Origin: a virus
DNA: 64,000 nucleotides
Reading direction: 5' to 3' (one strand)
Virus record (IMG/VR): IMGVR_UViG_3300033183_000491
Coordinates: 1 to 64,000 of that record
Position 1 is the first letter of the stretch. Every line of letters starts with the position of its first letter. Shown one piece after another: positions 1 through 64,000 of the stretch. The position numbers and the translations under genes are program-made. The notes under the pieces were generated by a model that was given only the letters and a program-made list of their open reading frames with translations, made no database searches and was not told the origin of the DNA.

Positions 1-9
1 ATTATTCCT

Positions 10-65
10 AATCTATTAGCTGACTTGAGTTTCATACGTCTTGTTTCGTCAATCTCAGTCTAGAC
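10..65 (-). repeat. conserved ~57-nt intergenic element, copy A (homologous to 1550-1606)
   Basis: aatctattagctgactt..tcatac.tct..ttcgtcaat..tctagac aligns with 1550-1606 at roughly 3 of 4 positions. It lies directly 3' of the stop of 67-678 on the minus strand and ends in the GTCTAGAC palindrome. Confidence 0.6.
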
Positions 66-66
66 A

Positions 67-678
67 CTAAACGAATATAATAGCGATTATGACAATTATA
101 AACACCCAAAATAAATTCTCTCTTCTATTTTGATCACAACCTTGTTCATCAAAATCTTCTTTGTCTTTCGGTATATAGAATATACCTTCATTTGTAACAT
201 TATTTTGATCTCTGTTAAATGTTTTTTCAATTTCTAAGGAATTACATAAGTCACCCCATAAACGAGGACAGACATCATTTGAGTTATTAATATAGTCTCC
301 ATCCAAATCGTCGTCACAATGATCGCCTAAACCGTCTCCATCTAGGTCTTCTTGATAAGGATTATAATAATCTAAACAATTGTCACATAAATCTCCTATT
401 CCATCTCCATCCATATCATATTGATAAGGATTACCTTGTCTCATACAATTATCAGATGGGTCTTCTATCCCGTCATCATCATAGTCGTCTGCATGTTGAT
501 ATGAATCTCCTAAATCTGTATTTGCAATTAATACAGACCCTTTTCCTCCTCCTCCTCCTCCACTTTGATTTGGTGTGCCACAATCCTCATATTGTTTGTC
601 ACATTCATAACTTTGACCATATGATACATTATTCATAAAAACAAAGATCATTAAACAGAAGAAAAAATATGATTTCAT
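67..678 (-). CDS. secreted/anchored thrombospondin type-3-like Ca-binding repeat protein
   Basis: Signal peptide MKSYFFFCLMIFVFMNNVSYG and a Gly6 linker. Asp-rich DxDxDGxxDxxDxC repeats (DDDGIEDPSDNC, DMDGDGIGDLCDNC, DLDGDGLGDHCDDDLDGD). C-terminal hydrophobic anchor LFWVFIIVIIAIIFV. Confidence 0.7.
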   Translation of the reverse strand: MKSYFFFCLMIFVFMNNVSYGQSYECDKQYEDCGTPNQSGGGGGGKGSVLIANTDLGDSYQHADDYDDDGIEDPSDNCMRQGNPYQYDMDGDGIGDLCDNCLDYYNPYQEDLDGDGLGDHCDDDLDGDYINNSNDVCPRLWGDLCNSLEIEKTFNRDQNNVTNEGIFYIPKDKEDFDEQGCDQNRRENLFWVFIIVIIAIIFV

Positions 679-679
679 T

Positions 680-1504
680 TTAATATCCTTTGATTAGGTG
701 AATCCACCCAGGTAAATATGATGACCCATTTGAAGTGAAAACAGCCTTTTCAAATTCTGCTTTATGATATTTTGTTATACCATTATAACTCCCTGAATAG
801 CCACATTTAAAGCACTCGTCCCATTTTCCAGCAGGATCATTGACATAATAAAAGTTATCTTTATATCCTCTAACAACAAGAACATGTCCTGCTGATGTGA
901 AATATCCATGAACAATAGCAATATACCCTTGTTGTAATGAATCGATTAAATCTTCTGGAGATGCGTTAGTATAAGTATTTATTGTACTATTAGCTGCATA
1001 GTTTCGATAAACAGAGTTTAATCCCGAAGGTGACTGTGCTGTATTTTTTCCATATCTTAAAAAAATTTCATCAGGAGAAATTGTGTATTGGAAATGACTA
1101 AGAATCATTGCAACTGAAGTGTTTTGACAAGTAGATGATGGTGAATATTCGTTGTCATATTGATTATAGTACGGGATGTCTAATATTTCTTCATTGTCTA
1201 AATTATTTGTATCAATATTACTCCAAAGATTTTCTGGACTAGATTCAATATCACAAAGTATAGAAGGATCTCCTAAAATAACACATGCACAAGGTCCTTC
1301 TACACAATCTTTTTGTTTTTCTTGGAAATTGTATTTAACAGCATGCAATGAGTATATACATCCGACATCACATGTAGACCCAGCGTGAAAAGTTTCAGAA
1401 TATGATTTATCTCTAAAGTCTGTTGTGTATCCTTTATAATCATCTAATTCTGAAGAGCATGATAAAACGAATAATGCATTTAATAGTAAAACTAATATTT
1501 TCAT
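680..1504 (-). CDS. lipoprotein with C39-like (papain-fold) cysteine peptidase domain
   Basis: Lipobox LFVLSC-SS. YYNQYDNEYSPSSTCQNTSVAMILSHF (candidate Cys) and GHVLVVRGYKDNFYYVNDP (candidate His) fit the Peptidase_C39_2-type pattern. The stop is 1 nt from the next start. Confidence 0.6.
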   Translation of the reverse strand: MKILVLLLNALFVLSCSSELDDYKGYTTDFRDKSYSETFHAGSTCDVGCIYSLHAVKYNFQEKQKDCVEGPCACVILGDPSILCDIESSPENLWSNIDTNNLDNEEILDIPYYNQYDNEYSPSSTCQNTSVAMILSHFQYTISPDEIFLRYGKNTAQSPSGLNSVYRNYAANSTINTYTNASPEDLIDSLQQGYIAIVHGYFTSAGHVLVVRGYKDNFYYVNDPAGKWDECFKCGYSGSYNGITKYHKAEFEKAVFTSNGSSYLPGWIHLIKGY

Positions 1505-1549
1505 AAGACTCCTAACTAATTCAATTATATCTATTGCTAGACTATGTTA

Positions 1550-1606
1550 AATCTATTAAGTGACTTACATGTCATACCTCTCGCTTCGTCAATTTCTCGG
1601 TCTAGA
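1550..1606 (-). repeat. conserved ~57-nt intergenic element, copy B (homologous to 10-65)
   Basis: aatctattaagtgactt..tcatacctctcgcttcgtcaatttctcggtctaga. It sits between the terminator of 1671-2015 and the start of 680-1504, so a promoter or operator role is plausible. An extra half-site, atctattgctagac, lies at 1529-1542. Confidence 0.6.
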
Positions 1607-1620
1607 TCTTTTTTTAGATA

Positions 1621-1646
1621 CAAAAAAACCAGCATGAAGCTGGTTT
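1621..1646 (-). terminator. rho-independent terminator after 1671-2015
   Basis: Minus strand reads AAACCAGC-TTCAT-GCTGGTTT followed by a T7 run. It is the only GC-rich hairpin in this AT-rich spacer, 25 nt after the stop. Confidence 0.75.
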
Positions 1647-1670
1647 AATAAGTTATCTATTTACTTAGAA

Positions 1671-2015
1671 TTAATAATCAATTCCTGGAATGTGACCTTT
1701 TGCACGATATGCTGGAGGCCTTCTTTCAGCTCTCATGCGAGCTCTTTCTTCTCTTTCTTGATCTAATCTTTTTGCGTCTTCTTTTGAATAACTTCCTGCA
1801 ACATTACCTGGTTTAATGTTGTTTCTTGTTTCCCAATCGAATAAATCGTTTTCAAATTCTACTTGTCCCATTTCTGTCGGGGAATATTGATCTCTAACAG
1901 GTTTAGGATCATCAGAAAAATCTAGTTGAGATTCGTCAAACTCATCATGAAATTGAGTTGACTCTTTAATAACACTTCTAATGATTTGTCTAAGACGTCT
2001 TTCAGTAATTTTCAT
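1671..2015 (-). CDS. hypothetical protein, N-terminal leader family (MKITERRLR type)
   Basis: Starts MKITERRLRQIIRSVIKES, near-identical to the N-termini of 45811-46209 and 45385-45750. The first 11 nt are identical across all three ORFs at the DNA level. Confidence 0.7.
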   Translation of the reverse strand: MKITERRLRQIIRSVIKESTQFHDEFDESQLDFSDDPKPVRDQYSPTEMGQVEFENDLFDWETRNNIKPGNVAGSYSKEDAKRLDQEREERARMRAERRPPAYRAKGHIPGIDY

Positions 2016-2072
2016 ATTATCTCCAGTTTAATAAACGTTTATATAGTATTATATATTACTTTATAGACAAGT

Positions 2073-2279
2073 TTATTCTATAACTGTTAAAGAAGATCTT
2101 GAAGCAACATCGATAGAGCCATCTTCAAACATAATATCATACTTTGATTGTAACTCTAGATTATCTGATATCGGGAAAGAAAATTTATATTTTCTAATTA
2201 CTAGTACTGTGTTTCCTCTAAAGTTGCACATTTTTCCTGTTAAGTCTTCTTTAGTATTAGAATTTTCTTTCATTTCCAT
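2073..2279 (-). CDS. hypothetical small protein
   Basis: 68-aa ORF that fills the gap. It overlaps the ligase stop by 23 nt. No motif recognised. Confidence 0.45.
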   Translation of the reverse strand: MEMKENSNTKEDLTGKMCNFRGNTVLVIRKYKFSFPISDNLELQSKYDIMFEDGSIDVASRSSLTVIE

Positions 2280-3549
2280 GAATTACCTTTATAACTGGGA
2301 ATCTTAGTGAATAATCACCATTTTGATTTTGAGTTTCTTCAAAATACTGAACTGTAATAGTTTTATTTAAGATGTCGTTAGGATTTTTATAAAGATGTTT
2401 TCTTTGATCAATAGTAAATCCGCTTCCAACTCGAACTTCATTTCCTTTGTGTTCGATAGAGATGCCACTTAGCATTTCTTCTTCAACTTCAATGCCTTCT
2501 TTAATATATCTAATAGGACCAAAGAAAGCTTGCTTAACAATATACTCATCATCATAAAAAGTTTTTACTTTTAAGATATCATCAGATCTTTTACCTTTAT
2601 ATGTAGAATCCTTTCTAATCATTATTCCTTCCCATCCTTTTTCAGAAGCTTTAGTATTTAATTGTTCTAATTCGCTGAATGATGTTATGGGTGTTTGTTC
2701 AAGGAAGTCAAGATGCTTTAATTTTTTTCCTAAAAGAAGGTTTTGTAACGCTAGAATTCTTTGAGAGAATATACCTGTTTCACTATAACCTTTTGAAAAT
2801 ATTTTGTATGGGATGAAGTCAAAAATCTGAAATAGACCATTATGAATAGTATGGTCTTTTCTTCCTATTTCTTTCATTATGTCTTGAAAGTCTTCGTTTC
2901 CTTCTTCATCTACAATACACATTTCTCCGTCATAAACAATATTTTTTACGCCAAGATTTTCAATTTCTTTTTCTATTAGAGATAAAGTGTGAAATTGTTT
3001 TCCAGACCTAGCAAAAGATTTAGCCTTTCCTTTTTCATCTACGATGATTAAACATCTGACTCCATCAAGTTTTCTTGAGACGTACCAAACATCTTTTTCT
3101 AGATTAATTTTTTTCTTTGTTTTTTCGTCATATTTATTTGCCAAAGCAACATTGAAAGTCGGAATTAATCCAGGACAGGCTTTATTAATAAGTTTTGATG
3201 ATACTCTAATTTTTAAGTTTCTATCTAATATAAGATAGAATAATTCCTTATACTCAGGATTATTCAGAATGAACCCGTTTGATTCTTTTATTGCTTTATG
3301 ACCAGTAATTAATCTTTGGTTTAAAGAGTCAAGCAGATCAAAAATAGAAACAAATTTAGTATCTAAATTAGCTAAGTCTTTTCTTTTTTCTAAGTTTTTA
3401 GAAGTAATATTATATTGCATAAAAGTATTATAGGTATAGTATAAAACTTTTCTTACTTCATGACTTGATGATCTCATAATATCTACTTTATCATTTGAAG
3501 AAGTAGAACAATTCATTTTTAAAATAAAGTCGTTAATATCTTCGATCAC
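2257..3549 (-). CDS. ATP-dependent DNA ligase
   Basis: Adenylation motif I KxDG (VSRKLDGVRCLI), motif III YDGEM, motif IV EGIMIRK and motif V DDILKVK, in the correct order and spacing. Confidence 0.9.
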   Translation of the reverse strand: MIEDINDFILKMNCSTSSNDKVDIMRSSSHEVRKVLYYTYNTFMQYNITSKNLEKRKDLANLDTKFVSIFDLLDSLNQRLITGHKAIKESNGFILNNPEYKELFYLILDRNLKIRVSSKLINKACPGLIPTFNVALANKYDEKTKKKINLEKDVWYVSRKLDGVRCLIIVDEKGKAKSFARSGKQFHTLSLIEKEIENLGVKNIVYDGEMCIVDEEGNEDFQDIMKEIGRKDHTIHNGLFQIFDFIPYKIFSKGYSETGIFSQRILALQNLLLGKKLKHLDFLEQTPITSFSELEQLNTKASEKGWEGIMIRKDSTYKGKRSDDILKVKTFYDDEYIVKQAFFGPIRYIKEGIEVEEEMLSGISIEHKGNEVRVGSGFTIDQRKHLYKNPNDILNKTITVQYFEETQNQNGDYSLRFPVIKVIHGNERKF

Positions 3550-3746
3550 TTGAAAACCTCGACAATTTTTATTGCTGTAACGTAAGCCATACTAAAAAAT
3601 ATCATTTCAAGAATACAAAACAAGCTCATCGTAATAAAGAAAACAATCTGATTTAATTTATAAATTTCTTTATTATGTTGAGCTTGATCATATGCTATAG
3701 CAATATTAAATAGTAGGATAAAAAATAATCCTAACGGATATATCAT
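3546..3746 (-). CDS. small membrane protein (2 TM)
   Basis: 66 aa with two hydrophobic helices (LGLFFILLFNIAIA, FFITMSLFCILEMIFFSMAYV). Start and stop overlap the neighbouring genes. Confidence 0.55.
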   Translation of the reverse strand: MIYPLGLFFILLFNIAIAYDQAQHNKEIYKLNQIVFFITMSLFCILEMIFFSMAYVTAIKIVEVFK

Positions 3747-3970
3747 TATTTAATATTATCAATGTCAGCTTCAGCTGAAATTGCAACGGCTTCTAAAAAG
3801 ATTTTAGAATTATATGGGATTCTCTTGTTAGTTTGTGCGCATCTATCATAAACAGCTTGTACCCTTCTTAGTGCATCCTTTGGAGAAGTCGCTTCAAAAA
3901 CGTAATCTACAACGCTTTTCTCGTATTCACCTAGTCCATGTCGATCAATTGTAATTTTATATCTCATCAT
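3746..3970 (-). CDS. hypothetical protein
   Basis: 74-aa ORF, in an operon-like arrangement with ATGA-type overlap. Confidence 0.55.
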   Translation of the reverse strand: MMRYKITIDRHGLGEYEKSVVDYVFEATSPKDALRRVQAVYDRCAQTNKRIPYNSKIFLEAVAISAEADIDNIK

Positions 3971-3987
3971 AATATTTTTCCTTTTTA

Positions 3988-4152
3988 TTAATTAGTGTAA
4001 AGTTTTGCTGCGTTTTCTGCTAGTTGTTTTGATTTGTACTTTCCAATATAGGTCCAACCTTGGGACCATTTATTTTCAGCCTTATGATAAAGTTTAATTT
4101 GGTTGTTGTCTTTAACCATCTTAAAAGTTTCTGTGTTAAAATTATATAACAT
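3988..4152 (-). CDS. hypothetical small protein (below the ORF-track cutoff)
   Basis: My own translation of an otherwise empty ~200-nt gap gives MLYNFNTETFKMVKDNNQIKLYHKAENKWSQGWTYIGKYKSKQLAENAAKLYTN. It is on the same strand as its neighbours. Confidence 0.35.
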   Translation of the reverse strand: MLYNFNTETFKMVKDNNQIKLYHKAENKWSQGWTYIGKYKSKQLAENAAKLYTN

Positions 4153-4176
4153 AAATTTCTCTTTTATAAAAAAGTT

Positions 4177-5457
4177 TTACATATTAATGACAATGTCTGA
4201 TCTGTCATTTTCAAAAATTAGTTTGCAATTTTTAGCAAGAACCCAACATCTTTTAAGCCCTCGTGATAAAGAAGGTTTTGGAGCACCACCATCAGTAAGA
4301 ATAATATATCCATCAAATTTTTTCTTGTTTTTAATAGCATGTTTAGTTACAGCCTCAAAACAAGTTCCTCCAGATAATTGTCTTTTAATATGAGGTCTTT
4401 TGTTTTTCTTCCACAAAAATCCATTTTTATCATCTACTATGGAATCAAACCTGTAAAGATAGAAGTCTGTATTTTTAGATAATACATCTAATTCAGAATA
4501 GAACTTTGATAATTCTTCATTGGACACAGAACCGCTTTCATCAATATAAACAGCAATCATTGGACGATAGATTTTTTTATAACCAGGATAAACTCCCATA
4601 TATTTTTTATTTAATTTTCTGATAGATGATTGTCTTTCATCTTTTTTTGTATATCCACAAAATCTTTTTAGAAGAGACTCCCATTTGATTTTACTAGATA
4701 GCATTTTATAAATTTCTTGTCTTGCTTCAGAAGATACTGACCCCCAATGTCTATTTTCTGCTTCTTTGACTGCCTCTTTAACTAATTCTTTAATTTTACC
4801 TTGAAATAATTCTTTCTCACCTTCAGACATTTCGTCCCATCCATCATGATCATCAAATCCGATCATAACACTGTTTTCCATACCTTCAAGGAATTCTTTG
4901 ATTTCTGGGTCTGAAATTAGTTTTTCAAAATAATATTCTGATGTTTTATTTCTTGGTAAACTTTCGATTAAGCTTGATATCTTATTAAAATTATCGATCT
5001 CATCTTGTTTCATGTTTTTGATTTGATCTTTTGTTAAAGATAATTTTTTCCCGGGTATTAATCCACCTTTTGGAAGTTCTCTTTCTGGGATTGTAGAATT
5101 AATAGCTAAGTCTGTTCCATAATTCCAGATAATGCGTGGATCTCTTCTTCTATCAGTTGTATGTCCAAAAACTAAATGTAAACATTCATGTTTTAAAAGA
5201 CCAATAATTTCTTGTGTTTTAAGACTCGCTAGAAACTCTCTATTCCAATAAAGAGTAATATCACCATCGACACATGTAACACCAGCTGTTGGAATATCAG
5301 TAGTTTCTTGTTTATTTAAAGATCTAAGAATTCTACTATAAAAAGGTTCAGTCCAGAGAAAGTCTACTAAATACTTTGTAATATCAAAATTATCAATCTC
5401 CTCTTGAGAAACATCACGTTTAGAATAAAGATTATTGTTATTATCAGACTTACTCAT
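4177..5457 (-). CDS. VWA-domain protein with N-terminal putative metallopeptidase domain (DUF2201-like)
   Basis: HExxH (LLKHECLHLVFGH) preceded by EPFYSRIL..TAGVTCVDG..LYWN. MIDAS DxSxS motif (VYIDESGSVS). Sits directly downstream of a MoxR-like ATPase, the typical pairing. Confidence 0.8.
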   Translation of the reverse strand: MSKSDNNNNLYSKRDVSQEEIDNFDITKYLVDFLWTEPFYSRILRSLNKQETTDIPTAGVTCVDGDITLYWNREFLASLKTQEIIGLLKHECLHLVFGHTTDRRRDPRIIWNYGTDLAINSTIPERELPKGGLIPGKKLSLTKDQIKNMKQDEIDNFNKISSLIESLPRNKTSEYYFEKLISDPEIKEFLEGMENSVMIGFDDHDGWDEMSEGEKELFQGKIKELVKEAVKEAENRHWGSVSSEARQEIYKMLSSKIKWESLLKRFCGYTKKDERQSSIRKLNKKYMGVYPGYKKIYRPMIAVYIDESGSVSNEELSKFYSELDVLSKNTDFYLYRFDSIVDDKNGFLWKKNKRPHIKRQLSGGTCFEAVTKHAIKNKKKFDGYIILTDGGAPKPSLSRGLKRCWVLAKNCKLIFENDRSDIVINM

Positions 5458-5466
5458 TATATAGCC

Positions 5467-6549
5467 TTATTTGTTTAAGAGATCTTTGTTATTATTAACA
5501 ATGTCAACAACATATTGACCAATTTCTTTATGGAATTTCTGAATTGAATTCATATTCTTGCCTTTAGTCACGCAAGACCAAAAGTGGATCATCATCTCTT
5601 GAGAAATTGTCTTGCCTAGTTTTGCAGCGTTCCTAGCTTGGTCTACTGTCCAATCATTTGAAGATGAATGTTCACCAAGTCTTTCAATTAAAGAATTAAT
5701 TCTATCGTTGGACATTGATTCAATCTTCTTTTTACATTTATTAAAGCTACTTAGAAGATCTTCTGGTGTAACAACAATTTCATATTTATTAACAAAATCT
5801 GTAAATTCTACAGCGGTTTCTTGACCAATAAATCCAATTGCTGTATTAAAAATATCAAAATTTTCTCTGTTGTCAATTAAATTGATATTGTTGTATTTTA
5901 GTACTTCATCAAACCTTGCCCATGAAGCAGGTGTTGGAAATACATTCCCTGGATTAACTTTACTAAGATCAACAAATAGATGAGATGAACGTGTCTTTAA
6001 GAATTCAATGATTAAATTATCTACATTTTTAGATTTAGCCCAATCAATCCAATCTTCTTTTGTAGGTTCTAAATCGATAGTCCAAAACCTTCGTAAAAGA
6101 GCAGGATCCATTTCGTTTACATCATATTCATTACCATGGTTAATAGCAGCAAATATTCTTGTTTCTGGATGGATATTATATGGATTACCTTCTTCATCAT
6201 TTCCTAATTGCCTATCTAAAACAATTTGAAAGAATGATTGTTGAACTGTCGGAAGACCTCGGTTAAACTCATCTAAGAAAAGAATAACTGGTTCATTACA
6301 TGCCCTAACAAACCATGAAGGCATGCAAAAAGTCATAATGCCTTTTTCCTTCATACCTTCAATATCAGGAAAACCTTGAACATCACCTTCAGACATAATT
6401 GAAGCACGAACATCAATTAAAGGTAAAGATGTATTTAGAGAAATTTGATTAACTAGAGAAGATTTACCAACGCCAGTCATAGCTCTCATTAGAATAGCAT
6501 GATGAGGAGGAAGAGTTTCTACAATTTTCATGAAACTTTTAATATTCAA
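5467..6549 (-). CDS. MoxR/CobS-like AAA+ ATPase
   Basis: Walker A MTGVGKSS and Walker B ILFLDEFNR. TTG start with an AAGGA SD 7 nt upstream. Confidence 0.85.
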   Translation of the reverse strand: MNIKSFMKIVETLPPHHAILMRAMTGVGKSSLVNQISLNTSLPLIDVRASIMSEGDVQGFPDIEGMKEKGIMTFCMPSWFVRACNEPVILFLDEFNRGLPTVQQSFFQIVLDRQLGNDEEGNPYNIHPETRIFAAINHGNEYDVNEMDPALLRRFWTIDLEPTKEDWIDWAKSKNVDNLIIEFLKTRSSHLFVDLSKVNPGNVFPTPASWARFDEVLKYNNINLIDNRENFDIFNTAIGFIGQETAVEFTDFVNKYEIVVTPEDLLSSFNKCKKKIESMSNDRINSLIERLGEHSSSNDWTVDQARNAAKLGKTISQEMMIHFWSCVTKGKNMNSIQKFHKEIGQYVVDIVNNNKDLLNK

Positions 6550-6604
6550 TTTTTAGTCCTTTAAAAGTAAAGGGTTGAAGTTTAATTTATTATTATTATG
6601 GTTT

Positions 6605-6634
6605 ATTATAACTTTATTAATTTAAATTTACACA
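6605..6634 (-). promoter_or_regulatory. GTGTAAAT-N16-TATAAT class promoter candidate upstream of 5467-6549
   Basis: Minus strand: AAATGTGTAAATTTAAATTAATAAAGTTATAATAAACC. Confidence 0.6.
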
Positions 6635-6635
6635 T

Positions 6636-6983
6636 TTATAATCTATACTGAATTAGCATTATCAATACACTAAGAAGAGTACAAAGTGCTGTCTTTAAAG
6701 TAAAAGGTGATTCACCTAATGTGACATATGTTAAAATAGGATATACAAGATAAGATAGACCAAAAAATATAAATCTAGCAGACCATATTGATCCTCCTGA
6801 ATTGTTTACAAAATGTGTCCAAGCAAAGAGATATAGATAAGCTATAGGTAAACTAAAGACTATAATTATATAGTGATGTTTATCTTTGTAATAAGGATTT
6901 ATAAACTGGAGATTTTGTTGCAAAAATGTCAATGTTGCAGCAAAGACATATGCCAACAAAGCATGAATCATATTATTTAACAC
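6636..6983 (-). CDS. integral membrane protein (about 4 TM)
   Basis: 115 aa, four hydrophobic segments. Overlaps the stop of the upstream ATPase gene by 11 nt. Confidence 0.6.
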   Translation of the reverse strand: MLNNMIHALLAYVFAATLTFLQQNLQFINPYYKDKHHYIIIVFSLPIAYLYLFAWTHFVNNSGGSIWSARFIFFGLSYLVYPILTYVTLGESPFTLKTALCTLLSVLIMLIQYRL

Positions 6984-7722
6984 CTACCCGAGCGACTTCG
7001 TTAAAACCTTCTTTTTTAAGATCCAAGAAGAAAGTCCAACCCGCCCCACCAAATCTGTTTTTAATTGTTTCTAGTACCCTAAGACCTTTAAAGTCTTCAT
7101 CCTTTCTCTCAATAGAAAGATGTAACATAGCATCTACCATATGCTTAAGCTTTTGAGAACCAGCCATATTTCCACTTTTGTTTACTTGACCAATACAAAT
7201 TATATTTACATAATGTTCTTTTGCATAGTCAGTTAACATTTGAAGAGATCTAACAGCAGACTGACTGTTTGTATGATCTTCACCGTATTTTCCGTCATTA
7301 AGTGTTTGAAGAGAATCTACAATTAAGAAGAAAGGTTTATTAGGATTTTTTCTTCTTAAAGCATCACAATTTTTAATAAGCCTAGGGACATAAGATTCTT
7401 GCCCTGCAATAAAACCACTTTCTAAGTCGAGTCTTTCACATGTCATCTTTACCTGATATAAACTTTCTTCAGCTGTATTAAAGAGACATACATAACCTTG
7501 TTGAGTTAATGCATTCGCCAAAGTAAGCATTAGAGTAGTTTTACCTGCACCAGGTTCACCAGTAAAAAGTGTCATTGTAGAAGGTGTAAAACCTTCACCT
7601 CCAAAAGCAGCATCAATATAGTCTACACCACATGGATGTCTTTCTCGGAGTTTTGAAGGAATGTTAATGTCAAGAATGTTTGTTCCAAATGAAATGTTAT
7701 CTCTTTTAATATTGAGCTTCAT
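6973..7722 (-). CDS. RadA/Sms-like RecA-superfamily ATPase (ATPase core only)
   Basis: Walker A GEPGAGKTTL, Walker B FFLIVDSLQ and the RadA-specific KNRFG motif (ETIKNRFGGAG). No Zn-finger or Lon-like domain. Confidence 0.75.
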   Translation of the reverse strand: MKLNIKRDNISFGTNILDINIPSKLRERHPCGVDYIDAAFGGEGFTPSTMTLFTGEPGAGKTTLMLTLANALTQQGYVCLFNTAEESLYQVKMTCERLDLESGFIAGQESYVPRLIKNCDALRRKNPNKPFFLIVDSLQTLNDGKYGEDHTNSQSAVRSLQMLTDYAKEHYVNIICIGQVNKSGNMAGSQKLKHMVDAMLHLSIERKDEDFKGLRVLETIKNRFGGAGWTFFLDLKKEGFNEVARVGVK

Positions 7723-7767
7723 TTTTTATTTTCCTTTTAAAGGTTTAAAGGTTTTTATTTATGGTTT

Positions 7768-7797
7768 ATTATACCCTAAATTTATTAATTATACACA
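7768..7797 (-). promoter_or_regulatory. GTGTAAAT-class promoter candidate upstream of 6973-7722
   Basis: Minus strand: AAATGTGTATAATTAATAAATTTAGGGTATAATAAACC. The -10 context GTATAATAAACCATAA is shared with the 6605 copy. Confidence 0.6.
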
Positions 7798-7803
7798 TTT
7801 ATA

Positions 7804-8130
7804 TTAAATTTGCCTTAAAAATCTTCCATCTACTTGTTTTACAGAATTTTCGACAAGAACAAAGAAACAATTTTTTTCTACTCTTTTTGAAAAATATTCA
7901 TAGTCAGAAACAATAAGGCCAATAATATTATCTCCGTAAGTGAGTCTTACTAAATCATTTATTTTATAATTCCATCTTACAACAGACTTTTTTCTTTCAA
8001 ATCCTTCAGACTTAGTTACAGAATTTTTAGTTACTTTTGTTTTTGCGTTTCTGATTCTTGAAATAGCATCTTGATCTTTCGCTACAAGCTTATTCTTTAT
8101 TTCTTTTAATTGTTTTTTTGAAAGTGACAT
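7804..8130 (-). CDS. hypothetical protein with C-terminal SH3-like small-barrel module
   Basis: The C-terminus INDLVRLTYGDNIIGLIVSDYE resembles the small-protein family at 9211, 11184, 55003 and 57200-57879. Confidence 0.55.
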   Translation of the reverse strand: MSLSKKQLKEIKNKLVAKDQDAISRIRNAKTKVTKNSVTKSEGFERKKSVVRWNYKINDLVRLTYGDNIIGLIVSDYEYFSKRVEKNCFFVLVENSVKQVDGRFLRQI

Positions 8131-8170
8131 GTAAACCTCCTATTAGTATAATATATAGTTTTTATAAGAT

Positions 8171-8641
8171 TTACACGAATCTTGTCCTTATTGATTCTGC
8201 ATTAACATGTTTCCCATATAAAGATAAAAGACCAGATTTAATATATGACATAATACAATCAGACATATAAATATCGAATCTATCTTCTTCAATATAGAAT
8301 CCTAATTGCTGTGCAAGACTTTTTCCATAATTCCAAGCTAGAATTTCCTCGTTTAATGTGTGAACATATCCTTTTTTAGATCTAATATGATGAGGAGAGT
8401 TTTTGTTAAAACATGTTACATTTTTATGTCTTATATCATTATCAATAACTGCATGACCACTTTCGTGTAACAAACAAAATAATCTCTCTCTATATTTGAG
8501 ATTTTTATTGATATAAATAAGATTTAAATGTGGATACCATGCATCTTCAACAAAAGGTTCTTCAATAACCTTAATATTATAGTGGCTAATAAGGTGGCAT
8601 AAAAGGGTGTTATAATATTCTTTATAATTTGGTAATGACAT
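8171..8641 (-). CDS. ImmA/IrrE-like Zn metallopeptidase
   Basis: HExxH in the typical context (RERLFCLLHESGHAVID). Start moved to ATG 8641 (MSLPNY), which has GGAGG 7 nt upstream. The track start at 8668 lies inside the promoter -10. Confidence 0.55.
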   Translation of the reverse strand: MSLPNYKEYYNTLLCHLISHYNIKVIEEPFVEDAWYPHLNLIYINKNLKYRERLFCLLHESGHAVIDNDIRHKNVTCFNKNSPHHIRSKKGYVHTLNEEILAWNYGKSLAQQLGFYIEEDRFDIYMSDCIMSYIKSGLLSLYGKHVNAESIRTRFV

Positions 8642-8659
8642 TTTGTTTCCTCCAAACAT

Positions 8660-8689
8660 ATTATACAATTAAAAATTTATTAATTACAC
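8660..8689 (-). promoter_or_regulatory. GTGTAAAT-class promoter candidate upstream of 8171-8641
   Basis: Minus strand: AAGTGTAATTAATAAATTTTTAATTGTATAATATG. Confidence 0.55.
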
Positions 8690-8699
8690 TTAAGAATCT

Positions 8700-9218
8700 T
8701 TATAGTTTTTTATAAATCTTTTTCTTCAAGATTGATTTAATCTTCTTTCTGCTTTTTAAAACATCTTTAACATAAGGAGATTTATATTCATATTTTTTAT
8801 TGCATTCTTTGTTTCTAGAATTGTTGTAATAACATAATGATTTATTTAATGGTTTAAATCTTTTAACATAATATTTGAGTGCTCTTATACCATGATAAAA
8901 TAAATCACAATTTTTAAGTAATCCATCTCTTTTAATTGCTGATATTTTATTTTTTTTGTTTGGGCACCAATATTGATATTTTATTTGAAGAGGGCCTACA
9001 CATTTATACGGATTAGGTTTTTCTTGTAATGTTAGCCCTGATTCAACCCAGGCTGTTGCTAGTACTAAAGAAGTATCAATATTGAAATTTTTTGACTCTT
9101 CGATCAAAATTGAACAAACTGCTAAATTTTCTTCTGAAGGTTTAAATGTCGATAACTTTTCATAAACTTCAGAACAAAAATTATATTGTAGAAATATAGC
9201 TAAAAATAATTTAGTCAA
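8700..9218 (-). CDS. lytic transglycosylase (SLT domain)
   Basis: Catalytic-Glu context LVLATAWVESGL followed by VGPLQIKYQYW (GLMQI-like). Hydrophobic N-terminus. Confidence 0.65.
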   Translation of the reverse strand: MTKLFLAIFLQYNFCSEVYEKLSTFKPSEENLAVCSILIEESKNFNIDTSLVLATAWVESGLTLQEKPNPYKCVGPLQIKYQYWCPNKKNKISAIKRDGLLKNCDLFYHGIRALKYYVKRFKPLNKSLCYYNNSRNKECNKKYEYKSPYVKDVLKSRKKIKSILKKKIYKKL

Positions 9219-9408
9219 AACTCTTTTGAACGTCTCCTGATCTATAAATTTCTATTGAATCATCAGGGTATTTTATCTTGTAAAAGATTCTTACATCTGA
9301 TGTTCCGCCTACTGTCATTTGATTATTTGACTCAGTCAAAATTTCTACAACAATACCGATTCTGTTCATTTTTTGCCAATGATAAACTCTATCACCTTTT
9401 TTTATCAT
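9211..9408 (-). CDS. small SH3/KOW-like barrel protein (paralog family)
   Basis: MIKKGDRVYHW..RIGIVVEI pattern, shared with 11184, 55003, 57429 and 57661. Confidence 0.55.
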   Translation of the reverse strand: MIKKGDRVYHWQKMNRIGIVVEILTESNNQMTVGGTSDVRIFYKIKYPDDSIEIYRSGDVQKSFD

Positions 9409-9424
9409 TTAAATTCCTCGTTTT

Positions 9425-9453
9425 ATAATAAATTATTTTTTAAAAATATACAC
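9425..9453 (-). promoter_or_regulatory. GTGTAAAT-class promoter candidate upstream of 9211-9408
   Basis: Minus strand: TTAGTGTATATTTTTAAAAAATAATTTATTATAAAAC (-10 is TATTAT). Confidence 0.5.
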
Positions 9454-9459
9454 TAAAAT

Positions 9460-10002
9460 TTATCCAAGTACACCACATTTAATTAGTGATTGTAAAACAT
9501 CTAAAAGAGCTTTCGTAGAAGACTCTCTACAAGATGAACCAGTAAAATCCATTAAAGGTTTTAAGCACAAGTCAATATCATGTGGATTAGACATTAAGTG
9601 CTGAGAACAATTATCATATGATGATGTACACGGAACTGTCTGATGAGATTGACTTCTTAAACCACGATAGTGGTCTAAAGCTTCTGGGTGTTTTGCGTGG
9701 TATTCAATATGATCAACATATTCTTGAGGGGTTACTACACCGTCGTCATTTAAGTCAAAATGATGATGTAGCTCTTCAGGAGAAATATTACCTTGATGAT
9801 CAAATTCAATGTCGTGATGAGCTTCACCACTTTCTAAAGAATGAAAATCATAACTTGATTCCTCTACGTTTTCAGGGCATTGACATATTTCGCATCCACA
9901 ACAATCGCATAAAGCTTCACATCTGCATGGGCTATATCCACACCCAGAACATGTGTTTGATGCTAAATCAAGAAATTCTCTTATTAATTTTCTTTCGCTC
10001 AT
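9460..10002 (-). CDS. Cys/His-rich metal-binding protein with a canonical EF-hand loop and leader-type N-terminus
   Basis: N-terminus MSERKLIREFLDLAS. 11 Cys in CSGCGYSPCRCEALCDCCGCEICQC. Many His residues. 12-residue EF-hand loop DLNDDGVVTPQE. Confidence 0.6.
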   Translation of the reverse strand: MSERKLIREFLDLASNTCSGCGYSPCRCEALCDCCGCEICQCPENVEESSYDFHSLESGEAHHDIEFDHQGNISPEELHHHFDLNDDGVVTPQEYVDHIEYHAKHPEALDHYRGLRSQSHQTVPCTSSYDNCSQHLMSNPHDIDLCLKPLMDFTGSSCRESSTKALLDVLQSLIKCGVLG

Positions 10003-10039
10003 TACAAACCTTTCTAAAGTTTTTATATAAGTCTAATTA

Positions 10040-11200
10040 TTACTTAAAAGATTTATTTTTTTGTGTATAATCATGTGCTTCTTTTCTACTCATTCCATTA
10101 AAAATTAAATCGGATAATTCTTTTTGAGAGTTGACAATATTCTCCAAAGAATGACATCGACTCTCAGATTCTTCAGAAAGTATTTTTAAATTTTGAATTA
10201 CATAATTTAATCTATCAAGAGTAAAACATGCAATATGTGCAGCATCTTTAAAAATAATTCTTTCTGAAGATGAGTGAGAAATATCTCTTTCTAAAAGAGA
10301 AGTACAATTTTCTACAGCAGTAGAAAAATAAGATTTAAATAATCTAACTAATCCGCAAATATTTTCTGTTAAAATTGGATTCTTTTTATGTGGCATTGCA
10401 CTTGAACCTTTTTGTTTTTCCCTGAAAGGCTCAGACATTTCGTTTATTCCGTCAATACTATAGATTCTTATATCATAAGCTATTTTTTCAACAGCTAGCA
10501 TTAGTTGTAATATACCATAGAAATAATCAAGATAATATTGACGTGGAATGATTTGCGAAGAAACAACTGGTTTTAAGCCTAAAATATCTAATGCTATTTT
10601 TTCATTCATTATAGAATTAAAAGTATAGTTTCCTGATGTTCCACTAAGTTTTCCTAATTTAATTTTAGCATTAGCTTCAATTAAGGAATCATATCCTTTT
10701 CTCAATAGAGAAAGCCATCTATAAAATACATCATAATATGTTTGTATTTCAGCAGCTCTTCCATGAGTTCTAGATAAAATCCTTGATTTAGACTCTTCAG
10801 ATTTTAAGAGTCTATTTAGGTTATAAATAAGATTTGCAGCATAACCACAAATGACATTTAAACTTTCACTACACATTAAAGACAAAGATGTATCTAAAAT
10901 ATCTGAAGATGTTAGACCATAATGAATCCATCTTCCACTATTATCAGGAATAGATTCTTCTAACATTTGAACAAATGCTTGAACGTCATGATGAGTTTCT
11001 GACTCTATCTCTTTCCAACGGTCAATGTCAATTTTAATATTTTCTTTAATAGAATTAAATTCATCATCAACGATAGTTGGATCTGTAATGTTTAAAGTTA
11101 AAGACTCTAAGTGAGCTAATTCTACTTTAAGCCATGTTTTTAGTTTGTTTTCTGTTTTCCAAATATCATGAATTTTTTGAACTTTATACCTTGGTATCAT
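10040..11200 (-). CDS. purB: adenylosuccinate lyase
   Basis: Fumarate-lyase signature GSSAMPHKKNP. The N-terminus MIPRYKVQKIHDIWKTENKLKTWLKVE matches the Bacillus-type PurB N-terminus. Confidence 0.9.
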   Translation of the reverse strand: MIPRYKVQKIHDIWKTENKLKTWLKVELAHLESLTLNITDPTIVDDEFNSIKENIKIDIDRWKEIESETHHDVQAFVQMLEESIPDNSGRWIHYGLTSSDILDTSLSLMCSESLNVICGYAANLIYNLNRLLKSEESKSRILSRTHGRAAEIQTYYDVFYRWLSLLRKGYDSLIEANAKIKLGKLSGTSGNYTFNSIMNEKIALDILGLKPVVSSQIIPRQYYLDYFYGILQLMLAVEKIAYDIRIYSIDGINEMSEPFREKQKGSSAMPHKKNPILTENICGLVRLFKSYFSTAVENCTSLLERDISHSSSERIIFKDAAHIACFTLDRLNYVIQNLKILSEESESRCHSLENIVNSQKELSDLIFNGMSRKEAHDYTQKNKSFK

Positions 11201-11375
11201 TTTTTACCTTACTTATATTTTTTGTACTTACAACAATTAGTCTTTTATTATCATAGACTAAACAATAGTTTTTTATTTTTGAATCTATCTTGCTTGGACT
11301 ATAGTTTAAAAAAACCATGTATGATTTATAACTTTTATGATAAACCAAGTCTCCTTCTTTAAGATCATTTATCAT
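11184..11375 (-). CDS. small SH3/KOW-like barrel protein (paralog family)
   Basis: LKEGDLVYHKSYKSYMVFLNY pattern. Wedged between purA and purB, overlapping both. Confidence 0.5.
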   Translation of the reverse strand: MINDLKEGDLVYHKSYKSYMVFLNYSPSKIDSKIKNYCLVYDNKRLIVVSTKNISKVKNDTKV

Positions 11376-12573
11376 TATTAGACCAGACTATTTCGCCTCT
11401 CTTCGGTCCTGTTGTAAATGATATCTGATTTACTCCTGTATGCATTTCAATGTTATGTAATAGTTCAACAAATCCTAAGTCAGAAAGACTTACTGAGTTA
11501 ATCTTGTATGTTTTATATTTTCTTCCATGAACATAAAAATGTGGGTTGTCAATATGTGTCATAACGTCTGTTTTAACAACACATAAATGAGATACTCCAT
11601 TTTGTTTGACAGCTGTTCTGATTTCGTCTAAATCAATCCAACCACATTGTCTTGGTCTTCCCGTTGTTGCACCAAATTCTTGACCAACTTCAGATAATAT
11701 TTTTTCTTGGCCGTCTGTTATAATACTTGGAAAATCTCCACTTCCTACTTTTGTCTTATAAGACTTGATAACACCAATAACTTCATCGATCTGAGTGTGG
11801 TTAAGACCCGTTGAATTTAAAGCTCCTCCAATTGAAGGAGATGATGAAGTTACGTCAGGATAATTGTTAGAATAAATACTAAGTCCACTTCCTTGTGCAC
11901 CTTCTAAAAGAATATTATAGTTTCTATCATAATAATCTTGAATTAAATCAAATTCATCCTCAACAACATATCCCTTTAAAATAGAAGACATTTCCATAAA
12001 TTTTTCTTGCCAAGAATTAAAATTATTAAAATCTTTTTGTAAGTCTTCTAAAGTTTCTCCGTTCTGTGCTCTTTTTTCTTGAAGATCAAAAAACTTAGAT
12101 TGTATATTCATTAAAGATTTTTCAGGACTATTAATAATATCTTTAACTAAGATAGAATCTCTAGCATAAAAATCTGAATATGCTGGACCAATTCCTTTTG
12201 CAGTTGTTCCTAGTTTCTTTTGATACTTAAGTCTATCAATAATCTTATGTGTTGGTTCAATAATTGGACAAAATCCAGAAACTGTAAGGTTTTGTAGTGG
12301 CTTTACATTAAGATCCATGATTTCATCACAAAAATCTTCGATATCAAGAACGCATCCACGAGAAATTACATTTAATACTTCCTTTGATAAGACACCAACT
12401 GGAAGTATATGAGTTACAAATTTGTTTCCTTTTTTATCATATACAGTATGTCCTGCATTTCCTCCCCCTTGGAATCGAATAACGACATCTGCCCAAGTTT
12501 GAACTAAGTCATCTACGATTCTACCTTTTCCTTCGTCTCCATGTTGAAGACCTAAAACTAATTTAACTGGCAT
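11365..12573 (-). CDS. purA: adenylosuccinate synthetase
   Basis: GLQHGDEGKGRIVD P-loop, GGGNAGHTV, TTAKGIGPAYSD, GATTGRPRQCGW, and VVKTDV (guanine-specificity K.D). Confidence 0.85.
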   Translation of the reverse strand: MPVKLVLGLQHGDEGKGRIVDDLVQTWADVVIRFQGGGNAGHTVYDKKGNKFVTHILPVGVLSKEVLNVISRGCVLDIEDFCDEIMDLNVKPLQNLTVSGFCPIIEPTHKIIDRLKYQKKLGTTAKGIGPAYSDFYARDSILVKDIINSPEKSLMNIQSKFFDLQEKRAQNGETLEDLQKDFNNFNSWQEKFMEMSSILKGYVVEDEFDLIQDYYDRNYNILLEGAQGSGLSIYSNNYPDVTSSSPSIGGALNSTGLNHTQIDEVIGVIKSYKTKVGSGDFPSIITDGQEKILSEVGQEFGATTGRPRQCGWIDLDEIRTAVKQNGVSHLCVVKTDVMTHIDNPHFYVHGRKYKTYKINSVSLSDLGFVELLHNIEMHTGVNQISFTTGPKRGEIVWSNNDK

Positions 12574-13631
12574 TATTTACCCTTATTAAAAATATGTGGA
12601 TTACCTTCTGTATGTGAAGATGAAGTTTGTTTTCTAAAAACAGCTAACTCTTTAAGTTCTAAAAGGTTTGATGCGCCGCTATAAGACATACCACTTCTTA
12701 CATTCGACATGATTTCATTAATAACTTTAGATGTTGTTCCTTTATAAGGAACGAAGGAAGCGACTCCTTCAATTGAATTATAGGAACCTTTCCAATTTTT
12801 TTGTGCAGCTTTTGAAGCCATCCCGTTATATCTTTTAACTTTTCTTCCTTCTTGAGTAATTATTTTCCCTGGTGTTTCTTTAGTTCCACTTAAAATAGAA
12901 CCAAGCATTACAAAATCTGCACCTGCAGCAAGTGATTTAACAATATCACCAGAATTTTTTATTCCACCATCAGCTACAATATAAGGAACAAAGTTTTCAC
13001 CTTGATCTATTAGATCTTTCTTAGCTTGGTCACATTCAAGTACAGCCTGAAATGTTGGGATTCCGTGTCCAGTTTGGATTCTTGTTGTACAAATACTTCC
13101 ACTACCGACAGATGTTCTAATTGCATGAGCGCCTGATTTTGCTAATCTTTTATATGCATGTCCTGTTGCAACATTTCCTGCCATTATAAAAAGATGTGGA
13201 TACTCATTTCTAATATATTCTATTGCTTTTTCCATTAAGATATGATCACCATGTGCAATATCAATACAAACAATACTTAGATCATTTTTTACTAACTCTT
13301 CTAATCTTTCTTTGTAATCACCTGATGCTCCGATTGCAGCTGCCCTATAATCTCTATGATTAACATATCCTAATAGTTTTGATTGATAATCAATTGAATT
13401 ATATCTGTGAATAATCCCTAATCCCCCATGACTTATCATTGCATTGGACATATAAGACTCAGTAACTGTTGACATAGGGGAGCTAATAATTGGGATACTA
13501 AACCTTAAACTTTTGTCATTATATAAAACTTCAATAGATGTATCAATATTTTTCCTAGATACAAGATCAGAATATTGTGGTTCTAATATTACATCATCAA
13601 AGCTTAAAACTTCTTTTTCGATTATTCTCAT
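12573..13631 (-). CDS. IMPDH/GMP-reductase family oxidoreductase lacking the CBS/Bateman domain; GMP reductase favoured
   Basis: [34 protein letters not shown], catalytic-Cys loop GSGSICTTR and [26 protein letters not shown]. The flap [22 protein letters not shown] is short and has no Arg-Tyr dyad. Confidence 0.8.
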
Positions 13632-13652
13632 TTTATTTCCTTTATATAGAAA

Positions 13653-13682
13653 AGTATAATAAATTAAATTTCTATTTACACC
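13653..13682 (-). promoter_or_regulatory. GTGTAAAT-class promoter candidate upstream of the 12573-13631 / purA / purB block
   Basis: Minus strand: TTGGTGTAAATAGAAATTTAATTTATTATACTTTTC. Confidence 0.55.
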
Positions 13683-13688
13683 AAAGAA

Positions 13689-14609
13689 TTACATATCATT
13701 TAAAAAATCTTTTCTATATTTTAGTAAAGCTTTTTCTTTACATTTAGCTTCTAACATTATATCGACAGATTTTCCAACACTGTCAAAGGGTTTATAATAA
13801 TAATCAGAGTGAGCAGCTGCAGACCTAATTGAAGAGTCTTCGAATTCTTTTTTTCCATTTGAATGGTGACAAGTTGGACGAATTGTTGAAGGCCAAGAAT
13901 CATATGCCATCTCAAATGATTCTTTATAAGGAGCATCTTCTGGGCCAATACTGAAATGGTGTGAATCAAATACAATTGGAATTTTTGAAACTTTATAAAT
14001 ATTGTCATATAAAAACTTTGTACTAAACATAGCAGGTTTATCATCATTTTCTACTGTTAGTCTTGATTGAACTGAAGGTGATAGTTTTCTAAAGTTTTTA
14101 TTAAAGTTATCAGCAGCTAACTTTCTGTTGCCTCCACATGTTGACCCTAAATGAATATTAATTTTAGACCAATGATTTTGATCTAATCCCATCAAGTCAA
14201 ATATTTTACCATGAATTTCTAGATCTTTAATACACAATTCAACAACATGGTCTTTTTCTGAAGCTAGACAATTAAATTGACCAGGATGGAAAGAAACTCT
14301 TTGATTAATTACTTTAGTGTAGTCACCAGCCATTTTAAGATAATGAGCTATTTCTTCATAGTCAGGTAGATCTTGTAAATTATATTCAGATGCCCAAGGT
14401 GCAATCTCTGAAGATATTCTAAAAACTTTTACATTGTTTTTGTAATTCCAATGGAAAATAGGTAATAAGTCTTTTACATTTTGAAGAACTATTTTTGAAA
14501 CATACGGAAGACCTTTAGATTCAAAGGTTGCTTTTCTCATAGTCCTAGAGTTAAAAATATTCTTTTCTCTAAGTTCCATGTTGATACAAGCATATCCGAA
14601 TTGATTCAT
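13689..14609 (-). CDS. uvdE: UV damage endonuclease
   Basis: N-terminus FGYACINMEL, FRISSEIAPW, SFHPGQF, IHLGS, TVENDD and FDSHHF. This is the UvdE/UvsE TIM-barrel motif series in order. Confidence 0.85.
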   Translation of the reverse strand: MNQFGYACINMELREKNIFNSRTMRKATFESKGLPYVSKIVLQNVKDLLPIFHWNYKNNVKVFRISSEIAPWASEYNLQDLPDYEEIAHYLKMAGDYTKVINQRVSFHPGQFNCLASEKDHVVELCIKDLEIHGKIFDLMGLDQNHWSKINIHLGSTCGGNRKLAADNFNKNFRKLSPSVQSRLTVENDDKPAMFSTKFLYDNIYKVSKIPIVFDSHHFSIGPEDAPYKESFEMAYDSWPSTIRPTCHHSNGKKEFEDSSIRSAAAHSDYYYKPFDSVGKSVDIMLEAKCKEKALLKYRKDFLNDM

Positions 14610-14637
14610 TTTAATTTCCTTAGTAAAATATTTTTTT

Positions 14638-14669
14638 ATTATAATACTTCAAAGGAAATAAAATTACAC
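14638..14669 (-). promoter_or_regulatory. GTGTAAAT-class promoter candidate upstream of uvdE
   Basis: Minus strand: AAGTGTAATTTTATTTCCTTTGAAGTATTATAATAAA. Confidence 0.55.
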
Positions 14670-14691
14670 TTAAAAATAAAATATATTAAAT

Positions 14692-15753
14692 CTATCTCTG
14701 TGGATCCTTATAAACTTTAGCGTCGTAGGTGTCATGTGTATATGTTAGGTCTAAAATTTTCAAACTTTCAGGTGATAATGAATTATTTTCTAAGTCAGAT
14801 TTGTCAATCCCGATATTAGCTAAGCTGAAATCGTGATAAAAATTTTCTCCTGTCATTAATAATAGATTTCTAATATCTGGAAAATTTCTTGTTCTTTCTA
14901 ATATAAAGTCATAATCTTCTTTTAAATCACTATATACAGTGGTTTTTCTATCATTTTTGATTTTGTTTCCATTTTTATCAAGTTCATATTCACCGTTTTC
15001 GTCAAGTTTATATTCAGGTTTAGTATAATCAATATAATAAACATCGTCATCTGCCATGTTTTCAATAGCTTCAATAAGATATTCTGATGTAATAGAGTCA
15101 GAAGGAATAAATGACTCTCCAAAAGTTTGTTTAAAATGGCTTGCTAAAGATTTTAGAAATAAATCTAATGTTGATACAAATTGATGAGGATTTAAATCTT
15201 CTCTGAATATTGCTGAAATTGTTGGCAATACTTTTTTAATTTGATCTTTAGTAAGATATAAAATTTCAGTAGCTACTTCTTCACCTTCACCATAAACAGT
15301 CCCAACCTTTTCAGCAAAAATCCAAACTGGATTTTCTTCCAAGTCATAATCATATAACTTTGTAAATACTTTTCTAGACCCAGACCCATAATCACTTTTT
15401 GAAACGTTTATTTCTTTTGAATTTGATCTAACACCTCTTATTCCATTTGCAATCTTTAAGATTACGTCTTCAACACCACGTATAAAGAATACAACTCTTT
15501 GAGCGCCTTCTCCTTTTATTTCAAGACCAAGTTCGTTTGATCTTTTTTCTACTGTCACTAAGAACTCGTGATATCTGTCTTGTCGAAAATTTTCTTGTGA
15601 CCAATTACTATAATCTTCAGAAAAAATTTCATTCTTAATTTTAATTAAATCGTTTTTTAATAAATCTAGTTTTTTACCTTCTTCAAAAGTTAAAGATTCA
15701 TTTAAAAAATCTTTCCAGACATTAAAGAAAAAGTTTTTATCTTTATAACTCAT
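14692..15753 (-). CDS. protein-kinase-like fold protein (paralog of the 21702-22976 C-terminal half), leader-type N-terminus
   Basis: GEGAQRVVFF (Gly loop), VILKIA (VAIK-like Lys), NPVWIFAEKV (hinge), HDFSLAN (D-x4-N catalytic loop) and KILDL (DFG-position Asp). N-terminus NFFFNVWKDFLNES. TAG stop. Confidence 0.5.
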   Translation of the reverse strand: MSYKDKNFFFNVWKDFLNESLTFEEGKKLDLLKNDLIKIKNEIFSEDYSNWSQENFRQDRYHEFLVTVEKRSNELGLEIKGEGAQRVVFFIRGVEDVILKIANGIRGVRSNSKEINVSKSDYGSGSRKVFTKLYDYDLEENPVWIFAEKVGTVYGEGEEVATEILYLTKDQIKKVLPTISAIFREDLNPHQFVSTLDLFLKSLASHFKQTFGESFIPSDSITSEYLIEAIENMADDDVYYIDYTKPEYKLDENGEYELDKNGNKIKNDRKTTVYSDLKEDYDFILERTRNFPDIRNLLLMTGENFYHDFSLANIGIDKSDLENNSLSPESLKILDLTYTHDTYDAKVYKDPQR

Positions 15754-15809
15754 TGTATCCTCTTTTAAAATAATTTCTATAATTATATTTATATTTCAAA
15801 GGTATTATA

Positions 15810-16097
15810 ATGCTACCATTTAAAGAAAAAATTATTGAAGAAACAGAAACTTACGTTTTAGTTCAAAGAGATTTTAATTCTTTATCAAAAGAAGAAGATT
15901 TAAATTGGCATTTAGATGAAGAAGACAGGGAAATTTTTGTTATTAAAGGTGATGGTTGGTATCTTCAAATGGAAGATGAGTTACCTAAACCTATGCAGAA
16001 ACAATCTTTATTTAAAATACCTAGAGAAATATGGCATAGGATAATTAATAAAAACGGGACAAATTTAATAATAAACGTGAGGAAATATAAATGTTAA
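15810..16097 (+). CDS. hypothetical protein (first gene of a plus-strand island)
   Basis: 95-aa ORF. Its stop overlaps the next start. A weak cupin-like impression only. Confidence 0.5.
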   Translation: MLPFKEKIIEETETYVLVQRDFNSLSKEEDLNWHLDEEDREIFVIKGDGWYLQMEDELPKPMQKQSLFKIPREIWHRIINKNGTNLIINVRKYKC

Positions 16098-16309
16098 GCT
16101 TGCTTGAAAGTTTTATATATGAAATAATCATCGAAGAAGGAAACAAACCTCCTAAGTGGTTAAAAAAATCAAAAAAAGCTATTTATAAAGGAAAAATAGT
16201 AAAAGTAATTGAAGCTGATGGTCCTGGCCCAATGTCTATTATTAAATTAAAAAATGGAAAAGGCAAGGTCAAACAAGTTTTATCTAAAGATTTAAAGCCG
16301 GTTAAATAA
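16091..16309 (+). CDS. leader-family small basic protein
   Basis: MLSLLESFIYEIIIEEG leader followed by a Lys-rich KOW-like body (KGKIVKVIE..KLKNGKGKVKQV). Confidence 0.65.
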   Translation: MLSLLESFIYEIIIEEGNKPPKWLKKSKKAIYKGKIVKVIEADGPGPMSIIKLKNGKGKVKQVLSKDLKPVK

Positions 16310-16310
16310 A

Positions 16311-16688
16311 ATGAATATTTTGTTAGAATCATATATAAAGGAAATATTATTAAATGAAACAAAGAAAGACCCTAAAGTAGGTACAGGGAAAAAACCTAAA
16401 GGGAGTGGAAGACGTTTATATACAGATGAAAACCCAAAAGATACAGTAAGAGTTAAATTTAGAACTGCTGAAGATATAAGAAAAACTTTATCTAAAAAAT
16501 CATTTAAATCTAAGTCACATGCTAGACAATCTCAAATTATTAATTTAATACATCAAAGAGTTAGAGCAGCTTATAAAAATGCAAAAGACCCTAAAGTCAA
16601 AGCTAGACTTAAAAGAGCATATGACTATGCATGTAAAAGAAAAGAATCTTCTAAGAAAAAAACAAAAAGATTAAATAAGAAAAAGTGA
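16311..16688 (+). CDS. leader-family polybasic protein
   Basis: MNILLESYIKEILLNET leader. The remainder is very rich in Lys/Arg (KKPKGSGRR..KKKTKRLNKKK). Confidence 0.65.
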   Translation: MNILLESYIKEILLNETKKDPKVGTGKKPKGSGRRLYTDENPKDTVRVKFRTAEDIRKTLSKKSFKSKSHARQSQIINLIHQRVRAAYKNAKDPKVKARLKRAYDYACKRKESSKKKTKRLNKKK

Positions 16689-16697
16689 GTAAGTAAA

Positions 16698-16946
16698 ATG
16701 GAATTTATTTTATTAGAAGAATTTATAAGAGAATTTATATTTAAAGAGTCTAATAAATCAAAAAAGAAAAGACCCGGCAAAAAAGAATATTATAAAGGGA
16801 CAAAAGAAAGCAATAAGTCTATGGCATATGAAATAGACAAATGCAGTCCTACTGGTAAACCTAAGGGTTGGAAGGCACCTAAGTCATGTTACTCTTACTG
16901 GGATGCTGATAAAAAATACGATAAGTCAAAAAAGAAAAAGAAATGA
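16698..16946 (+). CDS. leader-family polybasic protein
   Basis: MEFILLEEFIREFIFKES leader, then KSKKKRPGKK...KSKKKKK. Confidence 0.65.
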   Translation: MEFILLEEFIREFIFKESNKSKKKRPGKKEYYKGTKESNKSMAYEIDKCSPTGKPKGWKAPKSCYSYWDADKKYDKSKKKKK

Positions 16947-17281
16947 ACGATTTAATATTATTAGAAAATTTAATAAAAGAGTTAGTTTTAATTGAAGCTA
17001 AAAAAAGAAAAAAGAAAAAATCAACAACTCTTTCAGATAAAACGAGAAAAACTCTAAAGAAAAAGGCTGAAGATGCTAACATGCCTTTAGGTGCTTTGAC
17101 TGCTGTTTATAGAAAAGGATTAGCTGCTTGGCTTACTGGACATAGACAAGGAGTCTCTCAACATCAATGGGCTATGGGAAGAGTTAATTCTTTTATTAGG
17201 GGTGGAAAAACAAGATCAGTTGATAAAGCTGAATATAAAAAAGTTCAAGACTTTAGAAAAAAGAAGAGAAAGAAAAAATGA
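16943..17281 (+). CDS. leader-family basic protein with a conserved-looking C-terminal domain
   Basis: MNDLILLENLIKELVLIEAKKRKKKKS leader and basic tract, then GALTAVYRKGLAAWLTGHRQGVSQHQWAMGRVNSF. Confidence 0.65.
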   Translation: MNDLILLENLIKELVLIEAKKRKKKKSTTLSDKTRKTLKKKAEDANMPLGALTAVYRKGLAAWLTGHRQGVSQHQWAMGRVNSFIRGGKTRSVDKAEYKKVQDFRKKKRKKK

Positions 17282-17910
17282 GAAACAAACTATTATTAGA
17301 AAACAAAAATCTAATTTCAGAAGGTTTAAGGTTTCATTTAATCGAGGGAATTAGTATTGAGAACAATATTTACAGACCTGGTTCTATAAAGTATTTTAAT
17401 CTTTTTAAAGAAGTTAGAGAATTATCAAAACAAGGTTTATATAATTTAAACGAAGTTGAAGATTATTTTATAAATGAGACTGAAATTGGAGAATGGGGCT
17501 TGTATAAAGGAGACTTAGTTCCTTTAGATTACCCTATATTCGAGAAAGATGAATCTTTGTCATTTGATACTTCTCGAGTTATTGAAGAAAAGAAAAAAAC
17601 AAAAACAAAACTCACAAAGAAGAATTCTTATAAAGGGAAAAAAGTAAAACTTAATAAACCAATGAGATCAAGTGGTCCAGGAAAATATAAAGTTTATGTT
17701 AAAAATCCAGATACTGGAAATATCATACAAGTTAATTTTGGATCAAGAGAAATGTCTGTAGGTATTAGTGATCCTGATAGGAGAAAATCTTTTGCTGCTC
17801 GTCATAAATGTCATCTAACTAAAGATAAAACAAAACCTAGATATTGGGCTTGTAGAACTGCAAGATATCCTTATTTAACAGGTAGTAAAAAGAAATATAC
17901 TTGGTGGTGA
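17278..17910 (+). CDS. leader-family protein with basic C-terminal domain
   Basis: MRNKLLLENKNLISEGL leader. C-terminus GKYKVYVKNPDTGNIIQVNFGS..DPDRRKSFAARHKC..RYWAC. Confidence 0.65.
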   Translation: MRNKLLLENKNLISEGLRFHLIEGISIENNIYRPGSIKYFNLFKEVRELSKQGLYNLNEVEDYFINETEIGEWGLYKGDLVPLDYPIFEKDESLSFDTSRVIEEKKKTKTKLTKKNSYKGKKVKLNKPMRSSGPGKYKVYVKNPDTGNIIQVNFGSREMSVGISDPDRRKSFAARHKCHLTKDKTKPRYWACRTARYPYLTGSKKKYTWW

Positions 17911-17919
17911 TTTTAATAT

Positions 17920-18435
17920 TTACTTGGTAACTTTTCTTTCAAATTCACCTTTTAGAAAGTTATTTAATTCTTTATTAATATCAAATTCATTTGGCATAAT
18001 ATCATCTTTTTTAGATTTAAATTTTTCTTTTAGGTAATCTATAAATTTATCTTCTATTTTATCGTCAAGAATCATTGAAGTCTTATCATCTAAGTCAAAC
18101 TGCCCTAGAAATCCTTTAAGACTATCATCGTCATCTCTCTGTGTAAGAACTTTAAGAGCTTCACCAGCATCCATTGTAGTACTCAATACTTCAGACCAAC
18201 CTCCTGTTGCTAGCATTAAAGCAGCTTTCATTGCTGTCTTGCCATATTTTTTAACGTTTTCTTTAGTTTTCAAATTTCCTTTTTCTTTTGTGATAATGTT
18301 TAAAGCATTAATAAAATCTCCGTAAGTCATTTGATTAGATATATCTTCTTCACCGGATACTTCTGTCGACAATTCTTCTTCTTGATTTTGTTCTAAAAGT
18401 AAAAAATTTCTAACATAATCTTTTATAACATTCAT
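17920..18435 (-). CDS. leader-family acidic protein
   Basis: MNVIKDYVRNFLLLEQ leader. Convergent with the plus-strand island. Confidence 0.6.
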   Translation of the reverse strand: MNVIKDYVRNFLLLEQNQEEELSTEVSGEEDISNQMTYGDFINALNIITKEKGNLKTKENVKKYGKTAMKAALMLATGGWSEVLSTTMDAGEALKVLTQRDDDDSLKGFLGQFDLDDKTSMILDDKIEDKFIDYLKEKFKSKKDDIMPNEFDINKELNNFLKGEFERKVTK

Positions 18436-18507
18436 TTAAATCTCTCTTAGCAAAATTATTATTAATTTGAATTTAATATTTACTTATTATATATAGGAGA
18501 AATTTAA

Positions 18508-18588
18508 ATGAAACCATATTATTATATTGCTGAAGTTGTATCTGTTTACGATGGAGATACATGTACTTGCGTCGTCGATTTTAAGTAA
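18508..18588 (+). pseudogene. 5' remnant of a staphylococcal-nuclease-like gene
   Basis: 26 codons, MKPYYYIAEVVSVYDGDTCTCVVDFK*, with its own AGGAG SD. Homologous to the N-terminus of 19569-19949 (YKYSAYVKDVYDGDTITVDISLGF) but divergent at synonymous sites. Confidence 0.6.
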
Positions 18589-18628
18589 ATGATGATGATA
18601 CTTATAAATATAATTATAGGAGTTTACA

Positions 18629-19579
18629 TTGGAAAAAATAGAAATCACCAAAGAATTGTTAATTAAAAAATATTGGGAAGAAAATTTATCGCTTACAGAT
18701 ATTGCGAAAGATTTAGGCTGGTCTAGAAGACATATATATCAATGTATGAAAAATTTTGAAATCCCAAGAAGAAAGTTAAGTCAATCAAATAAAGGTTCCA
18801 AAAATAGTCAATATAAGTCTGGCGAATTTCGTGACAAACAAGTTTTAATCGAATTAATTGAAAAAAATATGTCGACCAGAGAAATAGCTGATTATTTAAA
18901 TATATCACATACTACGATTTCAAGACAATTAAGAAAGTTTGACTTAAAAACAAAAAGGTTTTTAAATCCTAATTATAAAAAAGGAATTGATCATCATTTA
19001 GTTACTGAAGAAACCATTAGAGAGAAAATATGCCCCATATGTAAAGGTAAAAAAGGAAGAAAATCTAAAGTTTGTATCAAATGTTACGATGTTTCAGGAA
19101 TCAACAATCCAAACTTTGGGAAAAAACATTCTGCCGAAACTAGAAAAAAAATGTCTGAAAGGATGATTGAACGCAGAAAATCAAAAAATTATATAGACCC
19201 GATGAAAAATCCAGAATACGTTAAAAAAATTAGAGTAACAAGGCTTAAAAGCATCGAAGAAAGATGTGGTCAAATTATGCCTAATTATAATCAAAGTTCA
19301 ATCCCTATTATTGAAAACTTTGGAAAAAACAATAATTTAAATTTTAAGCATGCAGAAAATGGAGGAGAATTTCACATTAAAGATCTTGGATATTTTTTAG
19401 ATGCATATGATGAAAAAAATAATGTAGTGTTAGAAATAGACGAAAAGTATCACTTTAATATAGATGGTAGTTTAAGAGAAAAAGATATAATTAGACAAAA
19501 AGAAATAATAGAATATCTTGGGTGTAAGTTTATTAGATATAATATCGAAACTAAGGAAGTTACTGTGTATGAACAATAA
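18629..19579 (+). CDS. free-standing homing-endonuclease-like protein (2 HTH + NUMOD3 + Vsr/DUF559-like PD-(D/E)xK nuclease)
   Basis: HTH units LSLTDIAKDLGWSRRHIYQCM and MSTREIADYLNISHTTISRQL. NUMOD3-like NPNFGKKHSAETRKKMSE. C-terminus VLEIDEKYHF..REKDIIRQKEIIEYLGCKFIRY. TTG start with AGGAG SD. Confidence 0.7.
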   Translation: MEKIEITKELLIKKYWEENLSLTDIAKDLGWSRRHIYQCMKNFEIPRRKLSQSNKGSKNSQYKSGEFRDKQVLIELIEKNMSTREIADYLNISHTTISRQLRKFDLKTKRFLNPNYKKGIDHHLVTEETIREKICPICKGKKGRKSKVCIKCYDVSGINNPNFGKKHSAETRKKMSERMIERRKSKNYIDPMKNPEYVKKIRVTRLKSIEERCGQIMPNYNQSSIPIIENFGKNNNLNFKHAENGGEFHIKDLGYFLDAYDEKNNVVLEIDEKYHFNIDGSLREKDIIRQKEIIEYLGCKFIRYNIETKEVTVYEQ

Positions 19580-19949
19580 AGATAATTTATATAAATATAG
19601 TGCGTATGTAAAAGACGTTTATGATGGTGATACAATTACAGTTGATATTTCATTAGGGTTTCATGTTACCATGACAGATATTAAAGTTAGATTAGTTGGA
19701 ATTGATACTCCTGAAATTAGAACAAAAGACAAAGAAGAAAAGACAAAAGGTCTTGAAACAAGAGACTGGCTTAGAGAAAGAATCCTTGGAAAGAAAATAT
19801 TACTCCATACAAAAGAGAGAGGAAAATTTGGTAGATGGCTTGGAATGATCTGGAGTCTTGAAGAGGATAAACCTTTATTCGAAAACAGTTATAATAAACA
19901 ATTGATTAATGAAGGTTTCGCAAAAGAGTACTGGGGTGGCAAGAGATAA
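19569..19949 (+). CDS. staphylococcal-nuclease-like (thermonuclease) protein
   Basis: VYDGDTITVD..KVRLVGIDTPE..GRWLGMIW pattern. Start moved to ATG 19569 (MNNKDN), which overlaps the HEG stop. Confidence 0.75.
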   Translation: MNNKDNLYKYSAYVKDVYDGDTITVDISLGFHVTMTDIKVRLVGIDTPEIRTKDKEEKTKGLETRDWLRERILGKKILLHTKERGKFGRWLGMIWSLEEDKPLFENSYNKQLINEGFAKEYWGGKR

Positions 19950-19950
19950 G

Positions 19951-21699
19951 ATGATTTATAAAAATTATAAAATTAAAGACATTCTTTCAGAAAGATCTTT
20001 TGAATTAAAGTTTGAAGACGAATTTAAAAAAGACGAAAAAAATCTTGAAAACAATATTAACACATCAGAAATATCTTCTTTAAGTAATATCGATTTAATT
20101 GATTATTTTTGTAAAGATAAATCGATAAATGTAAAAATGAAAAATAATCAAAGTGTTAAATCTTTACAACATTTATTAAAAATATCTACACTGTTTAAGC
20201 TTACTGAAGAGTTTGATGATTCTCTTTTGGAATCTTATAAACTAAGTAAAATCTTGATCGAAAATAAAAAATCTAAATCTAAAAACGTAGAAGATTTTAT
20301 TCAAGATGTATCAAATTATCTAAGGCAATCTGTTTATTCTCCTAATTTAGATAACCCAAAAGAATTTTCATGTGATTATTTTCATATGATTTCGTCAAAA
20401 GAAAAAGACAAAACTATTGTTTTAATAGAAGTTTTTAATCTTTTAGATTTAATCAATGAAAGTAGTAGAGTAAGTAAATCTTTTGGCCATGTTTGTGAAG
20501 ATTTAGTTTGTTCAAGTTTTATAAATAATTACGAGTTTATTCCAAATAAAGAAAAACTTTATGTTTCAATATTATTAATGATTCTCAAAGAAGAAAATAA
20601 TCTTATAGATTTTTCTACTTTTGCTAACAAGCTAAAATCTCAGAATATAGTTTTTTATAAAACATTTTTAAATAAATATAAAAATACAATTTCTAGTTCT
20701 AACATTAAAGATATTCTAAATAATATTATACCAAATGGAAGACTAATAGACGCTAATAAAGAATTATACAAGAATTGTGAATTTGATTTTATTTTAGTAA
20801 ACGACAAAAACGAATCTTCTTTAATAGATTTAAAATCTCACAAAGAAAATTCAAGTAGCTTTTCTTCAAATACAATATCAGGGTCTGAGTCTGGATTTGC
20901 TTATGCAATTAAAACTTTATTAGATAAAAAAGAATATAAGGATTTAAAATTTAACTCTATATGCTTAATAAAGTTTGAAAGAAAAATTAACTCTTCATAC
21001 GATTTTGAGTTAGTCAAATCTGAAGTGAGAGTTTCTGATCTTGATAAAGACATGATAAGTTTATTTGAGAAAACTATTTCTAGTGAAAAGTCAAAAGAAA
21101 AAAAGACATTAAGTCTTAAAAATTGTAGTGTTATATCTTCAAAAGAAGATGAAGCTCCTAACTTTTTAGAAGACTTTGTTACAATAAGCAAAGAAACATT
21201 AGAAGAAATTCAAAGAAAGGAAGTTGATAAAATCAATTCAACTTTTGGATTAGATTCAGATTATAATATAACATTCGATAATATTACAGAAATAAATGAA
21301 AACAATTTGTTTGAAGTTAAAAATTCAATATATCAGATTCTTACAAAACTTAAAAAAGGTGATGAAGACGAATTATATTTTATTTTTAGTGACGAAAACA
21401 AAATAAAAGTTTTAGAATTTTTCACAAGATCTAAAATTTACGATGGAACAAAAGATGGATTATCTGGTGAAGGAAAATTAATAAATTTATCTAAAAGAGA
21501 AAACTTCACTAAAAGAAGTTTAATTTCGATTATTAGTAAAACGATCTTTAATGATGAAAATAAATATTCTAACTTAATAAATGCTATATCAATTTTAGAT
21601 ATTAACTTATCAAATTCAGGCCAAGTATCGAGTGGAAATCAAACTTATTCTACTGAAAGGTGTGAAAGAGAATTTAATAGAATAAGAGAAGAATTATAA
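19951..21699 (+). CDS. large hypothetical protein (possible PD-(D/E)xK core)
   Basis: 582 aa, Asn/Lys/Ser-rich. EFDFILVNDKNESSLIDLKSH resembles a D..(D/E)xK nuclease core. Start moved to ATG 19951, just after the nuclease stop. Confidence 0.6.
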   Translation: MIYKNYKIKDILSERSFELKFEDEFKKDEKNLENNINTSEISSLSNIDLIDYFCKDKSINVKMKNNQSVKSLQHLLKISTLFKLTEEFDDSLLESYKLSKILIENKKSKSKNVEDFIQDVSNYLRQSVYSPNLDNPKEFSCDYFHMISSKEKDKTIVLIEVFNLLDLINESSRVSKSFGHVCEDLVCSSFINNYEFIPNKEKLYVSILLMILKEENNLIDFSTFANKLKSQNIVFYKTFLNKYKNTISSSNIKDILNNIIPNGRLIDANKELYKNCEFDFILVNDKNESSLIDLKSHKENSSSFSSNTISGSESGFAYAIKTLLDKKEYKDLKFNSICLIKFERKINSSYDFELVKSEVRVSDLDKDMISLFEKTISSEKSKEKKTLSLKNCSVISSKEDEAPNFLEDFVTISKETLEEIQRKEVDKINSTFGLDSDYNITFDNITEINENNLFEVKNSIYQILTKLKKGDEDELYFIFSDENKIKVLEFFTRSKIYDGTKDGLSGEGKLINLSKRENFTKRSLISIISKTIFNDENKYSNLINAISILDINLSNSGQVSSGNQTYSTERCEREFNRIREEL

Positions 21700-21701
21700 T
21701 A

Positions 21702-22976
21702 TTATCTGTTAATATCAAAGTCTAGTATAACAATATTATTTGGTGAATATTTGTCTGATGGTCTTATACCAATATTTCTAGAGTCTAGATCTTTTGTATT
21801 AATATATGAAAATGATTTTTTAAAAATTAAAAAGTCACGTCCTGGTTTTATATTTTCATTAAAATTTTGATCATTAAATTCTAAATCTAAAATGTTTGAT
21901 AAATTAATTTTTATATCTTTTAAAAACTTTTGATATGAATCATCAGTTTTAATTTCTTTTGAATAATCAATTAGAGTTTGTGTAACTAATGACTTAAACT
22001 GGAATGAATCATTAATAGAAAACGATGTTACTTTATCAAATGTCGGAAATAATTTTTTTAATACGTTTAGATCATTGATTAAATTAAGAGGAATAACTTT
22101 TTCACATATTATCCAAACAGGGTTAGTATTTTGTTTATCATAATCATAAACATTAACAAAAATACTTTGAGCTGATTTTCCATGTATCCCTTTAGATATA
22201 TCAACTTCGTTTGAATTTGTAATTAATCCTTTATTTTTCTTAGCAATCTTTATAACAAAAAAATCATTATCAGAAAAATAAACTTTTCTTTCTGCACCTT
22301 CATTAGTTTCAGACGAAAAAAATCCTAAATTGTTTAAAATATCTTCAGATTGTTTTATATAAAAATCATAAAAAGATCTAAATAATAAAAATTCATTTTG
22401 TAATTTAGGAATTACTTTTTTTAAATCATTGTCAAGAAACAAATTAAAATAACAAGACAAATAAATTTTATCTTCATCAGACAATAGACTTTTATCAATA
22501 GATTTTAAAGTAATATCTGAAGTTTTTAATCTTAGAAGAATATCATATAAATCATAATCATTAATAGATTTAGTATTTAAAAGAGAAAAATCTATATTAT
22601 TTACTAAATCTTTTTTAACTTGACTTGTTAATTTTCTAAGTAATTTAAATTTTTCATGTGGATTTAATGATTTAAATAGATCTAAATAATTAATATTTAT
22701 ATTATTTAAAGACCTTGAAATCTCTGTAATTTTATTTGATGATAAACTTGTATAATTTTCATTTAATTCAGAAATATAATTTAATAATTTTTTATATACA
22801 TGATGATTAATTTCATTTACATCTTCATTTGCATATCTTGCCCTAACAGCAGATTTTGCTTTTTCTTTAGACGTATGACAAGATAATTTTTTATTATCAC
22901 CTTTTTTAGTAATAATAAACTTACCTTTATTTCCGCTAGAGTCTTTACAATTCTTTTTTTTAATAGAGTAAGGCAT
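21702..22976 (-). CDS. protein-kinase-like fold protein (paralog of 14692-15753) with an N-terminal basic module
   Basis: EGAERKVYF..FVIKIA..VYDYDKQNTNPVWIICEKV..DLDSRNIGI..VILDFD aligns motif for motif with 14692-15753. An internal leader-like segment is HHVYKKLLNYISELNEN. Confidence 0.5.
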   Translation of the reverse strand: MPYSIKKKNCKDSSGNKGKFIITKKGDNKKLSCHTSKEKAKSAVRARYANEDVNEINHHVYKKLLNYISELNENYTSLSSNKITEISRSLNNININYLDLFKSLNPHEKFKLLRKLTSQVKKDLVNNIDFSLLNTKSINDYDLYDILLRLKTSDITLKSIDKSLLSDEDKIYLSCYFNLFLDNDLKKVIPKLQNEFLLFRSFYDFYIKQSEDILNNLGFFSSETNEGAERKVYFSDNDFFVIKIAKKNKGLITNSNEVDISKGIHGKSAQSIFVNVYDYDKQNTNPVWIICEKVIPLNLINDLNVLKKLFPTFDKVTSFSINDSFQFKSLVTQTLIDYSKEIKTDDSYQKFLKDIKINLSNILDLEFNDQNFNENIKPGRDFLIFKKSFSYINTKDLDSRNIGIRPSDKYSPNNIVILDFDINR

Positions 22977-22980
22977 TGTA

Positions 22981-23292
22981 TTAAATTACCTTTCTTATAC
23001 TTTCTCTAATATCAGATTCAGATATTTCATTGTCCATACATAATTTAGATATTTTTGAACTTAAATAATTTGTAACTGTTTCTAAATCTGCACTACTCTT
23101 TGCTAATTTATAATGACACCATTGTGGTAAATCATCTTCGTCATTTAAGACTGTGTATAGATTATACAGATCTCTTGCCATTGTTAGCAAAGTTAATTTT
23201 GCCATATGGCCTTCTCTTGAGTCTGATTTTATTTTTCCATAATCTAAATTTCTGCCATTCATAATGATTTTTCCTTTTATGTTAATTTTCAC
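22981..23292 (-). CDS. hypothetical protein
   Basis: 103-aa ORF that overlaps the upstream stop by 11 nt. Confidence 0.55.
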   Translation of the reverse strand: MKINIKGKIIMNGRNLDYGKIKSDSREGHMAKLTLLTMARDLYNLYTVLNDEDDLPQWCHYKLAKSSADLETVTNYLSSKISKLCMDNEISESDIRESIRKVI

Positions 23293-25027
23293 ATGGTAAT
23301 ATTAAACATGATGATCTAGGAAGATTCGATTCCATAGCTTCTTCACAAGAGTTTGCTAAAGATAATTCAGGAGCCCAACTCCAAGTATTCATCATTATAT
23401 ATCCTGAATGTGTTGGAAATCCATTTAATGTATAAGTAATGATTTCTGATAGTTTTACATATCTGCTTGTTTGTCTAAAAAATATTCCAAATCTTCCTCT
23501 TGGAATATATCCACTATAACTAAACGTTGTCGAACTACTGCTTGAATCAACAATTGTTTGTGAAATACTTTCACTATTTCCTTCCGTAACAACCTTACCA
23601 CTACTACTACTCTCAGACATATTCCAAACCCTACCAGAGGATAAGGAAAATGACTCTGTTAATGAGTTTGATGTAGAACTTGATAAAACATATGCCCCAG
23701 ATAAAGAGTGACTTCTAGAATCATTCTGTGAACTTCCATAAGATCTACCACTTTGTGAAGATCCTCCTGTAGAATATCCTCTACTATTTGTATTAGATTG
23801 ACTTTCTCCTGAAGTGTTTGTTTCTCCCCAATTTCTTGAAACACCTGCTGATACATCAACTTTTCCACTAGCTTTAGCTAAAAATGGTAATGATCCTTCT
23901 CCACTTACACCTACTGTTGTCGAAGCATTAACTCCTGTATTTGTATTATTGCTTTGAGATTGACTTTGCGTTTCTGAATTTGATTCACCTAATGACCAAG
24001 CCCAGTTTTCTCCGTCTGTAGTATTAAATGATATATTATTAGACTCTGACTCTGAATTTGTCGTAGTATAAGAATCTGATTGAGTTTCTGAATTAGACAT
24101 GGACGAAGACAAAACTGTAGATTCTGTTTGTCCTATAGATATTCCTTCTGATGTCGATATACTATTACTATTAGAAAAACTATCAGACCAACTTTTATTT
24201 ATATTAATAGATACGCTATTTTGTCTTGTTTCTGATTCTGATTCTGAATATTGAACATTACTTCCAACAGATCCTGGAATACATCCTGTAACTGGGACAG
24301 GTTCAAATATTTCAGCTAATTCATACTTTCCAAAATGTTTTATTTCTAAAGGTCTTACAACTTTAAATGGTAATTTAGTAATAGCAGAGTTACCATCATT
24401 ATCAGACGCAGTTATTTCTAATAAAGCAATATAATATGAAATGTCATCTGGGACTTTTTCTAAGACTATATTTTCTAAAATATCATTATCGACAGCTGAA
24501 TTGAATTTATGATTAAATTCATAACTGTTATAAGGAGTTGTAATTAAATAATTTATTTCTATTGCTGGTATTTTTAAAATATTAATTGATATATTATTAG
24601 GTAATAGATTTATAACATTACCGCTAAGTGTATCACAATTTTCTGTATGACAAAATTTATTTATAATAATCGAAGAATCTATATTAATATTAAATTCTTG
24701 ATTTATTTTTTCTTCGTAATTGTCAATGTCACAAGATAATTTATAATTTTCATATGAAGGAATATCTAAATTTAGAAATCTATTTATTATAAATTTGTCA
24801 TTTTCTCTTGATAAATAATAATCTTCAATACTGGAATTATTTCTAGAGTTTTTTAAAGAACATTTTATTTCATTAATATTAATGTCTTTATTTATTATAT
24901 TAAATTCTACTCTTTCTCCAGAAGTGAGTGAATTATTCTTTAACTCTAGTATTTGATTACTACTGTAATAAGCTTCTGAACAAGAAAGAGACAATAAAGA
25001 TATTAAGACTAATAAAATATTTTTCAT
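23282..25027 (-). CDS. predicted lipoprotein with a long Ser/Thr/Asn-rich region
   Basis: Lipobox LLSLSC-SE. About 250 aa of S/T/N-rich alternating sequence (SVSININKSWSDSFSNSNSISTSEG...). C-terminus RGRFGIFFRQTSRYV..CLILPCEN. Possibly a beta-rich surface or pore-forming protein. Confidence 0.55.
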   Translation of the reverse strand: MKNILLVLISLLSLSCSEAYYSSNQILELKNNSLTSGERVEFNIINKDININEIKCSLKNSRNNSSIEDYYLSRENDKFIINRFLNLDIPSYENYKLSCDIDNYEEKINQEFNINIDSSIIINKFCHTENCDTLSGNVINLLPNNISINILKIPAIEINYLITTPYNSYEFNHKFNSAVDNDILENIVLEKVPDDISYYIALLEITASDNDGNSAITKLPFKVVRPLEIKHFGKYELAEIFEPVPVTGCIPGSVGSNVQYSESESETRQNSVSININKSWSDSFSNSNSISTSEGISIGQTESTVLSSSMSNSETQSDSYTTTNSESESNNISFNTTDGENWAWSLGESNSETQSQSQSNNTNTGVNASTTVGVSGEGSLPFLAKASGKVDVSAGVSRNWGETNTSGESQSNTNSRGYSTGGSSQSGRSYGSSQNDSRSHSLSGAYVLSSSTSNSLTESFSLSSGRVWNMSESSSSGKVVTEGNSESISQTIVDSSSSSTTFSYSGYIPRGRFGIFFRQTSRYVKLSEIITYTLNGFPTHSGYIMMNTWSWAPELSLANSCEEAMESNLPRSSCLILPCEN

Positions 25028-25236
25028 TAAATTTCTTCTTCACACTTTTCTGTATGTTTGTAACTTTGCATTTTACACCAATTTAAAACAATAGATGTCT
25101 GTAGATCACTTAGTCCAAATTCAGACATAAGAATTAAGTGATTTAATTTACAACATTCATCGAACTCTTTTTTAGTAAAGTCTTGATTAGAAAAAGCTTT
25201 AGCTATAATCAGAATAATTTCGTCTTTTTTTTGCAT
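25027..25236 (-). CDS. hypothetical protein
   Basis: 69-aa ORF. Its start lies in an A8 run. Confidence 0.5.
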   Translation of the reverse strand: MQKKDEIILIIAKAFSNQDFTKKEFDECCKLNHLILMSEFGLSDLQTSIVLNWCKMQSYKHTEKCEEEI

Positions 25237-25402
25237 AATAATTATTTTCCTTATTAATTTTATAATCTATGTGATTATTGTCTTTTTTATAATTATTATG
25301 ATTTTTATCTGATTTATTAATACTTTCTACATTTCTTTTTTTCTTGAATACAAAAATATTCTTTAAGAGAAAAAACCAATCGCTCCACTCAGTCCTGTTC
25401 AA
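25199..25402 (-). CDS. hypothetical small protein (1 TM), start uncertain
   Basis: The track ORF 25199-25477 overlaps 25389-25721 by 89 nt. An internal TTG at 25402 has AAGGA 9 nt upstream and gives LNRTEWSDWFFLLKNIFVF... Confidence 0.3.
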   Translation of the reverse strand: MNRTEWSDWFFLLKNIFVFKKKRNVESINKSDKNHNNYKKDNNHIDYKINKENNYYAKKRRNYSDYS

Positions 25403-25721
25403 TTTTCTTTTTCCTTCTAGATCTTCTCTTTTTAGGAGTAACGACTTTTTCAGGAATGTCTTCTGGGGGTTTTTCAATTTGTTTTGGTTTTTCTAATACA
25501 GTATTATTAATTTCATCTTTAACCTGAAGATTTGATTGTTCTTCAATTTTAGATTTAATACTTTCAAATAATACTTCACTAGGAGGCATAACACCTTTAT
25601 TTCTAAAGATTTCTGAAATGCTTCTGTAATTAAGTTCTTTGTTTTTCAATAGGTAATTGTATAAACTAAAATTTTTCCTTTTACAGAACAAACTGAAGTT
25701 TATTAGATATCTGTCATTCAT
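25389..25721 (-). CDS. hypothetical protein with basic C-terminal tail
   Basis: 110 aa, ending TPKKRRSRRKKKIEQD. Confidence 0.5.
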   Translation of the reverse strand: MNDRYLINFSLFCKRKNFSLYNYLLKNKELNYRSISEIFRNKGVMPPSEVLFESIKSKIEEQSNLQVKDEINNTVLEKPKQIEKPPEDIPEKVVTPKKRRSRRKKKIEQD

Positions 25722-25972
25722 TGTTTTCTCTTTAATAATTCTATTACAGACTCCTGAAATTGTGGAGACTTTGCAATATTAAATATTTCTTCTTCAGAAT
25801 GTTTGAGATCATATTTTTTTGAAATGTTTGAAGCGATCTTTACAAATGATCTATTAATAATATTTCTAACAGTTGAATGGTTCATTTTATCTCCATCATC
25901 TGTCATTACTTTAGCAATGTCATGAAGACCAAGACCAACATTTTTAACAGTAACATATTTTTTATTTTTCAA
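25718..25972 (-). CDS. sigma-70 region 4.2-like HTH protein (detached C-terminal piece of the upstream sigma factor)
   Basis: [34 protein letters not shown] parallels RpoD [27 protein letters not shown]. The ORF begins at a TTG inside GAAAAATAAAAAAT, in the +1 frame relative to the sigma ORF stop. Confidence 0.55.
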
Positions 25973-26711
25973 GATATTCTCTCATTTCATCAGTAACTGG
26001 GAATTTATTAAAATTGTCATCATTATTATTAATACCAAATCGAAGTCTAATAATTTTTTCTTCTTTTGGTGTTAAAAGACTTAAACTCTCTTCGACGATC
26101 TTGTTTAATTCTTTATTTTCTAGAGTTTGTGCAGGATTAGAAAATTCTGATTCATCTTCAACTTTATCAAGTAAACTTAAACTCTCATCATCTTTTTTAT
26201 TATAAATAGACATAATTTGTTTATTAGACTTAAGAGTATATTTAACCTTTTTTACAGGTTCATCAATTAATTTAGAAATTTCTTCTAGTGTAGGATTTCT
26301 TCCATTTTCATCTTCAAATCCTGCAATTTCTTTTTTAATTTTTGCATTTAACAGTCTTGAGTGTGTTGGGACTTTAATATTAGAAGAATTTTCATTAATA
26401 TATTGTAAAGCTGCCTGTTTAATCCACCAACATGCATAAGTACTAAATTTAAACCCTAATTCAGGATCAAACTTATTAACAGCTTTCAATAATCCAATTG
26501 TACTTTCTTGAAGTAAGTCTTCAAAGTCAAGATCTTGCCTGTGATATTTTTTAGCAATAGAAATAACAAGACGAAGATTAGATTCTACTAGCTTTTTCTT
26601 TGCAGATTCATCTCCTTTTTTAATTCTTCTTGATAATTCAATTTCTTGTTTTTTGGTTAGTAAAGGATTTGCCTTGATAATTTTTGAATATTCTGCGCTA
26701 ACAATAGCCAT
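25962..26711 (-). CDS. sigma-70 family RNA polymerase sigma factor (regions 1.2-4.1 only)
   Basis: Region 2: [37 protein letters not shown]. Region 4.1: [15 protein letters not shown]. The ORF then stops before any region 4.2 HTH. Confidence 0.85.
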
Positions 26712-26751
26712 TCAATTTCCTTTTTGTAAAGTATAATTTTTATAAATTATA

Positions 26752-26952
26752 TTATATGTCAATTATAATTACACGCCGGGGTTCTTTTGGTGTATTATCT
26801 ATCTTATCGTTAAGATTATAATCATAAGGATTAGGTAATTCAATCCTTAACATACGATCATTTTCTTCTCTAGTTTGTTGATCTATTTTATCTTGAATTG
26901 TTTTCTTAATTAATAGATCAGTTAAAACATCTTTATCTAACTTAGAAGACAT
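26752..26952 (-). CDS. hypothetical protein
   Basis: 66-aa ORF between groEL and the sigma gene. Confidence 0.5.
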   Translation of the reverse strand: MSSKLDKDVLTDLLIKKTIQDKIDQQTREENDRMLRIELPNPYDYNLNDKIDNTPKEPRRVIIIDI

Positions 26953-26979
26953 AACTTCCTCCTGATAATTGTACCTATA

Positions 26980-28611
26980 TTAATACATATCATCAGATAG
27001 TTGAACTAGCTGGACTCCTGCATGTGAATCATTTGTATTTAATACGATACATCCTACTGACAGGAGACTATTACATACACTTACTGCATTTGAAATTGCT
27101 GTTGCTGTTACTTTTTGTGGATCAATAATTCCTTTATCAATCATATCAACATAACTTTCAGTCCTAACGTCATAACCATAATTCCAGTCAGGATTATTCT
27201 TGATCATTTCAATAATATAATCAACAGGTTTATCACCATTATGCAAGATCTTTCTTAAAGGTGAAATACAAGCATCAGAAACGATTTTTGAAACTGTGCT
27301 ATCTAATAATGATTCTTCTTCATTATCTTCTAACAATTTAATCCCTGCACGCGCTAAAGCAATTCCACCTCCTGGTAAGAATCCACTTTCAATAGCAGCT
27401 TTTGTTGCATGAAGTGCATCATCAATTCTATCAACTAATTCAAGGAGTTCTGATTCTGTATGTGCTCCAATTGATAGAACAGCTACAACTCCCTTGTTAA
27501 TAATAAGACGTTGCTTATAGAATACTTCTTCTTCTTTTGTAATAGTTTTATCTTCTAACTTCTTTTCAATATCTTTAGAAATCTCGTCAGAATTTTCACA
27601 TGAAGCACATTCAACAAACAATGTCGTATCATGATTAGTTTCAATTTTCTTACAAGAACCTAGATCTGAAAGAACTGTGTTTGATATCTCTTTTTCATCT
27701 AAGTCATAGAAAACTTTTGTTCCTAATGCTTTTGATAGATCAGTTAAGATTTGATTTCTTTTTTCACCATAAAAAGGTGACCTAACTGCACAAACTTGCA
27801 ACATTCCTTTTGAAACATTTGCCAACAACGACTGGATTGTTTCTTGTTCATAATCATTTGCAATCAAGAACAAAGGTTTTCCAGTTTGATGGACTTTTTC
27901 AAGAATAGGAAGAATCTGTGTAAGAGAATTTAACTTACAAGACATAATCATCACAAGAGGATCATCCAAAATGGTTTTAGATTTCTCATTATCATTAATA
28001 AAATAAGGAGAAACATATCCTCGATCAATCTTAACACCTCTTACAAGTTTAAGTTCTGTACTAGTTGTTTTTGATTTTTCAACAGTTACCAGACCAGAAG
28101 TTCCAACTTCAAGCATCGCATTAGCAATTAAATCACCAATATATTCATCACCATTAGCTGAAATGGTTGCTACTTGTTTGATTTCTTCATTAGAAGAAAC
28201 CTTTTTTGATTTTTCACTTAGAATATCAATAACATCAGAGACCTTTTTATTAAGGTAACTTGTAATTTCAGATGGTGATCCGATTCCTGTCTGTAAAGCT
28301 TGTGATGCTCTAAAATATAGTTCTTTAGCAAGGACTGTTGATGTTGTACTACCATCTCCAGCAACTGTTGCTGTATTTTCACTCGCTTGTTTAAGTAATT
28401 TTGCTCCTAGATCTTCAACTCGGTTATTTAAAACAATACTTTTCGCTACAGTTGCTCCGTCTTTTGTTAAGTGAGGAGGCTCGTTGTTTTTCTCAATAAG
28501 AACTAGCTTTCCTCTAGGACCCATTGTAATTGATACAGCATCACAAAGTTTTTTGACTCCACTTTTAAGAAGTGATTGTGCTTCAGCATCAAAATAAATT
28601 AAATCAGACAT
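26980..28611 (-). CDS. groEL: chaperonin GroEL (Cpn60)
   Basis: ITMGPRGKLVLIEK, HLTKDGATVAKSI, AGDGSTTSTVLA and LPGGGIALARA. 543 aa. Confidence 0.9.
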   Translation of the reverse strand: MSDLIYFDAEAQSLLKSGVKKLCDAVSITMGPRGKLVLIEKNNEPPHLTKDGATVAKSIVLNNRVEDLGAKLLKQASENTATVAGDGSTTSTVLAKELYFRASQALQTGIGSPSEITSYLNKKVSDVIDILSEKSKKVSSNEEIKQVATISANGDEYIGDLIANAMLEVGTSGLVTVEKSKTTSTELKLVRGVKIDRGYVSPYFINDNEKSKTILDDPLVMIMSCKLNSLTQILPILEKVHQTGKPLFLIANDYEQETIQSLLANVSKGMLQVCAVRSPFYGEKRNQILTDLSKALGTKVFYDLDEKEISNTVLSDLGSCKKIETNHDTTLFVECASCENSDEISKDIEKKLEDKTITKEEEVFYKQRLIINKGVVAVLSIGAHTESELLELVDRIDDALHATKAAIESGFLPGGGIALARAGIKLLEDNEEESLLDSTVSKIVSDACISPLRKILHNGDKPVDYIIEMIKNNPDWNYGYDVRTESYVDMIDKGIIDPQKVTATAISNAVSVCNSLLSVGCIVLNTNDSHAGVQLVQLSDDMY

Positions 28612-28613
28612 TT

Positions 28614-28832
28614 TTATCCTTTAAGAAGTGTTTTACTAGAATTACTTACAGTTGACTCATTTTGATTCATAGAAGTAATAGTTGTTCTATCAATCATTCT
28701 TTTTTCATTAGTCAATACGTCTTTTGCAAAATAAAGATCTCCTGATTGAATCGCTACTTCATTCTCAGAAATTACGTTTTTATTTCTTAGTTCGACTAAA
28801 ATATTATTTGGAAGTACAGACTCAGTTGTCAT
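28614..28832 (-). CDS. hypothetical protein in the groES position
   Basis: 72-aa ORF immediately upstream of groEL. It has only a vague LPNNILVEL resemblance to the GroES N-terminus and is too short for a canonical Cpn10. Confidence 0.45.
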   Translation of the reverse strand: MTTESVLPNNILVELRNKNVISENEVAIQSGDLYFAKDVLTNEKRMIDRTTITSMNQNESTVSNSSKTLLKG

Positions 28833-29643
28833 TTAATAGATTCCTTTCTAGTAAATTAAATGTTTTTATATAATTGTTCCATGACTTTTCTTTTCCTATT
28901 ATAGAATTAAATTCGAAATTTATAAATTCTTTTTTCAATTCTTCCCAATTAAATTTATTTTTCTTCGATATTTCAAATTCTTTTGATTCTTCACTTAGAT
29001 CATGAAGTTTAATCATGAAAACATTCTTGTCATATTTTTCTTTATTATTTTCTACTAACAAAAACTCATTCATTAAATTTTCATCTGAAAGGAGTTTTTG
29101 TGCTTTCTTGTTTCCTACACCATTGAATCCAATAATATTATCAGATTTGTCTCCAACTAATGCTTTCCAAGATACATAATCATATTCTGTTTTTTCAAGA
29201 AAACATTTTCTAACAGGATTGTATACCTCAGTTGTTTCATTAATACATTGGATAAAATCCGTGTCAGATGATATAATTGTTACATTGTCATCTTTATGTT
29301 TCTCAGAGCATAAATAACCAATAACATCATCACATTCATAGTCGTTATGTCTAACGGTCACAAAAGGAAGATATTCTTTTATCATTCTTATAATTTCTTT
29401 TCTTTGATGCGAGAAATTATCTTTGTCATGATAAGTTCTTGTTCCCTTATAATCAGGATCAATATTTAATCTCTTTGTTGGTCTTCCCTCTAAAACAAAA
29501 TAACATAAATCTGGATTAAACTTTTCAATTAAGGGTCTAACACTTCTAAAAAAATTAAATATTACAGAATGATCTCCTTTATTCATTCTAGAATATCTAG
29601 CTCTATAAATTAAGTTATATCCGTCAAGCAGTACTACTTTCAT
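28822..29643 (-). CDS. 5'-3' exonuclease / flap endonuclease (T4 RNase H / Pol I 5'-nuclease family)
   Basis: VVLLDGYNLIYRA, YKGTR, ECDDVIGY, IISSDTDFIQ and GDKSDNIIGFNGVGNKKAQKLL. Confidence 0.9.
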   Translation of the reverse strand: MKVVLLDGYNLIYRARYSRMNKGDHSVIFNFFRSVRPLIEKFNPDLCYFVLEGRPTKRLNIDPDYKGTRTYHDKDNFSHQRKEIIRMIKEYLPFVTVRHNDYECDDVIGYLCSEKHKDDNVTIISSDTDFIQCINETTEVYNPVRKCFLEKTEYDYVSWKALVGDKSDNIIGFNGVGNKKAQKLLSDENLMNEFLLVENNKEKYDKNVFMIKLHDLSEESKEFEISKKNKFNWEELKKEFINFEFNSIIGKEKSWNNYIKTFNLLERNLLNDN

Positions 29644-30109
29644 TTTCCTCTTCTATTTCAGGATCATCTTTCAACAATTCTTCAGATAAGACACCTGTAT
29701 TGTCAATAATATTAGCAGTTTGACCATTTTCCAAAATAATCTTTTTTTGGTCTTTATTTATTATAACATTATTTGACTCATTTTTACACTCAAAATTATC
29801 TTTTATTTTTTCTTTCTTTTCTTCAATAAAAAACTCTTCTTCTAAAGTCATTGCATCTTCAATCATTTTGTCAATTGATTCTTTTGCTTTCTTAAGAAGA
29901 TAATCATTTACTTCGTCTAAGTCTAGAAAAATATTTTCAAGTTTTTCAATATCCACTTTTTGACTTTTTTTATTCGGTAATAAAACTTTATAGTTTGTTA
30001 CTTCACCATTCAAATCTTTAATCACAATTTGTTCTACGACTTGAACCGGCACAACTATTTGTTTGTCTTTTATAATTGTATATAAAACTTGTCCTACATC
30101 GTATGACAT
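29624..30109 (-). CDS. hypothetical acidic protein
   Basis: 161-aa ORF. No motif. Confidence 0.55.
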   Translation of the reverse strand: MSYDVGQVLYTIIKDKQIVVPVQVVEQIVIKDLNGEVTNYKVLLPNKKSQKVDIEKLENIFLDLDEVNDYLLKKAKESIDKMIEDAMTLEEEFFIEEKKEKIKDNFECKNESNNVIINKDQKKIILENGQTANIIDNTGVLSEELLKDDPEIEEENESSTA

Positions 30110-30116
30110 ATTGATA

Positions 30117-30446
30117 TTATTCCTCTTCTCTTAAGTTATCACTTATTTTATCATTAATCTGTTCACCAAGTTTTGCTGCTTCTTTCAAAGGCATCAAACC
30201 TAATGCAACTCTTACCACATCATAAAGGTCTTCACTCAGCTTACTTTTTAATTGCATCATATTAGCATATGAATGAAGAACTATCTCTCTCTCAAATTCT
30301 TCATCTTCAATTTTTCTTGATTCATACATAAAAAGCACAGAAGGCATATTTTGATTATCTTCTACATTAATAAAAGGCAATCCTCCTGTTATTGTCTCTT
30401 CACCCTTACTAAAATCTTCATAACAAATTTCTGGTTGTCTATTCAT
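30117..30446 (-). CDS. hypothetical protein
   Basis: 109-aa ORF. No motif. Confidence 0.55.
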   Translation of the reverse strand: MNRQPEICYEDFSKGEETITGGLPFINVEDNQNMPSVLFMYESRKIEDEEFEREIVLHSYANMMQLKSKLSEDLYDVVRVALGLMPLKEAAKLGEQINDKISDNLREEE

Positions 30447-30515
30447 TCATCATACTCCTAATATTAAGAAGTATAATAAAAATCAAACAAGTTTATAAAT
30501 TAAATTTTATATTCT

Positions 30516-32870
30516 TTAACCAGTGAGATCTTTAAACAAATCTTCAAGATCTGATTTTTTCCCTGTAAATTTTGTCATATCTGTTATTGTAAATGCATTT
30601 ATTAGTTCTTCTTTATTGAAAATTTGTTTATCACTTGTTGCCACGCCTACTATTCCACCTAATTTATTGTTGTTTAAAATATTAAGAAGTTCTAAAGGTG
30701 AAAAAGTTTTACTATTATTTTGAGAACAATAGACTACCAAGTTATAAATAAGTTGTAAACTTTCTTTTCTGATGTCACTTTGTTCATCAAATTCGTATTC
30801 TAAATCAGATTTATGTTTTTTAAGACCTTTACAAGCAAATTCTACAATTTCTTTTACAATGTTTTTATTATTTCTTAGACTATTAAAGAAAGATTTTTTA
30901 AGATCTTCAGAATCTTCTTGTTGAGAATCAGATTTTTCACTATCTTCAACTTCAGATGATTGACTATCATTTTGTTTTTCTTCTTTACTTTCTGGACTTT
31001 TAGTCTGAGTAGAACCACTTGATTGACTATCTTGGTCAAGATTTAAACTTTTCTGTTGTCCAGTCGTGTCGCCTGATTTTTCGTTTCTATTTAATTTTTT
31101 TTGTTGTTGTGAAGATTTTGGATTTCTTTGCTGATCTTCAGAAGCTTTTTCTTCTAATGATTTTATTTCTTTTTTAAACTTTTCTATTTCTCTTAATGAC
31201 TTGTTAAATACAGTATTGATCAAATTCTCTATCGATGTAGGATTAAAACTTTCTAATATCGTAACTAAACTTTGTGCATCTTCACTCAAGTATTTAGTAT
31301 TAATATTATTTTCATTTACCTGTTTTGCTAACGAGCTTATTTTCTTAAGATAAGAATCTTCACTCTTCACCTTTTTAGTAAAAATTTCATATTGTTTAGA
31401 GAAAAATTCTAAAAACAAAAGTTTAATCTTTCTTTCTAAGATTTTCTTTTCATCGCCAGTAGATTTATCTTCTTCAGATTTTAATTTGTTATAAGCTTCA
31501 GACAAAGCTTCATAGCCTGATTCATTTTTTTCAACGTGCGATTTAAGAAAATTTTCTATTATATTGTCTTTATTTAATAAATTAAAAACATTGTTTTCAG
31601 AAAGTTTTGTTTTATACGTGTTGATTAGTTCATTTTGAATATTTTCAACAGAATTTACTATAGCATTATCGTTAAAGACTTTTTTAAAGAATTCAATTTC
31701 TATATTGTAATGCTCTTTTTCAAGTTGAAGATATGCTAGAAATTTTTCTGTGTCTGACATGTCAATTTGATTTTCAACATCTTCCATATTTTCTTTAAAT
31801 TTACCAGTAGCTTCTTCAGTATTTATTTCTTCTTGAACATTCCTTTTTAAATCACCTATTAGAATTTCTTGAATATCTTCATCTAGCAGTGCAATTGCTA
31901 CAGCTAAAGAGTTAATTAGTTCTAAAAATTTATATGTCCAATCGTCTTGTTTGTAACTTTTATCAACTTCAGTTATAATACTTAAAGTGTTATTATTTAT
32001 AGAAAGAATATTTTTAGATTTAATATTAAAATTTTCATTTGAAAGTTTACCTTCTTTTGAGTCAATTTCTCTTAAAGAAGATCTTAGTTTTGTAATAAAA
32101 TCGTTTGCTTTTTTCTTGTCACCTATTTTATCTGATCTTAGTGTTGTACCACTAAGTGCTTTTGACATTATATTTAATGTTTTTTGTGACTTTGTTTTTT
32201 TAAGTTTGTTTATTTTATCTAAAGAACCTTGAAATATTTTTTTATTAAGAAAAATAGTTATTAATCTTTCTAATTGAACTTTTGTTGATCTATTTTCATT
32301 CAGGATTTTTCTTACTCTTTGATCTGAATGACTTTTATCTCTCTCTTTTCTGTTTTTTGGTAAAATATCAATTAACATAAAATATCTTATTAAATCAAGA
32401 GTATCAAACGAAAGTGGATTTAGTTTACTATATCTTGCTTTTGAGTAAGTTCTCCCAGTTAATATATTAGATATATTAATACTTTCTAAAGCAGAATATC
32501 CGGGTATACCTAAAAGATATGCTGATATTTCTGTTTCAGAAACACCCGCATCAGACATCATAGATGAAACTTTTGAATCAACACTTTTAATGACTGAATC
32601 TGTGTTATCAATAAATTTTATCCTAGATTCTTTCATTGCTTTTTCAAAATCTTCTAAAGACATTAATCCTAAACTAGCTCTTATCGTATAAATAAAATTA
32701 TTTTTTAAAAACTTAATGTTTTGAAATGCAAATTTAGCACTATCTTTTGCAAAGCTTGAAATATCTTTTGCAGTACCTATAGTCATTTTAGATAGTTCAT
32801 CAAAGTCACTATCTTCTTTTAATAACAAGTTATTTTTTCTTATTTTAAGAATCTTTTTGATTTTCTTCAT
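30516..32870 (-). CDS. large coiled-coil / low-complexity protein
   Basis: 784 aa, Lys/Glu/Ser-rich, with an acidic Ser/Gln tract (SQQQKKLNRNEKSGDTTGQQ...SEVEDSEKSDSQQEDSED). N-terminus KKILKIRKNNLLLKED. Confidence 0.65.
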   Translation of the reverse strand: MKKIKKILKIRKNNLLLKEDSDFDELSKMTIGTAKDISSFAKDSAKFAFQNIKFLKNNFIYTIRASLGLMSLEDFEKAMKESRIKFIDNTDSVIKSVDSKVSSMMSDAGVSETEISAYLLGIPGYSALESINISNILTGRTYSKARYSKLNPLSFDTLDLIRYFMLIDILPKNRKERDKSHSDQRVRKILNENRSTKVQLERLITIFLNKKIFQGSLDKINKLKKTKSQKTLNIMSKALSGTTLRSDKIGDKKKANDFITKLRSSLREIDSKEGKLSNENFNIKSKNILSINNNTLSIITEVDKSYKQDDWTYKFLELINSLAVAIALLDEDIQEILIGDLKRNVQEEINTEEATGKFKENMEDVENQIDMSDTEKFLAYLQLEKEHYNIEIEFFKKVFNDNAIVNSVENIQNELINTYKTKLSENNVFNLLNKDNIIENFLKSHVEKNESGYEALSEAYNKLKSEEDKSTGDEKKILERKIKLLFLEFFSKQYEIFTKKVKSEDSYLKKISSLAKQVNENNINTKYLSEDAQSLVTILESFNPTSIENLINTVFNKSLREIEKFKKEIKSLEEKASEDQQRNPKSSQQQKKLNRNEKSGDTTGQQKSLNLDQDSQSSGSTQTKSPESKEEKQNDSQSSEVEDSEKSDSQQEDSEDLKKSFFNSLRNNKNIVKEIVEFACKGLKKHKSDLEYEFDEQSDIRKESLQLIYNLVVYCSQNNSKTFSPLELLNILNNNKLGGIVGVATSDKQIFNKEELINAFTITDMTKFTGKKSDLEDLFKDLTG

Positions 32871-33132
32871 AATGAGTATCTTCTTCAGCTAATATTAATT
32901 CTAATCCATAATTATCTTGACAAAATTTAATAAAAGAAATTTCGAATGAATTCAATGTCTGTTTAAGTGTTTTTTCATTTCTTGTCGAGAAATATTTTCT
33001 TATAGTAGGATGAGAATATCTTAAAATATATTTTTTAATAACTAACCAGTCATTATCTTCATATACATCAATTAATTCTTCAAATAATTCTATTATCTTG
33101 TCTCTATGATTAGATTGAATTTCATTAAACAC
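32845..33132 (-). CDS. hypothetical protein
   Basis: 95-aa ORF. Confidence 0.5.
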   Translation of the reverse strand: MFNEIQSNHRDKIIELFEELIDVYEDNDWLVIKKYILRYSHPTIRKYFSTRNEKTLKQTLNSFEISFIKFCQDNYGLELILAEEDTHYEENQKDS

Positions 33133-34076
33133 TAAAAAACTCCGGGAAATAAAAAGTCATTTTTAAATTCGTTAGATTCTTTAAGAGGTTTTTCTTTATA
33201 AGATATTTCTTCAAAAAGAATATTTTTTTCTATATCTTGATCATATAAAATTATTGAATTATTGAAACCTAATTTTTTCTTTATAAATAAAAAGAATTCT
33301 TCATATAAGATATAAGGTAATAAGTTTTCTATACTATTATTAGAAATATCTTTTTCTTTTAATGATATTTTGCATTCAATTTTACTTTTATCGAATTTAA
33401 ATTTTTTTTGAATGTTATCGTATAATTTTATATTAATTTCTTTTTCTTCATAATGAAAAGTCATAGATTTATTAATAATATAAGTTTTAAACTCTCTAAA
33501 ATCTTCTATATAACTTTTTATATGATATTGATTTGGTATTATAATATTATTTGAGCCTATAATTTTACAAATTTTTTCATTAGTTGTGATAGAATTATCT
33601 ACAATAATTGATCTTTTATTTTTTATTGTAAAAACACCGGGTCTATTCTTATACTCACAAAATAAATAAATTCCTCTAATATGAAAAAGCTTATCATTTG
33701 AATATGTAACAGCTATAAATTTGTTTTCATTTTTCTTAAAATTAATACTATCCCAATACTTGTCATCTTTGTTTCTAGAAAACTCTTCTAGAATAACTTT
33801 AATTATACCATAGTCTTCAGAGTCTTCTTTATAATATTGACTTATTGTTTTTAAACATATACCATTTATATCTCGAGTTTTTTTTGTCCTGAAATCGATG
33901 ACGAATTCTTTTTTAATATTAGACCATCTAACAGGATAAATCTTATTAGAATTTAATTCTTGGCATCCCTTTTTTGATATTATTCTCAATACATTTTTAT
34001 AGAACAATAAACACTTGTCAGTAGAGTCAAGATATTTTAAATCATATGGCTTAATGCCATCAATAATGTTAAGCAT
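33132..34076 (-). CDS. hypothetical protein
   Basis: 314-aa ORF. No motif. Confidence 0.6.
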   Translation of the reverse strand: MLNIIDGIKPYDLKYLDSTDKCLLFYKNVLRIISKKGCQELNSNKIYPVRWSNIKKEFVIDFRTKKTRDINGICLKTISQYYKEDSEDYGIIKVILEEFSRNKDDKYWDSINFKKNENKFIAVTYSNDKLFHIRGIYLFCEYKNRPGVFTIKNKRSIIVDNSITTNEKICKIIGSNNIIIPNQYHIKSYIEDFREFKTYIINKSMTFHYEEKEINIKLYDNIQKKFKFDKSKIECKISLKEKDISNNSIENLLPYILYEEFFLFIKKKLGFNNSIILYDQDIEKNILFEEISYKEKPLKESNEFKNDFLFPGVF

Positions 34077-34746
34077 TATTTCTTTTAAAGACTTCTAAAA
34101 TTCCAGATTTGTCTTGTTTGTTTTCTCCAATTTTTACAGGAGTATTACTCAACCTTTCAGCTTCTTCTTTAGATTTTTGTTTTCTTGCAATAGATTTTCT
34201 TTTTTCGCTAGTTGCAGATCCATTCTTAGTAATATCGAATTTTAAATCTCGAGGAGAATAAGCAGCACTTCCGTCAACATCCATTAAAGTAACTTGAGTT
34301 AGTCCTTTCATAAAGATATAAAGAACATATTTTTCTCCCGGAGTTAATTTGTTGAAATATTTCTTCATTTCTTCACTAACTTCTGGGTCAGATAAAGAAT
34401 GAGATGCTCTAAATTGATTTAATGATCTAACTAATTCATCAAAATTAGTTGCATTAGACAAAGAAATCGTTGAAGGTGACTCATCAGGAGTACCTACATC
34501 CATATTTACTTCCTTATCATCACTTAATTCATCATCATCACCAGAGATTTTCTTAACGATTTCTTTATCTTCTTCTTCTTCACTATCTTTGGAGTCTTCT
34601 TTAACAGAATCTTTTACAATATCTTTTGCATGAGTTCCTCTTGATCGAGAATCTGCTATAAAACTATTAGCCCTGTCTTCAGCTTTATCCCATGGAGAAT
34701 CTTCATTTAAAATCTCTTTAAGTGAGTTAATAATATCAAAATTCAT
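34069..34746 (-). CDS. leader-family acidic protein
   Basis: MNFDIINSLKEILNED leader, then an acidic Ser/Asp/Glu-rich body. Confidence 0.6.
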   Translation of the reverse strand: MNFDIINSLKEILNEDSPWDKAEDRANSFIADSRSRGTHAKDIVKDSVKEDSKDSEEEEDKEIVKKISGDDDELSDDKEVNMDVGTPDESPSTISLSNATNFDELVRSLNQFRASHSLSDPEVSEEMKKYFNKLTPGEKYVLYIFMKGLTQVTLMDVDGSAAYSPRDLKFDITKNGSATSEKRKSIARKQKSKEEAERLSNTPVKIGENKQDKSGILEVFKRNNA

Positions 34747-34916
34747 TATTGTTTCTCCCAGACAATTCTATTTTGCCATCTTTCATGATACTGTTCAGCT
34801 CTTAATCTTCGAAGTCTATCAAGTTCTTGATCTTCAACTCTTTTTTGATTCTTTTGCTGATTTTCAGCTACTCTCTTATCCAAATCAGTTACAAACTTAT
34901 CAAATTCAAATTCCAT
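34746..34916 (-). CDS. hypothetical small charged protein (below the ORF-track cutoff)
   Basis: My own translation: MEFEFDKFVTDLDKRVAENQQKNQKRVEDQELDRLRRLRAEQYHERWQNRIVWEKQ. TAATG overlap with the next gene, and the start lies 1 nt after the upstream stop. Confidence 0.4.
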   Translation of the reverse strand: MEFEFDKFVTDLDKRVAENQQKNQKRVEDQELDRLRRLRAEQYHERWQNRIVWEKQ

Positions 34917-34917
34917 A

Positions 34918-35286
34918 TTAGATTTCCTGTTCTTTTAATATAACTATTTTTATTTTATAATTATTTTTCGAAATGAATTTTATTTTCTTTTTAGCTAAAT
35001 GTTTATTTGAATTGATAACTTTTAATTCTTTGTTTCCTAAACACAATTTAATATTAAAATCCGAGTTTGAGATTAATGTCTGTAAAGTGTTTTGATTCGA
35101 CATGAATGTCAACTTATACTTTTTATTACATTCATCTAAAGACAAAACAGATAACTTTTGATTATTGATCTCGATATAAAACTCAAAATCTTTTTCTTGA
35201 TAAGAATTATCAGATAGATTGTTTAAATCTATTAAGTCTTCTAAATCTTCTGAAAGGAATATTCTTTCTTCATTCTTCATTTGCAT
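34918..35286 (-). CDS. hypothetical protein
   Basis: 122-aa ORF. Confidence 0.55.
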   Translation of the reverse strand: MQMKNEERIFLSEDLEDLIDLNNLSDNSYQEKDFEFYIEINNQKLSVLSLDECNKKYKLTFMSNQNTLQTLISNSDFNIKLCLGNKELKVINSNKHLAKKKIKFISKNNYKIKIVILKEQEI

Positions 35287-35629
35287 AATAATACATGACG
35301 TCTTTTTTAATCTTATCTATTTCCTTAGAACACTCTAGTTCAAGCTCAGATATATGATTAGAATAAGCGTGAATTATAATACCTACATTTAAATCTCTAA
35401 ATCTAGTTTCAATATCGACTTCTAGATCACGTTTATATTTTATTATTTCAACTATAAAATTCTCGAAAAATTTTCTATCTTCAAACTTAAATACTTTTTT
35501 AATACTTCTTTCTTCCAAAGACCATTCAGACTTTTTTACATTTAAAGGTCTAAAACTGTTTTCAACTTCAAACTTTTTATTATTTGAAGTCTCATTTAAA
35601 TAGTCAAACATAATATTTTTTAAAATCAT
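35270..35629 (-). CDS. hypothetical protein, leader-like N-terminus
   Basis: MILKNIMFDYLNETS. Weak architectural resemblance to the pterin-4a-carbinolamine dehydratase fold, without its HHP motif. Confidence 0.5.
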   Translation of the reverse strand: MILKNIMFDYLNETSNNKKFEVENSFRPLNVKKSEWSLEERSIKKVFKFEDRKFFENFIVEIIKYKRDLEVDIETRFRDLNVGIIIHAYSNHISELELECSKEIDKIKKDVMYYYANEE

Positions 35630-35648
35630 TTTTTAATTTTCTTCTTTT

Positions 35649-38600
35649 TTAAAAGCCATACTCGTCTTCAAGCCATTCTACGAATTGTTTGTCTGCCAAA
35701 TTTTTCTTATTTGACTTAACATATTCCGACATTGCTTTTTTAGAATCTTTTAATATATTTTGTGCCAGTTTTAAAAATTCACTTGCGTCTTCGCGATCTC
35801 TAAATTCGCTTTCTGCTAAACAGAAAGAAACTAATACGTTAAGTTCGTCCTGTGGCATTGTATTTATATGTGAAACAATCTCTTCAGATCTTGTTTTTGT
35901 TAAGACTTGATATTCTTCATAAACAGATCCAATTATAGAATTTGGTAAAGGGCTAAATGCATCTTTAAGAAGTTTTTCAACATCATCAGGTCCAAATTGT
36001 CCTCCATTGATTCCTTTTAGTTTTTCACTCTCTTCTTTACCATCATTAAACTTTGTATTAATGAATTTAGCTAAGTCTCCTCTTGAATCAGATTCTCCGA
36101 GTGCATATTGTAATTGACTTTGTCTAACTGAAGATAAATCAGAATCTGGGACTGCTCCTTTAGCGCCTGCAGATTTAATACCTACTCTTTTCATGATCAA
36201 AGCAGCGATTTTATTTAAAAGAGATGTACTAGGTTTATCGACCTTATAAAGATCAGCTAAATTTTGATTATCTTTAAAACTAGGAGCAACGATGCCTTTT
36301 CCATAATTTACATCAAAATATTTCTTAATAGCATGATGTAGTTCATCTTCAACTTCACTCCAAATATTTTTTGTATAATAATCATTACAAATCTTTGAAA
36401 CGAATCTTCTGAATCCAGTATTTCCCGATATCATACTATCCAAGATTGCTTGTGCCATTAATTGTGGATCTGTATTAGCTAAGTTTTCAAGTCTTCTTGT
36501 AACTTCATCTTCGTCACCGGCACTCATTTCAAAAATTTCATTGATTTTTTCTTCTAAAATATTACTATAACTAGTATCTGAGTTATCATCAAAGTATTTC
36601 ATTAATTTCGAAGGATTACTAATCATATCATAGATTAAATCAAAAAACGCTGATTTTTTCTGTCGTCCAGAAGAATCTTCAATATCATTGATTATCTTTA
36701 AAATTTCTGTTCGATAATCTAATTTGACTTTGTCTTCTGGAGAAATTTCACCTGATTGTTGTTTTCTTTCCAAATCTTCAACTGATGCTTTAATCGCTGC
36801 CTTGTTAGAAATCAATTTTTCTTTATTAATAGTTTTAAAGGCTTTTGGATTTTTCATATCATCAAGACTAGGTATTTTAACAATATCACTTTCGTCAAAA
36901 GATTCAATCATATCATGGACTAAATCTAATTTTATAATTGTTTCACACCACTTTTCACCAGCTGCAGCATAAATATTAGATTTTTCTTTTAAGTTACTAT
37001 TAAAGAATAATTGGTTTTCCCATGCTTTTTGCCCAGCTTGTCTTGGTCCCGCAGAACCTTTATACAATCCGTATGAAGCTCTTTGAATATCTGCCCAAGT
37101 ATATGCTTGATTTGGATTATCTAAACCTAAATCTTTTAAATGTTGCTTTATTGCATTAGGATCAATGCTATCTTCGTAGATAAGATCAGTAAACTCTCCT
37201 CTTCTTGACAGATTATAAATTTCATAACTTCTTTGATCTGCTTCTATCTCTAAGACAAGTTTTTCCATCTCTTCAATTTCTTCTTGTGTCAAACCTTCTG
37301 AAGAGATGTAGTCAGGAATATAATCATCATCTGGTTGTATAAAGTCAGATAATTTATGATCAGGATTATTTGGATTATACCCATTAGCTTTAACAACATT
37401 AAAAATATCAGGATTTACTTGTCCAGATGATTTTTTCTGTAAGTCTATTAATCTTTGAACTTTTTCTCCAATTGATTTTACTAGTCTTGCAGCAGAAATT
37501 GATGTTAACATACTATTTAGTTTTGACTCAGAACTATCAATTAAATCTTGAGTATCAATAACCTTTTTACCATTGATTATTTTTTCATGATTTATTTTTT
37601 TAATAGTTTCTTCATCAGCTTCTAAAGGCTCGCCAGTCTCTGGATCTATTTCTCCTGATCCGTCAATACTTGCCATTCTTTCTTGATAAGCTCTTTCAGC
37701 TTCTTCATCTTCTGGTGATAAAGGCTCTAATTCTTCATATTTTGGTTTGTTTAAATCACTCTCGTCTATAGGGTATTGATTATCTAAATAACTTATAAAA
37801 TATTTATAGTCTTCTTTAAGTTGACCAGCAGATAAATACAACAATTCAGATATTTCTTCTTCGGAAACAATATCTGAATCTAAATTATTTTCTACATTTG
37901 GTCCAATTCTTGAAACTAAGTCATTATATTTTTTCTGAAGGTCTTCTCTTTGTTCATGAGTTAATCCAGAGGATATAGAAGATACTTGTTGGGTTGCTAA
38001 ATAATCACTTATACTTGAGAATTTTTGTCTAATATTTAAATAAGATCTAATTTTTTCAAACATAAAGAATTTTCTTAATCCTTCGTTTGAAATTCCTTGT
38101 TCTTCTATTAGTCTATACATAGCAATTATATGAAGCTTTTCAGAGACCTTCAACTTCTCAGCATCCCAATTTGGATTTGATTTTACACTTGGAAGAAATA
38201 TTCCAAGCTTGTCTTTAATAAATTTTGTTTTTCTATGTCTTTCTGAGAGAGAATCTGTTTTCTTTGGAAATATACTTTGATATCTGTTTATTATATCTGA
38301 TATTTCTTTATTAGTATTCATTTTCGTAGAATATACATCTTCTTCATCTTCCAAGTCAATTTCTTCCAAATCTAAATCACTTGGTTCTTCTTCATACCCG
38401 TTAGATTCAATTAAGTTAATATTTTCATTAATAGACTTAACAAGAGAATTTTCTAGCTTTTTATCAAGATCTTTATTTATAAATCTTACTTTGTCTAATT
38501 CTTCGTTGATTAAATCTATTTCACTGTCTAAATTAGATGAATAATTTAAATTACATGATTCTTTAATTGAATTAACTTTTGAGTCAGAAAATAAATTACT

Positions 38601-38810
38601 AATAAATTCATAAGTATATTTTTCTGACGGGAATTCGCCATTTGATTCATTTAGAGATCTTACTAAGCACTTAAATTCTTCAAATAAATAATCATTCTTT
38701 TTAATATTACTTTCGCTTAATCTTGACAAAATATAGAACTTTTTTCTATACTCTGTGTTTTTAAATGATAAAAGCTTATTAATTCTATTTTTTAAGTTAT
38801 TATTAATCAT
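35649..38810 (-). CDS. very large hypothetical protein
   Basis: 1053-aa uninterrupted ORF with acidic tracts (DLDLEEIDLEDEED). No catalytic motif recognised. Confidence 0.7.
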   Translation of the reverse strand: MINNNLKNRINKLLSFKNTEYRKKFYILSRLSESNIKKNDYLFEEFKCLVRSLNESNGEFPSEKYTYEFISNLFSDSKVNSIKESCNLNYSSNLDSEIDLINEELDKVRFINKDLDKKLENSLVKSINENINLIESNGYEEEPSDLDLEEIDLEDEEDVYSTKMNTNKEISDIINRYQSIFPKKTDSLSERHRKTKFIKDKLGIFLPSVKSNPNWDAEKLKVSEKLHIIAMYRLIEEQGISNEGLRKFFMFEKIRSYLNIRQKFSSISDYLATQQVSSISSGLTHEQREDLQKKYNDLVSRIGPNVENNLDSDIVSEEEISELLYLSAGQLKEDYKYFISYLDNQYPIDESDLNKPKYEELEPLSPEDEEAERAYQERMASIDGSGEIDPETGEPLEADEETIKKINHEKIINGKKVIDTQDLIDSSESKLNSMLTSISAARLVKSIGEKVQRLIDLQKKSSGQVNPDIFNVVKANGYNPNNPDHKLSDFIQPDDDYIPDYISSEGLTQEEIEEMEKLVLEIEADQRSYEIYNLSRRGEFTDLIYEDSIDPNAIKQHLKDLGLDNPNQAYTWADIQRASYGLYKGSAGPRQAGQKAWENQLFFNSNLKEKSNIYAAAGEKWCETIIKLDLVHDMIESFDESDIVKIPSLDDMKNPKAFKTINKEKLISNKAAIKASVEDLERKQQSGEISPEDKVKLDYRTEILKIINDIEDSSGRQKKSAFFDLIYDMISNPSKLMKYFDDNSDTSYSNILEEKINEIFEMSAGDEDEVTRRLENLANTDPQLMAQAILDSMISGNTGFRRFVSKICNDYYTKNIWSEVEDELHHAIKKYFDVNYGKGIVAPSFKDNQNLADLYKVDKPSTSLLNKIAALIMKRVGIKSAGAKGAVPDSDLSSVRQSQLQYALGESDSRGDLAKFINTKFNDGKEESEKLKGINGGQFGPDDVEKLLKDAFSPLPNSIIGSVYEEYQVLTKTRSEEIVSHINTMPQDELNVLVSFCLAESEFRDREDASEFLKLAQNILKDSKKAMSEYVKSNKKNLADKQFVEWLEDEYGF

Positions 38811-38814
38811 TAAT

Positions 38815-39192
38815 TTAATCCTGATTTTTGTTTAATATTTTTGTTACTGATGTCCAAACAGCTTTAGCTACTTCGTCTGTTAAATTTTCATTATCACAAT
38901 CGTCAATTATAGAATACAAAGCAGATTGTAATTCTACACTTTTTGGAATGTATTGATTGTCTCTTGTATTAATGTTTCTTACATTTAAATTTATATCAAC
39001 AAAGTTATCACCAGTAATAGGCGGGATGAACTCTTTTTCATGTTCAACCCCATTACCATCGGAGTTTGACTTTTTAATATTTGGTATATCTCTGCTACTA
39101 GTATAGTCATCTGGCATAAACATTTCTTTTAAATGATTTTCAAACAAAATGTCTTTGACAAAACTTCTAAAGTCTTCTTTATTAATACTCAT
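38815..39192 (-). CDS. leader-family protein
   Basis: MSINKEDFRSFVKDILFEN leader. Confidence 0.6.
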   Translation of the reverse strand: MSINKEDFRSFVKDILFENHLKEMFMPDDYTSSRDIPNIKKSNSDGNGVEHEKEFIPPITGDNFVDINLNVRNINTRDNQYIPKSVELQSALYSIIDDCDNENLTDEVAKAVWTSVTKILNKNQD

Positions 39193-39204
39193 AAAACCCT
39201 CTTT

Positions 39205-39226
39205 TTAATATAAATATTTATATTAA
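39205..39226. promoter_or_regulatory. perfect 22-nt AT palindrome (operator or hairpin candidate)
   Basis: ttaatataaat|atttatattaa, just upstream of the SD of 38815-39192. Confidence 0.4.
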
Positions 39227-39238
39227 CTGATTTTATTA

Positions 39239-39556
39239 TTAATGATATTTAATTTTGTTTTTTAAATCAAGAATATCTTCTTCACCATAAATAATGTTTT
39301 CAACAACAATGTTTAAAACACTTACAGAATAGACTATACTAGACATATCTTTTTCTAATAATGAATTTTTTTCTTGAATAGATTTAATTTGATCTGATTT
39401 AATTCTATTTTCTTCTTCAAGTAAATCTATTTTTTCTTTTAGTAAATCAACTTCAGAGTTAAAATTCTCGATATAACTAATAATATTATTAAGATTATTT
39501 TTAATCTTCTTTAAAGGGAGAGTTTTGTTCAATAGCATTGTACAAGTCCTTTTCAC
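39239..39556 (-). CDS. coiled-coil protein
   Basis: LLKEKIDLLEEENRIKSDQIKSIQEKNSLLEKD heptads. Overlaps the 3' end of 39501-39803, so the true start may be Met 39538. Confidence 0.5.
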   Translation of the reverse strand: MKRTCTMLLNKTLPLKKIKNNLNNIISYIENFNSEVDLLKEKIDLLEEENRIKSDQIKSIQEKNSLLEKDMSSIVYSVSVLNIVVENIIYGEEDILDLKNKIKYH

Positions 39557-39803
39557 TTATTTCTTTTAAATTGTCAATTTTTTTGTTTTTAAGTTCTTCA
39601 ACCCGTTCAGATACTAAGTCTTTTATGTAAGTGTCGTCATAAACATATTTTTCTGCCATTAGTCTGAAAAATTTTTGAATTGACATTTCATCAAGAAATA
39701 ACTTAACTTTAAGTTTTTTATGTATCTCCCCAGGAAGTTCAATATGAACTGTTTTATTATTAACAATTTTCCTGACTTGTTTATTTATGCTTTTTCTATT
39801 CAT
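39501..39803 (-). CDS. ribbon-helix-helix-like DNA-binding protein
   Basis: VHIELPGEIHKKLKVKLFLDEMSIQKFFRLMAEKYV fits the beta-strand plus two-helix RHH pattern. Confidence 0.45.
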   Translation of the reverse strand: MNRKSINKQVRKIVNNKTVHIELPGEIHKKLKVKLFLDEMSIQKFFRLMAEKYVYDDTYIKDLVSERVEELKNKKIDNLKEISEKDLYNAIEQNSPFKED

Positions 39804-40576
39804 TAGCCTTGTTTAACTGCACCTGTTGCTACGTTTTGTTTGACGTTAACGAGCGCATATTCTGGATAATCAATACCAAAGATTTTACTTAGTTCTTCAT
39901 GGAAAAGTTCTTCAAAGTCTTTAACATTCTGTTCAGCTTTAGCGCCACTATCTAATACTAATACGTTAATAGCAGCTTGTTTAACAATATTTTCTTTTGA
40001 AAATAAGTTATCAAAGTTTCGATATGCATTTATAGCAGCATTGACATATTTTTTAATATCTACTTCTTTTGGGCTATTAAATTGATCTACTAGTTGAGAT
40101 CCTTTTGACAATATATTTTGTAATGTATCAATATCGTCCTCAACTTTCTTTAAATCTTTATCTTCTTTAATTAAAAAATCTTTAATAGAAGATCTACTGT
40201 AAGAGAAAGACTCAGACAAATAATTTCTTATTGTACCTTCTACTTCCCAAGTTAAGCTGTCTTGATTTAGCATATCAAATATTTTATCAATTTTAGAAGA
40301 CAAATCTTTTATTGCTTTATCGTCAATTTGTTTATTTTCATCTGCAGATAAGTTATCATCTGTCGTCAAATCATCTTCCTGAGATTCGCTATCTAAAGCG
40401 CCTTCATCACCTCCTCCTTCTTCTTCTGTTTCATTATCTTCTTCATCACCTTCAGGATCAGGCATATCAAAAGAAACTTCATTACTACTTTCTTCTTCGT
40501 CTTTTTCTAAAATTAGTTTTGACAAATTTAATTGATTATTCTCTAACATGAATTCTATTTTATCTGAATATTTCAT
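39803..40576 (-). CDS. acidic hypothetical protein
   Basis: Start moved to Met 40576 (MKYSDKIEFMLENN, leader-like) to avoid overlapping the SOD gene. Contains the tract DPEGDEEDNETEEEGGGDEG. Confidence 0.55.
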   Translation of the reverse strand: MKYSDKIEFMLENNQLNLSKLILEKDEEESSNEVSFDMPDPEGDEEDNETEEEGGGDEGALDSESQEDDLTTDDNLSADENKQIDDKAIKDLSSKIDKIFDMLNQDSLTWEVEGTIRNYLSESFSYSRSSIKDFLIKEDKDLKKVEDDIDTLQNILSKGSQLVDQFNSPKEVDIKKYVNAAINAYRNFDNLFSKENIVKQAAINVLVLDSGAKAEQNVKDFEELFHEELSKIFGIDYPEYALVNVKQNVATGAVKQG

Positions 40577-40586
40577 TTTAATTTCC

Positions 40587-41303
40587 TTAAAGTATTTTTG
40601 AAACACTATCAGCTTTTTTAATTCTGTCTTCAATAACAGACCAGTTCAACTCTTTCATCATTCCAAAAACATAGGTTTTTCTATCTTTTAGATAATCTCT
40701 ATAATAACTATGTTCCCAACAATCCATAACTATTACTGGAATCATACCAACCATTACATTTTGACTATGAAGATCTATAATTGTGTTTACAAATCTTTTT
40801 AGATAAATGTCATAGTAAGTAATTGCCCAACCATTTCTAGCAGAAAGACAACATGCTACAAAATCTTCTTGCCAAGAATCAAATGTACCAAAATCTCTAG
40901 ATAATCTCATATAAGAAAGAGAATCCATAGTAATACTACTATTTAAATCACTTATATTTTCAAAATATAGGCCGTGTAGAAAAGCTGCGTTGTGATTATA
41001 AGACTCATCTATTTTAAGACTTCTAAAATTAGAATTATTAAGATTAGCTGATGTTTTATCTACGCCGTCTAATGAAGAAGATATTTTATTTAATTTTTCA
41101 ATATAACCTTCAAGTAATTCTTGATGAGCTTTTTTTGTTTTAGAAGATAACAATTCAGTCTGTAAACTAAAACTTCCAGGTTCTACAACGTAAGATTCAT
41201 TTAAACTTTCTTTTTTTGATTCACTATCACTATGGTTTATAGAGCTTTGATCATTCATAGTATTATCAATAGCTTCTTTTATTATTTGATCTAAACTTTT
41301 CAT
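40587..41303 (-). CDS. Fe/Mn superoxide dismutase with an N-terminal leader-type extension
   Basis: DCWEHSYYRDYLKDRKTYV (the DxWEHxYY signature), NHNAAFLHGLYFENI and GWAITYYD. About 45 extra N-terminal residues begin MKSLDQIIKEAIDNT. Confidence 0.85.
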   Translation of the reverse strand: MKSLDQIIKEAIDNTMNDQSSINHSDSESKKESLNESYVVEPGSFSLQTELLSSKTKKAHQELLEGYIEKLNKISSSLDGVDKTSANLNNSNFRSLKIDESYNHNAAFLHGLYFENISDLNSSITMDSLSYMRLSRDFGTFDSWQEDFVACCLSARNGWAITYYDIYLKRFVNTIIDLHSQNVMVGMIPVIVMDCWEHSYYRDYLKDRKTYVFGMMKELNWSVIEDRIKKADSVSKIL

Positions 41304-41779
41304 AGACTAAACTCTTTCTCAAATATATCAATTTCAACATCTAAATATGGACCATCAGAATTATATTGTTTCATCGCGCTAGGATTTTTAATATTTGGTT
41401 TATTTGACTTTTTAAATGCAGCTTTTTTATTGGGAGGGAATATATCACCATTTAATCTTTTAAGATTCATTGAATCTTCGTCTTCTTCTGAAGTTTCTTC
41501 TTTTTCGTCCATTCTAGAAAAAGATTTTTGTTTTATATCTTCTAATGGTTCTCCCGGACCGAGAAGTCTTACAAAAATCTTTCCATCTTTTTCTATTACA
41601 TCTTCAACAGTGTATCTAAATCCAGCTCTATCTGATACTTTTAATCCTTTTGCTGAAGATATTAAATCATTGTCGCTTTTATCTTTTACTTCTATTTCAC
41701 TTAGATTAGCATAATGATTTATTCTTTTTTCATACTCTTCTTTAAGGATATGAATCATTTCTCTTTTATTTAAAGACAT
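41300..41779 (-). CDS. hypothetical protein
   Basis: 159-aa ORF. N-terminus MSLNKREMIHILKEEYE is weakly leader-like. Confidence 0.55.
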   Translation of the reverse strand: MSLNKREMIHILKEEYEKRINHYANLSEIEVKDKSDNDLISSAKGLKVSDRAGFRYTVEDVIEKDGKIFVRLLGPGEPLEDIKQKSFSRMDEKEETSEEDEDSMNLKRLNGDIFPPNKKAAFKKSNKPNIKNPSAMKQYNSDGPYLDVEIDIFEKEFSL

Positions 41780-41807
41780 ATTAATACCTACTTAATTTTA
41801 TTATATT

Positions 41808-42230
41808 CTAATTATCAATATATGATGTAACTTCAATATTAGAAGATTCTAACATTTTAATTCCTGTTTCATCTCTATATCTTTCTTTGTAAACAACTTT
41901 TTTAATTCCACTATTTATTATAGCCATTGCACAGTTTTCACATGGGCTCAATGTTAAATACATAATTTTATCTTTTGGATTATTATAATCTAATTTTAAC
42001 AAAGCATTAATTTCAGCATGCAATAATCCACTGCAACCAGGTTCATCAGATTGAGGTACGTTTGACATTCCTGCTGCATTTCCATTATACCCTAAAGAAA
42101 GAACTTGTGTATTATCTGATGTAACTATTAATGATCCTACCTTAAAATTAGGATGATGACTTCTTTGTGATATTGTTTCTGCCATTGTCATCCAAACTTT
42201 ATCCCAGCTTGGCCTATTTATTTCTAACAC
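41808..42230 (-). CDS. dCMP deaminase
   Basis: Zn ligand motifs HAEINAL and PCENCAMAI. 140 aa. Confidence 0.85.
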   Translation of the reverse strand: MLEINRPSWDKVWMTMAETISQRSHHPNFKVGSLIVTSDNTQVLSLGYNGNAAGMSNVPQSDEPGCSGLLHAEINALLKLDYNNPKDKIMYLTLSPCENCAMAIINSGIKKVVYKERYRDETGIKMLESSNIEVTSYIDN

Positions 42231-42248
42231 TATATACTCCGAGGTTTT

Positions 42249-42704
42249 ATGAATAATCTACTTAAAGAATATGTTTATAATATTATATTAGAAAATAAAA
42301 AAAATACAAGAAATTTATATGTCTTTGATTTTGACATGACTTTATATGATCCAAATAATAAATTATGGATTGATAAATCGATAAGCGAACTTAACAAAGT
42401 CAAAAATAACAATTTGATTGTTTTATGTACAGCAAGATTAAACTCTAGCGAAATCATAAAAGAAACAAAAAAACTTCTTAAAGAAAAAAATATAAAGTTT
42501 GATTATTACTATTTTAAACCTAGATCTATTACAATGTCTACACATGAATATAAAAAAGGAGTAATTGAAAAGTTAATAAATGAAAACAATATCGAAGAAA
42601 TTTATTTCTGGGAAGATAATTTAAAAAATCTAAGTGCAGTTAAAGATATAAAAGAAATTAAATCAGGAAAAATAAAATACTATCCTAAATTAGTTAAAAT
42701 ATAA
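42249..42704 (+). CDS. HAD-superfamily phosphatase with leader-type N-terminus
   Basis: MNNLLKEYVYNIILENKK leader, directly followed by the HAD motif I DxDxT (VFDFDMTLYD). Confidence 0.6.
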   Translation: MNNLLKEYVYNIILENKKNTRNLYVFDFDMTLYDPNNKLWIDKSISELNKVKNNNLIVLCTARLNSSEIIKETKKLLKEKNIKFDYYYFKPRSITMSTHEYKKGVIEKLINENNIEEIYFWEDNLKNLSAVKDIKEIKSGKIKYYPKLVKI

Positions 42705-43571
42705 TTCTTTTTTCCATGACGCGATTTTTCTTTCTAATTTTAACTTTTTTTCTTCTTCAAGGCAATCTTCAATTGTAATTCTATTCCAAGGGTAAACTTT
42801 TCCTGTATTTGTTTTTGCCTGAATTGTTTTTATTCCTTTTATAGAGTAAAGATATATCTTTGAGTCTTCTATAATAACGTTTCTTTTAAATCTTAATAAT
42901 TTAGGAGGTCTTCCCAAATCAGACATTTCTTGATCCTTATAAAGTAAATCTTTACTATCCCATGGTATGGCAAATTTAATCGCATCTTCTTTGTAAGGAG
43001 TTACGTAAGAATACTTTTTTAAGATACTAAACCTTTTTTGACTCCCATGATAAAATATTCTTTTGCTAATTTCAGGTATATAATACTGAGGTTTTACTTT
43101 AAACGGAATAAAAACTTCTATGTCGTTTATAGGTCTATCAATAAATTGTAAATCTTCTTTAGATTCATCTTCATACCAAACTTTATATGTATTAACAAAT
43201 CCTTGAATACCTTTTGAAAAAACAGTTTCTCCATTTAATGTCAAAGAAAATAAACATTTTTCAATTTCATGAGGTAAAAGTTTAAAATAATAAGTATACT
43301 CTTTTCTTTCTAAAATTTGATCTGGCCTGTGAGAGTTAGTAGCATTAAATAATGATGCTCTTACAAAAGAAGTATTTTTTTCATGATACGGAAAGTATTC
43401 TCTAACTTCAGACTCGATAATTTTTAATTTATCACCTTGATCTATATTATTATATCTTTTTGGCCTTAGACATTTTTTGTATTTTAAATCACTACAAACA
43501 AACCAAATATCAGAAGTCAAGAATTTTGCTCCTAAATCTTTTACTTCGAAAGGAACATTAATTTTTTTCAA
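42690..43571 (-). CDS. hypothetical protein
   Basis: 293-aa ORF between tdk and the HAD gene. No motif assigned. Confidence 0.6.
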   Translation of the reverse strand: MKKINVPFEVKDLGAKFLTSDIWFVCSDLKYKKCLRPKRYNNIDQGDKLKIIESEVREYFPYHEKNTSFVRASLFNATNSHRPDQILERKEYTYYFKLLPHEIEKCLFSLTLNGETVFSKGIQGFVNTYKVWYEDESKEDLQFIDRPINDIEVFIPFKVKPQYYIPEISKRIFYHGSQKRFSILKKYSYVTPYKEDAIKFAIPWDSKDLLYKDQEMSDLGRPPKLLRFKRNVIIEDSKIYLYSIKGIKTIQAKTNTGKVYPWNRITIEDCLEEEKKLKLERKIASWKKELYFN

Positions 43572-44140
43572 ATATATCTCTCTTTAAAAGTAGTATAATG
43601 TTTAGCACATCTTGGTTCATACATTCCTTTTGATCCTATTCTCTCTTCAGCTGAAGCGTTGTTGATATCAAACATAGCTTCAGTAAAATATGCGTCTTGA
43701 TCACAGTCAGTACAAACAGCAGGACAAACTTCTATTCTTGTTGCCCAAGGCATCATATTTTTTATATTCTCAAAAGGTATCTCGTTTGCATCTAATTGAA
43801 TTGAAGACACTATTATATTAATACCTTTGCGATATAAAGAAATCAAAACAGAATCAATATCTTGAATCATAAAAGCCTCATCAACAGCTATAACTGTATT
43901 TGAGTTAAACATTTCTTCATTAACATAACATAAAATCTCTTCTGCATGATTAATACAAAACGCTGGATAAGAAGCTCCAGTATGAGTACTAATCGATTCT
44001 TTTGTATATCTATTGTCTCTCTTAGCTTTAAAAGCAAGAACATTTCGTCCTTTATATAAAGATCGATCGATGTCCGACATTAACTTTGTTGTTTTTGACC
44101 CAAACATTGGTCCTGTATATATTGTAAATTGAGGATTCAT
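43568..44140 (-). CDS. tdk: thymidine kinase
   Basis: P-loop GPMFGSKTT, AVDEAFM, and C-terminal Zn cysteines CPAVCTDC..RCAKH. Confidence 0.9.
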   Translation of the reverse strand: MNPQFTIYTGPMFGSKTTKLMSDIDRSLYKGRNVLAFKAKRDNRYTKESISTHTGASYPAFCINHAEEILCYVNEEMFNSNTVIAVDEAFMIQDIDSVLISLYRKGINIIVSSIQLDANEIPFENIKNMMPWATRIEVCPAVCTDCDQDAYFTEAMFDINNASAEERIGSKGMYEPRCAKHYTTFKERYI

Positions 44141-44154
44141 ATTGTTTCCTTGAA

Positions 44155-45039
44155 CTAAATAAATGCAGATCTTATATGAATATTTAATTCAATATCGACA
44201 TCTTTAGGTAAAGACATTTCTTTAGCAGATTTTATACTAAGTATTTTTAAGAATTGATAATCACACCACAAATCCTTAGATACATTAGATTGAGTTAATG
44301 TTGCTGAAACCTGTAGTTTATTTTTTCTCCAAAGAAAATGAATTAAATTTATATTTCCATCATTACAAATAAAGAATCTTTTACTGTCATGTTTTTGTGG
44401 AAATCCAATATCATTAATCCCTGTAAATTCTCTAAATATTTTATTAAAAAATTCATTTTCAATATTTAGATAATAATTTGACCGACTTGGATGATACATT
44501 ATAGTATAATCAATAGTATTTTTATCGATTACTTCAGAAGTTCTAATATCAATTAGTTCATTATTTCCACTATTGATTACCAAAGACTTGATCAATTCAT
44601 CAGTTGGTATATCATTTAAAGAATTAATAAAATTAATAGATTTTTCAACATTCTCTTCTAAAGAATCATCTTCAAGTAAAAGAACATTAGGATAATTTCC
44701 TAAATTATATTTACAAAGTTTTTCATAATGACTCCTTACCTGAAGTATACTTTTTTCATCTTGGATTTCATCTCCTCTTATTTTATACCTTTCTAAGATT
44801 GTTTTCTCACTCGGGAGCAAAACAATATATAAAATATCTAATCTTTTAAGTTCATTAATGATTTTATCATACCACTTAGATTCTATTCCACGATTATACA
44901 TTTTAGAATAAACAATCATTGACATACAACTTCTATCTTGTATGTTATAAACATAATTTGTTTTCTTGTGGATTTCATTAAACAAAGTTGATTTTCCTGC
45001 ACAATCAGGACCTTCAATAATAATATGAGAAAAACGCAA
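44155..45039 (-). CDS. dNMP (thymidylate-type) kinase fused to a thymidylate-synthase-like C-terminal segment
   Basis: N-terminus IIIEGPDCAGKSTL. C-terminus DSKRFFICNDGN..LIHFLWRKNKLQVSATLTQSNVSKDLWCDYQFLKILSIKSAKEMSLP parallels E. coli ThyA [57 protein letters not shown]. TTG start. Confidence 0.55.
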   Translation of the reverse strand: MRFSHIIIEGPDCAGKSTLFNEIHKKTNYVYNIQDRSCMSMIVYSKMYNRGIESKWYDKIINELKRLDILYIVLLPSEKTILERYKIRGDEIQDEKSILQVRSHYEKLCKYNLGNYPNVLLLEDDSLEENVEKSINFINSLNDIPTDELIKSLVINSGNNELIDIRTSEVIDKNTIDYTIMYHPSRSNYYLNIENEFFNKIFREFTGINDIGFPQKHDSKRFFICNDGNINLIHFLWRKNKLQVSATLTQSNVSKDLWCDYQFLKILSIKSAKEMSLPKDVDIELNIHIRSAFI

Positions 45040-45091
45040 ATTTAATTACAAAACCTTTAAATTTAAAATTAATAAAATATCGACAATATTT

Positions 45092-45120
45092 ATTATATTA
45101 TTTAGTAGTTATATTTACAA
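45092..45120 (-). promoter_or_regulatory. GTGTAAAT-class promoter candidate (TTGTAAAT variant) upstream of 44155-45039
   Basis: Minus strand: ATTGTAAATATAACTACTAAATAATATAATAAAT. Confidence 0.5.
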
Positions 45121-45136
45121 TATAAAGAGAACAACA

Positions 45137-45385
45137 ATGAAAAATTTAATAGAGACTTATATAAATTTTTTTCTAGAAAATAACAATTCAGATGATAGAC
45201 CTTTTGTAGACTTCATGAAAGATATTGAAAAAGAAGAAAAAGACAAAAAAAATAATGATCGTGTTGAAAATACTAAACCTAACATCAAAAAAGAAGATAA
45301 TATTAATATCTTAAGAAATCCTAATGATAATCTTTTATTTTACAGAAAAATTAAAAATAAGAAAAATAAGCCTGGAGAAAACTAA
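45137..45385 (+). CDS. leader-family small protein
   Basis: MKNLIETYINFFLENNN leader, then a Lys/Asn-rich body. Confidence 0.6.
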   Translation: MKNLIETYINFFLENNNSDDRPFVDFMKDIEKEEKDKKNNDRVENTKPNIKKEDNINILRNPNDNLLFYRKIKNKKNKPGEN

Positions 45386-45750
45386 TGAAAATTACAGAAA
45401 CAAAATTAAGAAATTTAATAAGGAAAGTTATCTTAGAAAATAACATGACTTATTTAGAATTTGGTCAAAATCTAATTGAAGGTGAACCTATTGATAGAAT
45501 AAATCCCGGTTATGGTTTATATCTTGTAACTGGTGAAGACTTTTATGAAGAAACTGTTGGTGGAAGAGTTATCGAAAAATTTGATGTTTATGTTTGCGAA
45601 GGACCATATAAACAGATTGATGAACTTGAAGTAAGAAAGTATGACGATAGTTCATTATTAAAATTGAGGAATAATTTAGTTTTTGTAAAACAATCAGATA
45701 AAGAATATCGCATCCCAGTTTCAGAAGCTAAAACACCTGAATTTGATTAA
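45385..45750 (+). CDS. leader-family protein (MKITE type)
   Basis: MKITETKLRNLIRKVILEN leader. Confidence 0.65.
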   Translation: MKITETKLRNLIRKVILENNMTYLEFGQNLIEGEPIDRINPGYGLYLVTGEDFYEETVGGRVIEKFDVYVCEGPYKQIDELEVRKYDDSSLLKLRNNLVFVKQSDKEYRIPVSEAKTPEFD

Positions 45751-45790
45751 AAACATATTTAAAAACATATTTAAAAACATATTTAAAAAT
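45749..45790 (+). repeat. 12-nt tandem repeat AAAAACATATTT x3 plus a partial copy
   Basis: Three perfect units at 45749-45784, followed by aaaaat. Sits between the stop of 45385-45750 and the SD of 45811-46209. Confidence 0.85.
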
Positions 45791-45810
45791 AATCTTAAAG
45801 GAAAATTAAA

Positions 45811-46209
45811 ATGAAAATTACAGAAAGACGTTTACGCTCAATTATTAAGAACATTATTAAAGAACAAAGCGATATAAATCCTCGTGGCGCCCGTGCAGCA
45901 GGACCAGATCTTCAACAAAAGTATTCTGTAGATCTTATTAACACTCTTAGACAATGTAACACACTCTCAGATATTCATGCCCTAATGAAAAAAGACGGAT
46001 TTAGCGAAGAAGATTTCGAAGATGAAAGAAGTAATTCATACCAATATTTTTGGTTTTTATATATATCAGTATGTCAAACTTTAGAGGATTTACAACGCGA
46101 AGGTTATAAAGTAGGATTTGTTATGAAACTTGATCAATGGCCTTGGTATACAGCAGATGCAAAGGAACCTTCTTCAGGAGAAGATTATTGTGCAATCTTG
46201 TTAAAATAA
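45811..46209 (+). CDS. leader-family protein (MKITE type)
   Basis: MKITERRLRSIIKNIIKEQ leader, paralogous to 1671-2015. Confidence 0.65.
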   Translation: MKITERRLRSIIKNIIKEQSDINPRGARAAGPDLQQKYSVDLINTLRQCNTLSDIHALMKKDGFSEEDFEDERSNSYQYFWFLYISVCQTLEDLQREGYKVGFVMKLDQWPWYTADAKEPSSGEDYCAILLK

Positions 46210-46240
46210 TTAATCAAACTTGTTAAAATAATTAATCAAA
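46197..46240. repeat. perfect 22-bp tandem duplication at a convergent gene junction
   Basis: cttgttaaaataattaatcaaa x2. Copy 1 holds the last codons and stop of 45811-46209. Copy 2 holds the stop and last codons of dnaE-C. Confidence 0.85.
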
Positions 46241-47308
46241 AGCATTAATCTTTTTAAGCTTAGCAAGATTTGAAGACATACCCCACCCTACATCATTCTT
46301 CACGTCAGCAAGCCAAGTACTAAACTCAATATCATCATCAAGATTACCCCATACTCTTAACCAACCACTACGATTATCTGAATCGACACATTTCCAACGC
46401 ATAAATGCTTTACCATTTTTTGTTGTTTTTCTAATAACTTCAGTCACGGTAAACCATCCGATTCCACGATCACCTGGATTAATATCAAAAACACTACTAA
46501 TTTGCTTCTGTTTTAACTTTTTAAGAAGACTAGGTGGAAACAATAAGTCATCATTTGCGTCGTTACTGAGTTCAAAATAATTTTTAATTTTTTCTGATCT
46601 TTTCCAGTCAGACACAATTTTATATTTTGATAATAAATCTTCGACGATAGGTGTTAATTCCTCACCTTTTTTAAGGGCGCGTTTAATAGCTGTCTTAGTC
46701 ATTCCAAATCTTCCCTTTTTAAGTAATACATAGTTATCGAGAATTAAATCATGGAGTTGCTTATGATTATCAAGTTTATCGTCTTTAAATTCACTGAGAG
46801 ATTTAAATGCTTCCATCTTTGTTAGGGATGAAAAAGCTGTTTTATTCATCTTTGAATGCTTCCATTCTCCTTCTTCATTATAAAATAGATCTTCTAAATT
46901 ATTGTATGGTCTATTTGCAAATATTTCTTCAACAGCTTTATCACCTACTCCTTTAAGAGACGTTAAAGGTGGAACAAAAGCTTTCAAATCTTCAGAATAT
47001 TCCCATTCTGAACCAGAGTGATTTACATCAATTGCTGAAATGTCATATCCTAATGCTTTTATTTCAGCAATAACTTTTGACATACCTTTAGGGCTGCCAT
47101 TTTCAGATTGTAAAACTGTTGCTAACCATTCTGTTTCGTAGTGTGTGTGTAACCATGCAGCGTAATAAGAATCAATTGCATATGAAACAGCGTGAGAGTT
47201 AGATTGCAAAATACCATTACTTAAGTAATATTGATGATCATGATGTGAAACTTCTAGATCATACGTTTGTTGCTTACCAGTAAATTCAATTGATAAAATA
47301 CGAGGCAT
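46232..47308 (-). CDS. dnaE: DNA polymerase III alpha, C-terminal fragment preceded by a split-intein C-piece
   Basis: Int-C: MPRILSIEFTGKQQTYDLEVSHHDHQYYLSNGILQSN, followed by the +1 Ser. Extein: SHAVSYAIDSYYAAWLHTHY, completing the GFNK|SHA..Y motif. Confidence 0.85.
   Translation of the reverse strand: MPRILSIEFTGKQQTYDLEVSHHDHQYYLSNGILQSNSHAVSYAIDSYYAAWLHTHYETEWLATVLQSENGSPKGMSKVIAEIKALGYDISAIDVNHSGSEWEYSEDLKAFVPPLTSLKGVGDKAVEEIFANRPYNNLEDLFYNEEGEWKHSKMNKTAFSSLTKMEAFKSLSEFKDDKLDNHKQLHDLILDNYVLLKKGRFGMTKTAIKRALKKGEELTPIVEDLLSKYKIVSDWKRSEKIKNYFELSNDANDDLLFPPSLLKKLKQKQISSVFDINPGDRGIGWFTVTEVIRKTTKNGKAFMRWKCVDSDNRSGWLRVWGNLDDDIEFSTWLADVKNDVGWGMSSNLAKLKKINAFD
47198..47308 (-). other. split intein C-fragment (37 aa)
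   Basis: Block F/G pattern TYDLEV..HHDHQYYLSNGILQSN|S. Compare Npu DnaE Int-C, VYDIGVERDHNFALKNGFIASN|C. Confidence 0.8.
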
Positions 47309-47330
47309 TATAAACCTTTCTTTTTAATTT

Positions 47331-47359
47331 ATTGTACATAATTAATTTTTTGTTTACAC
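47331..47359 (-). promoter_or_regulatory. GTGTAAAT-class promoter candidate driving the Int-C/dnaE-C fragment
   Basis: Minus strand: TATGTGTAAACAAAAAATTAATTATGTACAATAAATT. The -35 overlaps the endonuclease stop codon. Confidence 0.55.
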
Positions 47360-48340
47360 ATAAGACTTTCCAAATAACCATAATCCTCTTGTTTTATTAA
47401 GAATAATACTTTCTATTTTGTCTAATGTTTCTTTATTAAACGTACCATTTTCTTTATATTCATATTCATCATGAGAAATCCTAATTACAGTCCAACCTTC
47501 TTCTATTAAGACTTCATTTAATTCTTTGTCTTTTTTTGTAACTTCACTAAGATTTCCTTTTTTCTTAAACACGTCTTTAAAATGATGTATACCGTCAAAT
47601 TCAATAACTATTTTATTTTCTAATGACATAATATCAATCTGTCTAGTGTTTGTCTTAGTTGATAAAAACTTTCCTGTTCTTTTAAGTGTTTGATTTCTTT
47701 TAAAAGTATTAGGAAAGTTTTTATCAACAATGTTAAATAAATCACCTTCAGGTTTAGACTGCCAAGATTTATGCATAACTGAGGTGCATTTTTTATAAAA
47801 TTCTCCCGGGTTATTCTTTCGCCATTCTGCAAGTCTATTTGATCTTTCTTTTTGGATATCTTTCCTACTTGAAGTTTTTTTAGCAGTCCTCGAAGATCTT
47901 TCTCTAAATTCTTGCGTTTTGTTTAAATTAGAAAGATTTTTTCTTCTTGATTCTCTAGCAAACTCTGAATTCATAATTCCTTTAGAAATAGATTTTCCTA
48001 ATTTTTCAATGTATTCTGAAAGATCCTCGCCTTTTTCTTTTTTTCTAGATATCCATGCTCCGTTTTTCTTTCCTGACATTGAATATTTATTTTTAGATTT
48101 TTCACACATCGCTAAGCCATATTTTAATTCATATTCTTCTTTACTTAAATTATGATTTTTAATATGTAATTTTATATTTTTTCTTACAAATCCACAAATT
48201 TGACATTTTACATAATCAATATTTTCTTTGTAATTTTCTAATATAAATTTACATTTTTCTTGATGGCTTTTTAATGTCGATTCTTTTATATAAGATTTTC
48301 CACACACACAATCGAAAGATCTTCTTGAATTATCAACCAT
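47354..48340 (-). CDS. free-standing homing-endonuclease-like protein (C2H2 Zn fingers + Vsr/DUF559-like nuclease)
   Basis: N-terminus CVCGKSYIKESTLKSHQEKC and CQICGF..HIKNH. C-terminus VIEFDGIHHF..KDKELNEVLIEEGWTVIRISHDEY. Overlaps the Int-N 3' end by 55 nt. Confidence 0.7.
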   Translation of the reverse strand: MVDNSRRSFDCVCGKSYIKESTLKSHQEKCKFILENYKENIDYVKCQICGFVRKNIKLHIKNHNLSKEEYELKYGLAMCEKSKNKYSMSGKKNGAWISRKKEKGEDLSEYIEKLGKSISKGIMNSEFARESRRKNLSNLNKTQEFRERSSRTAKKTSSRKDIQKERSNRLAEWRKNNPGEFYKKCTSVMHKSWQSKPEGDLFNIVDKNFPNTFKRNQTLKRTGKFLSTKTNTRQIDIMSLENKIVIEFDGIHHFKDVFKKKGNLSEVTKKDKELNEVLIEEGWTVIRISHDEYEYKENGTFNKETLDKIESIILNKTRGLWLFGKSYV

Positions 48341-51081
48341 AATGGAAGCATCCTTCCATCTTCAACTCTAAACTTGTGATGCATTGTACATTCAACACTT
48401 TTATCATTTTCCAGCGTAATCTTGAATGTTGGAACTTCTCCATGATCATGGTTTGCCAAAACCTGTGTAAATATATCTTCCTTTTTTTCTTCATCTCTTG
48501 ACTTAACGTAAACTCCAGGGACAACATCTTTAATCTCTTTCGTAGATAAATAATTTCCTTCGTGATCATAAGTATCTATTAAAGTATTAAATAGTAAACT
48601 TTTATTGAAGCCGTAAACAGCGAAACCTTCTATCTCTTCCCAAAGTTTTCTTGATATGTGTTCAGGAACATCATTAATTTCTTTTGCGCCTTTAATAAAC
48701 TTTTCTCTTGCAATTGTTTTTTCATCTTTTTTATTTCCCATAGTTGCAAGATTGTTTTTAACAAGTGTTTTTCTTAACTTGTCAGCTTCACCAGGGTCAA
48801 AACCAGATAGTTTTTGTGCAAGAAGCATAAATTGCTCTTGAAAAACAACATAAGAGAAAGTTGGTCCTAAAACTTCTTCAATAATTGGATGGTCATATTT
48901 AATCTGGTCAGCATTTTGTTTAGATTTAACATATTTCTTGTGAACGTTAGCTTTAAGAGGTCCTGGTCGATAAATTGCTGTAAGTGCAGCTAGTTCTTCA
49001 ATATTCTCTGGTTTTGCTTCTAGAGAGAAGTTTCTTGCGCCAGAATTTGTAAATTGAAATATTCCTACAAATCTTCCATCGTGATATACATGTTTCCAAA
49101 CCTCTTGATCATTTTGGTCGTGAAATCTACAGTTAAGATGTTTGTCAAAAAATTCTTTTGCATCTGAAAAAGTTGGGTTTTTATTGCCTTGTTTTTTCAA
49201 GATTTTATAGATACAATTTTCAATGTCTTTTAGTAATGATAACCCCAAGAAATCAAACTTAATAAATCCATTATCTTCTAGATTTCTAAAGTTTAATCCT
49301 TCTGACCAAGGAGTTTGTAATTCGCCACGAACACCGACAATAGGCATTGTTGTTTCTAAATGTTCTGGATCAGCTACAAGAACTCCTCCTGCGTGACGTC
49401 CAATTGCTCTATTTTGCATAAACAAAGAAGCAATATGCGTTTCTACTTCAGGATACCTTTCCATAAAGTCTTTATATTCAGACGAATATTTTTTACAATC
49501 TTCATGTTTAAGAACAAACACAGATTTTTCTTGATCATCACCTTTAGCCATTTTCATGACTTGTTCTTGAAGAGGTCCAGTAACTTTATTAACTTCATCA
49601 AAAGGAATATCGTAAAATTTTGAAATATCTTTAACTAGAGATTTAAGTTTAAGAGTATTAAAATTTGAAACAGGAATAACAGCATCATTACCATATAATT
49701 CTTTTGCTGCGTTAATTAATTCATCACGATCACCTGCATCCGTATCAATGTCAGGCCAACTAACTCTATGTCGCCCTAAAAATCTAGCCCAAAGAAGATC
49801 GTATGGCAAAGGATCAACTTGCGTAATACCTAACAAATAATTAACTAAAGATCCCGCACCTGAGCCTCTTCCTGGACCAAGTAATGTTTTCTTTTCAGCA
49901 CGTTTAAATATTTCATACATCGTAATAAAATAAGCTTCATGTCCAAGATATTTTATATCTGAAAGTTCTTCTTTAGCTCTTTCAACATATTCTTTATTCG
50001 TATGAAGATTATGTTCGATAAGAGATTCTTTAACTAAAGAAGACAAATGCTGAAATGGTGTTTTGTTTGGTACGTTAATTGTTGGAAGTTTAACTCCTGT
50101 ATCAATCCATGTATCTTCAAACTCATTCCAAACAATATCGTGAGTTCTATTAATAGCATCACTAACAAGTTGCTCATTACCTTTATAAAAATCATATAAT
50201 GGATATGAATCTAAAAATTCATCCCACATTTGTGATGCATTCTTTGGATATAATTCGCATTTAAGGTCTTCAAACTCAGGTAAAGTAAGATTGTCTCTTT
50301 TACCTAACCATCCAAGTTTTTTATATAGTTCTCTTGCTTGCCATTTTTCATTTGAAGGATAATGCGAATCTGCTGTACAGATAAGTGGAATACCTGTTAA
50401 CTTGTGATGTTCAATAAGATAGTCATTAACAGTATGCTGTTTTTCTAATTTATTAAATTGAAGTTCTAATTTAAAATTATTTTCGCCAACGCAAGAAACA
50501 AATCTATCTGTTAGGTTTAATAATTCTTTTTGAATTTGCTCGCGAGATTGATTATGTACTTCACCTCTTAGAATACGATTACTAAAAAGTCCGCCAAGAC
50601 ATGCGGTTGATATATGTAATCCTTCACCATGTTCTTGAAGCATTTGAAAATCAATACGAGGATATCTATAAAACCCGTATTTATAAGATTTTTTAACTAA
50701 AGTAAATAAATTGTGAAGACCTTTTTGGTTTCTTGCAGTTACGACAAGATGATAGCGTCGTTTCCATTCGTCTTTAAGAATATCTACGTTTTTTGTTTCG
50801 TCTTCGTCCTCGACAACTAAACCACCACTTTCATCATCTGCATCAATGTCAATTTTCTCTTTAGACTTCTTTTCAGCTGCAGCAGCTGTCTTAGCATCTT
50901 GAATAGCTTGTTTATGTGCGGCATAATCTTCTTTCCATTGCTGAAGAGATGGAACAAAATAAAATTCAACACCATAAATTTGTCTAAATTTTCTTCCAGA
51001 CTTTTGCATTCTAACTGCATGAGATCGTGCATGCGCAAGTCCATTACCATTACCATGATCAGTTAATGCCCATGCATCCAT
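48286..51081 (-). CDS. dnaE: DNA polymerase III alpha, N-terminal fragment ending in a split-intein N-piece (ORF as tracked; real start probably 51258)
   Basis: PHP ALTDHGNGNG, GRGSGAGSLVNYLLGITQVDPL, PDIDTD, GRHAGGVLV, FDFLGLSLL, YRPGP and AVYGFNK, then Int-N. Confidence 0.9.
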   Translation of the reverse strand: MDAWALTDHGNGNGLAHARSHAVRMQKSGRKFRQIYGVEFYFVPSLQQWKEDYAAHKQAIQDAKTAAAAEKKSKEKIDIDADDESGGLVVEDEDETKNVDILKDEWKRRYHLVVTARNQKGLHNLFTLVKKSYKYGFYRYPRIDFQMLQEHGEGLHISTACLGGLFSNRILRGEVHNQSREQIQKELLNLTDRFVSCVGENNFKLELQFNKLEKQHTVNDYLIEHHKLTGIPLICTADSHYPSNEKWQARELYKKLGWLGKRDNLTLPEFEDLKCELYPKNASQMWDEFLDSYPLYDFYKGNEQLVSDAINRTHDIVWNEFEDTWIDTGVKLPTINVPNKTPFQHLSSLVKESLIEHNLHTNKEYVERAKEELSDIKYLGHEAYFITMYEIFKRAEKKTLLGPGRGSGAGSLVNYLLGITQVDPLPYDLLWARFLGRHRVSWPDIDTDAGDRDELINAAKELYGNDAVIPVSNFNTLKLKSLVKDISKFYDIPFDEVNKVTGPLQEQVMKMAKGDDQEKSVFVLKHEDCKKYSSEYKDFMERYPEVETHIASLFMQNRAIGRHAGGVLVADPEHLETTMPIVGVRGELQTPWSEGLNFRNLEDNGFIKFDFLGLSLLKDIENCIYKILKKQGNKNPTFSDAKEFFDKHLNCRFHDQNDQEVWKHVYHDGRFVGIFQFTNSGARNFSLEAKPENIEELAALTAIYRPGPLKANVHKKYVKSKQNADQIKYDHPIIEEVLGPTFSYVVFQEQFMLLAQKLSGFDPGEADKLRKTLVKNNLATMGNKKDEKTIAREKFIKGAKEINDVPEHISRKLWEEIEGFAVYGFNKSLLFNTLIDTYDHEGNYLSTKEIKDVVPGVYVKSRDEEKKEDIFTQVLANHDHGEVPTFKITLENDKSVECTMHHKFRVEDGRMLPLWLIIQEDLSIVCVENLI
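48289..48600 (-). other. split intein N-fragment (104 aa, Ser1)
   Basis: SLLFNTLIDT (block A) and ECTMHHKFRVEDGRMLP (block B, TxxH). Compare Npu DnaE Int-N, KDHKFMTVDGQMLP. Confidence 0.8.
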
Positions 51082-51145
51082 ACCTTGAGATTCTGATATT
51101 ACAAAATCAATGTGGTCTGAAGGATATCCTAATCCATCAAATGTA

Positions 51146-51230
51146 GATACCTAGGAGAAGGTTGAATGGGCATGCAAACCAACGAATCTGTCGGGTCTAA
51201 GCATATCAAGTTCAACCTTCTCTAGGTACC
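51146..51230 (-). promoter_or_regulatory. 20-bp inverted repeat (mRNA stem-loop) enclosing the dnaE in-frame TAG
   Basis: Arms are 51146-51166 (gatacctaggagaaggttgaa) and 51211-51230 (ttcaaccttctctaggtacc). One bulge and one G-U; 44-nt loop. GC-rich relative to its surroundings. Confidence 0.8.
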
Positions 51231-51258
51231 TCCTTTCTGTTTTAAATGTATTATTCAT
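51151..51258 (-). CDS. dnaE: 5' segment of dnaE (35 codons) terminated by an in-frame TAG
   Basis: MNNTFKTERRYLEKVELDMLRPDRFVGLHAHSTFS* carries the first PHP motif (HxH). It is in the same frame as 48286-51081. SD AAGGT lies 6 nt upstream and a class promoter lies at 51293-51322. Confidence 0.7.
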   Translation of the reverse strand: MNNTFKTERRYLEKVELDMLRPDRFVGLHAHSTFS

Positions 51259-51292
51259 TATATACCTTTTTAATATGTTTAAATTGTGATTT

Positions 51293-51322
51293 ATTATATC
51301 AATGTAATGTTTATATTTACAC
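51293..51322 (-). promoter_or_regulatory. GTGTAAAT-class promoter candidate upstream of dnaE
   Basis: Minus strand: TATGTGTAAATATAAACATTACATTGATATAATAAATC. Confidence 0.6.
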
Positions 51323-51359
51323 ATAAAAGATATAATAAGGTTTAACTAATAAAAAATTT

Positions 51360-52553
51360 TTATAGACTTGCTTCATCATTTAAAAGTTTAAAAGTTCTTT
51401 GTTCATTGAATCTCATTACTTTACCATATTTGAGACGCATACTTTCTACACAACTTATTATATTATTTGGACTCTGTGCGTCTTCACTATATCTATTAAA
51501 AAACTCTATTAAAGCATCTAAAGATTTAAATCCTCCTCCAAGACCCCAGTAACATTCGCCTGCAAACCACATTCTTGCTCTATTTGGCATCCATCTATTT
51601 TTAATACACAGATTAATCTCTCTATCAAGACTTTCTAAACCTGTGTTTCCATTAAACAATTGTTCTTTTGTGAAAACAGGGTCAAATAGGTTATTAGTAA
51701 GATTATTTATAGATTCTTTATCAAGTACTTTATTACAAATTGATTTTGTTTCTTCACAAAGACTTATATTTTTAGATCTTATTTTATTAATACAAATTTC
51801 TCTAAAAGCCAATTGTCGTAATATAGGGACATGTTTATTTTCTTTGGTTAACCCTAACGAAGTTTGAGATAAAATTATGTGTATTAATTCTCGACTATCT
51901 ATTACTCCATGATGTAGATACTTAGAAATCTTTGTACTTCCATTTCTACTATTTCTAGTATTAGAATAATTCTCAACAACACTCTTTAAAGAAGATAAAT
52001 GATCTTTTAAAATTAATCCAAAGTTTTGAGCCATTTCAAAATTAACATAGTATTTTTCTCCAAAAGGTTTATAAAAAGAAAAATCTTTTTCTTTAATAAA
52101 AACTTTATCTTTTGACAATCTATTTCGATCCCAAAAAATCCATCTACTCTTTGCAGACATTTTCTCACATTCAGGAATATAAGAATCATTGTCTATTTCT
52201 AATACATTAACGTTTTTAGAGAAATTAATTTTTTTACTGAAAAGTGGTTTGTCATATAAAACTGTATCAACTTTATTTTCTATACAGAAATCTTCTATTT
52301 CTTTTTCTGGATTTTTTGTCTTAAGAATATAAAGACTTTGTCCATATTTTTTTTCTAGTTTATATGCAAAATAGTTTATTGTTTCTTTGAAAAAAGAAGA
52401 GCCAAATTCAGTATATAATTTCTTTGCATTTGAATCGTAATACCAGTTAGAAACATATACTATAGATATTTCTTTATACGTAGAAAAAGCAAATTTAATC
52501 ATAAGACTATTTAATCTAAAACTATGATCTAATACAATTAAACATTTAGACAT
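51360..52553 (-). CDS. photolyase/cryptochrome-family protein (divergent)
   Basis: LRQLAFREICINK (WREF-like), NGNTGLESLDREINLCIKNRWMPNRARMWFAGE (the tG.p.vDa..l...G.mHNRxRM pattern), and a Rossmann-like N-terminal alpha/beta region. Confidence 0.65.
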   Translation of the reverse strand: MSKCLIVLDHSFRLNSLMIKFAFSTYKEISIVYVSNWYYDSNAKKLYTEFGSSFFKETINYFAYKLEKKYGQSLYILKTKNPEKEIEDFCIENKVDTVLYDKPLFSKKINFSKNVNVLEIDNDSYIPECEKMSAKSRWIFWDRNRLSKDKVFIKEKDFSFYKPFGEKYYVNFEMAQNFGLILKDHLSSLKSVVENYSNTRNSRNGSTKISKYLHHGVIDSRELIHIILSQTSLGLTKENKHVPILRQLAFREICINKIRSKNISLCEETKSICNKVLDKESINNLTNNLFDPVFTKEQLFNGNTGLESLDREINLCIKNRWMPNRARMWFAGECYWGLGGGFKSLDALIEFFNRYSEDAQSPNNIISCVESMRLKYGKVMRFNEQRTFKLLNDEASL

Positions 52554-52573
52554 AATAATCCTTTTTTTGTTTT

Positions 52574-52603
52574 ATTATATTGAATTAATATTTATATTTA
52601 CAC
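52574..52603 (-). promoter_or_regulatory. GTGTAAAT-class promoter candidate upstream of 51360-52553
   Basis: Minus strand: TTTGTGTAAATATAAATATTAATTCAATATAATAAAAC. Confidence 0.6.
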
Positions 52604-52621
52604 AAATAAAAAAGGATTATT

Positions 52622-54991
52622 ATGAATACAAAAAATTTATTAAGAGAATGGAAGACTTTTCTTCTCAATGAACATAAAGTTTTTTCTTTACAAGAAATTA
52701 TTCAAACATTAATACAATCTCAAAGAAGTGAAAAAGAAGTTGCTTATCTTAAAGATTTTTGGATTAATAATAGATTTATTACAAAATATACACAAGTCAT
52801 TCGAGACGAAATTAAATATACTCATGAACCGATTGAAGAAATATTAGATGTTTGCGAGTTACATTACGAAAAAATATATCAATCTGCAGGCCCAGATATT
52901 AAAGATCAAATAGGCAGCGGAAATATTACTATAGACGATCTTAGAAAGCAAATAGATTTTAATTTTAATTTTAATAAAAATGAAATTAGACAACAATGTG
53001 ACTACCAGAATAATAGACCTGTGGTTGGAAATTATCAAGATTTTGATATAGTATATAGTGAATCAGATTTTATAGTGATAGAGCCTAAAACAACAAAAGG
53101 TTCAATAGCTTGGGCTCATGGTAAACCTGACGGTTCAGAAGAAACTGATCAAGATAGAAGAGTAGGTTGGTGCACAGGAGTCTCTTCAGTCAACAATATG
53201 TTTCAAAACTATGCAGGTGATTTACACATGTTTTATGTTATTAATACAGATTATGATAATGATAATTCTAAGAATAGAAGAATATGTTTGTCATTCGTCG
53301 TTATAAATGGTGAGCCTTCCCTTAAAGAAGAATCTTTTTCAACTGTTAATGCTTTAAATAAATCGATAGACAAAGAAGACATAGAAAATATTAAAAATCA
53401 AAAATTCTATCAGAACATCTTAGAAAGACTTCAAGGTAGAAAAGAAACCTCATATCAAAATATTTATAGTAAAGCTTCTATAGGACAAATTATAAGAATT
53501 ATAAAACAGATGAAAAGAAACAATCTTAGTGATAATTTATTAGACGAAGAAATAAAAAATTATATAAGATATACTGAATTTGACGATGTGCTATTACATT
53601 TTTTTCAAGATAAAAAATACGAAGAAATAATTACACGTAAAGTTTCTAAAGATAATGTAAGATTTGATAATACATTTAAAAAAGTATTAGAAATAGACGA
53701 ACTTTTACCGATAGTTGCAAAATATACTCAAGATCAAGATATAATTAAATTTTTAATTTCAAAAAAAATGTTTAATATAAATTGGGAACTTTTCCATAAT
53801 GAAAATGTTGACGAATCAATAAAAAAAGAATTATCTGACTATATTGTTCCTCCTTATGAGACTTTTAATAAAGAAACTCCCATACAAGATTTAATTCATT
53901 TTATAGGACTTTTTCTCAAAAGCCAAAGCACAAAATCTACTATTTTAGAAAATATCTTTAAAAATGTTTCATATGATAATTTAAAAAATATATTTTATTT
54001 ATTATTTATAGAAAAAGACGCAGATGAAATTATTGGTAAATCATTCATTGGAAATGACCATAGTCTTAAAAGCAAAAAAAATCTTTATTGTCAAATCATT
54101 TTATATATTAAAAAAATCAATCCAGAAAAATTTTCTCAAAATTTTGATTTTTGGCTTGACTTATTAATAAATAACTTCTTCACAGATAAAATTCTGGAAA
54201 ACTTTGAAATAAGTTATTTATTATCCGATGTAAATCTAAACGATAGACAAGTAAACAAACTCATCAGACTTTCTATGAGTTTAACAGCAATACCAAATAA
54301 TCGATCAAATGTTAAGTTAATAACATGCTTATATAGTCTCGATCTTAGTGACACTCAAAATAAAAAAATTAACAGCATAATAGAATTTGAAAATGAATAT
54401 TTTTCTAGCAAAATATTCAATAATATTTATTATAACTTAGATAAGTTAAATAACTTTGATATATATGATTTTTCTTTAGAGTTGTTTAATAGTTCAAACG
54501 AATCTCAAAAAAGTTATCTATCACTTGCTGTTCAAAAAGCTCTTGGTGAGTTTTGTCCAGAACTAATTAGTAATTATACAAATAATAGTATTCCTAACTA
54601 TTTAAAACTTTTGTCTGAAGAATGTCTAGATTTACCTTATGAAGAATATAGCAAACTATTTCATCAAGCTAATTTTGATGATTTTGTAAAAGAATTCAAT
54701 AGCGAAAGTTATGAATTTTATGACAAATACATTGAATTCATAGAATATTTTCGTGAATGTAATATAGTTCAAGAAAACCCTGAAGGTGTGTATAATCTTT
54801 TTAAATCAATAGGAATAGATCTTTCTAGTGAAAGATCACTTGAATATTTCTTTTATGGTTTTGAATTTGATGATGTGGAGGAATGTAAAGAGATGTTTGA
54901 GAATGAGCCTTACTTAAAACCAATTTTTGGTCGAAACATAGACTTAAATGAATCTTTATTGAAAAAATATATTAGCTTACTAATTTTTTAA
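52622..54991 (+). CDS. large leader-family protein
   Basis: MNTKNLLREWKTFLLNEHK leader. 789 aa, Asn/Lys/Ile-rich, no catalytic motif recognised. Confidence 0.7.
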   Translation: MNTKNLLREWKTFLLNEHKVFSLQEIIQTLIQSQRSEKEVAYLKDFWINNRFITKYTQVIRDEIKYTHEPIEEILDVCELHYEKIYQSAGPDIKDQIGSGNITIDDLRKQIDFNFNFNKNEIRQQCDYQNNRPVVGNYQDFDIVYSESDFIVIEPKTTKGSIAWAHGKPDGSEETDQDRRVGWCTGVSSVNNMFQNYAGDLHMFYVINTDYDNDNSKNRRICLSFVVINGEPSLKEESFSTVNALNKSIDKEDIENIKNQKFYQNILERLQGRKETSYQNIYSKASIGQIIRIIKQMKRNNLSDNLLDEEIKNYIRYTEFDDVLLHFFQDKKYEEIITRKVSKDNVRFDNTFKKVLEIDELLPIVAKYTQDQDIIKFLISKKMFNINWELFHNENVDESIKKELSDYIVPPYETFNKETPIQDLIHFIGLFLKSQSTKSTILENIFKNVSYDNLKNIFYLLFIEKDADEIIGKSFIGNDHSLKSKKNLYCQIILYIKKINPEKFSQNFDFWLDLLINNFFTDKILENFEISYLLSDVNLNDRQVNKLIRLSMSLTAIPNNRSNVKLITCLYSLDLSDTQNKKINSIIEFENEYFSSKIFNNIYYNLDKLNNFDIYDFSLELFNSSNESQKSYLSLAVQKALGEFCPELISNYTNNSIPNYLKLLSEECLDLPYEEYSKLFHQANFDDFVKEFNSESYEFYDKYIEFIEYFRECNIVQENPEGVYNLFKSIGIDLSSERSLEYFFYGFEFDDVEECKEMFENEPYLKPIFGRNIDLNESLLKKYISLLIF

Positions 54992-55002
54992 AAAATTTAA
55001 TA

Positions 55003-55227
55003 TTATATTTTTTTGACCCATATTCCATCTTGATTTTCCAAATCTATTGTTTCTTTTGAAGTTCCGTTTAAATAGACAATTAAACCTTTTACAAAGTAAT
55101 GATCTTGAATAATTTCTAAAATCAAGCAATTATTTTTTATTTTTTCACCATAGAAAAATATATCAATTATATCACCTTTTTTTAATTGTGAAACAAAACG
55201 TATTTCTTTTTCATGATCATCGGACAT
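55003..55227 (-). CDS. small SH3/KOW-like barrel protein (paralog family)
   Basis: LKKGDIIDIFFYGEKIKNNCLILEI pattern. Confidence 0.55.
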   Translation of the reverse strand: MSDDHEKEIRFVSQLKKGDIIDIFFYGEKIKNNCLILEIIQDHYFVKGLIVYLNGTSKETIDLENQDGIWVKKI

Positions 55228-56428
55228 CTAAATTTGGTCTTCCCCATCTTAAAGTTATTTTTGCATTGTTATTAAGCATGTTTGTACATATATTAAAAGG
55301 ATCAACATCATAAAATTTTAAAATTTTATAAAGATCATCATACAAATAATCAACTCCTTCTTCTAAAATTTGTAAATCATTAAAAACATTTAAATCACCA
55401 TCAGCTATGACAGGTCCTATTCTACACATAATCTCTTCAATAATCGCATTAAAAGCTTCGGCTACTTGATTTGCGTTAACAACAAAAGAAAATTCATTAG
55501 GCGCAGTATTAAGAGTATTTCCGCTTATAGATTGTAATGCATTTGTATTTGCATTGTCTACACCTAATGTATAAACTGTAATGCAAGGATTTATATTCGT
55601 TGAATAAATGCAGTTATCATCGTTAAGATTCATTATGTGATTTTGTACAAAATTTTGCGAAGGACCAATCCCTTCATTTGGAGAACCATCTGATATTAAC
55701 AGTATGTAGTATGCTTCGTAATCAGATGACAATACTTGTTGTATTGCTTTATTTAAAGGAGCTAAGAAATTTGTGCCTCCGCCTGGTGATCTATTATTAA
55801 TCATAGAAGCCACAGTTTGTTTGTGTTGAGGGCTTTTACCAATATTTGATGAAACTATTATGTCACTACTATAAAGAATAACAGAGTAACTCAGATTAAA
55901 ATCTGAATTTATAAATTGATTGACTGTGTCTTTAAGTTGTTGTATTCTATTACCTCTCATAGATCCACTATAATCTAATAGCATTATTACAGCAGCATCT
56001 ATTAGGTCAACGTCGTGAGTTTCTTCAGAAACAGATATTTTAATTGACTTTGACGTTTCTCCTCTACCCGGATTATAGCTTGAAGATATTCCAAACTTTC
56101 TTTCACAAACGTTTTCGAAATTACATTCAAGACCTAGATCAATACATGTAAAGTCTGGCGTAACATTATTTGAAAGACTTGATGCACATTCATTAAGATA
56201 ATCTGGTGAACAAATATCTTCAATATTATTTGTTTTAATAATAGACGATCCTAAACCAATACCACAAGAGTTTAAGACTTGCTTTTCTTCCATCACATTT
56301 AAAGATATTCTTCCATATTGTATTGTGATAAAAGACAAAATTGCTAATACAGCAGATACTAATACTATTGTAATAGCTGCAAAACCTTTATTTTTTCTTT
56401 TTTGTATATATGAGATGTCTTGTTCCAT
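55217..56428 (-). CDS. membrane-anchored VWA-domain protein (TadG-like)
   Basis: N-terminal anchor KGFAAITIVLVSAVLAILSFITIQYGRI. MIDAS motif MLLDYSGSMRG. Confidence 0.65.
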   Translation of the reverse strand: MEQDISYIQKRKNKGFAAITIVLVSAVLAILSFITIQYGRISLNVMEEKQVLNSCGIGLGSSIIKTNNIEDICSPDYLNECASSLSNNVTPDFTCIDLGLECNFENVCERKFGISSSYNPGRGETSKSIKISVSEETHDVDLIDAAVIMLLDYSGSMRGNRIQQLKDTVNQFINSDFNLSYSVILYSSDIIVSSNIGKSPQHKQTVASMINNRSPGGGTNFLAPLNKAIQQVLSSDYEAYYILLISDGSPNEGIGPSQNFVQNHIMNLNDDNCIYSTNINPCITVYTLGVDNANTNALQSISGNTLNTAPNEFSFVVNANQVAEAFNAIIEEIMCRIGPVIADGDLNVFNDLQILEEGVDYLYDDLYKILKFYDVDPFNICTNMLNNNAKITLRWGRPNLDVR

Positions 56429-57140
56429 GATAATTTTTATTTTCTATATTGTCAATTGTCCAATAATGATTACTTTGTTTTATTTGTTTATAAAAGTCTC
56501 TCATTAGCAAAATATCTATGTTGATTCCTTCTTGTTTTAATAAGTCAACAGCCAATATATTTGAATTAAATTTTCGATCTCTTCTGATTGCCTTTAACTC
56601 AACATATTTGTCTTCATCAGGATGATAGAAGTCTGGAGTATATTGTTTATCTTTTCCTCCGTAATTCACAGTAAAAGTTTTATGTTCATAAATATAACTT
56701 TTATTTGTTGCTTCACACCATCTTGCATAGTCTGCTTCTAAAGATGACTTAAAAAAATAATTGTTTGGAAGATCATATCGATATCCTAATCTTCCATTTG
56801 AAGGTATTTCATGCATTCCGCTACTTTGTGCACTATTTTGACATTTCTTTCCACAGTATTTTGTTTCTCTCCCGATAGGTTTTTCATAATTAATACCACA
56901 ATAATTACAATTTAATTGCACTCTTTCAGTTTTTGTTTTTAAGAGATAGCATTCTCTTGAACAAAATTTAACGCCTCTTTTAGAGTTAAAACTTTTATTA
57001 CAATTTTCACATGAAGAGACTATTGAATTATTTTTTGATGAGTCTTTACAAGATTTAGAACAATATTTTGAAGACTTTATTCTGGATTTAGGTCTCTCAT
57101 ATTCAGAATTACATTTTTCACATATTAAGGTAACTGGCAT
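56388..57140 (-). CDS. Zn-finger-repeat PD-(D/E)xK nuclease (homing-endonuclease-like)
   Basis: Three CxxC..YCSxxC units (CEKCNSEY..YCSKSC, CENCNKSF..FCSREC, CNYCGINY..YCGKKC). C-terminus YTPDFYHPDEDKYVELKAIRRDRKF (PD..ExK). Confidence 0.55.
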   Translation of the reverse strand: MPVTLICEKCNSEYERPKSRIKSSKYCSKSCKDSSKNNSIVSSCENCNKSFNSKRGVKFCSRECYLLKTKTERVQLNCNYCGINYEKPIGRETKYCGKKCQNSAQSSGMHEIPSNGRLGYRYDLPNNYFFKSSLEADYARWCEATNKSYIYEHKTFTVNYGGKDKQYTPDFYHPDEDKYVELKAIRRDRKFNSNILAVDLLKQEGINIDILLMRDFYKQIKQSNHYWTIDNIENKNYHGTRHLIYTKKKK

Positions 57141-57199
57141 ATTTTCTCCTTTTTAGATAAATATGACTCAGCGTATGTACCTTAAGCATTGTAAATATA

Positions 57200-57457
57200 T
57201 TATAATTTAGAGATATGTTTGATTTTTACTCTTTTATTTCTACTAATATTTAATTTTCTTATTTTATTATTAAATAAAATTTCGATAGAGTGTGGTCTTA
57301 TATCGTTCTCTTTATATAGAACTTTTGTGATTAAACAATTTTCATATTTAGAGTTTTTTAGTATTTGTCTGTATTCTAAAACGACGTCGATTAAATCTCC
57401 AATATTTTTTTCGTCTAAGTAGTAATCATTAGTCAGATAAAAAAAGTTTTCTTCCAT
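57200..57457 (-). CDS. small barrel protein (paralog family)
   Basis: IGDLIDVVLEY..CLITKV pattern. Third member of a three-gene tandem. Confidence 0.5.
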   Translation of the reverse strand: MEENFFYLTNDYYLDEKNIGDLIDVVLEYRQILKNSKYENCLITKVLYKENDIRPHSIEILFNNKIRKLNISRNKRVKIKHISKL

Positions 57458-57671
57458 AAATATTCTCGTTTATTATTGTATAATCCATTATACTAAAAGG
57501 GATAAGATCAACTTCGTTTAATTCATTTAAAATTGATATCATATAAGAAAAATTTAAATCTTCTTTGATTTTTAAGATAATGCCAAATTTATCATCTTCA
57601 TTAGAAAATAAAAAATTATATCTAACAAGTTGGCCTTTTTTAAGATCTAAAATTTTAGATTTATCTTTCAT
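57429..57671 (-). CDS. small SH3/KOW-like barrel protein (paralog family)
   Basis: LKKGQLVRYNF..FGIILKI pattern. Confidence 0.5.
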   Translation of the reverse strand: MKDKSKILDLKKGQLVRYNFLFSNEDDKFGIILKIKEDLNFSYMISILNELNEVDLIPFSIMDYTIINENIYGRKLFLSD

Positions 57672-57879
57672 GAAACTCCGATATTATTTTTGCATAAATT
57701 ATCAACTCAGAATCAATCTTCTGAATTTCTTTTCCATTAAGTAAATAAACATTAGTGATACCATTCCAGTAATCAGTTTTAATATCTAGAACTAAACAAA
57801 TATTTGGAGTACCTTCTATAAACTTGTCTTTTCTATAGTAAGAAATTAAACTTCCTTTTTTAAATCTCTTTTGATCCAA
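57661..57879 (-). CDS. small SH3/KOW-like barrel protein (paralog family)
   Basis: FKKGSLISYYRKD..ICLVLDI pattern. Confidence 0.5.
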   Translation of the reverse strand: MDQKRFKKGSLISYYRKDKFIEGTPNICLVLDIKTDYWNGITNVYLLNGKEIQKIDSELIIYAKIISEFHER

Positions 57880-58663
57880 AAGTTTGTCTTTCTTTTACCC
57901 AATGCGTAGTTCTTCCATCTAACGTTGTTTCTTTTAACACTGGTTTTCTATTGTAGTCATAGTTTTTTCCATATACAACGAATCCTTCTACAGCATTTCC
58001 AGATTCTCCATCAAAAGTATAATAACTTTGTATTGATGCACCTTGTTCTTGATATGACTTATTCATGACAAATCTTATTGCCTTATCTAGGGTGTTTAAA
58101 TTTTCTTCTGTTAAGTCTTTTATAAAAGAATGAGGATTTATACGTGAATACCATAAAGACTCTGCTTTAATATAATTTCCAACTCCAGAAATAATACTTT
58201 GATTCATTAATACCTCACAAATATTTTTATGATTATATTTTCTTAAACGAGAAATAAAATCGTTAGGAGGATTAGAAAGCATATCAGGACCAATCGACTT
58301 AAGTTTTTTTTCTAAGTCTAAAGGCGTCTTTATCTGAAAAGTTCCAAAGTTTCTAATGTCATTAAAATAAAGATTATCTCCATCTTTAAAAGATATCTCT
58401 ATTCTACTATGTTTTGTTTTAAATTTGTTCCAAGAACCTGTCATACCTAAAGTATTAAAAACTATAATTTTATCGATATCTATCCAAATAAACTTTCCTT
58501 TGCAATTAAAAGATTTGATTGTTTCACCTGACAGGGTTTCAATTTTTTCTATTGGTTTTTTAACATATCTGCCACTTAAAATTTCAACTTTGTCAATTGT
58601 TTTTTCTTTATAAAAAGAATTTAACTTGTCAACAAATAATTTAACTTCTGGAGCTTCTGGCAT
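57860..58663 (-). CDS. Fpg/Nei-family DNA glycosylase/AP lyase
   Basis: N-terminal catalytic MPEAPEV. H2TH motif LMNQSIISGVGNYIKAESLWYSRINP. No CxxC zinc finger at the C-terminus, so it is of the zincless-finger type. Confidence 0.85.
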   Translation of the reverse strand: MPEAPEVKLFVDKLNSFYKEKTIDKVEILSGRYVKKPIEKIETLSGETIKSFNCKGKFIWIDIDKIIVFNTLGMTGSWNKFKTKHSRIEISFKDGDNLYFNDIRNFGTFQIKTPLDLEKKLKSIGPDMLSNPPNDFISRLRKYNHKNICEVLMNQSIISGVGNYIKAESLWYSRINPHSFIKDLTEENLNTLDKAIRFVMNKSYQEQGASIQSYYTFDGESGNAVEGFVVYGKNYDYNRKPVLKETTLDGRTTHWVKERQTFGSKEI

Positions 58664-58665
58664 TT

Positions 58666-58878
58666 TTAATCCTTTAGAATAGTTCTATTGATTTCCGGAA
58701 CATCATTTTCTGTATTGGCAGTTTTTGATTCTTCAACACCTTCTTTAGGTAATGTATTATCATGAATCTTATCAGCTAGTTCTGGTTTTCCAAACCATTG
58801 TAGGATTTGCATTAATGGATGAGCAACAATATTATGAAAAGCATAGCTTTTAATAAACTTTTCGTATTTAAGATTCAA
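58666..58878 (-). CDS. hypothetical protein
   Basis: 70-aa ORF. Confidence 0.5.
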   Translation of the reverse strand: MNLKYEKFIKSYAFHNIVAHPLMQILQWFGKPELADKIHDNTLPKEGVEESKTANTENDVPEINRTILKD

Positions 58879-58886
58879 GTATCACC

Positions 58887-59336
58887 TCATTCGATAGCAT
58901 CTGCATAAGGTTCAATAGGTAATTCTCCTGACTCAATAGCTCTATCTAAATAATCTTCTAGTTCTTCGAAGGATGTACATACCTTAATACCGCTTCTTGC
59001 AAGCATTAGATTAAACTTAGCTCCCGAAGGAAGTCCTGCACAGAAATATACAATTGGTCGTCCAAAAGCAAAAGCATATCCGGCTTCCCAAATAGTTCCA
59101 ATATCTTTGTCACGAGTATTAACTATAAGAAAGTCAGATGTCTTAATATGATGAAGGTTACCTTCAAATGTTTCATCTTGAACTTCTTTAGGAGCGTTTG
59201 GCGGACAAATAAAGATTCGTCGAGGTGATGCAAGCTCAAAGTGTTCTGCGCGATCGTCAAAAATCTTTTCAAGCTGTGTAAGCTCTGCATCTTGTGTTGG
59301 GTTAAACCATCCGCTAGCTAGGTAAATCTTTCTCAT
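58887..59336 (-). CDS. nucleoside 2-deoxyribosyltransferase / dNMP N-glycosidase-like protein
   Basis: KIYLASGWFNP and DIGTIWEAGYAFAFGRPIVYF match the family pattern, including the catalytic Glu context. Confidence 0.7.
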   Translation of the reverse strand: MRKIYLASGWFNPTQDAELTQLEKIFDDRAEHFELASPRRIFICPPNAPKEVQDETFEGNLHHIKTSDFLIVNTRDKDIGTIWEAGYAFAFGRPIVYFCAGLPSGAKFNLMLARSGIKVCTSFEELEDYLDRAIESGELPIEPYADAIE

Positions 59337-59400
59337 TAAAATGTTCCTTTTGTAAATAAATTTTATATTTTTTGTTTGTTTTTATTAGAGGTTATATTCG

Positions 59401-60372
59401 TTAAAATTCATCAGTTAGCTTCTGGCGAATATCGTTTACAATTTCAACATCTTCTCTCCACATTCGAGTAAAGATTTTTTCTTGTCCTGATTTATTACCG
59501 TTAATCTCCTCTCTTCTACACTGATAAATTGAATCATTTTCATTAAATTCAAAAAGATCATTCTTAGGCTCAGGATGATATAAGTTTGTTCCTTTCGATG
59601 TATAAGATCCATCAGGTAGTTTCACTCTAAATGTTCGGACATAATGCATGTCAGGTTTATCAAAGTCAAGACATGTTGAAACTTCAGGAATAGCTTGACA
59701 TACGAGTGTAGCAATTCTAGTAGCAATAATATTATCAACTTCAGGTTGAATTTGAACATCTTGTCGCTGTTTAATAAGGCCAATTAGATCTTTTAGATTA
59801 AATCTTGCAACATAAAATGTTTCAATAGACTTTGGGAGAATAACACGTGCATCCATAAGGGAAACTAATCTTGAGTCAACCATGTCTGAATATAGTTGTT
59901 TTGCTGCAGCTGCAACTTCAATAAATCTGTGATGAAAGCTAGAATTTTCAATTGACTCAGGAACTAAAATATTGTCATTTCTAAGATCTCGATCTCCTGT
60001 ACATTGAGCTGCAAATGATCCTGCCCTATGTCTGATTAGATGTGTAACAGTTTGTGTGTCAATCCCACTGATTTTAAATGTAAACCCTAAACATTCCATA
60101 GGTGTTGGAAGAGCTCTAAAGTTTAAGACATCTTGAAGATTTTCAGATTTCTCTTGTGGTGAAGCATTTTCAAAAGGTGTTTGATCTGGTGTGTCATCCC
60201 ACGTTGCTTTAGTCATATGCCAAGCAATTCTTTGTGCTTGTTCTCTTGTCGGAGCATCAATAACTTCAATTTTAAGAGACTCTAGATTGTTAATGTAATT
60301 TGTTACAGGTACTTGATTAAATTTAAGATCCATAGGAAGAGTGATAGGCTCTAAAGTATTATTAATTGGCAA
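59401..60372 (-). CDS. divergent ThyX-fold protein (second thyX-like gene)
   Basis: FTFKISGIDTQTVTHLIRHRAGSFAAQCTGDR compares with the canonical RHRxxSxxxxSxRY. ARVILPKSIETFYVARFNLKDLIGLIKQRQDVQIQPEV matches the second ThyX block. N- and C-terminal extensions of about 90 aa each. TTG start with AAGGAG SD. Confidence 0.6.
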   Translation of the reverse strand: MPINNTLEPITLPMDLKFNQVPVTNYINNLESLKIEVIDAPTREQAQRIAWHMTKATWDDTPDQTPFENASPQEKSENLQDVLNFRALPTPMECLGFTFKISGIDTQTVTHLIRHRAGSFAAQCTGDRDLRNDNILVPESIENSSFHHRFIEVAAAAKQLYSDMVDSRLVSLMDARVILPKSIETFYVARFNLKDLIGLIKQRQDVQIQPEVDNIIATRIATLVCQAIPEVSTCLDFDKPDMHYVRTFRVKLPDGSYTSKGTNLYHPEPKNDLFEFNENDSIYQCRREEINGNKSGQEKIFTRMWREDVEIVNDIRQKLTDEF

Positions 60373-60399
60373 ATTTTTTCTCCTTGTTATTTACCATTT

Positions 60400-60428
60400 A
60401 TTATAATTTTTTTTTGTATTATTTACAC
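60400..60428 (-). promoter_or_regulatory. GTGTAAAT-class promoter candidate upstream of 59401-60372
   Basis: Minus strand: TTTGTGTAAATAATACAAAAAAAAATTATAATAAATGG. Confidence 0.6.
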
Positions 60429-60437
60429 AAAATGAGT

Positions 60438-61091
60438 TTAAATATTTTTTATAATTTGTCTAATCAAATCTTTATTATCTTTGCATATTCTGTTTGATTG
60501 ACAAAGATAGTCTAAAGAGTCTTCTGTTTTAAGTCTCTTAAGAAAACTATATGTTCTTGTTATTTCATAGTCACTATCAATTTCTGCAATAACAGAGTCA
60601 TAATCGTGAATATCTAAATTCAAGATGTTTCTATTAATAGCATATTGGATTTCTCTAACTAGATTAAGAAATATATTAATTTTAAAATCGTTATAATTTA
60701 TTACATTTAAGTTAACTGATGATGAATATTCTATTATTCCTTCGTCACCTAAATTATTTTTTAAAAAATATAATTTACACGATTCATTTTCGCATAAAAA
60801 ATATTTTTTTGAATTTATAATACATAATTCTATTTCAATAGAAAAATCTTCGCAGTAGTTAATAGAATGCTGAAAGTTGTAGTGATATTTTTGGTCAAAT
60901 ATATGATTAAAATTACTAGTAACAGTCATAAAACATATACCTGGATCAATTACAATAGTTATATTCCCATTATTAATTAATCCAATTGAGTATATTAAAT
61001 CATTTTCTAAAAGATTCCATATCTGATTGATGTATTCATAAGATCTAAAATTAGGATTTTTATATAAATTTAGATCTTCATGAAAAAACAT
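60438..61091 (-). CDS. hypothetical protein
   Basis: 217-aa ORF. No motif. Confidence 0.6.
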   Translation of the reverse strand: MFFHEDLNLYKNPNFRSYEYINQIWNLLENDLIYSIGLINNGNITIVIDPGICFMTVTSNFNHIFDQKYHYNFQHSINYCEDFSIEIELCIINSKKYFLCENESCKLYFLKNNLGDEGIIEYSSSVNLNVINYNDFKINIFLNLVREIQYAINRNILNLDIHDYDSVIAEIDSDYEITRTYSFLKRLKTEDSLDYLCQSNRICKDNKDLIRQIIKNI

Positions 61092-61092
61092 T

Positions 61093-61467
61093 TTAATAGC
61101 CTTTTTGTAATCTCCTTCTAATTATGTCATCTTTTACATTAAAGGCATTATAAAATTCATCAACATTAACACCCATTAAAATCATTAGTGAAAAGAAATA
61201 ATTAAATGCATCGACTATTTCTTCTAGAAATTCTTCTCTATTAATCTCAGGCATTTCTGTTTCTCTATGAGGCTTCCAATTCTTAAGATGTTGTAAAGCT
61301 TCAAACATTTCTTCAACGCCTTTTAAAGCCGTTTCTCTTAGTATGTTTTGACTTGATTTATCGCTAATGTCTACAGGCCAGTTATTAGGATAAGAATCAG
61401 GAAATTTTTCCTGAATTAGAGACATAAACTGTTCTCTTTTATTAAAAATATTTTCTAACTTGTCCAA
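61093..61467 (-). CDS. all-alpha NTP pyrophosphohydrolase (dimeric dUTPase / MazG-like)
   Basis: ALKGVEEMFEALQHLKNWKPHR...EFLEEIVDAFNYFFSLMILMG..KDDIIRRR fits the E..E..WK.W...E.vD..hF pattern of dimeric dUTPases. Confidence 0.65.
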   Translation of the reverse strand: MDKLENIFNKREQFMSLIQEKFPDSYPNNWPVDISDKSSQNILRETALKGVEEMFEALQHLKNWKPHRETEMPEINREEFLEEIVDAFNYFFSLMILMGVNVDEFYNAFNVKDDIIRRRLQKGY

Positions 61468-61698
61468 TTAGTCACCTTGTTGTGTGTCTTGAGGTTGCGA
61501 TTGAAGTGCTTGATTATCTAACATTTTTTTGATTTGTTCTTCGAATACATCAGAATATTCTTGATTTATTCTAATCTTATCATCTTCGCCAATTTCAAAC
61601 TGAGCCATCCTAAGATGATCAACAATATCAGTTCCAGTTAAAATAGCAATTTGAATTAGTTTTGCAACGTGTGCAATTGATGAATCATGTAGTACCAA
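61468..61698 (-). CDS. hypothetical protein
   Basis: 76-aa ORF. TTG start with AAGGAG SD 6 nt upstream. Confidence 0.55.
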   Translation of the reverse strand: MVLHDSSIAHVAKLIQIAILTGTDIVDHLRMAQFEIGEDDKIRINQEYSDVFEEQIKKMLDNQALQSQPQDTQQGD

Positions 61699-61709
61699 AA
61701 TTTTCTCCT

Positions 61710-62081
61710 TTAAATTATAATTGGTGATCTTTCGATTTTTTTATTAATCGCGTCAGTATCGTGTTCTAAAACTTTTATCATAGATACTCCATCAATAGTC
61801 TTTAAAGACTTAAGAACTGTCATAAATTTGTTTTTAGAATCAACGAACTTTTCAATATAAGAAACATTCATTTCTATTATTCTATGTCCATAAGAAGAAA
61901 CTATATCAGATATAGGTCGAGTTTGTCTAACTGTGACTATTCCTGGTAAAGCTCTCATGTCTGTCATTATATCGAGAACAGTAGGGTCTTCTCTTTCTTC
62001 GATTTTTATTCTGCATCTAATAAGCATATTGACAAGATCATCATGTCTTTCTAATAATATTTGTTCTTTTTTGTTAGTCAT
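61710..62081 (-). CDS. hypothetical protein
   Basis: 123-aa ORF. Confidence 0.55.
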   Translation of the reverse strand: MTNKKEQILLERHDDLVNMLIRCRIKIEEREDPTVLDIMTDMRALPGIVTVRQTRPISDIVSSYGHRIIEMNVSYIEKFVDSKNKFMTVLKSLKTIDGVSMIKVLEHDTDAINKKIERSPIII

Positions 62082-62120
62082 TTTAACCTCACAGATATAT
62101 ACTTATAAATATGATAACAA

Positions 62121-62825
62121 TTAACTTCTGTTAATAAAAGAATTAACTGTTACAGGCCATAATTCAGAAATTATATTTAACATTTCGTTTGCTAATTGTT
62201 GAATTTCCCATTGTGCACCTTCATGAGTTCTAAGTTCAATAAACTTAAGAATATTATTTAAATTAGCTGTAGCATAATATTCAGTATATAAATTTTGTGG
62301 AAGAATTCCTCTTGCTTGCTCTCTACAAACACCCACTGACAGAAGAGTATCAAATAATTTTAATGAATCTTTATGATAATTTTTAATAGCTTCTGAAACT
62401 GTAACTGTTAACGGAGTTGAGCTATAATCTGTATTAAACGAAATTTCTGGATTAATTAAATCTTCAATGTTAGACGATTGTCTATTGGATTTATGTTGAG
62501 TCCTAAAAGACTCAGGTTGATAGAATTCTAAATTAGAATCTGTATATCTTCGGCTGATTTCGTTATAAGACCATGTTCTATGCCTATGATGTTGAGATCT
62601 AACAAAAAGTGGGACTTTAATTCTAAAGGTTGCAATATTATGCTCAAGAGTTGAAGTATGTTTATGATTAATAAGATAATTGATTAGTTTTTCATCTTTT
62701 TGGTCTAAAGAGTCTTTATGAACTCCGAAAGAAACTCTTGCTGAATTTACTACGGTGATATCTTCTCCGACATGTTGTACTAATTCAATTTTACCAATAT
62801 TATCATCATATAAATAATTTGTCAT
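62121..62825 (-). CDS. thyX: flavin-dependent thymidylate synthase
   Basis: Canonical ThyX signature HHRHRTWSYNEISRRY, plus ARGILPQNLYTEYYATANLNNILKFIELR. Confidence 0.9.
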   Translation of the reverse strand: MTNYLYDDNIGKIELVQHVGEDITVVNSARVSFGVHKDSLDQKDEKLINYLINHKHTSTLEHNIATFRIKVPLFVRSQHHRHRTWSYNEISRRYTDSNLEFYQPESFRTQHKSNRQSSNIEDLINPEISFNTDYSSTPLTVTVSEAIKNYHKDSLKLFDTLLSVGVCREQARGILPQNLYTEYYATANLNNILKFIELRTHEGAQWEIQQLANEMLNIISELWPVTVNSFINRS

Positions 62826-62847
62826 TAAATTTCCTCTGTTTTAATGA

Positions 62848-62877
62848 ATTATAAATTTATAATTAAACCAATTACAC
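62848..62877 (-). promoter_or_regulatory. GTGTAAAT-class promoter candidate upstream of thyX
   Basis: Minus strand: AAGTGTAATTGGTTTAATTATAAATTTATAATTCATT. Confidence 0.55.
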
Positions 62878-62880
62878 TTA

Positions 62881-63645
62881 TTAATCTTCACTATCAGTGT
62901 CATTTAATGGTTTTTCAAAGTGATAAAATGCTCCACCTGTATGTCCATCATGGATCAAAGTTGCAAAGCATCTAGCAACAGGACCTCCAAGTTTATCTTT
63001 TAGAGCTTTGTAGTAAGGATGGTTTTTAATTTCTTTCGGGATTCTCCACGAAGAAGAAGTTGAATACCCCGTATCGTACTTAATAAAATTAAATCCTGTA
63101 TTTGTACCTAGTTCGATAAAGTCTTCGTGAACTGGAAAATTTACGTGTCCAATTTTATGCTCTTTTTCAGGGGAATGAAACTGAGTATCTTTTGTGTTCA
63201 TTGGAAATCCTAATACCATTTTTCCGCCAGGACGAAGTATTCGATAAAGCTCTTTCATAATATAAGGATAGTTATGATCTTCAATATGCTCAAAAACTTC
63301 AGATGAAACCATAATATCAAACATTTCATCGTCATAAGGAAGTCCTGTTGTAATATCATGCTGTTTTAGCTGAAATTTGTTACTTTGTTTACTCCATGCC
63401 ATATCGATGTATTTTTGTTGATAATCAATACCATAATACTCTGTAAAGACAAAAAGACTTTTCATAAAGGTCCATAAACGTCCATTATAACATCCGATAT
63501 CTAAGAGTTTAGGTTGATTTTTTCCATCATATCCATTCTCTACACACCATTTCCTTACAGCTTCAACTAGGTAATTCTGTGAAAAAACAATAAATTGACA
63601 ATCAATAAGAGTTTGAGGATGTGATTTTTTTTGGATAGCAACCAT
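62881..63645 (-). CDS. class I SAM-dependent methyltransferase
   Basis: Motif I LLDIGCYNGRL, post-I YYGIDY, DIMVSSEVFEHI and LRPGGKMVLGF. Confidence 0.8.
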   Translation of the reverse strand: MVAIQKKSHPQTLIDCQFIVFSQNYLVEAVRKWCVENGYDGKNQPKLLDIGCYNGRLWTFMKSLFVFTEYYGIDYQQKYIDMAWSKQSNKFQLKQHDITTGLPYDDEMFDIMVSSEVFEHIEDHNYPYIMKELYRILRPGGKMVLGFPMNTKDTQFHSPEKEHKIGHVNFPVHEDFIELGTNTGFNFIKYDTGYSTSSSWRIPKEIKNHPYYKALKDKLGGPVARCFATLIHDGHTGGAFYHFEKPLNDTDSED

Positions 63646-63691
63646 TTAATTATATAACCTTTCATGATTTATTTGTTAATAAGATTATATA

Positions 63692-63720
63692 ATTTTAATA
63701 ATTAATGTTTAAATTTACAC
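63692..63720 (-). promoter_or_regulatory. GTGTAAAT-class promoter candidate upstream of the methyltransferase gene
   Basis: Minus strand: TTAGTGTAAATTTAAACATTAATTATTAAAATTATATAATC. The -35 overlaps the upstream stop codon. Confidence 0.5.
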
Positions 63721-64000
63721 TAAATTTTCATCAAGGCCGTAATATAATTTTTCTGCCCATGGAATAACATCCCATTTTTTATCTGAAATGTTGTGGTGAC
63801 CTACAATACTGTAATTAGATGCTTCCTTAACAGACATAACATCTAAACTTTCACAAACAGGTTTGTCTTCTAATCCAGTAGCTTCTCTTAATGATTGTAA
63901 AAATTGTCGACAAATATCAGCAAATTCATCACCAATCATTACCGTTTTGCGACCTTTTACTCTAGAATCAGGAATATTGCAAACTTGAAGTTGTGCATCT
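63715..64000 (-). CDS. hypothetical protein, 5'-truncated by the window edge
   Basis: The reading frame stays open from 63939 to the window end (..DAQLQVCNIPDSRVKGRKTVMIGDEFADI..). No family assigned. Confidence 0.55.
   Translation of the reverse strand, partial: DAQLQVCNIPDSRVKGRKTVMIGDEFADICRQFLQSLREATGLEDKPVCESLDVMSVKEASNYSIVGHHNISDKKWDVIPWAEKLYYGLDENLV

Follow-up and report, generated by a model that had tools for sequence, protein, structure and literature searches.

Genes with a common N-terminal leader

The window (the whole 64-kb stretch of DNA that was analysed) belongs to an uncultured, marine, T4-related jumbo phage lineage with genomes of at least 211–240 kb. A number of its otherwise unrelated open reading frames begin with a short leader. 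Three leader classes are found, each ending in a hydrophobic residue, any residue and Glu (hydrophobic-x-Glu); the consensus sequences are LLExYIxEhLLxE (class A), MKITxxxLRxIIxxxIxE (class B) and LhExWKxFLxE (class C).

The leaders are listed below by their own coordinates. Genes are named by the low coordinate of the open reading frame, as in the earlier note that described this shared start; in minus-strand genes the leader is at the opposite, high-coordinate side. PSSM and HMM refer to the profiles described in the next section.

16091–16138, plus strand: class A leader MLSLLESFIYEIIIEE of a 72-aa basic protein (gene 16091–16309); PSSM top 5, HMM 14.2 bits
16311–16358, plus strand: class A leader MNILLESYIKEILLNE of a 125-aa basic protein (gene 16311–16688)
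16698–16748, plus strand: class A leader MEFILLEEFIREFIFKE of an 82-aa basic protein (gene 16698–16946); PSSM rank 2, HMM 14.9 bits
16943–16996, plus strand: class A leader MNDLILLENLIKELVLIE of a 112-aa DUF5824 protein (gene 16943–17281); PSSM top 5
17278–17322, plus strand: degenerate leader MRNKLLLENKNLISE of a 210-aa protein (gene 17278–17910); weak when taken alone
18391–18435, minus strand: class A leader MNVIKDYVRNFLLLE of a 171-aa acidic protein (gene 17920–18435); PSSM top 5, HMM 11.2 bits
42249–42293, plus strand: class A leader MNNLLKEYVYNIILE of a 151-aa HAD-like enzyme (gene 42249–42704); HMM 14.1 bits
45137–45178, plus strand: class A-like leader MKNLIETYINFFLE of an 82-aa protein (gene 45137–45385); in the N-terminal cluster
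45385–45438, plus strand: class B leader MKITETKLRNLIRKVILE of a 121-aa protein (gene 45385–45750)
45811–45864, plus strand: class B leader MKITERRLRSIIKNIIKE of a 132-aa protein (gene 45811–46209); N-terminal cluster and class B HMM
1962–2015, minus strand: class B leader MKITERRLRQIIRSVIKE of a 114-aa protein (gene 1671–2015)
52622–52672, plus strand: class C leader MNTKNLLREWKTFLLNE of a 789-aa protein (gene 52622–54991); a recurrent start in the lineage
15697–15753, minus strand: class C-like leader MSYKDKNFFFNVWKDFLNE of a 353-aa protein (gene 14692–15753)
39139–39192, minus strand: possible leader MSINKEDFRSFVKDILFE of a 125-aa protein (gene 38815–39192)
9967–10002, minus strand: possible leader MSERKLIREFLD of a Cys-rich 180-aa protein (gene 9460–10002); HMM 7.6 bits

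All 19 N-termini quoted in the earlier note are present in the sequence at the open reading frames it named, and the bodies behind them are mutually unrelated, as it had stated (best body-to-body BLASTP E = 0.001). Four strongly basic cargos have a net charge per residue of +0.25 to +0.28, and the body of 16091 has a net charge of +14. The DUF5824 match in 16943 (E = 1.5e-13) covers residues 20–93 only. The functional labels first given to some bodies hold to different degrees. The HAD label of 42249 is plausible: a DxDxT motif (VFDFDMTL) lies downstream of the leader and a homologue (P0128) matches PF10307; a homologue of 80% identity is also leader-bearing. The superoxide dismutase (SOD) label of 40587 applies to the C-terminal domain only (Sod_Fe_C, E = 9.5e-19), the sole match behind the “EF-hand” label falls below Pfam's threshold, and the “kinase-like” label is without any family match.

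Statistical evidence and membership

The first 22 residues of 86 window open reading frames were compared all against all. Fourteen N-terminal pairs score 30 or more; controls made from internal segments or shuffled sequences give 0–5 such pairs. High-scoring pairs group into a single cluster, which includes class A members (16091, 16311, 16698, 16943, 17920, 42249 and 45137), class B members (1671, 45385 and 45811) and weaker members (38815, 9460 and 39803). Within class B, the leaders of 1671 and 45811 give a pairwise score of 51 with unrelated bodies behind them, and 45385 scores 40–41 against both. The 38815 leader displays moderate similarity to class A and B leaders (scores 25–27).

An independent PSSM was trained on nothing but the leaders that 16311 orthologues carry in other metagenomes. 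Its top five matches among about 23,000 window positions are the non-homologous N-termini of 16311, 16698, 16091, 17920 and 16943, and all begin at residues 4–7. An iterated leader HMM, applied to about 1 Mb of related contigs, gives 8 bits or more for 42 of 1646 N-termini versus 3 of 8443 internal 28-mers, an approximately 60-fold enrichment. A class B HMM built from relatives alone has 1671 as its top match in the window and 45385 within the top three. The best class C HMM match of the window is the 14692 leader, though it is weak (4.3 bits). The PSSM score of the 52622 leader is also weak within the window; over the loci examined, 74 open reading frames, many of them unrelated, have the start h-h-x-E-W-(K/R)-x-F-L-x-E. 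Examples are MKNNTKLIMETWRRFLNE/D in L327 and ...FNQWRQFLLDE/N in L086 (the slash follows the terminal Glu).

The loose motif of the earlier note (two hydrophobic residues, any residue and Glu, inside residues 4–24) is present in 29 of 88 window open reading frames versus 12.6% of internal 21-mers (binomial p = 6e-7). Chance would account for about 11 of these 29 matches, and obvious false positives, such as the IMPDH-like 12573, are among them. The excess of about 18 is close to the “~20” members first proposed, but the list itself is too generous by 4–6 entries. A robust N-terminal leader, by these statistics on the sequence, is carried by 10 open reading frames of the 64-kb window, and membership of a further 3 to 5 is supported by orthologues. 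The remaining quoted open reading frames, the SOD-like protein among them, are indistinguishable from chance matches; 40587, 34069, 35270 and 39803 cannot at present be confirmed as members. The shared leader is real, with fewer and more varied members than was claimed.

By the earlier note, the idea would fail if the motif were no commoner than in shuffled N-termini; it is commoner than in shuffled or internal controls. It is very improbable that the leader simply reflects base composition and the demands of translation initiation in a genome of 28% G+C, together with recent tandem duplication of 16091–16943, and this explanation is largely refuted by the shuffled, internal and small-phage controls. 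In its favour, A/T-rich codons past the start codon would give N-termini rich in K, N, I, L and E, the genome has 22–33% G+C, four of the best members are neighbouring genes, and the weak members are not separable from the chance matches. However, the signal is absent from shuffled N-termini and internal segments, and AT-rich small marine phages that have the bodies without leaders show no N-terminal motif enrichment (1.18-fold). Spacing and terminal Glu are kept over thousands of orthologues, the leaders differ at synonymous sites, and the unrelated bodies of the tandem genes are separate families of which leaderless versions exist.

Conservation and modularity of the leader

Across orthologues the leaders are much more strongly conserved than the bodies behind them. 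The homologues of 45811 have 65% identity overall, yet only 2–3 of 18 leader residues differ. The leader is retained in the 16091 orthologue of L003 (MNNLLRELIYEMIMLE/GNKPP), the 17920 orthologues start with MSKSILESYVRE... (L003) and MKKNILENYIRLE... (L008), the 14692 orthologue in L008 with MIYNKSVFINLWKEYINE/D, and those of 9460 (L006, L007) retain an ERxIxRNFLNxIxE-type start. Orthologues of 16943 keep the leader in L004, L006, L007 and L008, and L061 has the same body without it. Orthologues of 17278 display clear leaders of differing classes before one SEGLRFH body: class A in L007 (MEKILKKYIVEIVKEE/K), L002, L004 and L006, MIKLxxLLLE in L014 and L032, and CxCGC...LLxES in L016 and L018. 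Where leaders have identical residues, 15 of 46 codon pairs use different codons (nucleotide identity 0.42–0.69), and the selection, as judged from such comparisons, is on the protein and not the DNA. The residue after the terminal Glu is G, A, S or N in 39% of leaders versus 32% at internal sites, a mild bias.

One example is 16311, for which marine metagenomes supply more than 8000 homologues. Among the 120 homologues listed, all but one display ...hhxE followed by polylysine and DPKVGTGKKP, and in the leader E11 and E16 are nearly invariant. A candidate cut is predicted after E16. In the AlphaFold2 model the leader is a separate helix (residues 3–16) and pLDDT is below 50 at residues 15–21; this modelled low-confidence linker would sit at the predicted cut.

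The 177 strict leaders are spread over 48 unrelated body families. One body may be found with different leaders, without a leader (in small phages), or inside polyproteins. In small phages, among them Pelagibacter phage HTVC033P (gp40), the 16311 body is itself the start of the protein (MAKKKDPKVG...), and it is also present within fusion proteins of 190–1279 aa. In fusions from T4-like lineages, [ILVMF]-x-E is found shortly before DPK in 13 of 15 cases and T-x-E in 2 of 15. The DPKVGTGKKP cargo domain retains a hydrophobic-x-Glu junction regardless of the upstream sequence; the junction is missing only where the domain is itself the protein start, in small phages. In this the junction resembles a processing site. 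The bodies of 16091 and 16311 are naturally fused in one protein (P0113/L008), with a single, N-terminal leader. On this evidence the leader is real, strictly N-terminal, selected at the protein level, modular and always hydrophobic-x-Glu-ended.

The description of the leaders as amphipathic fits class B (hydrophobic moment, 96–100th percentile) and applies to class A in part (41st–91st percentile; 89th for 45137). An N-terminal, hydrophobic or amphipathic segment might also be a membrane-association or export signal directing proteins to the host envelope or outside the cell, and true secreted proteins and lipoproteins are encoded in the window (680–1504, 23282–25027). The leaders however have 3–5 acidic residues each, no unbroken hydrophobic core of signal-peptide length and no signal-peptidase or lipobox site, unlike the two real signal peptides of the window, and polylysine cargos are improbable as exported proteins. 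An export function is extremely unlikely.

Leader genes lie on plus-strand islands in an otherwise minus-strand stretch: leaders are present on 8 of the 15 plus-strand open reading frames but on 2 of the 73 minus-strand ones (Fisher p = 4e-6). Such an arrangement in what may be separate transcription units speaks for the targeting function proposed below. No enrichment is seen for TATAAATA, the late-promoter motif of T4 (29 occurrences versus 17 ± 5 expected).

Head protease of the lineage and a probable targeting function

A check for a prohead protease, proposed in the earlier note, gave a T4 gp21-family protease (Peptidase_S77) in the lineage and in leader-bearing relatives, outside the 64-kb window. 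Synteny-linked contigs encode Peptidase_S77, gp20 portal and gp23 capsid protein; the link from S77 to the window is a chain of syntenic contigs with 78–100% protein identity and not a single contig, and the capsid gene is tied to the window on one contig only insofar as two records share a length of 133,024 bp. In L011 (E = 1e-29) the protease gene adjoins a leader-gene cluster, the terminase and the gp20 portal, in L224 (7e-24) it is found together with gp23 capsid protein, and in L285 it shares a 141-kb contig with the leader polyprotein of L020. It is also present in the head modules of L327 (2e-28) and L343 (5e-29), which were retrieved with a protein that serves as a marker for the window's lineage. 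Head-core proteins encoded next to S77 have a near-invariant, class-B-like leader, MAK[ILV][ST]xxxLKx[IL]VKECLVEILxE/G. In head-core A proteins (n = 57) the first 24 residues are near-invariant and the remainder is variable; an HMM of this leader gives a weak match to the window leader of 45811 (5.2 bits, E = 0.09). The capsid protein of the lineage starts with MSFTLKTLTE/G. A ClpP-family protease gene, which adjoins two leader genes just outside the window, is a second protease candidate.

Known T4 proteins offer a comparison. T4 gp21 cleaves behind the Glu of (L/I)-x-E. Proteases of the gp21 type cleave on the C-terminal side of Glu; in T4 Alt the cut sites are ITE-6 and LTE-619 (PMC5694885). 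All T4 internal head proteins enter the core via a capsid-targeting sequence (PMC5694885), which alone is conserved among the highly diverse internal proteins of T-even phages (PMC3012670). In NC_000866 the N-termini are MKTYQEFIAE/A for IPII and IPIII and MAKINELLRE/S for gp24, and gp23 displays ...AELLNKWKPLLE/G and FLTE/A. The cut positions given for gp24 and the first gp23 site follow the T4 literature.

In this T4-related marine jumbo phage the leaders are probably N-terminal propeptides that direct their proteins to the prohead. This is the best explanation because of the S77 protease in the lineage, the head-core leaders, the specificity of gp21 and the look-alike targeting peptides of T4, and the capsid-targeting or propeptide function suggested earlier has so far withstood every computational test applied. 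The leader, a helix of 14–19 residues, would dock the protein onto the scaffolding core during prohead assembly, and the gp21-type serine protease of the phage would cut after the terminal Glu of hydrophobic-x-Glu. The leader peptide would then exit the head, and the mature cargo would remain with the DNA and presumably pass into the next host cell. The predicted cargos are the small, very basic proteins 16091, 16311, 16698 and 16943, and also the HAD-like enzyme 42249, the 789-aa protein 52622 and further proteins. If so, the leaders mark about a dozen unrelated proteins for head loading and the tag is then removed, as in the injected internal proteins of T4. The support is circumstantial, and several observations speak against this explanation: the indirect link between S77 and the window, the lack of significant similarity to the targeting sequence of T4, the mild residue bias behind the Glu, the distance of most leader genes from the head module, the ClpP-family gene as a second protease candidate and the unenriched late-promoter motif.

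The leader could instead be an uncleaved, capsid-independent docking or oligomerisation helix for a common partner, e.g. GroEL, a ClpP-family protease or a replication/assembly factory. The strong amphipathicity of class B is consistent with this, and so are the phage's own GroEL, encoded in the window, the ClpP-family gene beside two leader genes, and the position of most window leader genes, distant from the head module amid replication and nucleotide-metabolism rather than structural genes. Such a helix leaves unexplained the invariant terminal Glu and the junction retained in polyproteins, and it gives no account of the leader as the most conserved part of the S77-adjacent head-core proteins, of the likeness to cleaved N-termini of T4 gp24, gp23 and internal proteins, or of leader loss from bodies in small phages; it is considered unlikely. 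Quite unlikely, too, is a cleaved propeptide that keeps the cargo inactive or soluble without prohead targeting, for which the protease could be of the ClpP family and not S77. The hydrophobic-x-Glu ending, the flexible linker behind the leader helix, the polyprotein junctions and the adjoining ClpP-family gene would fit it, and very basic cargos, if free in the cell, could do harm. A cleavage site alone however needs 3–4 residues, whereas 12–18 upstream residues are conserved, in three classes, and Glu specificity is a reported hallmark of the gp21 family. To our knowledge, no ClpP-type prohead protease has Glu specificity.

Prohead targeting as proposed here resembles the T4 system (IPI, IPII, IPIII and Alt) in that a short N-terminal peptide ending in (L/I)-x-Glu is common to unrelated proteins, the protease family is the same, and the cargos are diverse and fast-evolving, some of them basic (T4 IPII and IPIII likewise have a net basic charge). 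The window leaders differ in their length (14–19 versus 10 residues), in having at least three sequence classes without significant similarity to MKTYQEFIAE, and in their number, at least 10–15 in 64 kb, where the whole T4 genome has a handful of targeting sequences. Cargos here include enzyme-like proteins, with polyproteins of 190–1279 aa in relatives, and cleavage and packaging in the window phage are predicted from sequence. T4 gp24 resembles the MI(K/S)LxDLLxE starts of relatives (e.g. MIKLTDLLKE/S in L016), and the gp23 start MTIKTKAELLNKWKPLLE/G resembles class C leaders such as LLREWKTFLLNE/H and MKNNTKLIMETWRRFLNE/D. gp23 and gp24, however, are structural shell proteins, unlike the unrelated non-structural proteins here, and the capsid protein of the window lineage has a shorter, distinct start.

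The giant phages phiKZ, 201phi2-1 and SPN3US also package many proteins, and their ejection and inner-body proteins are processed. The protease, a distant relative of gp21, cuts behind the Glu of a motif of three residues, and the paralogous SPN3US cargos gp53 and gp54 have identical N-terminal propeptides, MANFVKSKLARESVE (PMC5694885). In these phages the motif reads (S/A/G)-x-E or A-x-E, the protease is S80 and propeptides are often long; in the window lineage they are hydrophobic-x-E and S77. The portal, capsid protein, UvsX and gp32 of this lineage are of T4 type, and it has a sigma-70-like factor; the window phage is not phiKZ-like.

The closest cultured relatives are Flavobacterium phage vB_FspM_immuto and related phages of 155–190 kb, smaller than the window lineage (at least 211–240 kb). 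The literature on these phages yielded no report on leaders and no virion proteome. In the 20-kb stretch examined, the head-module genes of immuto, among them the S77 protease gene (gp070), stand in the same order, and its gp23-type capsid protein and that of the related contig L224 have 47% identity. Leader-like starts are seen in small genes on either side of the protease (gp069, MENNFDIHKWQAKFLKE/S; gp072, MKKSQIVKAVQEVLEE/M). The immuto group is known for swapping of the replicative DNA polymerase (PMC11348598), and the DnaE-type polymerase in the window fits this.

Leader peptides at the N-termini of unrelated proteins

The earlier note claimed that about 20 unrelated open reading frames, named here by their low-end window coordinates, begin with a shared leader that may be a capsid-targeting or propeptide signal. 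The N-termini it quoted are all present in the window sequence, and its loose motif is found in 29 of 88 window open reading frames, compared with 12.6% of internal 21-mers (p = 6e-7). The excess over chance is about 18 open reading frames, a figure for the whole set in which individual weak members are not assignable. When the N-terminal 22 residues of 86 open reading frames were all compared with one another, 14 pairs scored 30 or more, versus 0–5 in internal-segment and shuffled controls, and the high-scoring N-terminal pairs form a single cluster. A PSSM whose training set consisted solely of 16311-orthologue leaders from other metagenomes places the N-termini of 16311, 16698, 16091, 17920 and 16943 as the best five of ~23,000 window positions. 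With an iterated HMM, 42 of 1646 N-termini in 1 Mb of related contigs score at least 8 bits, versus 3 of 8443 internal segments. The matches begin at residues 3–8 and are ~60-fold enriched over internal positions, which confirms the extreme N-terminal location. Artefacts of composition or duplication could also give recurring N-termini, but they are very improbable here, as the controls largely exclude them.

The leader is a peptide of 14–19 residues ending in hydrophobic-x-Glu. Three classes are present in the window:

Leader classes (class; pattern; open reading frames)
Class A; LLExYIxEhLLxE; 16091, 16311, 16698, 16943, 17920, 42249, 45137
Class B; MKITxxxLRxIIxxxIxE; 1671, 45385, 45811
Class C; hhxEW(K/R)xFLxE; 52622, 14692

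The leader membership of 17278 and 9460 is backed by their orthologues, and 38815 is a possible member. The list in the earlier note holds for the members of classes A, B and C, and finds no support for 40587, 34069 and 35270; 39803 is likewise unsupported. With a class B HMM built from N-termini of relatives, including those of head-core proteins, the three class B leaders come out as the best window matches. When leaders of the head-core A protein (encoded directly after the prohead protease in relatives) are used alone as the class B model, the best window match is the 45811 N-terminus, a match that is suggestive and not significant (5.2 bits, E = 0.09). The class C HMM places the 14692 N-terminus first in the window, at 4.3 bits, and misses 52622 because of a one-residue insertion.

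The bodies that follow the leaders are mutually unrelated, the best body-to-body BLASTP match being no better than E = 0.001, and across the lineage the leader spans 48 body families. Four of the cargos are strongly basic. The 17278 body is fronted by different leader classes in different genomes. The tandem genes 16091–16943 were considered as diverged paralogues; this was rejected because their bodies are unrelated and the 16311, 16943 and 17278 C-domain families exist without a leader elsewhere.

As judged from the sequences, selection is on the leader protein and not on its DNA. Leaders differ at synonymous sites, and their nucleotide identity is merely 0.42–0.69. Homologues of 45811 have 65% identity overall, yet only 2–3 of 18 leader residues differ, and in 16311 orthologues E11 and E16 are near-invariant.

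An AlphaFold2 model of 16311 (mean pLDDT 77) displays the leader as a separate helix (residues 3–16); next come a linker of low confidence, at the predicted cut, and a helical body. The model gave no significant fold match in the PDB (best E = 0.59). An alternative reading of the leader as a docking helix unrelated to the capsid is one we consider unlikely. At the sequence level, all robust members terminate in [ILVF]-x-E, in agreement with the (L/I)-x-Glu form of a gp21 site. Mature N-termini predicted after the leader Glu are NKKNTR... in 42249, QSDINPR in 45811, HKVFSLQEIIQTLIQSQR in 52622 and QNQEEELSTEVSGEEDISNQMTYGDFINALNIITK in 17920.

Another function for such a peptide would be that of a membrane or export signal, which is hardly credible: on inspection, the leaders have 3–5 acidic residues and no uninterrupted hydrophobic core, unlike Sec, Tat or lipoprotein signal peptides. 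The true signal peptides of the window, at 680–1504 and 23282–25027, look wholly unlike leaders; these two proteins have lipoprotein-type signal peptides (e.g. LSCSS). In the lineage, the stretch from the head module to the neck module encodes small acidic proteins whose starts similarly resemble lipoproteins or signal peptides (loci L186, L194, L202 and L204).

Window genes are mainly on the minus strand, and plus-strand islands are enriched in leader genes (Fisher p = 4e-6). The T4 late-promoter motif TATAAATA occurs 29 times in the window (17 +/- 5 expected), with no clear tie to leader genes. Other features near leader genes or on proteins of the member list are:

15754–15809, and upstream of 45137 and of 52622: similar AT-rich sequences TTATATTTAC/TATTTATATTT, 25–35 nt before the start codon, preceding plus-strand leader-gene islands
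45751–45810: threefold tandem repeat AAAACATATTT, immediately before the start of 45811, a class B leader gene
52622–54991: 789-aa protein with a class C leader at its N-terminus; its C-terminus (54944–54988) is class A-like, ...NESLLKKYISLLIF
40587–41303: SOD-like protein, matching the C-terminal Fe/Mn SOD domain only (E = 9.5e-19)

The AT-rich sequences may represent a shared promoter. A C-terminal signal on the 789-aa protein is conceivable because T4 Alt is processed at both ends. By eye, the SOD-like protein has a ~45-residue extension, and its N-domain apparently retains few of the usual histidines; the protein is therefore possibly inactive as a dismutase.

The phage lineage and its head module

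The window has a G+C content of 22–33%. Recognizable genes include a DnaE-type polymerase interrupted by an endonuclease-like open reading frame, a sigma-70-like factor, GroEL, a flap nuclease, purA-, purB- and guaC-like genes, UvdE, thymidine kinase, ThyX, DNA ligase and a MoxR/VWA pair. Two regions on the minus strand are as follows:

46232–51081 (-): DnaE-type polymerase gene in three open reading frames
48286–51081 (-): DnaE N-terminal part, 931 aa
47354–48340 (-): open reading frame inside the split DnaE, 328 aa; DUF559 and ROS/MucR zinc-finger matches
46232–47308 (-): DnaE C-terminal part, 358 aa; HHH_6 domain; its N-terminus resembles the end of an intein or homing endonuclease
25962–28611 (-): GroEL-type chaperonin, 543 aa (Cpn60_TCP1, E = 4e-58), and a sigma-70-like factor with regions 1.2, 2 and 3, region 4 not being detected

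No close cultured relative of the window was found, and a search for a virion proteome likewise yielded none. A 211,364-bp IMG/VR contig is syntenic with it (protein identity 94–100%) and a 239,550-bp contig encodes a protein 100% identical to 45811, so the phage is a jumbo phage. Lineage marker genes were found again in dozens of IMG/VR contigs. A eukaryotic giant virus, first suggested by DUF5824 and the AT-rich genome, was rejected because of the sigma-70-like factor, DnaE, GroEL, lipoprotein signal peptides and T4-type head and tail genes.

A Pfam/PHROGs scan of the ten largest unannotated window open reading frames (35649, 30516, 33132, 34069, 39803, 21702, 23282, 51360, 19909 and 52622) detected no capsid, portal or protease; the sole significant match was a VWA domain on 55217, outside these ten. 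The genes of a T4-related (Straboviridae-like) myovirus are found in the lineage and not in the window itself. Portal_T4, Gp23 and Peptidase_S77 are all detected, as are UvsX (phrog_97, 3e-71) and an SSB, and Terminase_6N is present in the relative L011. Sheath and tube proteins were identified from their N-terminal sequences and by similarity to the Pfam-confirmed L011 sheath, and a gp41/DnaB-type helicase was assigned by eye only. Unlike T4, the lineage has a DnaE-type replicative polymerase.

A prohead protease, which the earlier note proposed to look for elsewhere, is found in the lineage outside the window. Peptidase_S77 (PF03420), the T4 gp21-type enzyme, was found in loci L327 (1841–2443, E = 1.9e-28) and L343 (191–793, E = 5e-29), both retrieved with a marker protein of the window lineage, and also in the relatives L011 and L224. 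Candidate conserved His, Ser and Asp are present. To the right of the window are an amidase gene, two leader genes, a ClpP-family gene, RNR, a gp41-like helicase, UvsX and a gp32-like SSB, and beyond these large tail proteins up to the 211-kb contig end. On contigs 73–90% identical, the series goes on with a tail tube gene, a pair of sheath paralogues and neck genes. The head module is located upstream of these, in metagenome contigs having in common a 125-aa marker protein (78–98% identity). It consists, in this order, of portal, S77 protease, core proteins, scaffold (L327, 5078–6583) and gp23 capsid protein (L346, E = 1.8e-76), with further leader genes right after. The lineage thus encodes a gp21-type protease, with the module reached by walking outward from the window, along a chain of syntenic contigs and not on one contig.

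Leader genes are also found close to head genes in relatives. L009, L011 and L013 have a leader-tagged 16311 protein ~70% identical to that of the window, in a cluster of leader genes that has the tail sheath gene on one side and the terminase, gp20 portal (E = 9e-70) and Peptidase_S77 (E = 1e-29) genes on the other. In L032, at least five genes in 11 kb start MI(K/N)(L/F)xxhLhE, with terminase and portal a few kb away. Among 57 related head modules, the product of the gene that follows the protease gene starts MAK[ILV][ST]xxxLKx[IL]VKECLVEILxE^G (^, predicted cut) and is variable in the rest, and the capsid protein starts MSxxF(T/S)LxQLTE^G. A tblastn search of cultured phages with the head-core A protein gave nothing relevant.

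Two further features of the lineage are:

L086:7074–7679, on the 211-kb contig ~2.5 kb to the right of the window: ClpP-family protease gene (PF00574, E = 2.5e-23; PHROG "head maturation protease", 1e-19), far from the head module and flanked by a thioredoxin-like gene on one side and two leader-bearing genes on the other
L170, L176, L194, L204 and L224: two adjacent, unusually large tail-sheath paralogues (~1000 and 1400–1670 aa), then a 162-aa tube protein

The ClpP-family enzyme is a candidate second protease. The leaders could be propeptides with no targeting role, or be cut by this ClpP-like enzyme, which has leader genes beside it; we regard this as rather improbable.

Comparison with T4

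All T4 internal head proteins enter the scaffolding core via a capsid-targeting sequence, gp21-type and phiKZ-type proteases always cut after Glu, and Alt is cut at ITE-6 and LTE-619, i.e. at both ends (PMC5694885). The internal proteins of T-even phages are highly diverse and have only the targeting sequence in common (PMC3012670).

In the T4 genome (NC_000866), IPII and IPIII start MKTYQEFIAE^A. Alignment gave no significant similarity of the leaders to this sequence, and they have in common with it only a general pattern of aromatic/hydrophobic and acidic residues and a terminal Glu. The start of gp24, MAKINELLRE^S, resembles the MI(K/S)LxDLLxE leaders of relatives, and that of gp23, MTIKTKAELLNKWKPLLE^GEG, resembles class C leaders; FLTE^AEIGG is also found within gp23. 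The positions marked in gp24 and at the first gp23 site are those we take to be the cuts. The likeness to the gp24 and gp23 starts is one of pattern, not of significant homology. Compared with T4, the leader system is larger and comprises a greater number of sequence classes, and its sequences differ.

We lean towards reading the leaders as a T4-type prohead-targeting propeptide system, and infer that leader-bearing proteins would be cleaved, packaged and injected. It would be an extension of a known system and not a new principle, because the core mechanism would be that established in T4. If the reading is correct, the leaders allow packaged (and probably injected) proteins to be listed from sequence alone for an uncultured marine jumbo-phage lineage that is widespread; the 16311 family has more than 8000 homologues in ocean metagenomes. 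Only a handful of packaged internal proteins are known in T4; the number of enzyme-like and histone-like proteins delivered here would far exceed that, which bears on how giant phages take over hosts or protect themselves there. The defined peptides and predicted cut sites can be used in metaproteomic searches, S77 and the leaders are a candidate protease–substrate pair for in-vitro work, and the leaders are possible new tags to load foreign proteins into T4-type capsids. Abundant as they are in ocean metagenomes, they could turn metagenomic sequence into predicted packaged phage proteomes.

A speculative and unlikely extension is that the three or more classes form an addressing code for a different place, copy number or ejection order in the head. 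Each class could then direct part of the large injected proteome of an abundant ocean jumbo phage, and the packaged proteome of uncultured phages would be readable directly from metagenomes. The cargo would include DNA-condensing polylysine proteins, a HAD-like enzyme, nucleotidyltransferase- and kinase-domain proteins in relatives and, if that weak member is real, the SOD-like protein. In some relatives, multi-enzyme polyproteins would enter the capsid as cargo and be cleaved into their parts there.

Fused and leaderless bodies in relatives

The 16311 body (DPKVGTGKKPKGSGRRLYTDENP...) is found in three settings: with a leader and then a polylysine stretch upstream; leaderless in small marine phages, one case being gp40 of Pelagibacter phage HTVC033P; and within 190–1279-aa fusions with nucleotidyltransferase, HAD and kinase-like domains. 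Of 15 fusion proteins of T4-like lineages, 13 have [ILVMF]-x-E just before DPK and the remaining two have T-x-E there. Where the 16091 and 16311 bodies are naturally fused, a single, N-terminal leader is present, the inner leader being gone.

Features of relatives that carry these bodies are:

L016, L018, L020, L022, L024, L028, L031, L033 and L043: single 390–1279-aa open reading frames joining the 16311-type basic domain to several others, i.e. nucleotidyltransferase (GGFKPPHxGH), HAD-like, protein-kinase-like and small Cys-rich domains; some hold internal leader-like segments, e.g. WKEIINETLLVE^GG in L022
L061, L067, L076 and L077 (small marine phages): leaderless 16311-type body, DUF5824 and 17278 C-terminal domain co-occur, all three together in L061
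L082 (Pelagibacter phage HTVC033P gp40): leaderless 16311-type body, the sole match of a tblastn search of cultured phages with 16311

The 390–1279-aa open reading frames may be capsid-processed polyproteins, and their junctions suggest polyprotein processing in the capsid, a process of which we know no description in tailed phages. The set of basic proteins, at 16311–17910 in the window, is widespread. At the DNA level, the 17278 C-domain matches Flavobacterium phage immuto and Nitrosopumilaceae spindle-shaped viruses.

Follow-up and report, generated by a model that had tools for sequence, protein, structure and literature searches.

The dnaE gene in the 64,000-nucleotide stretch of viral DNA analysed here (the window) is interrupted by an in-frame stop codon, and we consider it probable that ribosomes bypass a 9-nt gap (UAG GUA UCU) at this site, which was brought in by a mobile cassette. 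The hop itself remains an inference, being the most likely interpretation of the sequence while no protein, ribosome-profiling or reporter evidence is at hand. Most likely, the site represents a second, independent natural counterpart of the bypass in gene 60 of phage T4. No publication describing a dnaE bypass site was found, and according to a review a natural in-frame stop-hop was unknown, shorter counterparts having long been presumed (PMC5009743).

It had been predicted from the letters alone that dnaE, on the minus strand, starts at an ATG (51258-51256), that a first frame of 35 codons (MNNTFKTERRYLEKVELDMLRPDRFVGLHAHSTFS, here termed ORF1) ends at a TAG (51153-51151) inside the first PHP motif, and that this TAG is in phase with a 931-codon reading frame ending at 48286. 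All of this was borne out by rechecking, as were the codon string CAT TCA ACC TTC TCC TAG GTA TCT ACA TTT GAT GGA across the stop and an internal Shine-Dalgarno-like run (AAAGGAGGT, 51236-51228). An assembly or sequencing error can be excluded, since at least 16 distinct sequences, drawn from independent metagenome assemblies, share the identical TAG-GTA-TCT insert. Besides a leader (MNNTFKTERRYLEKVELDMLRPD), ORF1 contains RFVGLHAHSTFS in a second copy; the N-terminus of insert-less alleles is shorter and different. Synonymous divergence in ORF1 is lowered (pS 0.25 vs 0.63-0.70 downstream), and conservation of the ORF1 peptides is confined to those stretches which encode the arms of an RNA stem (Table 1), where the rarest codons of the genome (TCC, 2% of Ser; ACC, 4% of Thr; TTC, 16% of Phe; AGG, 8% of Arg) are located. 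The protein expected from a hop matches the Pfam families PHP (7.7e-25), DNA_pol3_alpha (8.8e-53) and DNA_pol3_finger (2.7e-36). Between the landing codon and Met-51081 a pN/pS of 0.085 was found at a pS of 0.63, equal to that of the following 50 codons, and no start codon is available near the landing codon or up to Met-51081; this purifying selection past the landing codon points to translation continuing there.

Table 1. Features of the dnaE bypass site in the window; roles in the hop are predicted.
Feature	Position	Strand	Remarks
dnaE promoter region and ribosome-binding site	51259..51345	-	hybrid of native (left half) and cassette (right half) promoters
Promoter parts	GTGTAAAT 51322-51315; TATAAT-like box 51298-51293; AAAGG 51269-51265	-	
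ORF1	51154..51258	-	35 codons; N-terminal coding sequence supplied by the cassette
Internal Shine-Dalgarno-like run AAAGGAGGU	51228..51236	-	overlaps the base of the 5' arm
Stem 5' arm	51211..51231	-	AGGUACCUAGAGAAGGUUGAA
Inner hairpin in loop	51170..51207	-	encodes DMLRPDRFVGLHA
Stem 3' arm	51145..51166	-	UUCAACCUUCU-C-CUAGGUAUCU; holds take-off codon, stop, GUA and landing codon
Putative take-off codon UCC (Ser35)	51154..51156	-	rarest Ser codon in the window
Putative untranslated gap	51148..51153	-	UAG stop 51153-51151 and GUA 51150-51148
Putative landing codon UCU	51145..51147	-	decoding would restart at ACA 51144-51142
Main dnaE frame after the predicted hop	48286..51147	-	codes for the PHP, polymerase and finger domains, followed by a split intein's N-terminal half

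Further evidence comes from relatives with and without the insert. The original prediction had a peptidyl-tRNA-Ser hop from UCC over UAG-GUA to UCU, giving HAHSTFSTFDG, and insert-less relatives, some of them about 95% identical across the remaining DnaE, encode precisely this peptide; all 92 distinct insert-less relatives show H-x-H-S-x-F-S-x-F-D-G, equal to the predicted hop product. In the 25 distinct insert-bearing relatives a Ser take-off codon is always followed by one or two stops (TAG, TGA, TAA or tandem TAA TAA), which invariably form the first triplet of the gap. Gap lengths are 9, 10, 11, 12 and 39 nt, so that all three reading frames are represented, and beside the gap of the window the sequences TGAATGG, TAAAGTT, TGAAAA, TAATAA, TAAGTAA, TAATAATA, TGACCTAAA and a 36-nt version occur. 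Gap removal restores the canonical motif in every case, and the logic of take-off codon, stop and landing codon is common to 18/18 distinct junction types. The take-off codon is UCC, UCG or UCU and the landing triplet UCN (UCC>UCU, UCG>UCU, UCU>UCU, UCG>UCG, UCG>UCA), with the exception of L012 and L120, which land on ACG or ACC (UCG>ACG, UCC>ACC) and match the take-off codon at two positions. Near-identical pairs, such as the window (WIN) and L010, L054 and L036, and L152 and L154, differ by the cassette only. The gaps in all three frames cannot all be accounted for by readthrough or by a single type of frameshift; the hop alone is able to repair the 10-, 11-, 12- and 39-nt gaps and the tandem stops, which supports the hop reading of the original prediction.

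Retrieval of these relatives was far more productive by protein than by a degenerate DNA pattern, which in IMG/VR yielded one new locus; a scan of bacterial and archaeal genomes added three MAG contigs. A DNA search against GenBank phages gave no match, and the closest cultured-phage DnaE is only about 32% identical, so that no annotated relative was usable.

For the hop, the following course is proposed. Termination would be slow while UCC occupies the P site and UAG the A site; the peptidyl-tRNA-Ser would release its codon, the mRNA would move by 9 nt, and the tRNA would pair again at UCU, with ACA decoded next and a single DnaE with a canonical PHP motif as the result. The junction peptide predicted from this is ...HAHSTFSTFDGLGYPSDH... 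/ ...GLHAHSTFSTFDGLGYPSDH.... As a driver, the large hairpin preceding the gap may be assumed: at take-off about 11 last nucleotides of the 3' arm would lie within the ribosome and the 5' arm and the inner hairpin outside, the latter likely re-formed already, and the basal helix could zip behind the ribosome, drawing the mRNA forward over roughly as many nucleotides as the gap contains, a role that has been proposed for the 5' stem-loop of T4 gene 60. At the helix base, the GGAG-like run may aid landing or delay the following ribosome. Both roles, of hairpin and run alike, are inferred from position and analogy.

A stem of 20 bp covering take-off codon, stop, GUA and the first two bases of the landing codon had been claimed; the stem exists, its length being 21 bp, and takes in the whole landing codon, a single bulged C (51155) and one G-U pair being its only irregularities. 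Its folding energy was -41.9 kcal/mol as against -23.9 +/- 3.6 kcal/mol in 200 dinucleotide shuffles (z = -4.95), none of which folds as well as the native sequence. Insert-bearing lineages without exception possess such a hairpin (z from -3.0 to -7.4), while the three insert-less alleles that were folded, L154 included, have none (z of +0.4, +1.2 and +1.8), in line with the expectation that homologues with the stop also keep both arms. Third codon positions are variable at 11 of 14 sites in the loop and at only 3 of 12 in the arms (Fisher p = 0.016). A check for co-variation of the arms had likewise been proposed, and compensatory changes were found, such as a C-G to U-A change in L051 at the position where GUA of the 3' arm becomes AUA. 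Within class A, the lineage of the window, the stem is nearly fixed (16/21 pairs invariant, one double change), so that co-variation was not significant in the shuffle control and lineages were compared instead. In this between-lineage comparison, on which the evidence for covariation rests, the 5' arm of each lineage finds its best partner in the 3' arm of that same lineage (10.25 vs 8.3 of 11 pairs), a value reached in 1 of 20,000 permutations, the 5' arms having been selected from predicted folds. AAAGGAGGU is unchanged in 10 distinct class A sequences despite its rare AGG codons, and every other insert-bearing lineage has a GGAG-like run that precedes the 5' arm by 0-12 nt.

Outside class A the 3' arm of the helix ends no more than about 2 nt from the take-off codon, whereas in class A it extends across the gap to the landing codon; burial of stop and landing codon in the stem is a peculiarity of class A and not a common feature. 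Pairing of the class A landing codon in the extended stem offers no obvious help for landing. L152, the 39-nt variant, is the sole one with a strong hairpin inside the gap, the 6-nt gap of the window being too short for one.

It is conceivable that the hop is real while the hairpin is not its driver and serves mRNA protection, the limiting of ORF1 translation, ribosome spacing or immunity to the endonuclease at the DNA level. Synthetic stop-hops run at a low level without stimulators (PMC5009743), the extended class A stem conceals the landing codon, and the Shine-Dalgarno-like run could affect trailing ribosomes only. Nevertheless, we regard this as unlikely: in other lineages the 3' boundary of the helix follows the take-off codon, even in L152, where take-off is shifted three codons upstream and the boundary shifts along; the G-U pairs indicate an RNA structure on the sense strand, which argues against DNA; and hopping at background level would be insufficient for an essential polymerase. 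A more far-reaching version of the helix-driven hop, which we hold only tentatively and think somewhat doubtful, is that the cassettes supply a minimal, portable module for bypassing: the stop would stall the ribosome, and the basal helix of the large hairpin, kept open within the ribosome until then, would shut behind it and move the mRNA along, without a special nascent peptide or an A-site hairpin. Helix geometry would then set the hop length, anticodon re-pairing merely fine-tuning the landing, and landing on ACG and ACC would thereby be explained. Pairing of the exiting mRNA has been proposed as forward driver of bypass (10.1101/2024.12.09.627546); if the module is real, the series of 9, 10, 11, 12 and 39 nt makes this disputed model of exit-side pairing directly testable, and the module would be a designable element for programmed hops.

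Readthrough of UAG by a near-cognate or suppressor tRNA, whereby the PHP motif of DnaE would gain three residues (S-X-V-S), appears distinctly improbable. Since the gap of class A is in frame, this class alone could formally be served by it, and stable RNA structure around a stop codon is a possible stimulator of readthrough in other systems. As had been expected, the motif is too long after readthrough, phmmer placing a 3-residue gap against Taq Pol III alpha exactly at S-x-V, and no extra residues occur at this metal-binding motif in any of the 92 insert-less relatives. A phage suppressor tRNA is unsupported, as a tRNA scan detected no tRNA gene in the window, and TAG serves there as a normal stop, terminating 5/68 long ORFs as anticipated. 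Readthrough would also be unable to repair the 10- and 11-nt gaps of sister lineages, the tandem TAA TAA or the 39-nt gap with its two in-frame stops, and within class A the landing UCU is invariant while the neighbouring codons change. An in-phase frame together with post-stop residues, which would speak for readthrough, is not found: the gap of the window is in phase, but homologous cassettes are out of phase or carry tandem stops, and the residues in question occur in no relative.

Frameshifting at the stop seems even harder to defend, although +1 shifts at stop codons occur, as in prfB. A shift of +1 would be needed for the 10-nt gaps, of -1 or +2 for the 11-nt gaps, and readthrough for the 9- and 12-nt lineages, each adding 3-4 residues; three separate mechanisms would thus be required for one conserved architecture. 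The authors of the study on the Streptomyces phage phiHau3 were at first unable to exclude frameshifting in their system (PMC10732093). Here, a slippery sequence is absent, P-site UCC or UCG is unable to re-pair at +1, and the GGAG-like run is situated 65-80 nt upstream of the site instead of 3 nt as in prfB. A prfB-type signal is not present in the window either, where UCC-U permits no +1 re-pairing and the Shine-Dalgarno-like run lies about 75 nt upstream. In addition, the residues that would be added (KVT, EWS, xVS, xPKS) vary by lineage within an otherwise invariant motif. Scarcely credible is a broken gene, with the TAG just ending ORF1 and DnaE either a pseudogene or produced in truncated form from Met-51081 or in two pieces, for although gene callers would annotate it so and an ATG is present at 51081, a start codon is lacking near the landing codon, the 24 codons from there to Met-51081 are under the strong purifying selection noted above and encode the conserved DGLGYPxDHI of the PHP domain, a truncated protein would be without the HxH and D metal ligands, and the arrangement is kept across many diverged lineages and assemblies.

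RNA editing, transcriptional slippage, a tiny intron and excision at the DNA level were all rejected for want of any supporting feature; as regards the first two, the class A site contains no homopolymer.

The origin of the site was traced through the same relatives. In many of them dnaE is preceded by an ORF of 297-315 aa (302 aa on contig IMGVR_UViG_3300025098_004852) that carries Zn-ribbon motifs, has a PD-(D/E)XK-like C-terminus and matches PHROG endonuclease families at 2.7e-14 and 8.2e-13; no sequence relative was found in the PDB and all Pfam matches were sub-threshold, so the assignment as endonuclease rests on PHROGs. This gene is located directly upstream at 11/15 insert-bearing and 0/57 insert-less loci (p = 4.5e-10). 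The overall count (19/25 vs 0/92, p = 5e-17) is biased, some loci having been retrieved with the endonuclease as query, which does not apply to the former set. Upstream of the endonuclease a relic of the native dnaE 5' end (...RFVGLHAHSTF-TAA) is preserved, and homology of 90-100% to insert-less alleles starts exactly at ACA, the codon after the landing codon. An endonuclease restricted to the interrupted allele, a sharp homology boundary and a relic of the recipient, as expected of a homing cassette, are hence all met with. Among distant relatives of the endonuclease (L121, L123-L127, L129, L130) none adjoins dnaE or has a bypass-like site; L116 is cut by the contig end, and L128 and L132-L150 were outside the inspection.

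By this comparison of sequences, the site is shown to be the right end of a mobile homing-endonuclease cassette, comparable to mobA/gene 60 of T4. The full cassette, whose insertion point lies in the PHP motif between its Phe and Ser codons, comprises in order the relic of the native dnaE 5' end, the endonuclease gene, a second promoter, a recoded N-terminus with the hairpin, the stop and spacer, and the landing codon. The spacer probably stops the duplicated coding sequence from re-creating the target of the endonuclease, which is inferred by analogy with MobA/gene 60, activity and target being untested.

In the window no endonuclease lies upstream of dnaE, and the promoter offers a clue to its history. 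A promoter of dnaE's own had been claimed; a sigma-70 scan did not call it, but the motif GTGTAAAT is over-represented in the window (10 copies vs 3.5 expected, mostly on the minus strand) and was taken as promoter marker after the scan had given no call. The left half of the promoter matches that of the insert-less L014, and its right half is identical to the cassette promoter of L004. By these matches it joins the native dnaE promoter on the left to that of the cassette on the right, and the cassette of the window has lost relic and endonuclease by recombination between the two promoter copies.

Few natural bypass systems have been known so far, namely T4 gene 60 with its homologues (one gene), the yeast mitochondrial byps and a candidate in a Streptomyces phage. 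The dnaE sites add an independent family with another essential gene, another endonuclease and a simple, conserved RNA architecture, and their variation in gap length, stop, take-off and landing codons constitutes a natural mutational series on how a hop starts, is driven and ends. Although no gene caller was run, insert-bearing dnaE genes are probably annotated as truncated genes or pseudogenes, and similar sites in other phage genes may therefore hide in metagenomes.

The byps of Magnusiomyces capitatus mitochondria (Lang 2014; review PMC5009743) are, like the dnaE sites, short mobile inserts in essential genes, skipped by the ribosome between matched take-off and landing codons. They are GC-cluster-like elements of 27-55 nt that rely on an unused A-site codon and a specialised mitochondrial translation system and, unlike the dnaE sites, come without an endonuclease and without a long 5' hairpin. 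In synthetic stop-hops in E. coli (Weiss 1987; O'Connor 1989; review PMC5009743) the peptidyl-tRNA likewise quits the codon before a stop and re-pairs at a matched codon a few bases downstream. Those hops are low-level events in constructs, using 9 nt for one residue without stimulators, whereas the present site would spend 12 nt on one Ser, has conserved RNA signals and belongs to an essential gene in nature.

In the terminase region g6/7/8 of phiHau3, a candidate bypass (Smith 2013; PMC10732093) spans 10 nt with a 5' stem-loop and a flanking Shine-Dalgarno sequence; its junction peptide was identified by mass spectrometry, and a stop introduced into the +1 frame within the gap served as a test (PMC10732093). 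Both systems have short blocks in an essential phage gene (10 nt in phiHau3, 7 nt in a prophage), and the flanks are contiguous in block-less relatives, a criterion which is met here as well. A slow-to-decode A-site codon starts the block, a stop here and UUA there (UAA substitutes in E. coli), and a 5' stem-loop and a flanking Shine-Dalgarno sequence are the proposed stimulators, the latter lying at the base of the 5' arm in dnaE. Peculiar to phiHau3 is the use of the rare sense codon UUA in the A site, with a proposed regulatory role tied to the host cell cycle; there is no endonuclease cassette and three genes are known, as opposed to stops, many lineages and a mobile element here.

The closest counterpart is the gene 60 bypass of T4 with its mobA cassette (Huang 1988; Bonocora 2011; Manning & Atkins 10.1101/2022.08.31.505936), whose logic of a stop directly after the take-off codon and a matched landing codon is found again in UCC UAG GUA UCU, as predicted. 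There, the insert guards against MobA, and the bypass often outlasts the loss of the endonuclease (10.1101/2022.08.31.505936). The cassettes share no sequence homology, and the host gene differs, dnaE being split at the PHP motif and the topoisomerase II large subunit of T4 at the Toprim domain. The endonuclease of the relatives is of the Zn-ribbon and PD-(D/E)XK-like kind and MobA an HNH enzyme; the hopping tRNA is Ser here, Gly or Asp there; and the gap measures 9-12 nt (39 in one lineage) as opposed to 50 or 20. An A-site take-off stem-loop is absent here, the 39-nt variant being a possible exception; the 5' hairpin is far larger and abuts the take-off codon, and the Shine-Dalgarno-like run is found on the 5' side of the hairpin, whereas in T4 it precedes the landing site by 6 nt. 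Unlike in T4, the interruption does not divide dnaE into two functional proteins and leaves only about 21 codons orphaned. Common to both are a 5' stem-loop thought to re-form behind the ribosome (present in every lineage here, its function inferred), a free-standing endonuclease gene accompanying a coding gap that lies downstream of it, within a phage replication gene that is essential, and a cassette whose end is the landing codon and which carries a duplicate of the coding segment it displaces. On this reading the coupling of a homing endonuclease with a bypass spacer evolved more than once.

In the window, the minus-strand dnaE is interrupted after 35 codons (ORF1) by an in-frame TAG that precedes a 931-codon open frame, and both the coordinates and the local sequence of this predicted stop were confirmed. 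The junction, CAT TCA ACC TTC TCC TAG GTA TCT ACA TTT GAT GGA, lies within the first PHP motif, and when aligned with Taq Pol III alpha the sequence shows a three-residue gap exactly at the stop. In the original prediction a 9-nt ribosomal hop was proposed, leading from the take-off codon UCC (51156-51154) over UAG-GUA to the landing codon UCU (51147-51145). TAG terminates five of the 68 long ORFs in the window, and a scan of the window revealed no tRNA genes. The predicted stem at the stop was recovered with its single bulge and single G-U pair, its length being 21 and not 20 bp, and its loop contains an inner hairpin. The fold was indeed more stable than shuffled controls, with -41.9 kcal/mol versus -23.9 +/- 3.6 for dinucleotide shuffles (z = -4.95), none of 200 shuffles folding as well. 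The genome in the window has a G+C content of 28%, and the stem arms use its rarest codons (TCC 2% of Ser, ACC 4% of Thr, TTC 16% of Phe and AGG 8% of Arg).

A protein-guided search of IMG/VR, JGI metagenomes and GTDB genomes recovered approximately 170 loci containing this part of dnaE. After dereplication 92 distinct loci were insert-less and read H-x-H-S-x-F-S-x-F-D-G, e.g. HAHSTFSTFDG, which is the product predicted for the 9-nt hop, while 25 distinct loci carried stop and spacer at the PHP-motif site. The junction type of the window (class A: TCC or TCG, TAG, GTA or ATA, TCT) recurs across many independent assemblies, in no fewer than 16 distinct sequences, so that an assembly error is excluded. 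All insert-bearing cases show a Ser take-off codon with an immediate stop, the last triplet of the gap is cognate to the take-off codon except in two lineages matching at two of three positions, and removal of the gap regains the canonical motif in every case. In the two exceptions, L012 and L120, ACG or ACC follows UCG or UCC with a mismatched first position, and no UCN triplet is present in the right register.

Features of the window dnaE region and junctions of insert-bearing loci (L handles)
Feature	Position	Strand	Detail	Gap (nt)	Hairpin z
dnaE start ATG	51258	minus	sequence
In-frame TAG	51153-51151	minus	after 35 codons (MNNTFKTERRYLEKVELDMLRPDRFVGLHAHSTFS)
dnaE frame after TAG	to 48286	minus	open 931 codons; sequence
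Stem, 21 bp	5' arm 51231-51211, 3' arm 51166-51145	minus	fold; bulged base is C
GGAG-like run	51236-51228	minus	AAAGGAGGU; window copy
'Fractured' dnaE	46232-51147	minus
Zn-finger + DUF559/Vsr-like ORF	48340-47354	minus	free-standing; overlaps end of dnaE N part by 55 nt
dnaE C part	47308-46232	minus	opens with C-intein half (...GILQSN/SHAVSYA)
GroEL-like chaperonin gene	26980-28611	minus	phrog_5725, 2.6e-131
HNH-endonuclease-like ORF	4177-5457	minus	phrog_1314, 2.5e-50
Class A variants					-7.1 and -7.4
L009			TCC TGA ATGG TCT	10	-5.4
L012	about 3010-3033		TCG TAA AGTT ACG	10	-3.0
L119			TCT TGA AAA TCT	9	-4.7
L120	about 3440-3462		TCC TAA GTA ACC	9	-3.4
L122			TCG TGA CCT AAA TCG	12	-3.9
L184			TCC TAA TAA TCT; tandem stops	9	-3.4 to -3.9 (L184, L188, L189, L199, L200)
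L188			TCC TAA GTAA TCT	10	as L184
L189			TCC TGA ATAA TCT	10	as L184
L199			TCG TAA TAATA TCA	11	as L184
L200			TCT TGA AAAA TCT	10	as L184
L152, long-gap version	1082-1170		MAG contig RFPR01000237.1	39	-4.4

When homologues were checked for the stop and both arms, a long hairpin was present in each insert-bearing lineage and absent from the three insert-less alleles folded (z = +0.4, +1.2 and +1.8). Outside class A the 3' arm terminates at most about 2 bases from the take-off codon, even in L152, where take-off lies three codons upstream; the class A stem extends 10 bp more, across stop, GUA and landing codon. Within class A 16 of 21 pairs are invariant, and the changes are G-U or U-G wobbles, which fit a structure of the sense-strand RNA, and one C-G to U-A double change (L051, GUA to AUA). 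Covariation within this stem was not significant in a shuffle control. Between lineages the codon before Phe differs (ACC, ACG, GGG, GGA, GGC) and the 5' arm follows (GGU, CGU, CCC, UCC, GCC), each lineage's own arms pairing best (10.25 versus 8.3 of 11 pairs; 1 of 20,000 permutations as high). All lineages have a purine-rich, GGAG-like run 0-12 nt before the 5' arm. What the comparison shows, at the level of sequence, is that hairpin and stop were selected jointly with the gap. It remains possible that the hairpin serves some other role; this would bear on the hairpin alone and leave the hop standing.

The gaps of the insert-bearing lineages are spread over all three frames, and hence neither readthrough nor any single type of frameshift can serve all of them. 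Readthrough of the UAG is compatible with the in-frame lineages only, and it would add residues present in no relative. Frameshifting at the stop would require three mechanisms, and a slippery site is absent. A hop of peptidyl-tRNA-Ser would accommodate all insert-bearing junctions. Supported by the insert-less product, the multi-frame gaps and the conservation of the hairpin, the 9-nt hop at the window site is in our judgement quite probable, in the absence of protein data from junction peptides or reporters.

Translation beyond the stop was assessed by pN/pS in three segments of 14 distinct class A sequences. The values were 0.085 for the 24 codons from the landing codon to Met-51081 (pS 0.63), 0.11 for the next 50 codons (pS 0.70) and 0.23 for ORF1 (pS 0.25). 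As pN/pS is low and class A has no start codon near the landing site, the frame after the stop is inferred to be translated as protein; a broken or truncated dnaE is at odds with this purifying selection. Comparison thus shows, as far as substitution patterns can, a gap left untranslated and translation going on in the landing frame. Synonymous sites of ORF1 are under constraint, and variation at the third codon position affects 11 of the 14 codons in the loop but only 3 of the 12 in the arms (Fisher p = 0.016).

For the hop we propose that termination would be slow while UCC occupies the P site and UAG the A site, letting peptidyl-tRNA-Ser un-pair. At take-off the last ~11 bases of the 3' arm would be inside the ribosome, the 5' arm and inner hairpin outside, and the basal helix, closing behind the ribosome, may draw the mRNA forward over approximately the length of the gap, to the point where the anticodon pairs anew with UCU. 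The same function was proposed for the 5' stem-loop and exit-side pairing of T4 gene 60 (10.1101/2022.08.31.505936; 10.1101/2024.12.09.627546). When the helix has carried it to the exit site, the GGAG-like run could bind the tail of the 16S rRNA during landing; alternatively it could delay the next ribosome, giving the helix room to form.

Among the variants, L152 most resembles T4 gene 60. Take-off is from UCG, which encodes the earlier of the motif's Ser residues (HAHS), and the landing codon UCA lies 39 nt downstream; between them come UAA, a G+C-rich hairpin of 11 bp and then another in-frame stop, two stops in all. Its insert-less sister L154 (96% protein identity) reads HAHSSFSNFDG, as predicted for the hop product. 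L152 rests on a single short contig, its downstream frame degrades after ~110 codons, and its upstream endonuclease is reduced to a stub.

In pairs of loci 90-100% identical downstream, identity begins with the very codon that follows the landing codon; upstream it is ~60% in the shared RFVGLHAHSTFS segment and then background. Most insert-bearing dnaE genes are immediately preceded by an ORF of 297-315 aa with N-terminal CxxC zinc-ribbon motifs and a C-terminus (...YTPDF...EIKGY...) PD-(D/E)XK-like in appearance, which matched PHROG endonuclease families at 2.7e-14 and 8.2e-13. Among loci retrieved by DnaE alone it occurs in 11 of 15 distinct insert-bearing versus 0 of 57 insert-less ones (Fisher p = 4.5e-10), and among all loci, partly retrieved with the endonuclease as query, in 19 of 25 versus 0 of 92 (p = 5e-17). 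Upstream of the endonuclease follows a relic of the native gene, with promoter, start codon and ...RFVGLHAHSTF, then an immediate TAA; in the only pair compared (L073/L046) its allele is that of the insert-less sister. From homology boundary, endonuclease ORF and relic the order of the full element was deduced: native dnaE 5' end, cut after the Phe codon; endonuclease gene; second promoter copy, replaced in compact versions by direct coupling; a new N-terminus that includes the hairpin and repeats the displaced codons; stop and spacer; landing codon and remaining dnaE. Judged by this organization, the element is a mobile endonuclease cassette with its right end at the bypass site, an origin held with greater confidence than the hop itself. 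In the compact cassettes L184, L188, L189 and L199 (about 1900-2010) the endonuclease stop nearly abuts the ORF1 start (e.g. ...GGTAAATAATG...) without a second promoter; there, in contrast to the lineage of the window, the transcript of the endonuclease would also serve for translating ORF1.

Such a cassette must include a copy of the displaced codons, and since a seamless join would restore the endonuclease target, a reason for having a gap is given. In T4, MobA is stopped by the bypass insert, not by sequence polymorphisms alone (10.1101/2022.08.31.505936), and here the gap likely protects the cassette from its own endonuclease in the same way, cleavage data being absent.

Upstream of the window dnaE neither an endonuclease gene nor a native-gene relic was found. 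The promoter of the window dnaE is a hybrid, its left half corresponding to the native one in insert-less phages and its right half agreeing fully with that of the cassette; the simplest reading is that relic and endonuclease were lost by recombination between the two promoter copies. The endonuclease is also missing in L005, L015 and L009, and only remnants persist in L047/L013, L200 and L152; the same loss with the bypass kept is known in the T4 gene 60 family (10.1101/2022.08.31.505936). The window thus carries a bypass cassette not described before, in a copy without its endonuclease. The motif GTGTAAAT occurs at 51315-51322 and at nine other window sites (10 copies versus 3.5 expected, 9 of 10 on the minus strand), mostly, when compared with the ORF list, shortly before the start of a minus-strand ORF, and also 5' of dnaE in relatives. 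It probably belongs to a phage promoter class missed by the sigma-70 scan.

The window dnaE is also 'fractured': its N part ends (...YGFNK/SLLFNT...) in an apparent N-intein half. Pfam support is weak (DUF559 4.8e-5; Intein_splicing 1.9e-4, below threshold). Further insertions of ~1.4 kb inside dnaE in L010, L013 and L047 (after ...ISTACL) and L011 (after ...FLGRHR) look like inteins, the one in L011 containing an ORF of Zn-finger and PD-(D/E)XK-like type, and in this phage group dnaE is apparently a hotspot where several mobile elements insert. Five of ten large window ORFs scanned had no PHROG match, and no close cultured phage was found for the window.

Full-text literature search found no paper on bypassing in dnaE. 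The window dnaE matches the arrangement of split intein and Vsr-like endonuclease known from marine metagenomes, as described in a study of 'fractured' DnaE genes, which leaves the 5' site unmentioned in the passages searched (PMC2677866). Natural in-frame stop-hops were not known to a 2016 review (PMC5009743), and the dnaE site is a natural counterpart of the stop-hops made synthetically in the 1980s. The cassette is of high interest for the recoding field. Nearest in gap length and in the arrangement of stem-loop and Shine-Dalgarno sequence (SD) is the phiHau3 terminase candidate, in which a 5' stem-loop is paired with a flanking SD as here (PMC10732093); unlike the dnaE cassettes, it involves a rare sense codon without any endonuclease, and three genes of this kind are known. 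The system of the window works like T4 gene 60/mobA, yet stands outside that family, differing in gene, endonuclease, tRNA, gap length and RNA signals and sharing no sequence homology.
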